Source of the DNA: Flammeovirgaceae bacterium
GTDB taxonomy: Bacteria; Bacteroidota; Bacteroidia; Cytophagales; Flammeovirgaceae
Reading direction: 5' to 3'
DNA: 38,031 nt
NCBI GenBank assembly: GCA_047633715.1
Contig: JBLIFI010000001.1
Span: forward strand, 1-38,031
Shown here: positions 1 through 38,031 of the stretch, piece by piece
Numbering within the stretch: position 1 is the first letter of the stretch
Layout: every line of letters starts with the position of its first letter
Notes under the pieces: model-generated
What the model was told of the DNA's origin: nothing
What the model saw: the letters and a program-made list of their open reading frames with translations, nothing else
The model's database searches: none
Made by a program: the position numbers and the translations under genes

Positions 1-121
1 CTCGAAAAACAAGCAATAAAACTGGTTCAAGCGGGGCTTCCCAAGCGTCCACACTTGAACCTAATAACTTAAACTTCAAAATCATGAATTGCACTCAATA
101 CCCAAATTCACGATAGAACCA
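1..121. repeat. Left arm of a perfect 121-bp inverted repeat whose partner is 37906..38026. It runs off the left window edge.
   Basis: Bases 1-121 are the exact reverse complement of 37906-38026, compared by eye base by base. Identity stops at 122 / 37905. Bases 1-72 are open in frame 1 (..LEKQAIKLVQAGLPKRPHLNLIT*), so this may be the 3' end of a duplicated gene such as a transposase. Confidence 0.9.
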
Positions 122-290
122 TATTTTTTTATGCTTTTAGCGCAAAAAAGTTCATACATTCCCTTCATTCTTTCAATTATCAAGCTGTTTTCCCTATGAT
201 TCTTCAAAGACTTTTACTTCCGAATAATTTCGCTATTTTGCACGAAAAGCGGAGATTTAACAAATATGTAGGGGAATGGAGAGCCAGAAA

Positions 291-390
291 ATCCAACCAA
301 ACAAGTAATGCTACTTTTGGATATTAAGGCACAAGCGAATGCTTGCGCTATGGTTTATTATTGCTTTAGCATTACTTATTTACCACTATT
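291..390 (+). repeat. Palindromic intergenic repeat, family 2, intact copy
   Basis: An outer stem aagtaatgcta / tagcattactt encloses an inner hairpin gcaagc-gaat-gcttgc. Related copies lie at 2891..3139 (interrupted) and 21309..21390 (reverse orientation, lacking the inner hairpin). Confidence 0.7.
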
Positions 391-426
391 TGAAATACAC
401 TCCATAACAAATAAGCTCAATTTAGA

Positions 427-636
427 ATGAAAGATTGGAAGAAAGTATTCAGCTCTTCAAACCATTTTCAGGCGAGTTTGGTGCAACAAGTTTTGGAAAA
501 CAATGAGTTGCAAGCTATTTTGCTCAATAAAAAAGATTCTGCCTACGGAGTATTTGGGGAAGTAGAAATATACGTCTCCAAGAAAAATGTGATGCAAGCC
601 CTAAAAATTATAAATGATGAGATCGACTTTAGATAG
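427..636 (+). CDS. DUF2007-like small protein (putative signal-transducing protein)
   Basis: A 69-aa ORF that overlaps the cdsA start by 23 nt. Size and sequence pattern resemble DUF2007 proteins. The family assignment is from memory. Confidence 0.6.
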   Translation: MKDWKKVFSSSNHFQASLVQQVLENNELQAILLNKKDSAYGVFGEVEIYVSKKNVMQALKIINDEIDFR

Positions 637-1447
637 TTTACCAGAATTAACGCAGAGAATAATTGCCGCCATTTTTGGTGGAGCATTACTGATTTCATCC
701 ATTATTTATAGTGAATGGTCTTACTTTGTTATTTTCTTTCTGATTTGCATGTTTGCCTCCTTAGAGTTTTATAAACTCCTCGGATTGGATGGAAACTTGC
801 CCCTGAAAAGCTACGGAACGGTAAATAGTCTTTTCATTTATACGCTTACTTTTCTGATTGCTCGGCAATCTTTGGAAACCAAATATTATTTACTAATTTT
901 CATTTCTCTTTCTGCGGTTTACCTCATTAAGCTCTACATCAAAAAAGACAAAACGCCTTTCACAAACATTGCTTTCACTTTCTTGGGGATTATTTATGTA
1001 GGCATTCCTTTCGCATTGCTGAATTTGGCAATTTTCTACGACAATTCTTACAACTACGAAATCATTCTCGGTTCACTTTTCATGCTTTGGGCAAGTGATA
1101 CGGGAGCTTATTTTGCAGGAAAAAACTTTGGCAGACGAAAACTCTTCGAGCGAGTTTCCCCAAAAAAGACTTGGGAAGGAAGCCTTGGAGGAACAATTGC
1201 CGCTGTAAGTGTGGGAATTGTTCTTTCTTACTACTTCACATCTATGCCTGTTTGGAAATGGATTGCCATTTCACTGATAATTGTAGTAGCTGGCACTTAT
1301 GGCGATTTGGTGGAGTCACTTTTCAAAAGAAGCATTCGCATTAAAGACTCTGGACGTTCCATTCCTGGCCACGGTGGTTTTTTGGATAGATTTGATGGGT
1401 TGCTAATTGCCGCTCCATTTATTGTAGCTTTTGTGAGGTTGTTTTAA
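614..1447 (+). CDS. cdsA: Phosphatidate cytidylyltransferase (CDP-diglyceride synthase)
   Basis: Multi-TM protein with the CTP_transf_1 signature SDTGAYFAGKNFGRRKLFERVSPKKTWEGSLGG and C-terminal GHGGFLDRFDG. Confidence 0.93.
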   Translation: MMRSTLDSLPELTQRIIAAIFGGALLISSIIYSEWSYFVIFFLICMFASLEFYKLLGLDGNLPLKSYGTVNSLFIYTLTFLIARQSLETKYYLLIFISLSAVYLIKLYIKKDKTPFTNIAFTFLGIIYVGIPFALLNLAIFYDNSYNYEIILGSLFMLWASDTGAYFAGKNFGRRKLFERVSPKKTWEGSLGGTIAAVSVGIVLSYYFTSMPVWKWIAISLIIVVAGTYGDLVESLFKRSIRIKDSGRSIPGHGGFLDRFDGLLIAAPFIVAFVRLF

Positions 1448-1592
1448 AATCTACGAATTTTGATTTATGGTGTACAACTTGAAATAGATTGAGTCCATTT
1501 CCCTACTGTTTAAACTTGGAAGCAAGTTCCTTATCTAAGTGCTTAGACCTGTTTAATTAAGCTTTAAAACTTGTTGGTCTCGCTACGCTAAG

Positions 1593-1778
1593 TGAAAGGA
1601 ATTAAATAAAGTGCGCCATTATCGCAGTTTGTTTTTGAGGTCGGGCTACGCTAGCTAGTCTAGCGGTTCCCCGCTGGGACAAAAATAGTAGGCATAGCAT
1701 CGCTACGGATAATATTTTTAACGAAGAATAGACCAAAAAGAAAAAAATATAATGGAATAAGTTATTTAATTCCTTTCA
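1593..1778. mobile_element. MITE-like element, family 1, copy A (186 bp)
   Basis: Perfect 17-bp terminal inverted repeats tgaaaggaattaaataa / ttatttaattcctttca. Flanked by direct CTAAG at 1588-1592 and 1779-1783. The core (gcagtttgtttttgag ... atatttttaacgaagaatagaccaaaaagaaa) is shared with copy B at 2911..3065. Confidence 0.65.
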
Positions 1779-1839
1779 CTAAGACCAACAAGGGCAGTTT
1801 TTATCGTATTTTAATTGTGAAATAATTCTGTGCAAGCAC

Positions 1840-2307
1840 TTACTTGCTTAACATCTTAATCACAATTGGAATCCCAAAAAGGATTATAATTCCGACCAAC
1901 CTAGGTAAATAAGCCGTGTTGGCATAATAGCCATCAATTACCACATCTGAAGCATTTTCTGGATTGTAATCGACCCTAACTTGTTCTGTTTCTACTTTGT
2001 TGAAAGATTGCTTTGAACGGACTTGATAACTGTTTCCGTTTTCATGCTCGTACTCCACCAAAAGTAATGCTCCACCCATTTCTTTGCCCGATTGTTGTGG
2101 CAGAAGCTCTCCACCCAATCTTGATTTACTCAATGTGGCGGTGAATATTGAATCAACCTTTTTGTACTGTGCGCCAATAATCCCCACTACCTTTCCTGTG
2201 GTTTGTTTGGAGTTTTTGAAAAAAGACCGAATTTCGGAATACTCTACCAAAAGCAAAACAAGTAAACCAATGGCAGGAAACCAGAAAACAGCGAATAGAA
2301 TAAACAT
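1840..2307 (-). CDS. Membrane protein, DUF3592-like (N- and C-terminal TM helices flanking a beta-rich domain)
   Basis: A 155-aa ORF with a hydrophobic N-terminus (FILFAVFWFPAIGLLVLLLV) and C-terminal TM (LVGIIILFGIPIVI). The architecture resembles DUF3592. Confidence 0.55.
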   Translation of the reverse strand: MFILFAVFWFPAIGLLVLLLVEYSEIRSFFKNSKQTTGKVVGIIGAQYKKVDSIFTATLSKSRLGGELLPQQSGKEMGGALLLVEYEHENGNSYQVRSKQSFNKVETEQVRVDYNPENASDVVIDGYYANTAYLPRLVGIIILFGIPIVIKMLSK

Positions 2308-2462
2308 AAATCGAAGGTTTTATTTCTAAAACTAAACGGACCTTCTATAACTAGGTTCGAGTGTTGAACATTTGCCTATATGGCTTGTTTGGGAAATTAA
2401 ACAAGCTATTTTTGTGGGAGATTATAAATTTGTGATACAAACCTGAAACTTAATAACTGCTC

Positions 2463-2870
2463 ATGGCAACAATAGAAACTATTTACCAAGGCGATTTACG
2501 CACGGAAGCAAAACACCTCAAATCTGGCGTTCAAGTCATTACCGATGCTCCGACTGATAACCACGGGAAAGGCGAATTATTTTCTCCAACCGATTTAGTT
2601 GTCACAGCCCTAACTAGCTGTATGATGACTTTAATGGGTATTTCTGCTAATAATCATGGTTTTGAGCTGAAAGGACTTTCTGCCAAAACAACCAAAATCA
2701 TGCAATCCAACCCGAGAAGAATCTCTAAAATTGAGGTAGAGTTTGAGATGGAAACTGGGCATTTGGAGGAGAAGTACGTCAAGATTTTAAAGAAAGCAGC
2801 CTTGACTTGTCCCGTAGCTTTGAGTTTGCATCCAGAAATTGAGCAAGCTGTTTCTTTTCTGGAAAAATAA
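2463..2870 (+). CDS. OsmC-family protein (peroxiredoxin-like)
   Basis: 135 aa. Contains the motifs FSPTDLVVTALTSCMMT and ALTCPVALSL, which are typical of the two conserved Cys regions of the OsmC/Ohr fold. Confidence 0.85.
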   Translation: MATIETIYQGDLRTEAKHLKSGVQVITDAPTDNHGKGELFSPTDLVVTALTSCMMTLMGISANNHGFELKGLSAKTTKIMQSNPRRISKIEVEFEMETGHLEEKYVKILKKAALTCPVALSLHPEIEQAVSFLEK

Positions 2871-2890
2871 GGTAGTGTGAAAGATGTCAG

Positions 2891-3139
2891 GTTACTTGTG
2901 GATATTAAGGAAGGGGATTAAATAAGATGCTATTTTATTGCAGTTTATTTTTGAGTCTAGTCTAGGCAAAAATTGCAGTCATAGCACCGCTATGGCGATA
3001 TTTTTAACGAAGAATAGACCAAAAAGAAACAAGAGAAAATTTGCATCTTATTTATTTCCCGTTCCTAAGGCACAAACGGAGTGCCACCCAGCGGACGCTT
3101 GCGCTATGTTTTTTCATTCTGTTAGCATTAACTTGTTTC
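2891..3139 (+). repeat. Family-2 palindromic repeat interrupted by a family-1 MITE-like insertion
   Basis: Removing 2911..3070 gives gttacttgtggatattaagg|cacaaacgg..gcttgcgctatg..gttagcattaacttg. This is colinear with the intact copy 303..380 (caagtaatgctacttttggatattaagg|cacaagcg..gcttgcgctatgg..tagcattactt). Confidence 0.6.
2911..3065. mobile_element. MITE-like element, family 1, copy B (155 bp), nested in a family-2 repeat
   Basis: Imperfect terminal inverted repeats (aaggggattaaataagatgc / gcatcttatttatttcccgttcc). Flanked by direct TAAGG at 2906-2910 and 3066-3070. Shares the core sequence with copy A. Confidence 0.6.
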
Positions 3140-3182
3140 AAACCACGAAAAAATAAGAACTATTTACTGAATACCAACAACA

Positions 3183-3749
3183 ATGAAAAACCTAAATTTA
3201 TTCGGACTACTATTCTCCACCCTACTTCTAATAAGTTGTGGTGCCAATTCGCAGGAAAAAGAGGATACAAAATCAGAACAGAAGTTGAGCCCTTATGCAG
3301 AAGCGGAAGTAAAAATCAACAAAACCAATATTAAAATCAATTACAGCTCTCCACGAGCAAAAGGCAGGGAAATTTGGAATGGGCTGGTTGAGTATGGAGA
3401 GGTTTGGAGAACGGGTGCTGATGAAGCCAGTACTCTTGAGGTTTCCAACGATATTATGATAGAAGGTCAGCCTTTGCCAAAAGGGAAATATGCCATTTTC
3501 ACAATTCCCGAAAAGGAAGAATGGACTATTATTTTCAATAAAGAATTTGAGCAATGGGGCGCATTCAATTATAAAGAGAAAGAGGATGCCTTGCGAGTAA
3601 AAATAAAGCCTGTATCTATGAACACCATGACTGAAAACATGAGCTTTTTCTTATTGGAGACTGGGAAACTTGAAGGGGAAATGAAAATAGCTTGGGGGAA
3701 AATACAAGCCCCAATTTCTATTACGATTCCAGAAAAAGCGGAAGACTAA
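3183..3749 (+). CDS. Secreted DUF2911-family protein
   Basis: Signal or lipoprotein leader (LLLISCG). Contains the block YSSPRAKGREIWNGLVEYGEVWRTGADEASTLEVS...GKYAIFTIPEKEEWTIIFNK, characteristic of DUF2911. Confidence 0.75.
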   Translation: MKNLNLFGLLFSTLLLISCGANSQEKEDTKSEQKLSPYAEAEVKINKTNIKINYSSPRAKGREIWNGLVEYGEVWRTGADEASTLEVSNDIMIEGQPLPKGKYAIFTIPEKEEWTIIFNKEFEQWGAFNYKEKEDALRVKIKPVSMNTMTENMSFFLLETGKLEGEMKIAWGKIQAPISITIPEKAED

Positions 3750-3772
3750 ATTCTATTTTATAATTCAAAGAT

Positions 3773-3803
3773 AAAGGCATCCGATTTAGAATCGGATGCC
3801 TTT
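3773..3803. terminator. Bidirectional intrinsic terminator hairpin between convergent genes
   Basis: aaaggcatccgat-ttaga-atcggatgccttt forms a perfect 13-bp stem. A/T runs lie on both sides. Confidence 0.7.
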
Positions 3804-3819
3804 ATCTTTATGAAGATTT

Positions 3820-3984
3820 CTATTCTTTATTTCTTTTCCTCAATCGGCTAACGCCATAACCGACTCCTGAGGCAACCAAAAGTCCAATTCCACCATCTAT
3901 AGGAATTGGTGCTGGTGGAGTTGGCTGGGCAAAGACCTGAAAATTTATGAAAGTGAATAATGATAATAGTAGTACTTTTTTCAT
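3820..3984 (-). CDS. 54-aa mini-protein: signal peptide, Pro-rich linker and an exosortase-type (PID-CTERM/PEP-CTERM-like) sorting tail
   Basis: My own translation gives MKKVLLLSLFTFINFQVFAQPTPPAPIPIDGGIGLLVASGVGYGVSRLRKRNKE*. It is below the 60-aa cut-off of the ORF track. The layout is a cleavable leader, a P-I-D-G-G motif, one TM helix and a basic cluster. Confidence 0.55.
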   Translation of the reverse strand: MKKVLLLSLFTFINFQVFAQPTPPAPIPIDGGIGLLVASGVGYGVSRLRKRNKE

Positions 3985-3997
3985 CTAATTTATTAGG

Positions 3998-4127
3998 TTG
4001 TCTGACAATTTTTGTAATTGATGTGTTCCATGAAATACGAAATAAGGAATAATCATCAATTACAGCCTCCAGATTAGACAATTAATCTGAGCTGTTTTTG
4101 ACCTCCACAAAATTTGTTAGAGAACCA
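3998..4127. repeat. About 130-nt structured element, copy 1 (paralog of 37766..37894)
   Basis: Both ends are conserved: ttgtctgacaatttttgt at the 5' end and gacctccacaaaatttgtYagagaacca at the 3' end. The ends pair with each other as a roughly 16-bp long-range stem. The element lies 14 nt upstream (minus sense) of the mini-protein ATG. Confidence 0.6.
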
Positions 4128-4150
4128 TTTATTATTACATCTTGTTTATT

Positions 4151-4197
4151 GCAAAAACTTATAAAAAGCCTGATTGGAATGAACCCAATCAGGCTTT
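4151..4197 (-). terminator. Intrinsic terminator of the giant surface-protein gene
   Basis: A 13-bp stem aaagcctgattgg / ccaatcaggcttt lies just after the stop at 4205. On the minus strand it is followed by a T-rich tract. Confidence 0.65.
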
Positions 4198-4204
4198 CTG
4201 GCTA

Positions 4205-7200
4205 TTATTTATTTAAAAATATTTTTTTAGTCATAACACCTTTATTTCCTTCAACCCTCACAATCAATATGCCATAAGATTTGACAGAAATCATTTCTTT
4301 ATCACTAGAAGTAATGTTTTCCAATAAAACTCGCTTTCCAGAAAGATTATAAACGCCTACTTTGAATTCCTTACCTTGTAAAGCACTTGTGAAATAGAGA
4401 TTTATACCCATTTCATCTGCCATTATATTTATTCCTTTCAACTCCAAACTAGGATCAACGCTTAAAACCCTTTCTACAAATTCCAATTCAAACCTTTCTT
4501 TATAAATCGCAGACTCTAACTGAACAACATAATTCCCTGCCCTCAAATCGGTTGAAATACCCAATTCTTTGTCCAACAAGAAGATATCGAAGTTTTCAGA
4601 GAAATTCAGTAAGTGGTTGATGTTGAATTCATATTTCCCACTTTCATTTGCATCTAAGCCAAGTTTTACCTTTTGGCTACCAATAAGCTCTGGCAAGCCT
4701 TGAACAATCAACTCTTTCTTATCCAATAAACTGTAGAATGCTAAATTCTTGTTCCCCTTGAATTTAGTAATATCCATTCTGTCCTCTCCAACCGTAGCCT
4801 GTTCTGAGAAATTAATGGAAAGCTCATTCGTAATTCCATCATTAGCAGTAACGTTTAACCAAATTTTTTGGAGGTTATCGTCTTTGGCTCTAGCAAAATT
4901 ACCATTGTTCAAATCAGAGCGATGTGAGTTTTTGAAAGTTACAGTTCCTGTTGTATTTGCCTCCACGAAAAACCCTTGCCCAGCAGGCACAAAGTTCTCG
5001 CCTGCTCCAAACACTCCCCTACCATTTGTAACTCCTGCGGCATCCATTACTGCATAGTCGCTACTTATAGAAGAATAATCGCTTCCATCTGAAACCCACA
5101 AATGGATTCCGTTGTTGATTGATGAATTACTTGGGTCGTTCAAAAACGCATTTGCCGAAAATGAAGATGGATAAGGATTTCCAACCAAATTCCAGTCATC
5201 ATCTGCACCTCCTGCATTATTAATTACACTCGCAGTAATATCTCCAGAGTTAAATCCTGTTGTACTGCTAAAAGCACGAGTAATTGTTGTGGCAGGAGTG
5301 CTTTTTCCTGTGGCAATGTAGCCCAAACCAGCAGTCATAGTGGTACCATCTCCAACTCCAACCCAATTAGGAATAGATGTATCGAACATATATCTACTTT
5401 TGGAATTAGTTGTTGGGAACACTCCACCAATAGTTGCATCAGGTACTGGAGAAGACCAATAATTGTAAATTCCGTGGTAATCATCTCCAACCCGATTCAT
5501 GGTGTAAGTTCCTGAACCTGTATTTGTTGGAGTGGTTGCAGTTTGGATGAATGAAGCCCCACTTTCTACTGTGATAGTTCCGAGGTTAGTGAATGATTGA
5601 TTTGCCGAAAGACTTGCATTAGTGACTACTGTAATGTCAGAAGCATTGGTCAATACCAAATTATCTGCAACTACACTGAATGAAGCTGGGACAGAAAAAG
5701 AGGTTGCCGTTACCGAGTTGCCGATTACTAACTCAGTATTCAGCCCACTAATTGTCCAATTTGCGGAAACCGTAGCCGAAGTATTTGTAAGCACATAAAA
5801 CTGCTGATTATCAGTCGTGAAATCAGTTGGTTTTTCATCACCTCCATCTAAGCTCGTTCCCCAAGTTGCCAAAGCGTCTAAATCTCCTGTTGGAGTGGTG
5901 TAGTAGCCATGAGTGAGAGGTGTAAATACTGTTGATAATAAAGTGGCATTTGTTGGAGAAGCTGTTTTTACCCATTCCGAAGCTACCCATATTGTATTAG
6001 GAGAACTATTCGGGATTCTTACTACTCTACTATCCGTATATTCCCAAGCTTCTCCAGTTCCATCTTGATTGATTTCTCCATAAATATCTATCAATGTTCC
6101 GCTTGTATGGTCTCCACCTTCATAAATATAATAGGTATCATCTCCATTTCCATTGATATTTCCATTGGCCATGTTTGCCGCTGAACCGTAAGCATTTGAA
6201 AAATCAGTAGCATCATCGGTAATCACAAAAGTCTGACCTGGCAATATTGAACCTGTCAATTGTAAATCAAACCATGCGGTTGGGTTTGTACTTCCATTCG
6301 CTTGCTTACTTAAGAAAAAAGTTTCTGAATCAAAATCAATGGTAGTATTTCGACCATTATATAATTTGACAAATTTAGGCGTTGCTCCTGAAACATTAGG
6401 ATCGGCAATTTCCGCAATTATGAGTTGGGGGATTTCGTTTGCTACAATATCATCGGAAGTATTGTCAGTCAGAATGCTAGAAGTACTTATATTAAAGGTT
6501 TCTTCTGTATCGAATTGTAAATCAGCCCAAGTAAATGTCCCTCCAGATAGATTTTGCACCAATCCTGTGGCAGAAGAAAGAGTTCCTGTACCCGTTGCTC
6601 CTCTGGCAAGTGTTACACTTGGAGTTGCATCGGCATCAACATTTCCTCGAACATCTGTGGCGTTTACTGTCAAGGAGAAATCTTCATTGACAAATACACT
6701 TGTAGGCTCAGAAACAATCTCCAAATTAGTAGCAATTATTTGGATTTCGTTGTTTCCACCTCCTGATTCTACCACTGTTCCTGCTCCTGTTTCAAAACCA
6801 CTACTACCGCTGGCTTCTACAATGAAGCCATTTCTATCTACTACAAAAGCAACATTCATATTGTCTGTATTGGCTGGAAGTAGATTCTGCAAAACCACTT
6901 TCAACTCATAAGTTTTTGTAGCATTATCTCCCACGAAACCCAAAGCCGTTCCCGTTCCGTTTGGAATAGAACTGAAAGTAATGTTAGAAGCATTGACAGC
7001 TCCTGCAATCATTTCGCTTCCACTTACCAAATTAACAGCCGAGAAAACGGTTGTCCAATCAGCAATATCGTTTCCAGCTCCTTGATTTACAATAATTTGG
7101 CTAATGAGCGCAGGAAGCGCATCTGTTCCTGCTGTTGCGCCATCGTCTCTTACTGTGAAATCAAAATTAGTTTGGTAGCCGTCTCCTAAAGATGTTGTTG

Positions 7201-9349
7201 TAGTGAGCGAGGAAATTGCTGTAGACTCTGTACCTCCACCAGCAACCACATCGGAAGTGCCAGAAACTACTACCGCAGAACCAATGAGGGAAATATCATC
7301 TAAACACCAAATTTCACCTGTACTGTTATTATCAGTTTCGATTTTTAAAAATACAGTATTCCAAGCATCAGGAATACTTATGGTCAGTTTGGATTTTGCA
7401 TCATTTCCAGTTCGTGTCCCTCCACCAGAGTAAGTAAAGCCAAGGGGAGTTCCTGCTGTTGCAATTATTTCGCCCGTTCCACTCATTCCAAACCGTGCAT
7501 TGTTGTTTCCAATTACTGTAATGTCTGGTGTAACTCCAAAAGTAGCTGTTTCAGAAACATATACTTTCAAATCATCTCCTCCATCAATTCCATTTCCGGA
7601 AGTAACTGAAATGGAAGCATTCCAAATTTCAACGGAAACATTATTAAATGAAGAAATATTTTGACTTGCAAACTCTAAAGTAGAAGTAGTATTGGAAGAT
7701 TGGAATGAACTTGAGCCATTTCTCACACTCTCTCCAGAAGGAGTAAAATTACCTCCTGAATTCTCTGTACTTGAACTGAATCCAGTTGCAACCTCCCAAC
7801 CATCTGTAGCCGTTCCTTCAAAATCTTGAATCACAATGGTTGTGGGCGGACTGTTTACGGTTATTGAAGAACTAATTGCATCAGTCAATCCTGCGCCATC
7901 ATCTGCGGAGATTGTAAAACTCCCTGTGGCATCATTCTGTAAGTCTGCCCAAGAAGCAACTCCACTAGCAAGCGTTTTGATTAGCGTAGTTGTGGAAGTA
8001 AATGCTCCACTTCCCGAATTTTTGCTCAGGGTTATTGAAGAAGAGTTATTTCCTGTATCCACATTACCATTTGCATCGGTAGCAGAAATGCTCAGCCCAA
8101 AGTCAGTAGCAACATTTATGCTTGTCAGTACATTTGAGAATTGCAACTCGGTAGCGGCTACCTCAACCACATTTTCACTATCTGGCGAACTAACAGACTC
8201 ACCAGTTGCCAAGCCTCCTGCATCGAAGGTAAAACTGCCATTATCTACTTTAAATACAAAATCGCTTCCATCAATTGTGATAGAAAGCGGGCTGGGAATA
8301 TCGGTTCGTAGCCAAATTTTAAGTTGATAGGTTTTAGTGGAGCTTGCGATAATTTCGCCCAATTGCCCACTTCCATTAGAAATACTTCCGAAAGTAATAT
8401 TGGCAGCATTTATCGTTGCCAATATTGTGGAGTTAATTCCATCTGAGAGTTCTGCGCCTAAAATAGCCTCTGACCAATCGGCAATTTGATTACCTGTGCC
8501 TTGCTTGAAAATAATTTGACTGATTTGAGTAACTACCGCATCTTTTTCTTCATATGTAAAATCAAAATTTAAGGAAGAAGCTCCTTGCGTGTTTATCAGA
8601 GAGGAAACTGAAGAAGGTTCAGTTCCTGCTCCATCAGCAAGTGTGGAAGTTGTGGATGCTCCCAAAGTTACTGTCATAGAAAAATCATCAATGGCATATA
8701 TCCCATCTGAGCCAGCATCATTATTATCACTCCACCGAATCCATAAAGTAGCTCCATTTGACCAAGAAATTGAACTTGCCGAACCAGAAATGGTAGTCTT
8801 ATTAACAATATCATTTCCATTTACAGCACCGCCTGAAGTTGTGGCAGTTAGTTTTTCTACCAAATCCATACTAGAAATAGCCGTCCAAGTACCTGTAATT
8901 AAAGAGCTGGCATCAAGGCTATATTCAAAGGCAACAATTTCATTGGCGGTATTACTATTCCCACTTCTCCACTGCTCCATTACTCCTGCGAAATCTACCT
9001 GAGTGATTTCGATACCCGTATTATTTGTGAAATTCGCCCCGAATCTTGGAGAAATACTACCCGAAGCAATTGTCCCAATTGCTCGGTCAGCATCTCCAGA
9101 ACTACCTATATTATAAACACCTCCGCTAGTGGTCGTTCCAGTATTAACAGCAATTGTTGCGTCTGTACTTTCCCAACCTGTAATGAGTGCAGTACCGCCT
9201 GAACCCATTACATCAAAACTTTCAATATAAGTTAAATTTCCAGCTGTGAAATTAAATGCTTGTCCCCAACTTTCTCCAACTCCTACAAACAGCAATAGGG
9301 CAATTACTCCACATTTGCCTATTTTTCTTTTAGTAAACTCTAGTTTCAT
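4205..9349 (-). CDS. Giant (1714 aa) secreted adhesin-like protein with an LTD (lamin-tail) domain and a T9SS C-terminal sorting domain
   Basis: N-terminal signal peptide. Two pairs of internally duplicated modules. An LTD-like block IAEIADPNVSGATPKFVKLYNG...GQTFVI. A C-terminal beta-sandwich of about 75 aa (..GINLYFTSALQGKEFKVGVYNLSGKRVL..ILIVRVEGNKGVMTKKIFLNK) typical of a Por secretion CTD. Confidence 0.9.
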   Translation of the reverse strand: MKLEFTKRKIGKCGVIALLLFVGVGESWGQAFNFTAGNLTYIESFDVMGSGGTALITGWESTDATIAVNTGTTTSGGVYNIGSSGDADRAIGTIASGSISPRFGANFTNNTGIEITQVDFAGVMEQWRSGNSNTANEIVAFEYSLDASSLITGTWTAISSMDLVEKLTATTSGGAVNGNDIVNKTTISGSASSISWSNGATLWIRWSDNNDAGSDGIYAIDDFSMTVTLGASTTSTLADGAGTEPSSVSSLINTQGASSLNFDFTYEEKDAVVTQISQIIFKQGTGNQIADWSEAILGAELSDGINSTILATINAANITFGSISNGSGQLGEIIASSTKTYQLKIWLRTDIPSPLSITIDGSDFVFKVDNGSFTFDAGGLATGESVSSPDSENVVEVAATELQFSNVLTSINVATDFGLSISATDANGNVDTGNNSSSITLSKNSGSGAFTSTTTLIKTLASGVASWADLQNDATGSFTISADDGAGLTDAISSSITVNSPPTTIVIQDFEGTATDGWEVATGFSSSTENSGGNFTPSGESVRNGSSSFQSSNTTSTLEFASQNISSFNNVSVEIWNASISVTSGNGIDGGDDLKVYVSETATFGVTPDITVIGNNNARFGMSGTGEIIATAGTPLGFTYSGGGTRTGNDAKSKLTISIPDAWNTVFLKIETDNNSTGEIWCLDDISLIGSAVVVSGTSDVVAGGGTESTAISSLTTTTSLGDGYQTNFDFTVRDDGATAGTDALPALISQIIVNQGAGNDIADWTTVFSAVNLVSGSEMIAGAVNASNITFSSIPNGTGTALGFVGDNATKTYELKVVLQNLLPANTDNMNVAFVVDRNGFIVEASGSSGFETGAGTVVESGGGNNEIQIIATNLEIVSEPTSVFVNEDFSLTVNATDVRGNVDADATPSVTLARGATGTGTLSSATGLVQNLSGGTFTWADLQFDTEETFNISTSSILTDNTSDDIVANEIPQLIIAEIADPNVSGATPKFVKLYNGRNTTIDFDSETFFLSKQANGSTNPTAWFDLQLTGSILPGQTFVITDDATDFSNAYGSAANMANGNINGNGDDTYYIYEGGDHTSGTLIDIYGEINQDGTGEAWEYTDSRVVRIPNSSPNTIWVASEWVKTASPTNATLLSTVFTPLTHGYYTTPTGDLDALATWGTSLDGGDEKPTDFTTDNQQFYVLTNTSATVSANWTISGLNTELVIGNSVTATSFSVPASFSVVADNLVLTNASDITVVTNASLSANQSFTNLGTITVESGASFIQTATTPTNTGSGTYTMNRVGDDYHGIYNYWSSPVPDATIGGVFPTTNSKSRYMFDTSIPNWVGVGDGTTMTAGLGYIATGKSTPATTITRAFSSTTGFNSGDITASVINNAGGADDDWNLVGNPYPSSFSANAFLNDPSNSSINNGIHLWVSDGSDYSSISSDYAVMDAAGVTNGRGVFGAGENFVPAGQGFFVEANTTGTVTFKNSHRSDLNNGNFARAKDDNLQKIWLNVTANDGITNELSINFSEQATVGEDRMDITKFKGNKNLAFYSLLDKKELIVQGLPELIGSQKVKLGLDANESGKYEFNINHLLNFSENFDIFLLDKELGISTDLRAGNYVVQLESAIYKERFELEFVERVLSVDPSLELKGINIMADEMGINLYFTSALQGKEFKVGVYNLSGKRVLLENITSSDKEMISVKSYGILIVRVEGNKGVMTKKIFLNK

Positions 9350-9591
9350 AATTTTGGGTTTTATTGAAATACCACATCGTTGCCAAAAATACCTAGTAAT
9401 TTTTTCTTTCGTTTTACCGTAATGTGAATTAACATATCTTTTCTGTGATTATATGTAAATAAAAAAAAAGTCAAATTATTTATGGATAAAAAACAAGAAA
9501 TTTTTTTGTTTGCCGAAATCCGTTTACCTTGGTGGAATGTAAGTTATGGCAACTTGTATAATGAATTCTTCCATAGTCAAACAACCTAAAA

Positions 9592-10002
9592 ATGGCCGAT
9601 AAAAAATATTTTTCAGTAATGTTGATTGATGATAATGAGATTGACAATCTTATCAATCAAAAAATGATTGAAGCAACAAATCTGAGTGAGCGTATTTATG
9701 TACATTCAGGTGCAAAAAGTGCCATCGAATTTCTGAAAAACATCGAAAAATTAACTGAATACTCCGAAAAAATACTTCCCGATGTAATTTTCTTGGATAT
9801 TGACATGCCTTTGATGGATGGCTTCCAGTTTTTGGATTTATTCAACAAACTGCACGAAAGTACTAAAAAGCAATGTAAAATTGTGATGCTGACTTCTTCC
9901 ATCAATCCACAGGATATTGACAAATCCAAGACCTATTCTTTCGTCAAAAAATACATCAACAAACCACTCACTCAGCAAAGTTTGCTGAAGCTAGATGTTT
10001 AA
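9592..10002 (+). CDS. Stand-alone response-regulator receiver (CheY-like)
   Basis: VMLIDDNEID..., phospho-acceptor context VIFLDIDMPLMDGF, LTSS and a conserved K (KKYINKP). There is no output domain. Confidence 0.9.
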   Translation: MADKKYFSVMLIDDNEIDNLINQKMIEATNLSERIYVHSGAKSAIEFLKNIEKLTEYSEKILPDVIFLDIDMPLMDGFQFLDLFNKLHESTKKQCKIVMLTSSINPQDIDKSKTYSFVKKYINKPLTQQSLLKLDV

Positions 10003-10087
10003 AAAAATAGTGCTGTGCGAAACACGAGTTGAAAATAAGTGAAAGATATTATATTGAGTTAGAATTTCTTGAACACTCGATTTTAAG

Positions 10088-10139
10088 AATCCTCGAATGC
10101 TGTTGCTTTTGCAATAAGTTTCGAGGATTTTATTTTTTT
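10088..10139 (+). terminator. Intrinsic terminator after the receiver gene
   Basis: A 10-bp stem aatcctcgaa / ttcgaggatt is followed by ttatttttttg. Confidence 0.6.
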
Positions 10140-10210
10140 GAAGATTCTGAACTCGCCAATACGAAAAATGCTAGATTTGCAACTCTACACCCACAACGAA
10201 TCACAACATA

Positions 10211-12463
10211 ATGAATCATCATATAGTAAAAACGCTGTTTTTGTCTCTCGCTATCTTGATTTGGGGTAACGTATCCGCCCAAAAATCGCTCAAATACAAA
10301 GATATTTTTGAAATACTACAAAATGGGACACCCATAGAAGGCTTTCAGGCCTTGAAAGAGTTCCAAGAGCAAAATCCGAAAGGCGAGCCGAATGTCTATT
10401 ACCAGTTAGGCAAAACCTGCCAAAAATTCATGCGAGAGTATGACGCACTAAAAGAGACTGGCGATGTTGCTTTTTTCAGTCGGCATGCAAAAATCTACTT
10501 TGAATTATGCAACGCCAACCTCACAAAAGACGGATTCAACTCCACCAGGCCTTACTATGAAGACATAAAGCCACAGGAGGGAAAAAATAAAATACAGTTA
10601 GAAGATATAACTGCCGAAATCAAAAACAGACTGGAAGATGTTATATTATTCCGTGAGAACCATGCGAAGATGGTAGAGCATTTCAACGGAATGCTTGAAA
10701 ACTACAATGTTTGCCTAGAAGTTTTTATGGAAATCAACCAGAAAAATGCCAAGCTGAAAGACTTGCACTTGACTTCGGATGTTTCCTTCCTGAAAAGGCT
10801 AGACATACTCCAAAACCGTTATAGTTCAGCTATATCTCATTACGCATCTTATAAGGAAGTTATTGATAATTACTCTATCGGAGATTATCATCAGGAAGCG
10901 GATATTCGTCCAATTGAGACTTACAGGCTACAAGGTCTAAACCCGAGTAACTTCCTGAAAAACGAAGTAGAGGTTTGGAATTTTGGAAAATGGGTAAGTG
11001 ATTTCCGTCAAAAACAGTCGGAAGAAATTATCCCGCTAAGAAATGAGATTGTAGCAACCAATCAAAAACTAAATGCTTCCATTCGGGAACTGAGAAGTAG
11101 CACATCTTACTCTGATGATTTCGCATTCTACAAAGTCCCCAATGCGGTTCTTTTCAAAATTGGAAAATACCATTATCAGTCTCCCATTGTAGATTTATTC
11201 AATTTCAAGGAAAGCCAAGCAAGGCTTTTTACTTGGAGTAGAGAAGAGGTAAATAACCCGAGCAAAGAGGTTTTGGAATCGGTAAAAGGAAAGTTTTTGC
11301 TCAAATTGATTGCGCTTAAAAAAGAAGCTGACTCACTTAATTTAGTTGCCAAAAAATCATTTTCAATTTCCGATTTTGAGAAATATCCTGATTTCCTAAA
11401 GAAAGAATTTACTGATTTGGCTGGCTTACAAAGCTATCTCCAACAAGAAGAGAAAGAAAGTGATAAGGTTCTGGCAAACGCAATTCAGCAATGGAAACCG
11501 TGGTTGCTATTGGCAGAAAAACAAGCCACTCTACCCGATACGGCTACTTTGAGAAGGAAATCAATTCCCGTTTTCCGTAACCAAGATGAGATAAACTGGA
11601 ATAATCTATCGCTGAATAAATTTGATACTGCTCAATCCAACCAATACTACATTTCCTCTGTTTCCACTCAATCCAACAAGTATTTTTGGGTTTCAGGCTT
11701 TTACAAAAAACTGGGCAAAGTCCCCTACCCTGTTGTAGCAAAAATATACGATGCAGACACAGCAAAGTATATTGAAAAATTACTTGAATTCCCGCACAGA
11801 GATACCATAAGTAAATCGTTTCCGTTTGTGGAACGGATGAACAATGGGGCAATTTTATTGAAAACAGATTTGCTAGACACACTCCAACATACGCTTGTTC
11901 AAGTGGATAGTTTAGGGAAAATAATTCAGACTGACTCGGTTAAGGACATTCATGATGTACCTGTTTTGATGCAGTACGATGAGTTGAACGAACAAGTTTT
12001 ATTAGGATTCAAAGGCAAAGCTGACGATTATACGTATGCCGAATACGAGCCTTTCACGTTAAAGTTGCAGTCGAAATTGGGCAAAGAAATCTGGCAAACG
12101 AGTTTTGATTTGAAAGGAGAAGTAGTAGAAGTCTTGAAAAGTAACAGGCAATGGTTGGTGCTTGGAAATTATTCGGAAATAGAAATAGAAAATGAAAATG
12201 GGGTGGTGGCTTTTGCTCCGAAAAACCAAACGGGCACATTCATTGCTTTTATTTCTGAAAAAGGCGAGCTAGAAAAAATGATGACCTACCCAAAAGAATC
12301 AGGAATTTCCTTATTCCGTGGAATTAAGTTGGATAGTGAAAATATCATTTTATTGGGCATAAAAACTTCTGGGCTAGTCAAATCGGCAGTTTATCAATCA
12401 GACGAATCACTCTATTTTGGCTTGGTTGATTCGGAAGGGAATTTAGTTTTCGAGAATGAGTAA
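10211..12463 (+). CDS. Secreted hypothetical protein (750 aa), family not recognised
   Basis: Long ORF with a signal peptide (LFLSLAILIWGNVSAQ). The N-terminal part is helical, the C-terminal part is beta-rich. I recognise no motif. Confidence 0.75.
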   Translation: MNHHIVKTLFLSLAILIWGNVSAQKSLKYKDIFEILQNGTPIEGFQALKEFQEQNPKGEPNVYYQLGKTCQKFMREYDALKETGDVAFFSRHAKIYFELCNANLTKDGFNSTRPYYEDIKPQEGKNKIQLEDITAEIKNRLEDVILFRENHAKMVEHFNGMLENYNVCLEVFMEINQKNAKLKDLHLTSDVSFLKRLDILQNRYSSAISHYASYKEVIDNYSIGDYHQEADIRPIETYRLQGLNPSNFLKNEVEVWNFGKWVSDFRQKQSEEIIPLRNEIVATNQKLNASIRELRSSTSYSDDFAFYKVPNAVLFKIGKYHYQSPIVDLFNFKESQARLFTWSREEVNNPSKEVLESVKGKFLLKLIALKKEADSLNLVAKKSFSISDFEKYPDFLKKEFTDLAGLQSYLQQEEKESDKVLANAIQQWKPWLLLAEKQATLPDTATLRRKSIPVFRNQDEINWNNLSLNKFDTAQSNQYYISSVSTQSNKYFWVSGFYKKLGKVPYPVVAKIYDADTAKYIEKLLEFPHRDTISKSFPFVERMNNGAILLKTDLLDTLQHTLVQVDSLGKIIQTDSVKDIHDVPVLMQYDELNEQVLLGFKGKADDYTYAEYEPFTLKLQSKLGKEIWQTSFDLKGEVVEVLKSNRQWLVLGNYSEIEIENENGVVAFAPKNQTGTFIAFISEKGELEKMMTYPKESGISLFRGIKLDSENIILLGIKTSGLVKSAVYQSDESLYFGLVDSEGNLVFENE

Positions 12464-12483
12464 CCTAATTCAACCATAAAGAT

Positions 12484-13494
12484 TTGTCAGATAATCCTCA
12501 GAACCGTTCTTTTTTGAAAGGAAAAACTAAGCTTCTACTAAATTTACTGAAGGTAGTAATTCTATTGGCTATCGCTTTTGGGCTGTATCGGGCAACATTC
12601 CATAATGAGCAGTTCGATGAGCAGTTTATTAGTGCTGTTCGAGGTGCATTTTCAGCAGAGAATATTTTCTTTATTCTTCCACTTTTTGGGTTGATTTTTC
12701 TGAATTGGGCTTTTGAGGCTTGGAAATGGCAAATATTAGTGACCAAATTAGAGGAAATCAGCTTTTGGGAAGCTTTCAAAGGTGTATTAACTGGCTTGAC
12801 TATGGCATTTATTTCAACCACAAATGCAGGTGCTTTTTTCGGCAGGGTTTGGCAACTCAAATCGGAAACTCGTTACCATATTTTGGGTGGAATGTTTCTG
12901 AACAGCCTCTCCCAAAATGCCATCACTTATTTCTGTGGAGGAATTGGCTTGATCTATTTCCTCTCGTGGAAAAATACCTTAGAATCGTCTTTAACTATTT
13001 GGCTTATAATTGCTTATGCTATCTTGGCAATCGGTACTTTGGTAGCAATTTTCAAAGCGGTTCTATTTATTAAATGGTTTAAGCGTTTCCCAAAAATCTA
13101 TCCTTATTTAGAAATGATGGCGAGCTATGGAACTCGGGAAACCTTCAAAATTTTATTTATTTCCTTCCTTCGGTACGCTACTTATTTTACTCAATTTATT
13201 CTGATTCTGATAGTTTTTGGAGTGGACTTAAAATTTGAACAGTATTTTTCAGGTATCTCGTTAGTTTATCTTGCCAAAACCATGATTCCTAATTTCAGTT
13301 TCCTGACCGATTTGGGGATTCGGGAATTCTCTTCCATCCAGTTTTTGGGCGAGTCTGGCTTCGGAATTCCCAATGCAACAATTGTTGCCTCTACGCTTTC
13401 ACTTTGGTTCATCAACATTCTCTTTCCTGTAGCCATTGGCAGTATTTTCACTTGGCAAGCTAAAATCCTCCGCAAGAAGCAATCAAACTCTTAG
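12484..13494 (+). CDS. Polytopic membrane protein, flippase-like / lysyl-phosphatidylglycerol-synthase TM-region family (UPF0104-like)
   Basis: 336 aa with about 8 TM helices and a basic N-terminus followed by LLKVVILLAIAFGLY. The ORF starts at a TTG in the track. The family call is tentative. Confidence 0.6.
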   Translation: MSDNPQNRSFLKGKTKLLLNLLKVVILLAIAFGLYRATFHNEQFDEQFISAVRGAFSAENIFFILPLFGLIFLNWAFEAWKWQILVTKLEEISFWEAFKGVLTGLTMAFISTTNAGAFFGRVWQLKSETRYHILGGMFLNSLSQNAITYFCGGIGLIYFLSWKNTLESSLTIWLIIAYAILAIGTLVAIFKAVLFIKWFKRFPKIYPYLEMMASYGTRETFKILFISFLRYATYFTQFILILIVFGVDLKFEQYFSGISLVYLAKTMIPNFSFLTDLGIREFSSIQFLGESGFGIPNATIVASTLSLWFINILFPVAIGSIFTWQAKILRKKQSNS

Positions 13495-13575
13495 CCAGTA
13501 ATTTCGTATATTTGTGTAGGTTCTATTTCAGAAAATGGAAGTAGGAAAACTCAATCCACAAAAAATAATTATAAA

Positions 13576-14166
13576 ATGGAAGCACTAAGGCAAGAAAAAT
13601 TATCAATTCTAGAATATGTAGAACTTGAACGAGAGTCAGGTAAAAGATATGACTTTCATGATGGAATGGTGTATGCACATGCAGGTGGAAGTATCAACCA
13701 TTCTATGATTAGTTTTAATGTATCTTTCAACCTAGAATTAGAAATTCGTAAAAAAGAGAAAAAATGTAGAACTTTTGGAAGTGATACCAAAGTGGGTATT
13801 GAGACTAGAAACTCATACCTCTATCCAGATATTTTAGTGATTTGTGGAAAGATAGACAAATCAAAAACTGAGGCAGAAGCTGTAGTCAATCCATCTTTAG
13901 TCGTTGAGGTTTTATCGAAAGGGACTTCTGATTATGACAGAAGTGAGAAGTTTGACAAATACCGTTCGCTTGATAGCTTGAAAGAGTATGTATTGGTAAG
14001 CCAAGAGAAGCCAATTGTTGAAATTTTTGAGAGAGTGAATGATTTATGGCGAATTGTGAAAATCGAAGGCTTAGAAGAAAAAGTATATTTTAATTCTGTT
14101 GGTGTAGAAATTGAAATGGCGGAAATATACAGAGATGTGGTTTTTCCACAGTTGAGACGAATTTAG
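13576..14166 (+). CDS. Uma2-family (DUF820) endonuclease-like protein
   Basis: Contains YDFHDGMVYAHAGGSINHS, YPDILVICG, NPSLVVEVLSKGTSDYDRSEKFDKY and EYVLVSQ. These match the PD-(D/E)XK-like Uma2 pattern. Confidence 0.8.
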   Translation: MEALRQEKLSILEYVELERESGKRYDFHDGMVYAHAGGSINHSMISFNVSFNLELEIRKKEKKCRTFGSDTKVGIETRNSYLYPDILVICGKIDKSKTEAEAVVNPSLVVEVLSKGTSDYDRSEKFDKYRSLDSLKEYVLVSQEKPIVEIFERVNDLWRIVKIEGLEEKVYFNSVGVEIEMAEIYRDVVFPQLRRI

Positions 14167-14184
14167 ACTTCATTCCACAAAAAA

Positions 14185-14222
14185 AGAGAAGAGGTAATAT
14201 CAAATGATATTGCCTCTTCTCT
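14185..14222. terminator. Bidirectional terminator hairpin between convergent genes
   Basis: agagaagaggtaatatc-aaat-gatattgcctcttctct forms a 17-bp stem with one G-T pair. It is flanked by an A-run and a T-run. Confidence 0.7.
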
Positions 14223-14237
14223 TTTTGCAAATTCTAT

Positions 14238-16001
14238 TTATTTTGACTTCGTATCTTCCTTAGATTTATCGAAATATACTTCGCTGAAATCTCGGTATTG
14301 CAAAGAGTTATTTGGGAAATTCTTTACATAAGACTGCATTAGTCGGAAGCCTTCATCATACCAAAGAATGATAGCTGGCGCATCTGCCATAGCCATCTGT
14401 TCAGCTTGCATAAAATACTCGAAACTTTCCTTCTCCGTAGTTGCCGCAAGTCCTTTCTCGTACAATGCGTCAAATTCAGGATTTTTATACCTTGTTAAGT
14501 TAGGGTAAGAAGTACCTTCTGTTGTTTCAGGAACATTTTTTCCGTAGAAAAACCATAGGAAATTTTCTGGATTCGGATAATCTGCTATCCAAGCCACACG
14601 AAGCAAATCATAATTCCCAGACATACTTTTCTCTGTAATTTTTGCCAATGGAGAAATATTCAATTCCATTTCAATATTCAGATTGTCTTTCAACTGCTTT
14701 TTTACATACAAGGCCACATTGGTGTAGCGTTCGCCTTCTGCATTCAAATCAATTTTAAACGGAGGAAATCCTTCGCCATTTTTGTAACCTGCTTTTTGTA
14801 AATAGTAACGAGCAGAATCTACATTAAAATCATACCCTTTTATTTTCTTGGTATCATAGTTTTTGAAAGATGGTGGAGTAATTCCGTATTTTCCATAGTC
14901 AAAACCTTCTCCATTCAATACTTTGTTCAAGATAGTTTCTCTATCAACCGCAAAACTAAATGCCTTTCTCACATTCAAATTCCCAAATATTTTGCTTTGG
15001 TGGTTCATTACCAAAACCTGTGTGGACATTTCTGGAGTGCGTTGCAAATCGTACTGATTGTAACCACCATCTTCTGCAGACATAGAACTTTCTAAAATCT
15101 CAATCACAGATTCGGTTGGTAAACGGTACATCATATCCAAGTTTCTTTGCTTGAATTCTGCCAATTCTACTTTCTTATCTCTCAAAAACTGAATTTGGAT
15201 AGCATTCAAATAAGGAAGTTGATTACCAAACTCATCTTTTTTATAGTAGTCTTCATTTTTTCTGAGAATAATGGAAATATCTTCATCAAGGCTAGAAAGC
15301 GTGAACGGGCCAGTTCCTACACATTTCTCACGCATATCTTCTCCATGATGCTCATAAGCTTCTCTAGGGTAGATAAATGTTCCTGGGCGACAAAGATTAT
15401 AAAGGAAAATAGAACTTGGCGTAACCAACTCTACTTGGATTGTGTAATCATCTATTACTTTCACACCAGCCAAATCCATAGAAACGGCTGGGTCTGTTAT
15501 GGTAGCTTCAAAATATTCATTTGCTCCCTTCACAATATCTTTGAATAAGTAGAAACTCTTGTTTTCTAAACTACGAGTACAAAGCATCTTGAAGCAATAT
15601 TCAATATCAGTTGCTTTCAATTCACGAGTTCCACCATCTGGGAAAGAAACATCTTTGTGAAACATTACGCCTTGGCGCAATTTGAATGTATAAATGGTGT
15701 TAGTATCATCTTTTTCGTAAGACTCTGCCAACGAAGGAATAATACTCAAATCTTTTTGGTCGAACTTCAGAAGCCCTTCGTAGAGCTGATTTGCCACTCT
15801 GTAAGAATAAATATCAACAATACTTGGCGGGAAAAGGTTCTTGATATATTCAGACTCGTTGATGTTGAAAATCCCCCCATAGAAGCGATTTCCTTTTGTG
15901 GGAATCAGCTTTCTTGAGTTGCCTTCTTCCGAGCCTGAGTTGCCACCGCAACCAGCCAACAAGAAAATACAAAGTAATAATGGTAGTATTCTGTTTCGCA
16001 T
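14238..16001 (-). CDS. ABC transporter substrate-binding lipoprotein, family 5 (peptide/nickel, OppA/DppA-like)
   Basis: Lipobox LLAGCGG. 587 aa with SBP_bac_5-like blocks (GPFTLSS, RKAFSFAVDRE, WIADYPNPENFL). No permease or ATPase genes are adjacent. Confidence 0.88.
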   Translation of the reverse strand: MRNRILPLLLCIFLLAGCGGNSGSEEGNSRKLIPTKGNRFYGGIFNINESEYIKNLFPPSIVDIYSYRVANQLYEGLLKFDQKDLSIIPSLAESYEKDDTNTIYTFKLRQGVMFHKDVSFPDGGTRELKATDIEYCFKMLCTRSLENKSFYLFKDIVKGANEYFEATITDPAVSMDLAGVKVIDDYTIQVELVTPSSIFLYNLCRPGTFIYPREAYEHHGEDMREKCVGTGPFTLSSLDEDISIILRKNEDYYKKDEFGNQLPYLNAIQIQFLRDKKVELAEFKQRNLDMMYRLPTESVIEILESSMSAEDGGYNQYDLQRTPEMSTQVLVMNHQSKIFGNLNVRKAFSFAVDRETILNKVLNGEGFDYGKYGITPPSFKNYDTKKIKGYDFNVDSARYYLQKAGYKNGEGFPPFKIDLNAEGERYTNVALYVKKQLKDNLNIEMELNISPLAKITEKSMSGNYDLLRVAWIADYPNPENFLWFFYGKNVPETTEGTSYPNLTRYKNPEFDALYEKGLAATTEKESFEYFMQAEQMAMADAPAIILWYDEGFRLMQSYVKNFPNNSLQYRDFSEVYFDKSKEDTKSK

Positions 16002-16217
16002 TCGATTTATTCTTTTGGGTTGTCAGGTTATTTGATTGGTAGATTCGCTTAGTGTTAACTCATGTCAAAATAGCGATTTTAATTAAATAAAAAACACAAA
16101 ACCTACATGATGTAACTTTAACGCAATAAATAGGTTGAGTGTATCTTTTATTAAAGCAATAAACTACACTCTACCTACTCAAAAATAGTAAATACAAAGG
16201 TAAAGATAGCCAAATCA

Positions 16218-17645
16218 TCACATAGAAACTAGTTGTAATGGCTCATTTGGTAATTTCACTTTCAGAAACTCTTCAATTCTCTTTGCTCTGCGTTTCTTCT
16301 CTGATTTATAAAGTGCTTTTTTCCAGCTAACAATTACGGTCAACTCCTCCCTGTTGCCTAATGTATCGAAAGAGGTTCGAGTCAATTCTCCTATTGCCAA
16401 ATTGCTCAAATCAGGATAAATCGCTTTCAATTCTTGTTTTATTGTGTTGAATGGAATCGTATCCATTTGAAAAGTATTGATTTCCGCAATCAAACTATCT
16501 TCGGTTAATTGCCTGAGAATCAGGTTATTTTCGATTCGTTCCATATCTTGTTGTAAGCGGGAAACTCGGTCTCTAATGACTACTTTATCATTATCTTGAG
16601 CTGCAGTTGGAATAAGCTCCAACTGCCAAACGCCTGCGTAACCTTTCTCCCTCATGCTTCTCTCCAATTTCTCCTTTAAAACATTTGTAGAATCGTCTGA
16701 AATGGCCTCTCCAAAATAATAAACTTCTAATTTTGAAACTGTATCTGAAACGGCAATGGGAGTCCAATCCACTCCATTTTTAATATCATGGATATTATCA
16801 GTAATGAATGTCTCAACTAACCCTTGTTCTTCCAACTCTCTCAATGTTTTTTCCAGAAAGTAATAACTAGGGTAAAGTAAAAGTAAAATCACTATAAAAA
16901 CCATGCTTTTCACACGAGTGGCAGATTCAGGATCTTCCTGCTCTACAAGTGGGAATTTCAAAATCCTAACTACCGCATAAGTACTCAAACTAATCAGCAC
17001 GGCATTCATGAAAAACAGATAAAATGCACCTAAAAATATCTCCTGAAATTCACCTTTTGCCAGCCCATAGCCTGCCGTACAGAGCGGAGGCATTAAAGCC
17101 GTGGCAATGGCAACTCCTGGAATGGCATTTGTTTTTTCTGTACGAGAACCTGCAATGATCCCTGCTAACCCTCCAAAAAGAGCGACACCCGCATCTAAAA
17201 TAGTTGGAGTAATTCGGCTTCTCATCTCATCGGTAAATTGATCTAGTGGAGTGAAGTAAAAATAGATAAAGCTTACCAATAAGCTTAACCCTGTGGCAAT
17301 CCCGAAGTTGTAAACCGATTTGATGAGATATTCCTTATCGTTGATTCCCGCAGAAAGCCCAATTCCCAAAATGGGGGACATAAGCGGAGAAATAAGCATG
17401 GCGCCTATAATTACTGCTGGAGAACCAGTATTCAAGCCAACACAAGCAATTCCTGCAGAAAATATCAAAATCCATAGATTGGAACCTTCAAGAACAACTC
17501 CGCCCTTGATGTCTTTTATGGTACCTTCAATATCGGTATCATCTGCCAGATGGGTAATTTTAAACAGTACTCGTTTCAGGAAAGAAAAAATATTTTTGAT
17601 TTCTCCTCCAATCCTACTGAAACTCCGGCCTACTTGGTTGGACAT
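16218..17645 (-). CDS. DUF389-family membrane protein (TIGR00341-like) with a C-terminal soluble extension
   Basis: Contains GAMLISPLMSPILGIGL and ATALMPPLCTAGYGL, which are typical DUF389 TM repeats. Confidence 0.8.
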   Translation of the reverse strand: MSNQVGRSFSRIGGEIKNIFSFLKRVLFKITHLADDTDIEGTIKDIKGGVVLEGSNLWILIFSAGIACVGLNTGSPAVIIGAMLISPLMSPILGIGLSAGINDKEYLIKSVYNFGIATGLSLLVSFIYFYFTPLDQFTDEMRSRITPTILDAGVALFGGLAGIIAGSRTEKTNAIPGVAIATALMPPLCTAGYGLAKGEFQEIFLGAFYLFFMNAVLISLSTYAVVRILKFPLVEQEDPESATRVKSMVFIVILLLLYPSYYFLEKTLRELEEQGLVETFITDNIHDIKNGVDWTPIAVSDTVSKLEVYYFGEAISDDSTNVLKEKLERSMREKGYAGVWQLELIPTAAQDNDKVVIRDRVSRLQQDMERIENNLILRQLTEDSLIAEINTFQMDTIPFNTIKQELKAIYPDLSNLAIGELTRTSFDTLGNREELTVIVSWKKALYKSEKKRRAKRIEEFLKVKLPNEPLQLVSM

Positions 17646-17771
17646 AAAATATGATTTAGTGAATGTTGAGGTTATTTCCGAAGTACAAATTTGGAAACTT
17701 TCTTCAATTTGGCAAATTCTACTAAAATTAGACTGATTCTATTTGGCAATCTATTGCTAAAAAACACCCTT

Positions 17772-20129
17772 TCACGCTTTGAGTTCATCTAGTTTGAACT
17801 CAACCAAAAACTTGGCTCCTCCACTCTTTGCATCTTCATACCACACTTCCCCACTCATCGACTCCACATATTTTTTCACAATTGACAAACCCAAACCTGT
17901 GGACGATTCCATTCCTGTGGGTTTGGCACTTAGTTTTTGAAACTTTTTAAACAAATGCTTTTGCTCCGATTCATCAATTCCTGGGCCTTCATCCATGATG
18001 GCAACTCTTATATTATTATCAATTCTGCTTGTGGAGACAGTAATTTGTGTTCCTAATGGAGAAAATTTGAGGGAATTGGAGATAAGATTTTCGAATATCT
18101 GCTCAGTAAGGTTTTTATCTAAACTGACGAGCGAATCTGATGTGAATGAGTTAAGTACAATATTTATTTTCTTATTTGATGCCATCAACTCGAATTTGGC
18201 AATTATCTCCGAAAGTAAGCCATCAATTTCAAAATCCTCCACTTTCATATTCAGGGATTTAGACTCAATGGCATCCAAATCCAATATTTTACTAATCATT
18301 CCCGACATGCCATCAATGGTTTGGGAAATCATTTTATGCATGGCTTTTGTAGTATCTGAATGCCCTTCTGCTTCAAAATTCAAAATTGTAAGAAAACCCT
18401 TAATTTGGTTTAATGGCGTTTTCAAATCATGCGCTACCACACTAATAAGGTAATTTTTCTCTGCATCCAACTCTTTGAGCGTTTCATATCGCTCTTGTAG
18501 TAAGTCTCTCTGGTTCAGAATTTCTTCTTGCTGAATGAAAATTTCGGCATGTTGTTTTTCTATTTCCAATTTTTGAGCCTCAAGTAAAGAATTGGCTTTG
18601 TTGATAACGCTACTTTTCTTTTTGATAGAAAAAAGCAGAAAAACCAGCCCTACTACAAGCGCACTCAGAATCCCGAAAAATATTTGTTGTTGTCTGATTC
18701 TATTTTCCGAAAGTACCTTTTCCTTCTGCAATCTTGCCAGCTCCACTTGCTTATAGGCATTTTGGTTCCGCATTTCTATCTTAGCAATTTCCCTGCTCTT
18801 ATTTACTCCAAACAGTTTCTCATTCAGTTGAAGTACTTCGGATTGGTATAAAAATGCCTTTTCATAATCGCCCATATTCCTATAAATGCTTGACAAATCT
18901 TCTGATGCCTTCTTCATTCCGTCTTCCGCATTCAACTCTTGGGAAGTGAGATAAGCTTTTTTCATTGCTTCAATAGCATCATTACTTTTCCCTTTGATTT
19001 CGTAGATTTCTCCAAGCCTCAGCAATAGTTCTATCATTCCGAACTTGTCTTCTACCTCTTCTTTCATCTCGAAAGCTTGCTTATAATATCCCTCCGCCCT
19101 AGAAAAATCATTTTTTTTCTGATAGGCAAAGCCTATATAGTAAAGAAGCGTGCTTGACTCAATATTCGTCCTGTTTTTAGTACTTATTTCATAGCCTCTA
19201 CGAAGTGTTTTCAACGCTTGGTCATATTGCTTTTTCTCAATCAAAACTGCTCCAATATTTTTGTAGATTGGAGGGAGGGAATAAGTCTGCCCATACTCAA
19301 TCATCACATTGAGCGCACGATTGAAGTGCTTGAGTGCTTTTGACCAATCTTTTTGGTCGAAATATAACTGCCCGATACTATTATTACATCTTGCCAAATA
19401 TTTTTCATCGCCAATACGTTCTGCAATTTTGAAGCCTCTCATATAATAATCGAGTGCAGTAGGGAAGTGTCCTTTTTTCTGATGGATATTTCCAATTTCT
19501 AAATAGGTAAGACAAACACTCTCCTCTGAAGAGATTTCATTATACCCATTCATCGCACTTTTATAGTACGTCATTGCATTATCGTAATCTCCACGAGTCG
19601 CATATAAATTGCCAAGATTGAAATAATTATCTGCTATTTCCATCTTTTCGCCCAACTCCACAGCCAATGTCAGGGCTTTCTGGTAAAAAATCATGGCACT
19701 ATCGAATATACTTAGCCGTTCGTAGCTAATTGCCAAGTTGCCGTACGCTTTTACCAAACCAGATTCATAATCTGCGCCTTTGGAAATCTTTCTGGCTTCG
19801 TCATATTTTTGAATTGCAATTTCGAATTTGCCTAGATATTCATAGGCAACTCCTTGGGCATTAGTAGTGGCTACTTTCTTTTCATAATCTGTGGAATGCT
19901 CTACTATTTCATACGCCTCAGTAGCATATTGGAGAGATTTCTCGGGAATAGAGCGGAGGTAAATCTCTGAAAGCTCAATTAAATAGGAAACTCTTGCCGT
20001 ATCGGACGAACCGTAGTTGGCAAGTTTCTTTTGGATACTGTCAGCTTTATCATGCGATTGGGCAAAGCAACTCGCTTGGTAAAAAACCAAGTAAATTAAA
20101 ACCAATATGGTGCTTCTTGCAATTAGCAT
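17772..20129 (-). CDS. TPR-repeat sensor histidine kinase
   Basis: An N-terminal signal/TM is followed by about 10 TPR-like repeats, one TM, a coiled coil, an H-box VVAHDLKTPLN, and HATPase_c N/G boxes (ENLISNSLKFSP, DEGPGI, GLGLSIVK). Confidence 0.92.
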   Translation of the reverse strand: MLIARSTILVLIYLVFYQASCFAQSHDKADSIQKKLANYGSSDTARVSYLIELSEIYLRSIPEKSLQYATEAYEIVEHSTDYEKKVATTNAQGVAYEYLGKFEIAIQKYDEARKISKGADYESGLVKAYGNLAISYERLSIFDSAMIFYQKALTLAVELGEKMEIADNYFNLGNLYATRGDYDNAMTYYKSAMNGYNEISSEESVCLTYLEIGNIHQKKGHFPTALDYYMRGFKIAERIGDEKYLARCNNSIGQLYFDQKDWSKALKHFNRALNVMIEYGQTYSLPPIYKNIGAVLIEKKQYDQALKTLRRGYEISTKNRTNIESSTLLYYIGFAYQKKNDFSRAEGYYKQAFEMKEEVEDKFGMIELLLRLGEIYEIKGKSNDAIEAMKKAYLTSQELNAEDGMKKASEDLSSIYRNMGDYEKAFLYQSEVLQLNEKLFGVNKSREIAKIEMRNQNAYKQVELARLQKEKVLSENRIRQQQIFFGILSALVVGLVFLLFSIKKKSSVINKANSLLEAQKLEIEKQHAEIFIQQEEILNQRDLLQERYETLKELDAEKNYLISVVAHDLKTPLNQIKGFLTILNFEAEGHSDTTKAMHKMISQTIDGMSGMISKILDLDAIESKSLNMKVEDFEIDGLLSEIIAKFELMASNKKINIVLNSFTSDSLVSLDKNLTEQIFENLISNSLKFSPLGTQITVSTSRIDNNIRVAIMDEGPGIDESEQKHLFKKFQKLSAKPTGMESSTGLGLSIVKKYVESMSGEVWYEDAKSGGAKFLVEFKLDELKA

Positions 20130-20255
20130 GAAAGTGAGTGAGTGTGGATAATTGTTCTGTTGTTTATTAGTTGAATTTAAAATTAAAATGCTTGGGAAGC
20201 AAGTATATAATTAGCAAAGTAAGTTTTTAGATTCAATACACATTTCTTATCTGTA

Positions 20256-21239
20256 TTACCTCGGCACCTCCACACTCTCCACAATTTGCTGAATTACTTG
20301 TGCGGCTGTTGCTCCTTCCATTTCCTTTTCTGGAGTGAGCATAATTCGGTGTATCAATACGGGCTCAGTTATAAACTTCACATCGTCTGGAGTGATAAAA
20401 TCTCTGCCTTGCATAGCCGCAATTGCCTGTGCACTTTTCATAATGGCAATAGAAGCTCGTGGAGATGCGCCCAAATAGAGCGCAGGATAATTTCGGGTCG
20501 TGTTTACGATTTTGGCAATGTATTCCAAAATGCTTTTTTCTATTTTGATGGATTTCACCACATCTCGGAAGCTTTCCAACTCGGAAGCATTCATGACTGC
20601 CGAAATAGTATTCAAATCATTCTGATTTTTACGCTCATGGAAGCTCGTCAGAATTTCAATCTCTTCTGATAATTTTGGGTAGCCTACTTCAATTTTGAAA
20701 AGAAAACGGTCGAGTTGTGCTTCTGGGAGTCGGTAAGTTCCTTCCTGCTCAATCGGATTTTGTGTTGCCAACACCATAAACGGGCGTTCCATTTTGTGGA
20801 CTTCACCATCCATCGAAATTTGTTTCTCTTCCATTACCTCAAACAAAGCGGCTTGCGTTTTGGCAGGCGCACGGTTGATTTCATCAATCAGTACGATGTT
20901 TGAAAATATGGGTCCTTTCTTGTATTCAAACTCCGAAGTTTTTACATTGAAAATGCTAGTCCCCAACACATCGGAAGGCATTAAATCGGGTGTGAACTGG
21001 ATTCTTGAAAAATCTACCGAAATAATTCTGGAAATAATTTTGGCAGTGAGTGTTTTGGCAACTCCAGGAACTCCCTCAATCAGGGCATGACCTTCTGCCA
21101 AGATTGTGGCAATGAGTAAATCTACCATTTTGTGCTGTCCAATCACTATTTTCCCTACTTCTGCTTTTATTTGCAAAACAGCATTTTTAAGTGGAGACAA
21201 ATTCACTCTACTCTCAAAAAACTCGTTGTTCTCTTCCAT
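20256..21239 (-). CDS. MoxR-family AAA+ ATPase
   Basis: Walker A GVPGVAKT, Walker B LIDEINRA, followed by QNPIEQEGTYRLPEAQLDRF. 327 aa. Confidence 0.93.
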   Translation of the reverse strand: MEENNEFFESRVNLSPLKNAVLQIKAEVGKIVIGQHKMVDLLIATILAEGHALIEGVPGVAKTLTAKIISRIISVDFSRIQFTPDLMPSDVLGTSIFNVKTSEFEYKKGPIFSNIVLIDEINRAPAKTQAALFEVMEEKQISMDGEVHKMERPFMVLATQNPIEQEGTYRLPEAQLDRFLFKIEVGYPKLSEEIEILTSFHERKNQNDLNTISAVMNASELESFRDVVKSIKIEKSILEYIAKIVNTTRNYPALYLGASPRASIAIMKSAQAIAAMQGRDFITPDDVKFITEPVLIHRIMLTPEKEMEGATAAQVIQQIVESVEVPR

Positions 21240-21308
21240 TTGGCTGAAAAATAAAATCCTTTTCTACTCTTTAAACTTACAATAATTGACTTCTCGTTAG
21301 ATTTTTTT

Positions 21309-21390
21309 GGTAGTGTTAAATAGGTAATACTAAAGCAACAATAAATCATAAATATCCAAAAGCAGCATTATATGTTTACAACTACCAATT
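21309..21390 (-). repeat. Family-2 palindromic repeat, third copy (reverse orientation, lacks the 23-nt inner hairpin)
   Basis: taaataggtaatactaaagcaacaataaatcata|aatatccaaaagcagcatta aligns with the reverse complement of 303..390, minus gcgcaagcattcgcttgtgcctt. Confidence 0.6.
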
Positions 21391-21580
21391 TTTTCTCAAT
21401 CCAACCACGCTACGAATATAGTTTCTGTTGGTGGATTTGAAAAATTGCCATTCTATTTTGCCATTATTTTCACTAAAATGGCAAAACAATAAATATATAT
21501 CCTAATTTCAGCTTTGAAAAGCAGTTTTTTTTTCTTCTCTTTAGTGTGGAATTGGAAATTTGACTCAAAGTCCTTTTTCA

Positions 21581-21710
21581 TTATAGACCTAAGTACATGA
21601 CATTTTTTCATTCATACGTGTTCAACCCCTCGGAGAGTCCTGTGCAATTCCATTGTGGAACTACTCCGAGGGATTCACTTTACTTTTTGTCCTGTACTAA
21701 GGTTATAGAC
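21581..21710. mobile_element. About 113-bp MITE-like element flanked by 8-bp direct repeats
   Basis: TTATAGAC occurs at 21581-21588 and 21703-21710. The ends are ctaagtacatgac / gtcctgtactaag (a 13-bp inverted repeat with 2 mismatches). There is an internal perfect 9-bp hairpin ccctcggag / ctccgaggg. Confidence 0.5.
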
Positions 21711-22117
21711 TTAAAGTTAACACCATAAATAGCTGTTCGCATTCAATTTTGGGGAAAGGAAAGTAAAATGGATGCTAAAGTTTAGTTGGATTGAATTTGG
21801 GATAAAAAGCGTTCAAATTAGCAAACCGCTCCCCAAAATTGGTGACACACGACCAGCTGGTTAAACTCTCAGGTGTTGAGACGAGTTTTGTGAAGACGGA
21901 TTTCTTCTCATCAACAAACGAGTTACTAAATCCAACAAAAAACACTTTCTACTTTTGAAGACCGATTGTTTGAGATAGTTTTTTTTTGCAGACTAAAACT
22001 GACGAAAAAAAAACATAAAATACTAAAAATCAGATTATTAAAAATTTAATAACAAACCACATTTCGTACATCTAAAATCGTACATCCACTTGGCACAAAG
22101 TGCTTAAATCAACAAAT

Positions 22118-24058
22118 ATGGGAGCAAAAGGCGTAAGAATTGCTGCATCGCAAAGCGAGCTGAATACATTCACGAAGTTTCTCCTTCGAGACATTCAGGC
22201 ACTAGACAAAATGCTCAAAGACGATTTGTTCGAGAAAGGGCAGATGATGATTGGCGCAGAGCAGGAAATGTGTTTGATAGATGAACATGGAAGACCCGCC
22301 CCGAAAGCGGTGGAAATGCTCAAATCACTCAACAACCCGAACTTTACCACCGAACTGGCACGTTTCAATTTGGAAGCTAATCTTGACCCAGTTCCTTTCA
22401 AAGACGACTGCTTTACCAATTTCGAGAATCAAATAAAAGGATTTATGGACGCATTTAAAACTGCTGCCGTAGAGCATGAGGTTGAACCTCTTTTAACTGG
22501 AATACTGCCCACAATCAGAAAATTCGATTTGGGAATTGAAAACCTCACTCCTATTGATAGATATTATGCTTTGATTGAATCTATCAATAAGTTGCGTGGC
22601 GAAGGACACCAGCTAAAAATCGAAGGCTTAGACGAATTGAATATCAAACAGACTTCTGCTCTGATTGAGGCCTGCAACACTAGTTTCCAAGTCCATTTGC
22701 AAGTCCGCCCCGATGAATTTGTACAGAAATACAATGTGGCACAGGCAATTGCAGCACCAGTTATGGCGCTTGCCTCTAACTCGCCCATGCTTTTTGGGAA
22801 AAGGCTTTGGAGCGAAACCAGAATTGCCCTTTTCCAGCAATCGGTAGATACACGAGTTACGGGAGACCATTTGCGTTATTCTAGCCCAAGAGTAACTTTT
22901 GGCTCTCGTTGGCTAGAAAATTCGATTTTGGATTTATATAAAGAAGACATAGTTCGTTTCAAAGCGCTACTTATTACTGATATTGAGGAAGATGTTCTCA
23001 AATTACTAGAAGAAGGAATCACTCCAAAACTCAAAGCCTTGAGCATTCATAATTCTACTGTTTACCGCTGGAACAGACCGTGTTATGGAGTAAGCCCGAA
23101 CGGAATGCCTCATTTGCGAATTGAGAACAGGATTCTTCCCGCAGGCCCAACCGTGGTAGATGAAGTTGCCAACTCTGCCTTTTGGATTGGTGTAATGAAC
23201 GGATTTGAAGATGTTTACCCAGATATTACAAAGGTGTTGGATTTCGATGATGCCAAATCCAATTTCTTGAAAGCCGCCAAAAATGGACACGGAATAAAAT
23301 ACAATTGGGTCAATAATAAACTCATTTCAGACCAAGAATTGATTGAGAAAGAACTTCTCCCAATGGCTCGTGCAGGATTGAAAAAAGCCAATGTCAACCA
23401 ATCAGAGATAGATAAATACCTCGGAATAATTGAAGAAAGAAATACCACGAGCAGAACTGGTGCAAGATGGATTGTAGAATCTTATGGGCAACTCATTAAG
23501 GAGTCGGGCAAAGAAGAAGCCGCTACTGCATTAGTGGCTGCCATGTTGCAGTATCAGAAAACAGAAAAACCAATCCACGAATGGGAATTGGCGCATATTA
23601 GTAGCATTGTAGATTGGACCCCTTCTTCGCTTTTGGTAGAAGAGTTTATGACTATCGATATTTTCACGGTTTCCAAAGAAGATATTCCCGATTTGGCTGC
23701 CGATATGATGGATTGGCAACAAATCAGATACTTGCCCATTGAAAGCAAAGATGGCGATTTGATTGGCTTACTGACTGTGCGTGGCTTGCTCAGGTATTTC
23801 TCCGAAAAATGCCGTGATAAAAAAGTAGGTGAAAAGAAAATTGGGGAAATGATGATTAAAAAACCCATCACAATCCACCCAGAAGCAACCGTTTTGGAAG
23901 CAATGGACATTATGCGTGAAAACAAAATTGGTTGCTTACCTGTAGTCAATAAATCCAAGTTAGTGGGAATGATTACTGAGGCGAATTTCTTGACTATTAC
24001 TTCGAGCTTACTGAAAAGATTGCAACGAAATAAGCAGTTGAGGAAGGGAACAAAGTAA
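22118..24058 (+). CDS. Glutamate-cysteine ligase family 2 (carboxylate-amine ligase)-like protein fused to a C-terminal CBS pair
   Basis: N-terminal IGAEQEMCLID.. followed by a GCS2-like core. The last roughly 140 aa contain two CBS-like units (TIDIFTVSKED...LIGLLTVRGLL and ITIHPEATVLEAMDIMRENKIGCLPVV..LVGMITEANF). I prefer the ATG at 22118 to the GTG at 22100. Confidence 0.72.
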   Translation: MGAKGVRIAASQSELNTFTKFLLRDIQALDKMLKDDLFEKGQMMIGAEQEMCLIDEHGRPAPKAVEMLKSLNNPNFTTELARFNLEANLDPVPFKDDCFTNFENQIKGFMDAFKTAAVEHEVEPLLTGILPTIRKFDLGIENLTPIDRYYALIESINKLRGEGHQLKIEGLDELNIKQTSALIEACNTSFQVHLQVRPDEFVQKYNVAQAIAAPVMALASNSPMLFGKRLWSETRIALFQQSVDTRVTGDHLRYSSPRVTFGSRWLENSILDLYKEDIVRFKALLITDIEEDVLKLLEEGITPKLKALSIHNSTVYRWNRPCYGVSPNGMPHLRIENRILPAGPTVVDEVANSAFWIGVMNGFEDVYPDITKVLDFDDAKSNFLKAAKNGHGIKYNWVNNKLISDQELIEKELLPMARAGLKKANVNQSEIDKYLGIIEERNTTSRTGARWIVESYGQLIKESGKEEAATALVAAMLQYQKTEKPIHEWELAHISSIVDWTPSSLLVEEFMTIDIFTVSKEDIPDLAADMMDWQQIRYLPIESKDGDLIGLLTVRGLLRYFSEKCRDKKVGEKKIGEMMIKKPITIHPEATVLEAMDIMRENKIGCLPVVNKSKLVGMITEANFLTITSSLLKRLQRNKQLRKGTK

Positions 24059-24106
24059 AATATTTTGGATTTATGAAGTTGTAGAATATAATCAATATCT
24101 ATTTAA

Positions 24107-24169
24107 AACCCTGACAGGGCTTCCTGATTATTCAGCAGTTAGTTTTAATAATTTAGCCCTGTCAGGGTT
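24107..24169. repeat. Perfect 15-bp inverted repeat with a 33-nt loop
   Basis: aaccctgacagggct ... agccctgtcagggtt. It lies between the GCS2-CBS gene and radC and has no T-run. Confidence 0.7.
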
Positions 24170-24212
24170 AATTCCATTCAAACAGAACCTACAAAAAAAC
24201 AGCCTAACACAC

Positions 24213-24917
24213 ATGGAAACCCCTTATCAAAAATCCGAATTAAGCATTAAAAATTGGGCGGAAGAAGACCGACCGAGAGAAAAACTGATGCTGAAAGGTA
24301 AATCGGCACTTTCTGATGCGGAGTTAATTGCTATTCTGATCGGGTCGGGAACACGGGAAATGAGTGCGGTGGAAGTCAGCAAGCTTATTTTGAATAAGGC
24401 TGAAAACAACTTGAATGAATTAGCAAAGTTTGGATTGAACGACTTAAAAACCATTAAAGGAATTGGCGAGGCAAAGGCACTTACCATTATGAGTGCGCTA
24501 GAATTGGGCAGAAGACGGAAGGAAGGAGAAGTTTTCAGAAAGCCTAAAATCACTTGTGCACAAGATGCTTACAGTGTAATTAAACCAGATTTATTGGATT
24601 TGGAATTTGAGGAGTTCTGGGTTTTATTGCTCAATCGGGCAAATCAGGTAATCCGCAAAGAACGAATTAGCTCTGGGGGAGTTTCGGGAACAGTTGCCGA
24701 CCCGAAAATCATTTTCAAACGAGCTTTAGACGAATTGGCGAGTGCCATGATTCTCGTTCACAATCATCCTTCGGGGAATCTCCAACCAAGCCAAGCAGAT
24801 ATAAATTTGACGAAAAAAGTAAAGGAAGGTGGCAAATTATTGGAAATTAGTGTACTCGACCATCTGATTTTCACAAACGAAGGATTTTACAGTTTTGCAG
24901 ATGAGGGAAGAATGTGA
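24213..24917 (+). CDS. radC: RadC-family JAB-domain protein (UPF0758)
   Basis: N-terminal RPREKL..LSDAELIAILIGSG and HhH (IKGIGEAKA). JAMM motif HNHPSGNLQPSQAD. Confidence 0.92.
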   Translation: METPYQKSELSIKNWAEEDRPREKLMLKGKSALSDAELIAILIGSGTREMSAVEVSKLILNKAENNLNELAKFGLNDLKTIKGIGEAKALTIMSALELGRRRKEGEVFRKPKITCAQDAYSVIKPDLLDLEFEEFWVLLLNRANQVIRKERISSGGVSGTVADPKIIFKRALDELASAMILVHNHPSGNLQPSQADINLTKKVKEGGKLLEISVLDHLIFTNEGFYSFADEGRM

Positions 24918-25106
24918 TGATTGGCCATTCAAAACCTTTAACAAGTTCAATTGAGCGAAATCATTGATTATTCAAACATGAATCAGATAAAATCGTAATC
25001 ATAGTTGTATTGTATTGCTACATTTGCAACAAATTGAAATGCAATGTAAAATCTGTATTTGAACAAGCTGGGAATTTGAATAAGAATTTCCCAAAAACCA
25101 ATTAGC

Positions 25107-26516
25107 ATGAACAAGATTATCTTCTTTGAACTGAACGAAGTCCCACTTAGGATTTTTGATTACTATATAAAACACAGACCGAACTCCTGGCTTGCCAAAA
25201 ATTTTTCCAAGCTCAAGAAATATGAGACTTATTCAGAAAATGAAGGGCATCTTTCCCCATGGAATACATGGCCAACTTTACACCGTGGCGTGCCGAGTTC
25301 CAAGCATTTCATTGCCGATTTCAACCAAAACATGACTTTGGTAGATAAAGAATTTCCAACAATTTGGAATATTCTAGCCAAAAACAAAATCAAGACTGGC
25401 GTGTTCGGCTCACTCCACTCCTACCCTTTGCCTGAAAACCCTGAAAATTATAGTTTCTATGTTCCCGATATTTTTGCCGCACATCATGCTTCACATCCGA
25501 AAAATGTAGAGATTTTCCAGAAATTCAATCTGAAACTTTCTAGGCAATCTACCAGAAATGTAGATGGCTCTACTCCTATTGTGGATGGTGCAAAATTATT
25601 GCTGAACAGCACAAGTTTGGGTTTCAAATTCAAGACGATGGCGAGTATTGGCAAGCAATTGGCAGAGGAAAAAGTCTCTTCCTGGAAGGTTGTCAGAAGG
25701 CGAACTTATCAGACTGTGTTGTCTTTCGATGTATTTTATAAGCTGCTCGCCACCAAAAAACCTGATTTCGTTACTTTTTTCACGAATCATGTAGCTTCGA
25801 GCTTGCACAGGTATTGGGCAGCTTCATTCCCTGCGGAATACGAGAAGATGAATTATGACGACCAATGGCTCAACACGTATAGCAATGAAATTCTCTTTGC
25901 GATGGATTGGACAGATGATATGTTAAAAAGGTTAGGTGATTTTGTAGATAAAAATCCAGATTACAAACTTGTTTTTTCTTCTAGCATGGGACAAGAAGCA
26001 GTAGAATGCGAGCCGAGGGAAACTGAGTTGTACATTGAGAACTTTGATAAATTTATGAATATGGTTGGAGTTACTGACTCCAACGAATTCAAAATTATGC
26101 CTGCCATGATGCCACAATTCAACTTTTTTGTATCGGAAAATTACCGCCTCAAATTCATTGAATCTTTGGAGAATATGACTGTGAATGGCGAACCAATGTC
26201 TTTCCGAGAGCGTGAAAACTGCTTCTTCTCTGTGGATTTAGGGCATCGGAATTTGAAAGAAATAAACATCAGAATTGGCAATAAGGAAATTGCACTCGAA
26301 GACAGCGGAATGGATAATCTGGTCATCCAAGACAAATCGTCCTCCACAGCTTATCACATTCCCGAAGGACATCTATTCTCTTATCATCCAACTCAGTCAG
26401 CTTCAAATTCGCCAAATTCGCAACTTCCAACCTGCGATATTCTGCCAATTATGCTGAATAATTTTGGAGTAAAAAAAGAAGCTTATATGAATCAGGTGGA
26501 ATATGCTGAATTGTAG
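25107..26516 (+). CDS. Hypothetical protein, possibly alkaline-phosphatase superfamily (nucleotide pyrophosphatase/phosphodiesterase-like)
   Basis: A 469-aa ORF. The N-terminal layout IIFFELNEVP ... LSPWNTWPTLHRGVPSSKHFI parallels the GIDG ... SPxxWTSxxTGxxPxxHG pattern of that superfamily. The assignment is weak. Confidence 0.55.
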   Translation: MNKIIFFELNEVPLRIFDYYIKHRPNSWLAKNFSKLKKYETYSENEGHLSPWNTWPTLHRGVPSSKHFIADFNQNMTLVDKEFPTIWNILAKNKIKTGVFGSLHSYPLPENPENYSFYVPDIFAAHHASHPKNVEIFQKFNLKLSRQSTRNVDGSTPIVDGAKLLLNSTSLGFKFKTMASIGKQLAEEKVSSWKVVRRRTYQTVLSFDVFYKLLATKKPDFVTFFTNHVASSLHRYWAASFPAEYEKMNYDDQWLNTYSNEILFAMDWTDDMLKRLGDFVDKNPDYKLVFSSSMGQEAVECEPRETELYIENFDKFMNMVGVTDSNEFKIMPAMMPQFNFFVSENYRLKFIESLENMTVNGEPMSFRERENCFFSVDLGHRNLKEINIRIGNKEIALEDSGMDNLVIQDKSSSTAYHIPEGHLFSYHPTQSASNSPNSQLPTCDILPIMLNNFGVKKEAYMNQVEYAEL

Positions 26517-26536
26517 ATTTGGAAAAAATCGAATAG

Positions 26537-26571
26537 AAAACCCCTTTTGGAATACTCCAAAAAGGGTTTTT
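26537..26571. terminator. Bidirectional terminator hairpin between convergent genes
   Basis: aaaaccccttttgg-aatact-ccaaaaagggtttt forms a 14-bp stem with one mismatch. It is A/T flanked. Confidence 0.65.
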
Positions 26572-26636
26572 ACTTCTAAATTACATCAGTACGATTCCGA
26601 CAGACAAGAGTCCGTCAGCTACAGTTTCATTTGCGA

Positions 26637-27095
26637 TTATTTCACTCCTACAAAAATCTCTACTTCTGCATTATCTGGGTTTTGTGCTTTCTCTCCATAA
26701 ACCTCATAATCAGATTTGTAAGTTCTATCTAAATCAGTATTCCATATCTCCAACCAAGATTTATGGACAATTCCATCGAACAATTTTCCTTTTGAAATGA
26801 ATTTACTGAAATCTCCCCCTTCAACTATATGCCCAATCATTCCATCGGGAATGGTGTCGAAGGAACTCACTTTGCAACCCAAAACAGTATCATAAGCTTT
26901 GGTGTAATCACTTTCATAGTTGGTGTAAATAGCGAAAACACTATTCTCTAATTTATTCGGAATTTGGCTTACAATATTCTCTGCCATAAACCGATTCCAC
27001 AAATTTCCGATATCAGTCGCCCCTTGATTATTCTCGTTGGTTGTTCTCACAGAAATCCCAATTACCTTAAATGACTCCACTTTTTTCTTTTCCAT
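26637..27095 (-). CDS. GyrI-like small-molecule-binding (AraC effector-binding-type) protein
   Basis: FKVIGISVRTTNEN...IGNLW..F, then AIYTNYESDY, then WLEIWN....R.YKSDYEVYGE...NPDNAEVEIFVGVK. I prefer the start at MEKKK (27095) to the ATG at 27143. Confidence 0.8.
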   Translation of the reverse strand: MEKKKVESFKVIGISVRTTNENNQGATDIGNLWNRFMAENIVSQIPNKLENSVFAIYTNYESDYTKAYDTVLGCKVSSFDTIPDGMIGHIVEGGDFSKFISKGKLFDGIVHKSWLEIWNTDLDRTYKSDYEVYGEKAQNPDNAEVEIFVGVK

Positions 27096-27164
27096 TAGTT
27101 CCTTTTTTTGATTTGAAACAAAGGTAGAGCCCGCTTGTGTCAACGGTATGTCAGGGGTTGAAAT

Positions 27165-27881
27165 CTATTTTTCAAAAAATGAATCAAAATACTTTTGGAG
27201 AGATATTTCATGAGGTTCAAAGCTATTTTGTAATGCTTTCAAAGAACGAATACAATCCAGTCGGAATGCTCTGAAGTCATTTCTTAACCGACAATGGGCA
27301 ATCAGAATCCAATTCTCATTTGTATGAACAAGTGCGTAAGGCTCTATTTCCCTTTTGCTCAATTCCTGCTTTAGAGAAAGGTACTCTATTTCCAAAACCT
27401 GATAGTTCGTAATTGCCTGTTGGATTTCGATAAGATGATTGCTTGTGTGTTCACTTCCTTGATTTATCCTAATTTGAAGCCTGTCTGCTAACAAATTAAC
27501 CTTATCTTTTTGGGAATAGTTGAGGATGGCTTTTATTTTTTCAATTGCCTTGCCATACTCTTTTGCCAAAGAAGCATCTTTATTTCTGCTGATCATTTGC
27601 TCGGCAGTAATTAGGGCATGAGCTTCTTTTTCTGTGAACATAACAGGAGGCAACTTATAGTTTTCCACGATGGAATAGCCTTTCCCTTCCTGAGTGAAAA
27701 TGGGAATTCCTGACTGCTCCAAAATGCGAATATCCCGATAGATTGTACGTATGCTCACATCATGTTTTTCAGCGATTTCCCGAGCACTTACGACTCTTTT
27801 GGATTGGAGTTGGGTCAAAATAGCGGTTAATCTGGCAAGCCTTGGTTTGTCTTTTTCCATTTTGAAATCTGTTTTTTTCAC
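27165..27881 (-). CDS. YafY-family transcriptional regulator (HTH plus WYL domain)
   Basis: N-terminal RLARLTAILTQLQSKRVVSAREIAEKHDVSIRTIYRDIRILEQSGIPI. C-terminal WYL-like EIEYLS...REIEPYALVHTNENWILIAHC. An alternative start is at 27860. Confidence 0.85.
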   Translation of the reverse strand: MKKTDFKMEKDKPRLARLTAILTQLQSKRVVSAREIAEKHDVSIRTIYRDIRILEQSGIPIFTQEGKGYSIVENYKLPPVMFTEKEAHALITAEQMISRNKDASLAKEYGKAIEKIKAILNYSQKDKVNLLADRLQIRINQGSEHTSNHLIEIQQAITNYQVLEIEYLSLKQELSKREIEPYALVHTNENWILIAHCRLRNDFRAFRLDCIRSLKALQNSFEPHEISLQKYFDSFFEK

Positions 27882-27937
27882 TCTATGGAATTGAGATAAT
27901 CATTCTATACTATTTTCTATCGATTTACAGAAAAAAC

Positions 27938-27971
27938 AAAACCATTCCAAACAGAAGCTTGGAATGGTTTT
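27938..27971 (-). terminator. Intrinsic terminator of the TonB-dependent receptor gene
   Basis: A 13-bp stem aaaaccattccaa / ttggaatggtttt. On the minus strand it is followed by gttttttctg. Confidence 0.65.
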
Positions 27972-28009
27972 GAAATTTTTGAGGCTATTTTTCTATTTCA
28001 AAAAAAATA

Positions 28010-30886
28010 CTATCTCATAAACTCATCGAAAGTAAGCGAGATGTAGTAAAGAGAACCAATATTTGGCCCGCCCACATTAGTTACATACTCATCTCCGAAC
28101 AAGTTAGTAGCCCCTAACTTAACCATCGTTTTAATAGATTCAATTTTGTAATTGATTTGTGCATCAAGTGTAGAATAAGAATCTATGTCTCCAATTGCAA
28201 AGCTATTCTGCCAGAAGAATCCTTCTTGCCAACGATAAGCCAAATTGAAACCTAAGTTTTTCACAACTTCTCTGTTACTCAAAGAAACTTTAAATCTATT
28301 CTCTGGTGTATTGAAACCAGCTTCAAAGCCTGGATCCGCATCACCTTCATCGAAAGTAGCCCAGTTATAACTTCCATCAATTCTATAACCTTTTGGTAGT
28401 TGGTAAGCAACACCTAAACCAATTCCCTGTGAAGAAAGGTCATTTTCTGCATTTGTATAAGTTCTAAATGGACTTCCTGCTGGTAAAACCGTAGAACCTT
28501 GCGTAGTAGCAACTTTTGATATGACGTTTCTTTGAACAATAAAGTCTTGGTAACCACTATAATAGTAGTTCAAATCTAAAAGAACTTTTCCTTTAGCGAC
28601 CCTACCTTTATACCCAACCTCAAATGAGGAGAGTCTTTCTGGTTTTACATATTCTAATGCAATTGGCTGTCTTGTTGCTGCAGAGAGAACTCCTCCATCA
28701 GTAGCATCCAATGGGAATCCGTACAATTTATATCTTTCAGCATTTGCTGGTGTTCCACCAATCAAAGTAGTCGTTCCTAATGGAAAGAAGATAAATTGTG
28801 CTTGTGAATCTGGATTTCTAAAACCCGTTTGAAAAGAAGTTCTAAAATTGTGATTCTTACTTTCTCCAGCAGAATACACTATCGAAGCCCTAGGATTTAC
28901 TTGTCCATCAAAGTTTTCATTTTTATCATATCTGATAGAAGCAGCCAATTTTAATCTATCATCCATCAATTTTTTTGAAATCTGAGTATAAAACCCGTAC
29001 TCATTGATTTTAATTCTATCAAAATTACCATCTCCATCAGGATCTTCATTAAATACTGTTCCATTAGAAAACAAATCGTATTGTCTCCAGTTACCACCAA
29101 CCTGAATATCAACCACCTCAATTTGGTCAAATTGATAGTTGAATTCTGCATGATAAAGTTTAGATTCATCTACTAATTTTGCTCCTCCTCTTTGGAAAAG
29201 TGTGTTTCTAACTGTCTCAACTGCATTATTAAACTCAGCAGAACCAACTGCTGGTGTGCTAGCTTCCGCAGCAGCTCTTGCAAGAGCTGTATTTGCTACC
29301 AATGTTGTTGCAGGATCTCCACCAGCAAGTGCAGTTCCAAATTGAGTCCCAACTAAAGTACCTAAGTATGTTGGTATAAAACTAGTAGATGTCGCACTAA
29401 AAGATTCATTAGCAAGTGCTCCAACAGCAGATAAATTGTAGGAATCTCCTGCATCAGTCTGAGACATATAACCTCTCACAAAGAAGTTCGAGCCTTTCAA
29501 TTCTAGTTTATTGAAAGTCTGAGAAAAACCTCTTAAAGCATATCTCTCTCCACCTTGATAGATAGTAGATCCACTTCCTCTTCTGAAAGAATAACTAGCT
29601 TCTAAATTATCGTTGATTTTATAATGTAAAGCAGCAGATAATTTAATACTTCTTGCATCATTGTTATTGAGCAAATCTTGCTCATTAATCCCTCTTCTTC
29701 GTAAAGAAACCATACCTAAGGTGTCCATGAATGACGAAATTGCCATTTGTGTTGCAACGGTATCATTTCCAAACGCAGCAAGAAAATTTGGATTGTTAGA
29801 TAATGCACCTGATACTCCTGCATTCAAAGCAGCAATAGACCCAATGCCAGTAGTACTGGAAAAGAATGGAAGATTTACTAAGTTTTCATCTCCATATTGA
29901 TTCAAACCATCAAAAGTTTCGCTCCCTAATGCCCCAGAAGATGTTCCTGTAACATTTCTTCCTTCGTCATATCTGGTTGCTCTCCAATCTTCAGCATCTA
30001 ATATATCAACAGTTGCTTTAAATGCAAATTTATCATTGATTGCTTTCGCATATCTCACTCCAAAATTAGAATAAGGTGCCGTTCCACCTTCTTCAGAATC
30101 AGTTGCTCCGACTTTTACAGTAGCGCTTAAACCTTGATATTCAAATGGATTTTTACTATTCATAAACAGAATACCATTGAAAGCATTTGGCCCATAAAGT
30201 GCTGAAGCAGCTCCAGGAACTAGTTCCATACTTTCCATGTCCAACTCGGAAATACCCACGATATTTCCCGTAGGGAAGTTCAAAAGTGGAGAAGCGTTAT
30301 CCATTCCGTCCATTAACTGAACAAATCGAGTGTTGGCAACAGCAGCAAAACCCCTGGTATTGATTGAAGTAAAAGTCAAACTACCTTTTACAGCATTCAC
30401 ACCTTTCAAATTCTCCAGCCCATCATAAAAAGAGGGTGAAGCTGTTTGCTGGATATTGAGAATATCCATTTTCTCAACTGTTACTGGAGATTCCAAAATA
30501 CTTTCTTCTGTTCGATTGGCAGAAATGACTACTTCTTCTCCTAACATAACCAATTCTTCCATCACTACATCTAAAGTAGTAGTAGTGGCGGTTACATCCA
30601 TTTTTTGGGTGGTAAATCCAATCATAGAGAAGACCAATTTTGCAGGAACTTCGCTGACTTTGACAGAATAGGTTCCATCAATCTTTGTAACTGTTCCTTT
30701 TACAGTTCCTTCAATGACAATATTCACGCCTACTAAAGGTTCTCCACCATCTGCATCGGTAACTTTACCACTTACTGTGGTTTGAGCCATGGTAGCGTAG
30801 CTCATGAATAATAGCAACAGAACTACCTGTACGCTTGTAATGAGTTTTTTCATTTTAGAGTGAGTTTTAAATGGGTTCATTTTCAT
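28010..30886 (-). CDS. TonB-dependent outer-membrane receptor with an N-terminal carboxypeptidase-regulatory-like domain
   Basis: Signal peptide. CarboxypepD_reg block VSGKVTDADGGEPLVGVNIVIEGT..GT.T..DG.Y. Plug (PVTVEKMD, NTRGF). Long beta-barrel ending in an aromatic residue (..LTFDEFMR). An alternative start is at 30853. Confidence 0.92.
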   Translation of the reverse strand: MKMNPFKTHSKMKKLITSVQVVLLLLFMSYATMAQTTVSGKVTDADGGEPLVGVNIVIEGTVKGTVTKIDGTYSVKVSEVPAKLVFSMIGFTTQKMDVTATTTTLDVVMEELVMLGEEVVISANRTEESILESPVTVEKMDILNIQQTASPSFYDGLENLKGVNAVKGSLTFTSINTRGFAAVANTRFVQLMDGMDNASPLLNFPTGNIVGISELDMESMELVPGAASALYGPNAFNGILFMNSKNPFEYQGLSATVKVGATDSEEGGTAPYSNFGVRYAKAINDKFAFKATVDILDAEDWRATRYDEGRNVTGTSSGALGSETFDGLNQYGDENLVNLPFFSSTTGIGSIAALNAGVSGALSNNPNFLAAFGNDTVATQMAISSFMDTLGMVSLRRRGINEQDLLNNNDARSIKLSAALHYKINDNLEASYSFRRGSGSTIYQGGERYALRGFSQTFNKLELKGSNFFVRGYMSQTDAGDSYNLSAVGALANESFSATSTSFIPTYLGTLVGTQFGTALAGGDPATTLVANTALARAAAEASTPAVGSAEFNNAVETVRNTLFQRGGAKLVDESKLYHAEFNYQFDQIEVVDIQVGGNWRQYDLFSNGTVFNEDPDGDGNFDRIKINEYGFYTQISKKLMDDRLKLAASIRYDKNENFDGQVNPRASIVYSAGESKNHNFRTSFQTGFRNPDSQAQFIFFPLGTTTLIGGTPANAERYKLYGFPLDATDGGVLSAATRQPIALEYVKPERLSSFEVGYKGRVAKGKVLLDLNYYYSGYQDFIVQRNVISKVATTQGSTVLPAGSPFRTYTNAENDLSSQGIGLGVAYQLPKGYRIDGSYNWATFDEGDADPGFEAGFNTPENRFKVSLSNREVVKNLGFNLAYRWQEGFFWQNSFAIGDIDSYSTLDAQINYKIESIKTMVKLGATNLFGDEYVTNVGGPNIGSLYYISLTFDEFMR

Positions 30887-30973
30887 ACTAACAACCGATT
30901 GAAAACAATCGTATTGCCTAAATTCTTACTGAAATTAGGTAATGATTTTCACTCATGCAAAGTTGTAAGAATA

Positions 30974-32398
30974 TTATTTTTGCAATTCTTTCAGTATTTT
31001 TTGCAACTCTTCTGCATTATTCAGATCATTTTTTATAAGACTATCTAGTTTTCGTCCAATTTCCTCCATTTCTTCTCTTTTAAGAGAATCTTTCATATTC
31101 TTGAGAGATTTCGGGTCAAAATCAAACAGTTCTTTATTCCCGCCAGAGGAGGAATTACCACAGCAGCTTCCACAATCGCAATCACAACAAATATTAAAAC
31201 TACAACAATCAGAACTACCCGAATTACAACCCTTACAGTTACTACCTTCACATTTACAACTATCACAACAGCTTCCGCATCCATCGCCACATTGACTGCA
31301 CCCGTTTCCGCAATTACTACAATTATTGCAACAACTTGTACAAGGACAAACGCCTCCACCTCCTTTACAACAGCCTGTACAAGGGCAACCACCGCCACCG
31401 CCTTTACAGCAATTATCGCAAGGGCAATGTCCGCCATGGCAACAACATTGACTCATTTGCGGAGAGCCGTCACAGCAGACTCCTGAAATATCCACAAAAT
31501 CTGCCATTACCAATTGGAAAACGACTTCATCGGCTGGGGAATCGGTCATGAAAATGGGTTTGTTGCTTCTGATTTCCTGCTCCATTTTTTCAAGGGATTG
31601 GGAGAAAGCTTTCCAAAAGCTGAATCCAACTACCTCTGTTTTGTGCAATTCTGAATGAAGCGTTTTTATTTCCCGTTGGAGCTGGTTGAACTTGCTCAAT
31701 AGCCAATAATATTTATCCGAAACACTTTGCTGGTCTTTTTTCGCCTCGAAAATGATTGGATTGTATTGGTTCTCAAATAAATCTTCATCTAAATCCAACA
31801 GATGGTCGGAGACAGAAATAAGTTCACCTGTGAGTTGGAATAAATCTGCAATTTGGGAAAGTTCCTCATTTGAAGCAGAAGTTTTCTGCCCAATTTCCTG
31901 AACTGCCGAAGCGGAAAGCAAACCTGATTGGCTTCTCACATATTCATAGTCTGTGGAGTCGGTTTTGGTTAGGGAAATGTAGTTTTCCAAAACTTGTTGG
32001 AAGTTGTCTGACATTTTTGGCAGTAGTTTTTTTGCCTTTCCATCCATCCAAGCCTTTACAAGTCTCTTGTGGATCTTGGGTTTATCTACTTGCCAATCGG
32101 TTGCTTTTACCCAACCAAGCAAAACGGAGATTCTGGCTGCCACATCAATCGCTGGGTGCGAAGTCGCGTTGTTTTTTATGGTAAAAACAGCAGAAGGGCA
32201 TGGAGTTTTTATCTGTTCGCCCACCATATATTTCTCAAATGCCAGCAGCACAAGCGTCAATTCATTATTGATGAAAAGCGAGTCGAGTAAGCCATTTTGC
32301 TTTCGGAGACTGGCACAAATTGAGCAGTAAAAATTTTGATAGTTTGCCCTGGTTTCAGAATCCAGACTGCAAGTGGAAGGTTGGAGATGTCCGAGCAT
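30974..32398 (-). CDS. DUF5685-family protein with a 36-Cys Gly/Cys-rich insert and a C-terminal coiled coil
   Basis: The N-terminus MLGHLQP....Y.NFYCSICASLRK..G......NNELTLVLL and the later DHLLDLDEDLFENQYNP match my memory of the DUF5685 pattern (MFGYV.P..YCGLC..L). Residues encoded by 31136..31480 contain 36 Cys in 115 aa. No signal peptide. Confidence 0.8.
   Translation of the reverse strand: MLGHLQPSTCSLDSETRANYQNFYCSICASLRKQNGLLDSLFINNELTLVLLAFEKYMVGEQIKTPCPSAVFTIKNNATSHPAIDVAARISVLLGWVKATDWQVDKPKIHKRLVKAWMDGKAKKLLPKMSDNFQQVLENYISLTKTDSTDYEYVRSQSGLLSASAVQEIGQKTSASNEELSQIADLFQLTGELISVSDHLLDLDEDLFENQYNPIIFEAKKDQQSVSDKYYWLLSKFNQLQREIKTLHSELHKTEVVGFSFWKAFSQSLEKMEQEIRSNKPIFMTDSPADEVVFQLVMADFVDISGVCCDGSPQMSQCCCHGGHCPCDNCCKGGGGGCPCTGCCKGGGGVCPCTSCCNNCSNCGNGCSQCGDGCGSCCDSCKCEGSNCKGCNSGSSDCCSFNICCDCDCGSCCGNSSSGGNKELFDFDPKSLKNMKDSLKREEMEEIGRKLDSLIKNDLNNAEELQKILKELQK
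31322..31426 (-). repeat. 39-nt imperfect tandem coding repeat (2.7 units) inside the Cys-rich tract
   Basis: Units at 31388-31426, 31349-31387 and 31322-31348 encode CPCDNCCKGGGGG / CPCTGCCKGGGGV / CPCTSCCNN. Confidence 0.8.
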
Positions 32399-32479
32399 TA
32401 GAGAGTTGGTTAGCGTTTATCAAGTTTATTCTAACCAACAATTTCCTATTATTTTGCGGGAATTGCAAAATACCACTCA

Positions 32480-32914
32480 TTACCATTTCCCTTTTCTACG
32501 AATTTCCTGCCTTCTCATTGGCATTCCGTCAATCAAAGTAAAAAGGGTTGCGGTTGGAGTGAAATTTTCGTTTCTTGATTTGACTCCGCCATCCAATCCA
32601 ATCAGAATAATCTCAAAGCCAGACTTTGAACCTTTGTATTTGTTGTAAGTTTTATTGGAGGTTTCCCAACTTTCTAAATCCAACCCTTGCTTCATTTTTG
32701 TTGGAGTGGAAATATAGATAACCAGTTTCCGCTCACTCAATCCAACTTTGTGCTTTGTCAATTCTTCAATTTGCTTTTTCAGGATTGGGTTTTCCAAATC
32801 ACCTGCCAAAACAACTAAAACCCGATTTTCCCATTTGTGAGAAGAGATTTCTTGAGCGGTTGACATACAAGAACTGGTTAAGAGCAGAGAAAATAGGAGA
32901 GTTAATTTTAGCAT
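32480..32914 (-). CDS. Secreted DUF4174-family protein
   Basis: Signal or lipoprotein leader MLKLTLLFSLLLTSSC. Contains WENRVLVVLA, LSERKLVIY, FEIILIGLDGGVK and LFTLIDGMPMRRQE, typical of DUF4174. I prefer the start at 32914 to the ATG at 33010. Confidence 0.75.
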   Translation of the reverse strand: MLKLTLLFSLLLTSSCMSTAQEISSHKWENRVLVVLAGDLENPILKKQIEELTKHKVGLSERKLVIYISTPTKMKQGLDLESWETSNKTYNKYKGSKSGFEIILIGLDGGVKSRNENFTPTATLFTLIDGMPMRRQEIRRKGKW

Positions 32915-33080
32915 AATAGGCAAAAATTTATATTTAATTCGGCTAGAAGCCGACACCTTGCGCCACTCGCTAATAAGCGAGCGACAGATAAAATTCGAGG
33001 CACAAAACAAACTTTGTATCTCGAATATGGAAAATTTTGAACACTAACAATCTAGCCATCTGACAATCCAACCATCTATT

Positions 33081-36000
33081 CTATCTATCTATGATCACCT
33101 TTCCAGTTCTAGAAATAGTTGCACCATCGGTAAATGCTTGTACGGAGATTTTGTATATGTACAATCCATTTCCAAGTCGGCTTCCCGAATTTCCCGTTCC
33201 ATCCCAATCGAGAATATTCATTTGTGCCTCGGAATTAAAAAAATTGCCTTGGAAGGTGGAAACTAATTTTCCAGTCATATCGTAAATTTGTAATCCGACC
33301 GAAAGCTTGTCTCCTGCCCGATTGTGCGTGAAGGAAAATGTAGTTTGGTTTTGCATCGGGTTCGGGAATGCCAAGAGTGATTCGATTTTCAATTCGCCAG
33401 TTACCACAAAATCCAGTTCTATTTCCCTACCATTATTATGCGTATCGAAAACTGTAAACTTGAGTGTGTGCTTGCCAGGTTCTAGCGCATCGGGAATTTG
33501 GAATTGGAGATTTCCTTTTGTGAAATCATCTAAAACTGGCTCGAAAAACTCGTTCACTTCATACAAATACTCATCTTCATCTATGCTGATTGTCAAGTCG
33601 TGCCCAACTCCCAAACCTGTGAAGTTGAAACCACTTGCATCGGAAAGCGTGGCAATGACCAACGGCTGTCGGGAAACAGTTTGTCCATTTTGGAAATTCT
33701 CATCGTTCAGGAAAACGGCAGCAGTTGGAGCTTCAGAGTCGGAGGTCGGGTTTGAGCTACTTCCGCCAATCTCGAATAAGTAAAATCCACCTGCATCTTT
33801 ATTTTGCGTTTCATCTTTGGCGTAAAGGCTAATTTTACCTTCTCCCAATTGGTAATCAATATCTTTCGGGACTACCAAAGTGAAAGTAAATTCCCCATTC
33901 ACTACACTTGCTTTCCCTTTGAAAATCTCACTTTCTATGCTTTGGAAAGTCATTTGATTATTCTCGCTATCATCTCCTAAAGTGGTAATGCTCACAGGTT
34001 TCTCAAAAACCACCACATCCAACTCGCCATTGAAACTGCTTGAAATCATGCTATTTTCTTGTATTTCGCCACTTAGAATTACCTTATCTAGAGCGGAAAT
34101 AGAATTTGTGGAACTTCCACTCTCAAATTTCATCTCAGTAATTTTGGTCTCCAATTCTGGGTAAGCCAAACGCATGGAAGGATCGCCCAAGAGTGAAAAA
34201 TTACGGTTATTGACACCTTGAATTGAGTTATTTTTAGTGATTCGGATAACATCGCCAATTCTTGGCATTTCCCCATCAATTGGTTCAAAAACCGATTCGT
34301 AAAATGCCTTATTGATTGTCAAGTTCGAGGAAGAAAACACAGGGCGAGTGGTGGTTAACAAGCCGATTGCCCCACCAATTTCACTTTTCAAAGACAACTC
34401 CGCACCAGAAACTTGGCTTGGATCATCGTATCTGCCAAACTCGCAAGTGGCAGTTACCAACAGAGGCAAATTATCTAGATTATTCCAACTCTCAATATCA
34501 TTATTATTCAAAATATTCTCACTCGCCCAACCTCTTTCGTTACCATGCCCCGTAAAATTGATAATCAGCGAGCCATCCTCAGCAAACTTCTTAATTTTCT
34601 CTCGCATCACTAAAGAAGTTTTTCCCCCGTTCAAAATCACTTGCGGGTAGGCATCCACAAAAAGTCGATTTACGTTGTAGGTCGGATAACCCTCTTCGGA
34701 AATTTTGCCCAAAATATCTGCATGTCTTTGATGTGTGTTAAAATCGCCATCATCGGCTGTGAGTACAATATTTTTTCGCCACTTCCCTAAGCTTTTCAAA
34801 TTGGTAGTATAGCGAGTGAGTTTATTGACCATGGTTTGTGCTTCGGTCGGAGTTTTTGCAGGAAGTCTTCCTACACCAATTTCCAAGGTGTGCGTGCTGG
34901 TTGCCCCAGACTCTGCCCACTCGCCTTCATTAGTCTCAAAAAAGCCAAAATAATCGTCCGAAGAATAGGTACTGACAGGATTGAAAGAGTTTCTTGACTC
35001 GTAAATAGGCACGAAACTGCTCACTCCATCCTTGTAATTGTAGGAAGCATCTCCAAAAAGCAACAAATATTTCAGCTTGTTGGGTTCTTTCAAATACAGC
35101 ATTCTCGCAAAGTCCCGAATGGCGGAAACATCGGCTTTTCCAGCAGCAAATTCATTATAAACCGTTTGAGTTTCTACCACTTCCACTGTCAATTTATCAT
35201 GGTTTCTACGCAAATCTGCCAATTCATCGGCTTGTTGCCTAAACAACGGATGCGTAACAATTAGTAAGTTTGGAGTGGAAAGCCCGTGCAAATTTTGGTT
35301 TTGAATTTCGCTAATAGATTGGGGCGATTTTATAATTTCCGAAGGGTTGAAAACCACAAATTCCTTTAAACTCGAATTGGTTTCAACTTGGAATTCTCCA
35401 ATTGTGCCATTCAAATTAAAAGCCTGTTTTTTGGGTTGGAGTGGGTTGGAAATATCCCAAATTACTGAACTCGTTTTTAGGTTGGAGACCGTAAATTTGG
35501 AAATTGAATGGTTTAACGATTCAATATTTCGGAAACTGGTTTGTGCTCCGTAGAGTTTCAAAGTTCGCTTGGCATTGATGGCAATAAAATCCAAATAGCC
35601 TCTTGAACTCGAATTACCTTTATTATAGGTTAAGTCAATTTTGATTCCCGAATCGGTATTTAAACTACTCGAATTAAGTGAGAAAACTTGACTATTTGCT
35701 CTTGCCTGAACTACATAAACTCCATCGGGGCGAGAGTCCGCTTGGAGATTTCCCAAAGCACTTTCATTCAGTTTGAAATCGAAGCTACTTACTGCCGAGG
35801 AACGAGTCATCACCTGAATTTTTGCTCTGATTTCCGAATTAGGTACAATCCCTTCTAGTTGGAAATTGAAACTTTCTTCGGTATTGAAATTGTATTCATC
35901 GCTATACCAATCTCTGCCAGAAGTGAGCAGATTGAAGTTTTCGGGTTCAACATAGGCAATACCATCAAAATAATTTGCAGAGAAAGTCGAGCCTGTGATG

Positions 36001-36470
36001 TTGGCTTGTTCGAGAATTTGTGAGGAATTGCTGTTTCCAATTTTTAGGAAAACAGAATTTTTTGTGGAATACAAGTTCGTTTCTTTCAGAAGCACTTTCT
36101 CCGACTGGAAATAAGTGAGTTTATCTGCACCTTCGGCATAAAACAAGATAAAATCTCCTGCATCGAAGCTATTGTCTGCGCCACCAGAAACAAAAGTGAT
36201 GAAAGCCTGTAAATCATCTGTTCGGATTGCCGAATTAGCTTGTGGTAACATTCCGCCTTCATGCCCCAAAATCTGCACTTGGTTTGGGTTCACTCCATTC
36301 AAATTGACTCCATTGGAAGTCAAGAAATTATGGGAAATCTTATAAACTCCAGTTTCGGAAACTTCCAACTTATATAGTTTCCCAGTTGCCAACTTAGATT
36401 CGGTAGCGAATTGGGAGAAGGAAACGAAACTTTGGAGAATCAGAATAAATATGCCGATAAACTTCTTCAT
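33081..36470 (-). CDS. porU: Type IX secretion system sortase PorU (C25 peptidase-like)
   Basis: About 1130 aa with a signal peptide MKKFIGIFILILQSFVSFSQ. Contains LLLFGDASYNYKD, GVGRLPAKT, TADDGDFNTHQRHAD, FTGHGNERGW and LLVTATCEFGRYDDP (His/Cys catalytic contexts). It has its own C-terminal CTD-like beta-sandwich. I prefer the start at 36470 to the ATG at 36590. Confidence 0.85.
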   Translation of the reverse strand: MKKFIGIFILILQSFVSFSQFATESKLATGKLYKLEVSETGVYKISHNFLTSNGVNLNGVNPNQVQILGHEGGMLPQANSAIRTDDLQAFITFVSGGADNSFDAGDFILFYAEGADKLTYFQSEKVLLKETNLYSTKNSVFLKIGNSNSSQILEQANITGSTFSANYFDGIAYVEPENFNLLTSGRDWYSDEYNFNTEESFNFQLEGIVPNSEIRAKIQVMTRSSAVSSFDFKLNESALGNLQADSRPDGVYVVQARANSQVFSLNSSSLNTDSGIKIDLTYNKGNSSSRGYLDFIAINAKRTLKLYGAQTSFRNIESLNHSISKFTVSNLKTSSVIWDISNPLQPKKQAFNLNGTIGEFQVETNSSLKEFVVFNPSEIIKSPQSISEIQNQNLHGLSTPNLLIVTHPLFRQQADELADLRRNHDKLTVEVVETQTVYNEFAAGKADVSAIRDFARMLYLKEPNKLKYLLLFGDASYNYKDGVSSFVPIYESRNSFNPVSTYSSDDYFGFFETNEGEWAESGATSTHTLEIGVGRLPAKTPTEAQTMVNKLTRYTTNLKSLGKWRKNIVLTADDGDFNTHQRHADILGKISEEGYPTYNVNRLFVDAYPQVILNGGKTSLVMREKIKKFAEDGSLIINFTGHGNERGWASENILNNNDIESWNNLDNLPLLVTATCEFGRYDDPSQVSGAELSLKSEIGGAIGLLTTTRPVFSSSNLTINKAFYESVFEPIDGEMPRIGDVIRITKNNSIQGVNNRNFSLLGDPSMRLAYPELETKITEMKFESGSSTNSISALDKVILSGEIQENSMISSSFNGELDVVVFEKPVSITTLGDDSENNQMTFQSIESEIFKGKASVVNGEFTFTLVVPKDIDYQLGEGKISLYAKDETQNKDAGGFYLFEIGGSSSNPTSDSEAPTAAVFLNDENFQNGQTVSRQPLVIATLSDASGFNFTGLGVGHDLTISIDEDEYLYEVNEFFEPVLDDFTKGNLQFQIPDALEPGKHTLKFTVFDTHNNGREIELDFVVTGELKIESLLAFPNPMQNQTTFSFTHNRAGDKLSVGLQIYDMTGKLVSTFQGNFFNSEAQMNILDWDGTGNSGSRLGNGLYIYKISVQAFTDGATISRTGKVIIDR

Positions 36471-36673
36471 GCGATTTGGCGAGTTGAGTAAGTGATTTGG
36501 CAAATTTACGAAGGAATTGCCTAATTCTAAGAATCGAATTTTAAGCAAAATGGTTTCAAAAGGTGTATTTTTAGATAGGAGAATTAACATTTTTCAGTAG
36601 AATTGATTGGAAACCAAAAACCTCTACACTTAAAAAGCATAGAGAGCCAAGTTATATCAATTTGTTCTTCCTA

Positions 36674-36887
36674 CTAAGCATTCAACTTAACATCTAAGCT
36701 CATTTCCGTTTTGAATAGTTTGGAAACTGGGCAAACCTCTTTGGCTTTATTAGCGATTTCCACAAACTTGCTTTTGTTTGAAGCAGTAAGTCGATTTATC
36801 CAAAACTCCACTATCCGTAGAAAACTCACTTTTTCTATCTTTTACTCCGCCTTCCAAATATGTTTCTACTTTTCTTGTGAATTTCAT
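36674..36887 (-). pseudogene. osmC: OsmC remnant with an internal deletion and frameshift
   Basis: Frame 1 from 36887 reads MKFTRKVETYLEGGVKDRKSEFSTDSGVLDKS.. and resembles the E. coli OsmC N-terminus (..AHWEGDIKRGKGTVSTESGVLN). A different frame ending at 36674 reads ..FVEIANKAKEVCPVSKLFKTEMSLDVKLNA* and resembles the OsmC C-terminus (..IIQKAKAGCPVSQVLKAEITLDYQLKS). The whole remnant is 214 nt, against about 430 nt for an intact gene. Confidence 0.6.
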
Positions 36888-37108
36888 GGTTTTTAGTTTT
36901 TTTTGATTGAAGTACTTATGCATATATCCTCTTGGAGGACTCGGAAAATTTGAGTGAAGCAAAAAAAAATGTTAGAAGAACTCTATGATTGATTGGTAAT
37001 AAACCAGTTCATGAGTCAAATCGTATTGCTTATATTAACTCATAATACACCATGATGGAACAAAAGCCCTGCTACAACAAATAGTCAAAACCTCTAAACA
37101 GGAACAAC

Positions 37109-37519
37109 ATGGGAATTATACTCTTACCTTTCATATTTGGTGCATTATGCATCGGAATATATTCACTAATTCAATCCATCAAACACATTAGAAAAAAGCA
37201 GATTAATCTGACAGAGATAATACTCGGATTGGTAGTTTCTTTGGTTCTATTTGGCTTGGTATGCCTGAGTTATATTATTGAAGGAGATATTTGGGCATTG
37301 AGTCCCATGATGAGAATCCCTATTTATCTGCTCATTATTCCTTTTGCTCTCCATGTTTTGACCAAAAGAAGCAAAAAACCAATCCTTGTGAAACTTTCAA
37401 AAGTATTGCTTATAAACGTTGTCTTTTCCGCTCTTTTAGGAATTGTGTATGGAGGTTTGATTTTTGAGATTACTGCATACTTTGGATTAACACCCAGTTT
37501 GATAAGTATACGAGAATGA
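37109..37519 (+). CDS. Small hypothetical membrane protein (4 predicted TM helices)
   Basis: A 136-aa ORF with four hydrophobic stretches separated by basic loops. No family recognised. Confidence 0.6.
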   Translation: MGIILLPFIFGALCIGIYSLIQSIKHIRKKQINLTEIILGLVVSLVLFGLVCLSYIIEGDIWALSPMMRIPIYLLIIPFALHVLTKRSKKPILVKLSKVLLINVVFSALLGIVYGGLIFEITAYFGLTPSLISIRE

Positions 37520-37589
37520 TAAGACAACCAGTTCTTGCAGGTTTTACTAAAAATAGTTCTCATATCATACTACTATACATTTTTCATTT

Positions 37590-37725
37590 TCCTCGGAGTC
37601 GCATCGGATTTGAGAAGTTGAGAGCAATGACATCGGCCATCCGATCCTACCGAGAACTGTCAGAACTGACGGCAACCGTGGAACGGTTCTGACCAGAGTC
37701 ACGCTGACAGGCACAGTTTTACTTT
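37590..37725. other. GC-rich, hairpin-dense patch: candidate structured RNA or a short foreign coding remnant
   Basis: Local GC is clearly above the surrounding AT-rich DNA. Stems seen: ctcgg/ccgag, atcggat/atccgat, ctgtcag/ctgacag, aaccgt-gga-acggtt, and tcagaac/gttctga. Confidence 0.35.
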
Positions 37726-37765
37726 TGTACAGTAGTATGTTCTCATATATACATAACAAAAATGC

Positions 37766-37894
37766 TTGTCTGACAATTTTTGTGATTCAAGGTGTTACGT
37801 GAGACATGCAACGAGGAAAACTATATTTGATTGGCTAGAAATCAGGTTCTTTAATCGAGTAATTTCGACCTCCACAAAATTTGTCAGAGAACCA
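37766..37894. repeat. About 130-nt structured element, copy 2 (paralog of 3998..4127)
   Basis: The conserved ends are the same as in copy 1. The long-range stem tctgacaatttttgtg (37769-37784) / cacaaaatttgtcaga (37873-37888) pairs at 15 of 16 positions. Confidence 0.6.
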
Positions 37895-37905
37895 CAAAAA
37901 TAAAG

Positions 37906-38026
37906 TGGTTCTATCGTGAATTTGGGTATTGAGTGCAATTCATGATTTTGAAGTTTAAGTTATTAGGTTCAAGTGTGGACGCTTGGGAAGCCCCGCTTGA
38001 ACCAGTTTTATTGCTTGTTTTTCGAG
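37906..38026. repeat. Right arm of the perfect 121-bp inverted repeat (partner 1..121)
   Basis: Exact reverse complement of 1-121. The last 5 nt of the window (38027-38031) extend beyond the point where the left arm is cut by the window edge. Confidence 0.9.
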
Positions 38027-38031
38027 TTTTA

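Follow-up and report, generated by a model that had tools for sequence, protein, structure and literature searches.

The window, that is, the whole stretch of 38,031 nucleotides analysed here, contains a complete open reading frame (ORF) predicted to encode a protein of 474 amino acids, 40 of which are cysteine. The ORF had been reported in a preliminary description, which left its strand unstated; it was found to lie on the minus strand. The same description assigned the product to the DUF5685 family, and this was borne out by an HMM search in which Pfam family PF18937 was matched with an E-value of 3.8e-23 (82.7 bits, cut-off 26.7), residues 1-248 aligning with profile positions 1-250 of 272. 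PF18937 was also detected on 64/64 homologues of the window protein, and an NCBIfam search of the 474-aa protein returned no matches. A protein 99.8% identical to it (P0001), differing by Q21K, is present in public, independent collections. An N-terminal hydrophobic segment is absent, in agreement with the earlier statement that there is no signal peptide; the most hydrophobic 19-residue segment of P0001 averages 1.41 (Cys scored as neutral), while the highest such average in the window protein after residue 240 is 1.23. The gene product would be a cytoplasmic two-module protein, composed of a DUF5685 domain (residues 1-300) and a cysteine string (residues 308-413). The features of the gene are as follows.

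30974..32398, minus strand: complete ORF with an ATG start, 474 aa, comprising the DUF5685 domain, the Cys string and a helical K/E-rich end
31499..32398, minus strand: DUF5685 domain, residues 1-300, all-alpha with one beta hairpin, class-I isoprenoid-synthase-like predicted fold (Pfam, AF2, Foldseek, dN/dS)
32387-32389 (H4) and 32369..32371 (C10), minus strand: extra potential ligands typical of tail-bearing clades (conservation)
32315..32326, minus strand: C25-x-x-C28 following Y24, contributing two of the three cysteines that are invariant in the family (171/171 members, fused and tail-less)
32198..32200, minus strand: C67, the third invariant cysteine (170/171 members), in a beta hairpin at residues 61-80 (AF2)
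32084..32107, minus strand: first Asp motif, K98-x-x-D101-x-x-x-D105, at the C-terminal end of helix 82-105 (conservation, AF2 helix limits)
31757..31807, minus strand: second Asp motif, D198-H-L-L-D202-L-D-E-D206 ... Y212-N213-P214, at the end of helix 177-201 (conservation, AF2)
31160..31477, minus strand: cysteine string with 36 Cys and 22 Gly at residues 308-413, disordered in the ligand-free prediction (composition, AF2, Cys conservation)
31329..31412, minus strand: 39-nt tandem repeat within the string, 2.2 copies of a 13-aa unit, CPCxxCCKGGGGx (TRF)
30980..31114, minus strand: residues 429-473, two predicted K/E-rich helices with a recurring DSL motif (AF2)

The DUF5685 family is widespread; a single-sequence search recovered 399 clusters at 50% identity, distributed among gut Clostridia and environmental Bacteroidota. 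No paper on the function of DUF5685 was found in the literature, nor any member, fused or tail-less, with an assigned function. Residue conservation was counted over 171 full-length members, of which 98 are fused to a cysteine-rich tail and 73 are tail-less. The hallmarks of the family (M-x-G, YCxxC, the third cysteine, the two Asp motifs and Y/F-N-P) are at least 99% conserved in these members and are all found in the window protein. Within the Asp motifs, D105, D202 and D206 are present in 171/171 members, D101 and D198 in 170/171, N213 in 169/171 and K98 in 149/171, with several canonical members reading DDWxD at the first motif. C10 and H4 go together with the tail, being found in 86/98 and 84/98 fused members, respectively, compared to 7/73 and 3/73 tail-less members.

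The AF2 model of the domain has pLDDT values above 90 over most of residues 11-280 and of approximately 80 at both domain ends. When the model was compared to the PDB with Foldseek, 50/50 of the matches listed were class I prenyl-diphosphate synthases, terpene cyclases or UbiA-type prenyltransferases; the scores were weak, with E-values from 4e-4 to 0.03 (best match 9kuq, E 3.9e-4), target-normalised TM values of 0.5-0.55 and identities of 8-14%. In common with class I isoprenoid synthases (trans-prenyl diphosphate synthases such as Rv0562 and E. coli IspB, terpene cyclases such as aristolochene synthase, and ComQ), the domain has a predicted all-alpha fold. In the model, its two acidic motifs would stand, in order, at the C-terminal ends of helices matching D and H, and the three helices between them (109-128, 131-145 and 151-170) would match E, F and G of class I folds. 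Motif 1 would thereby be placed like DDxxD on helix D, and motif 2, with its i/i+4/i+8 spacing, like NSE/DTE on helix H, both being off consensus: DxxxD is found in place of DDxxD, which occurs only in several canonical members, and D-x3-D-x3-D in place of (N/D)Dxx(S/T)xxxE. Further differences are an inter-motif spacing approximately 30 residues shorter than in class I synthases, and the invariant three-cysteine (Cys3) site and the cysteine string, neither of which has a counterpart in those enzymes. There is no sequence-level relationship; Pfam searches of the window protein and 16 canonical members at E<=1 to 10 detected only DUF5685 and no polyprenyl_synt, Terpene_synth_C or SQS_PSY domain, and a profile of the fused clade had no natural match among PDB sequences, a metallothionein (MT) fusion appearing at a non-significant E-value of 2.2. 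The canonical profile matched only designed helical repeat proteins in the PDB, which were regarded as spurious. On the strength of the model, the domain looks like an enzyme built on an alpha-helical fold of the class-I isoprenoid-synthase type; this likeness was missed in the preliminary description and is new here.

The cysteine string was earlier described as 36 cysteines in 115 residues; the count of 36 was reproduced, while the distance from first to last cysteine is 106 residues. Cysteine accounts for 34% of these and is accompanied by 22 Gly, 13 Ser, one aromatic residue and two His, the string being otherwise rich in Gly, Ser, Asn, Asp and Lys. Elsewhere cysteine is rare, with 43 Cys among the 10,261 aa encoded by the 22 remaining long ORFs of the window (0.42%), and the binomial tail for the tract is approximately 5e-58. 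Several points of the preliminary description were confirmed at this level, namely the arrangement of the cysteines as CC (x10), CxC (x6) and CxxC (x10), the metallothionein-like composition and the 39-nt tandem duplication, which was recovered by TRF with 80% matches and encodes the 13-aa unit twice plus a partial third copy (units at residues 325, 338 and 351). The K/E-rich helix reported after the tract was likewise found, as AF2 helices at 429-457 and 462-473 (pLDDT approximately 67-76). Across residues 302-432 pLDDT is below 50, and the AF2 model of the tail contains no preformed metal-site fold. Many relatives have comparable helical or charged C-terminal extensions; in L001 the K/E-rich end is still encoded but is frameshifted, with the frameshift just past the tract.

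The tract had also been read as a recent, expandable insert foreign to the DUF5685 family. Expandability was upheld: one 13-aa unit of the window protein is missing from an 80%-identical relative (P0002), and another relative (P0005) has around five CDCCKGGGGG units. The remainder of that reading did not hold, as the tract sits C-terminal to the DUF5685 domain rather than inside it, and a Cys-rich C-terminal tail is present in 61/64 close homologues and in approximately 100 family representatives (6-47 Cys, median 18), mostly from Cytophagales and Chitinophagales. Compared to P0002, 31/34 aligned cysteines are kept, 17 of them with synonymous TGT/TGC changes, while only 29/56 non-Cys positions of the tract are identical, and the tract is therefore regarded as old and selected. 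Judged from this comparison of codons, the cysteines of the tail are under purifying selection. The DUF5685 domain has a dN/dS of 0.095 against the same relative, and the comparative data support selection on both modules, with string length apparently evolving through the gain and loss of repeats.

Metallothioneins (SmtA/BmtA, MymT and eukaryotic MTs) resemble the string in consisting of approximately one third Cys, in their CC, CxC and CxxC motifs with almost no aromatic residues or His, in being disordered without metal, in keeping Cys while spacers drift and in evolving by repeat duplication. However, no MT family was matched in Pfam by the full protein (E<=1) or by the tract alone (E<=10), and the tract matched no Pfam family of any kind; its best sequence match in the PDB, a hevein-type lectin at E 0.06, was dismissed as chance, and no MT was found there. 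A search of a 5.8-billion-protein collection with the tract alone gave no match, its low complexity defeating the word index and bias filter. The string is moreover part of a 474-aa protein, where it is joined and evolutionarily tied to a 300-aa enzyme-like domain, and is larger and denser (106 aa, 34% Cys) than canonical bacterial MTs, which are approximately 60 aa in length with approximately 16% Cys (PMC13578184).

The gene is flanked by genes encoding a DUF4174 protein and a TonB-dependent receptor. This context (C25 peptidase, DUF4174, TonB receptor) is common to the closest relative only, and four more distant fused genes have unrelated contexts; because of this, no inference was drawn from the window neighbours. 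Both the window and L001 have a GCS2+CBS gene at a distance of approximately 7 kb. Genes for metal resistance or metal sensing were not found beside the fused gene in five different contexts, and neither isoprenoid genes nor hydrogenase, urease or ISC/SUF genes were found near DUF5685 in the Bacteroidota and Clostridial loci. A promoter and terminator scan around the gene, using a consensus unsuited to Bacteroidota, gave counts equal to the shuffled expectation.

Canonical DUF5685 proteins (approximately 280 aa, Clostridia) share with the window protein a homologous N-domain with invariant M1, G3, Y24-C25-x-x-C28, C67, D101, D105, D198, D202, D206 and N213, to which the window clade adds H4 and C10, a fused string of 6-47 Cys and a variable charged or helical end. 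The Clostridial proteins are tail-less, and in their case the string is carried by a downstream J-domain/TPR protein. The J-domain ORF is the next gene in 68/70 canonical loci, usually with an overlap of 4-19 nt, and 66 of these 68 proteins have at least five Cys in their last 35 aa (41 distinct tails); among the closest homologues of the J-protein, 120/120 have 8-11 C-terminal Cys together with a conserved motif, non-Cys residues being conserved in the Clostridial string (CADCCCECMGGDLI). In the reverse direction, DUF5685 was found upstream of the J-Cys gene in 3/3 loci with unrelated flanks, and the gene downstream encodes a small protein of 158-173 aa that has no annotation. This third position of the cassette is occupied in 19/28 distinct loci by a protein of approximately 175 aa with at least three TM-like segments; it was considered as an ECF S-component and rejected as such, being dissimilar to the ECF protein of the same locus and having only a sub-threshold match to DUF2232. 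The cassette is flanked by what we take, by eye, to be cdaA, cdaR, yicC, gmk and a NifS-like gene, and a class V aminotransferase resembling cysteine desulfurases is upstream in 11/28 loci; these flanks were regarded as housekeeping synteny because the three loci with other flanks retain the three-gene core only. AF2 modelling of the Clostridial J-protein gave a Cys string without a preformed metal-site fold, in a low-confidence model which does not discriminate between readings.

The window gene stands outside this DUF5685-J/TPR/Cys-string-membrane protein cassette as a stand-alone fusion with the string in cis; the Pfam search of the window protein gave no DnaJ domain, and no J-Cys homologue was found in the window or in Bacteroidota loci. 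The link to a J-protein in Clostridia, which the preliminary description had missed, is new here. The comparative data support a functional link between DUF5685 and a Cys string, in cis where the two are fused and in trans in Clostridia, and the enzyme-like domain and the string probably constitute one conserved, previously unstudied system. Owing to the Clostridial Cys-string J-protein, the tail is argued to be dedicated to partnering the DUF5685 domain rather than to storing metal independently of it.

Known systems offer partial parallels to such a partnership. In the SlyD C-terminal tail, HypB, UreE, the DnaJ zinc finger (CxxCxGxG) and HscB-IscU, a flexible Cys/Gly-rich segment likewise sits on or partners a catalytic or chaperone domain, and a J-protein is involved in the HscB-IscU/DnaJ type as in the Clostridial DUF5685 system; the window string differs from metallochaperone tails in having far more Cys (36) and no His-rich part. 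Eukaryotic CSP/DNAJC5 resembles the Clostridial partner in combining an N-terminal J domain with a dense, partly hydrophobic cysteine string, whereas the window protein has no J domain and the Clostridial string is C-terminal, after TPR repeats, so that the likeness is one of architecture and not of string homology. S-palmitoylation of the CSP string depends on DHHC enzymes, which are not known from bacteria.

The reading we tentatively prefer, while giving it somewhat less than an even chance, is that the string folds on metal-thiolate or Fe-S clusters and serves DUF5685 as a tethered partner module. According to this model, D101/D105 and D198/D202/D206 with N213 would be placed like the Mg2+/diphosphate-binding motifs of a class-I fold, while C25, C28 and C67 would form a separate invariant Cys3 site, widened by H4 and C10 in the window clade. 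The metallothionein-like tail would be the in-cis version of the string which Clostridia supply in trans on a J-domain/TPR co-chaperone; it would wrap metal-thiolate or Fe-S clusters and, once loaded, may act as a cofactor reservoir or hand-off partner for the Cys3 site, much as Cys/His-rich tails serve SlyD or HypB and as IscU, the Fe-S scaffold, is accompanied by the J-protein HscB. With the two modules fused, the chaperone would become unnecessary. Changes of capacity driven by repeats would fit a stoichiometric ligand-binding role, and retention of Cys while spacers and length drift is as expected from metallothioneins. Against the model, the tract matches no metallothionein family, AF2 places no preformed metal-site fold in the window tail or in the Clostridial string, the resemblance to class I folds is modest and unsupported at the sequence level, and it is not evident why an active site of the Mg/diphosphate type should require so large a reservoir of thiolates. 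In addition, the string of some clades is adjoined by segments of hydrophobic or TM-like character, by lipobox-like motifs or by polybasic ends, and these, together with the membrane protein of the Clostridial cassette, may point to a membrane association which the model leaves unexplained.

A rival explanation, which we rank below the metal- or cluster-thiolate module and consider unlikely, is that DUF5685 is a protein-cysteine S-alkyl (prenyl) transferase with the string as its substrate. A prenyl diphosphate would be ionised at the class-I site, on a Mg2+ cluster, with activation of a string thiolate falling to the Cys3 (Zn) site, in the manner of the Zn site of Zn-thiolate alkyltransferases such as protein farnesyltransferase; the lipidated string would then anchor to the membrane either the protein itself (Bacteroidota) or the J-protein (Clostridia). 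Both Asp motifs are invariant on the class-I-like fold and the Cys3 site is open in tail-less members, and prenyl-synthase-fold enzymes can prenylate peptides, as ComQ does. Hydrophobic or TM-like segments lie directly before the string in P0087, P0088, P0097, P0148 and P0161, the ends are K/R-rich in 22/67 tails, a membrane protein is often the third cassette gene, the J-domain with a C-terminal hydrophobic Cys string recalls the CSP architecture, and CADCCCECMGGDLI could be a recognition motif. However, lipidation of such a kind has no known precedent in bacteria, an enzyme fused to its substrate would be limited to a single turnover, and isoprenoid genes are absent nearby. The window tract is also long, hydrophilic and Gly/Ser/Asn-rich with nearly every Cys conserved, quite unlike a lipid anchor, and has no hydrophobic segment beside it. 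The wider proposition, that DUF5685 proteins form a hitherto unrecognised class of S-prenyl (alkyl) transferases, based on the class I terpene-synthase fold and acting on protein cysteines in bacteria, which lipidate their own tail (as in the window gene and other Bacteroidota) or the J-protein string (Clostridia), is held to be slightly less likely again.

It is improbable, in our estimate, that the tail is a generic metallothionein-type sink for the detoxification or buffering of Zn, Cu or Cd which acts independently of the attached DUF5685. The composition and motifs are classically MT-like, the apo state is disordered in the AF2 model, capacity changes through repeats and, in a proteome as poor in Cys as that of the host, the window protein would dominate thiol-based metal capacity; an independent sink would nevertheless not be expected to remain tied to DUF5685 in several clades and to an overlapping operon partner in Clostridia, with no metal-resistance or metal-sensor gene alongside in five contexts, and the tract is unrelated to SmtA/BmtA and to the other MT families. 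Marginally more improbable still is a redox or sulfur module, in which the string would be a disulfide-based sensor or sink for oxidative stress, or a persulfide/polysulfide carrier loaded or unloaded by the DUF5685 domain. The high thiol density, the desulfurase-like aminotransferase of the Clostridial loci and the GCS2+CBS gene of the window and L001 would suit such a role, but these neighbours are housekeeping synteny missing from other contexts, no rhodanese, thioredoxin or sulfurtransferase link was found, and members of the family are found in aerobes and strict anaerobes alike. Finally, an origin of the tract as a low-complexity assembly or annotation artefact, or as a decaying, non-functional tail, is effectively refuted. 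The DNA is of low complexity and contains repeats, and a frameshift follows directly after the tract in a close relative's contig; yet the frame is open through 36 TGY codons, the near-identical protein comes from independent collections, tails of this kind recur in around 100 independent relatives drawn from many assemblies, and the Cys codons are conserved with synonymous changes.

With these results the DUF5685 family gains a testable shape, consisting of a class-I-like predicted fold, conserved acidic motifs, an invariant Cys3 site and an apparently obligate association with a cysteine string. If the string is a metal- or cluster-thiolate partner, the system would represent a module dedicated to handling metals or clusters and connected to Hsp70; if instead the string is prenylated, bacteria would possess an analogue of the lipid-anchored cysteine string protein, and with it a kind of protein lipidation not known before. 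Fused Bacteroidota proteins such as that of the window, being single polypeptides, offer biochemistry its simplest starting point. The Clostridial J/TPR/Cys-string proteins would gain a context from the link to DUF5685; at present this large family is annotated merely as 'molecular chaperone DnaJ', and no literature on bacterial Cys-string J-proteins was found.

The 474-amino-acid open reading frame that the preliminary description placed at 30974-32398, without giving a strand, is real and lies on the minus strand. Its assignment to DUF5685 was borne out by Pfam, where PF18937 was matched over residues 1-248 (E = 3.8e-23; 82.7 bits, cut-off 26.7), making the protein a member of that family; no match was found in NCBIfam. 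There is no hydrophobic N-terminus, in agreement with the earlier reading that a signal peptide is lacking, and the cysteine tract, the 39-nt duplication and the helical Lys/Glu-rich end described previously were all recovered, the last as two helices (residues 429-457 and 462-473) predicted by AF2. The relevant features are as follows:

30974-32398, minus strand: ORF of the DUF5685 protein (the window protein), 474 amino acids
32387-32389, minus strand: residue H4
32369-32371, minus strand: residue C10
31160-31477, minus strand: cysteine tract, residues 308-413, with 36 Cys, 22 Gly and 13 Ser
31329-31412: 39-nt tandem repeat, 2.2 copies with 80% matches (Tandem Repeats Finder)
31093-31437, minus strand: ORF in another frame across the tract
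31101-31295, plus strand: ORF in another frame across the tract
31292-31486, plus strand: ORF in another frame across the tract

The tract contains one aromatic residue and two His, its cysteines form the CC (10), CxC (6) and CxxC (10) motifs that had been noted, and translation of the 39-nt repeat gives CPCxxCCKGGGGx units (residues 325, 338 and 351). Composition alone does not explain it, as the binomial probability is approximately 5e-58 against the background of 0.42% Cys (43 in 10,261 residues) in the window's other 22 long ORFs. The 23 long ORFs are unusually Cys-poor outside the DUF5685 gene, which holds 40 of their 83 Cys; a TonB receptor of 958 aa has none and a C25 peptidase of 1169 aa has one. 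The ORFs in other frames across the tract (41-114 aa, 31093-31486, both strands) are by-products of the long TGY/GGN codon runs, with no evidence that they are genes.

Among 5.8 billion proteins searched, 64 homologues were recovered. Each of them carries PF18937, and the sources that are named lie in Chitinophagales, Flammeovirgaceae, Microscillaceae and other Bacteroidota, the phylum to which all eight loci detected in species-representative genomes also belong. The tract had been regarded as an insert foreign to the family, a view overturned by this collection of homologues, which had itself been proposed as a check: the tract sits after the DUF5685 domain and not inside it, and 61 of the 64 homologues have a Cys-rich C-terminal tail (10-47 Cys). 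A wider sample, from a representative library of 1.84 billion proteins, contained 100 members with tails of 6-47 Cys (median 18). The system is real, conserved and uncharacterised. Within the fused (tail-bearing) clade the window gene ranks among the Cys-richest members, its Cys number being at the high end of the range and below the maximum. The literature yielded no work on what DUF5685 does; its one mention is in a domain list for C. difficile. An artefactual origin of the tract is effectively excluded by the near-identical protein P0001, by the prevalence of tails among homologues and by conservation of the Cys codons.

The window gene was compared with one 80%-identical relative, P0002, on contig L001. 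The dN/dS of the N-terminal domain was 0.095, and 31 of 34 aligned tract Cys were conserved, with synonymous TGT/TGC changes in 17 of those; non-Cys tract positions were identical at 29 of 56, with several indels and one 13-aa unit lost. In another homologue (P0005) about five CDCCKGGGGG units are present. As the Cys are kept through synonymous changes while the spacers drift, and tails occur throughout the clade, the tract is an ancient, selected module whose length varies by gain and loss of repeats; it is expandable, as first proposed, and not recent. P0002 stops immediately past the tract (L001:11150-11500), and the K/E-rich helical end (NMKDSMKIEEVEEIAQKLDSLAKNDPENAEELKKMLKDLRK) persists on L001 in another frame, part of it being called as a 40-aa gene; this short end is a frameshift or assembly error and no true loss.

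Distant family members are ~280 aa in length, begin with MFGY and have no tail. At the first two such loci read, the gene downstream of DUF5685 overlaps it and encodes a J-domain/TPR protein of ~195 aa with a Cys string as its C-terminus (e.g. DCSLCNFCSTLLCMNMCCNCCR, LCRTCQALWCADCCCECCGGDLIRCC). Metagenomes yielded another 80 loci; where downstream sequence sufficed (70 loci), the next ORF carries a J domain in 68 cases, usually with an overlap of 4-19 nt; at least five Cys occur in the last 35 residues of 66 of the 68 (41 distinct tails). All of the 120 closest homologues of one J-protein have 8-11 C-terminal Cys and the common motif CxxCQxLxCADCCCECMGGDLIxCC, and named sources of these proteins are Christensenellales, Clostridiaceae, Bacillota and Oxobacter pfennigii; no literature on bacterial Cys-string J-proteins was found. 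The window protein is not itself a J-protein. In 19 of 28 distinct loci a third gene follows, whose product of ~175 aa has three or more TM-like segments, belongs to no Pfam family and shows only sub-threshold similarity to DUF2232. Reciprocally, all three Cys-string J-proteins checked on long contigs have DUF5685 overlapping upstream and a small protein downstream, amid wholly different flanks (trp genes; uvrAB; MFS/FGGY), so the cassette is a unit rather than inherited synteny. By these sequence comparisons, DUF5685 is coupled to a cysteine string that in Bacteroidota lies on the protein itself (in cis) and in Clostridia on the product of the neighbouring gene (in trans). No stronger evidence is available that the modules work together than this fusion-versus-operon pattern, and a two-module architecture, with both parts selected and functionally linked, is supported.

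An AF2 model was built from a 43-sequence alignment, with pLDDT above 90 across most of the domain (residues 1-300) and below 50 in the Cys tract. The predicted fold is all-alpha with a single beta hairpin (61-80), and every one of the 50 PDB matches listed by Foldseek belongs to the class I isoprenoid synthases or to prenyltransferases related to them. Represented are prenyl diphosphate synthases (Rv0562, E. coli OPPS), terpene cyclases (aristolochene synthase among them), homologues of UbiA and an enzyme resembling CrtM, and the scores are modest (best E 3.9e-4; target-normalised TM 0.5-0.55; identity 8-14%). Among 171 full-length members aligned with MAFFT, 98 of them with a tail and 73 without, conservation is at least 99% at M1, G3, Y24, C25, C28, C67, D101, D105, D198, D202, D206 and N213. 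D101/D105 terminate the predicted helix 82-105 and D198/D202/D206 the predicted helix 177-201, with three helices between. Class I synthases carry DDxxD on helix D and an NSE/DTE motif, spaced i/i+4/i+8, on helix H; their helix order D, E, F, G, H is matched in the model, where the two acidic motifs would occupy equivalent helix ends, judged by motif position only. The first motif reads DDWxD in several canonical (tail-less Clostridial) members. Sequence-profile methods gave no link of DUF5685 to class I synthase families, nor HMM membership, so the suggested kinship derives only from fold and motif position.

The three invariant cysteines (C25, C28 and C67, the Cys3 site) form a putative separate metal or cluster site. 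C10 is found in 86 of 98 fused versus 7 of 73 tail-less members, and H4 in 84 versus 3, the tail-less proteins having Y4 and an apparently open Cys3 site; the association of H4 and C10 with an in-cis tail may reflect clade membership, or the putative site may truly be coupled to string location. The window protein is, as modelled, a metallothionein-like Cys tail on a class-I-fold, enzyme-like domain. The metallothionein likeness suggested earlier holds for composition and does not extend to membership, Pfam and PDB searches placing the tract in no metallothionein family; it differs from canonical bacterial metallothioneins, which have ~60 aa and ~16% Cys (PMC13578184). The reported Runella 'TrxA', a thioredoxin-metallothionein chimera (by the paper's figures 96% identical to Citrobacter Trx and 98% to Synechococcus SmtA; PMC13578184), is more suggestive of a Trx-tag expression construct within an assembly than of a native Cytophagales gene, and its SmtA-type part is unrelated to the tract.

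We tentatively favour, as a real possibility, that the string would be a metal- or cluster-thiolate module in service of the DUF5685 domain, because metallothioneins share its composition, its disorder in the apo state, its conservation of Cys alone and its scaling of capacity with repeats, and because the domain has its own Cys3 site, to which fused members usually add H4 and C10. SlyD and HypB are served by Cys/His/Gly-rich tails, whose role the string may share by analogy, and HscB is a dedicated J-protein that escorts the Fe-S scaffold IscU, a possible parallel for the Clostridial partner. A generic stand-alone metallothionein is improbable, fitting poorly with the specific DUF5685-string linkage and with the absence of metal-resistance genes among the neighbours examined of the window gene and its relatives. 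A redox or persulfide role, to which contextual hints point weakly, is similarly improbable.

The main rival to metal or cluster binding is that the DUF5685 class-I site S-prenylates the string to give a membrane anchor. In the MVGN/MIGN lineage (e.g. P0085, P0087, P0089, P0097 and P0100) the string directly follows a hydrophobic segment, often ending in a lipobox-like L-x-[GAS]-C, the MFGT lineage (e.g. P0137, P0148 and P0161) has a TM-like helix, a ~120-aa Ser/Gly/Pro linker and (CGDxCxx)n repeats, and K/R-rich stretches terminate 22 of 67 tails, which hints at membrane association of the string. These flanking hydrophobic, TM-like or polybasic segments favour S-prenylation, as do the predicted synthase-like fold, the precedent of Zn-thiolate alkylation, the CSP-like J-protein and the membrane protein of the Clostridial cassette; however, the window tract is long and hydrophilic, a fused substrate would mean a single turnover, and we know of no precedent for S-prenylation of a bacterial string, so that this explanation is considered unlikely. 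There is a substantial, though minority, chance that the system is something categorically new, namely bacterial cysteine-string lipidation.

A GCS2 (glutamate-cysteine ligase family 2) and CBS-domain gene lies ~7 kb from the DUF5685 gene in the window (22100-24058, plus strand) and in its closest relative (L001:17982-19922), and was not seen in more distant DUF5685 contexts; it may be connected with the supply of thiols or cysteine. Two long window ORFs, of 1714 aa (4205-9349, minus strand) and 750 aa (10211-12463, plus strand), have no Pfam match at E<=1e-5. Genes for an FHA-domain protein and a penicillin-binding protein or FtsW/RodA adjoin DUF5685 in a Bacteroidota locus (L004:6288-11654) and a Clostridial one (L016:2826-5978), and a class A PBP lies downstream in a further locus (L014); this may be coincidence or a loose tie to cell-wall (undecaprenyl-lipid) metabolism. 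P0001 (99.8% identical, Q21K) carries the NCBI label 'Arenicella sp.', a gammaproteobacterium. The genes at 28010-36590 are of Bacteroidota type, one encoding a Peptidase_C25 that is PorU-like and carries a T9SS C-terminal sorting domain, another a TonB receptor with CarboxypepD_reg, and since all homologues come from Cytophagales or Chitinophagales, the MAG bin behind this label is probably mis-assigned.
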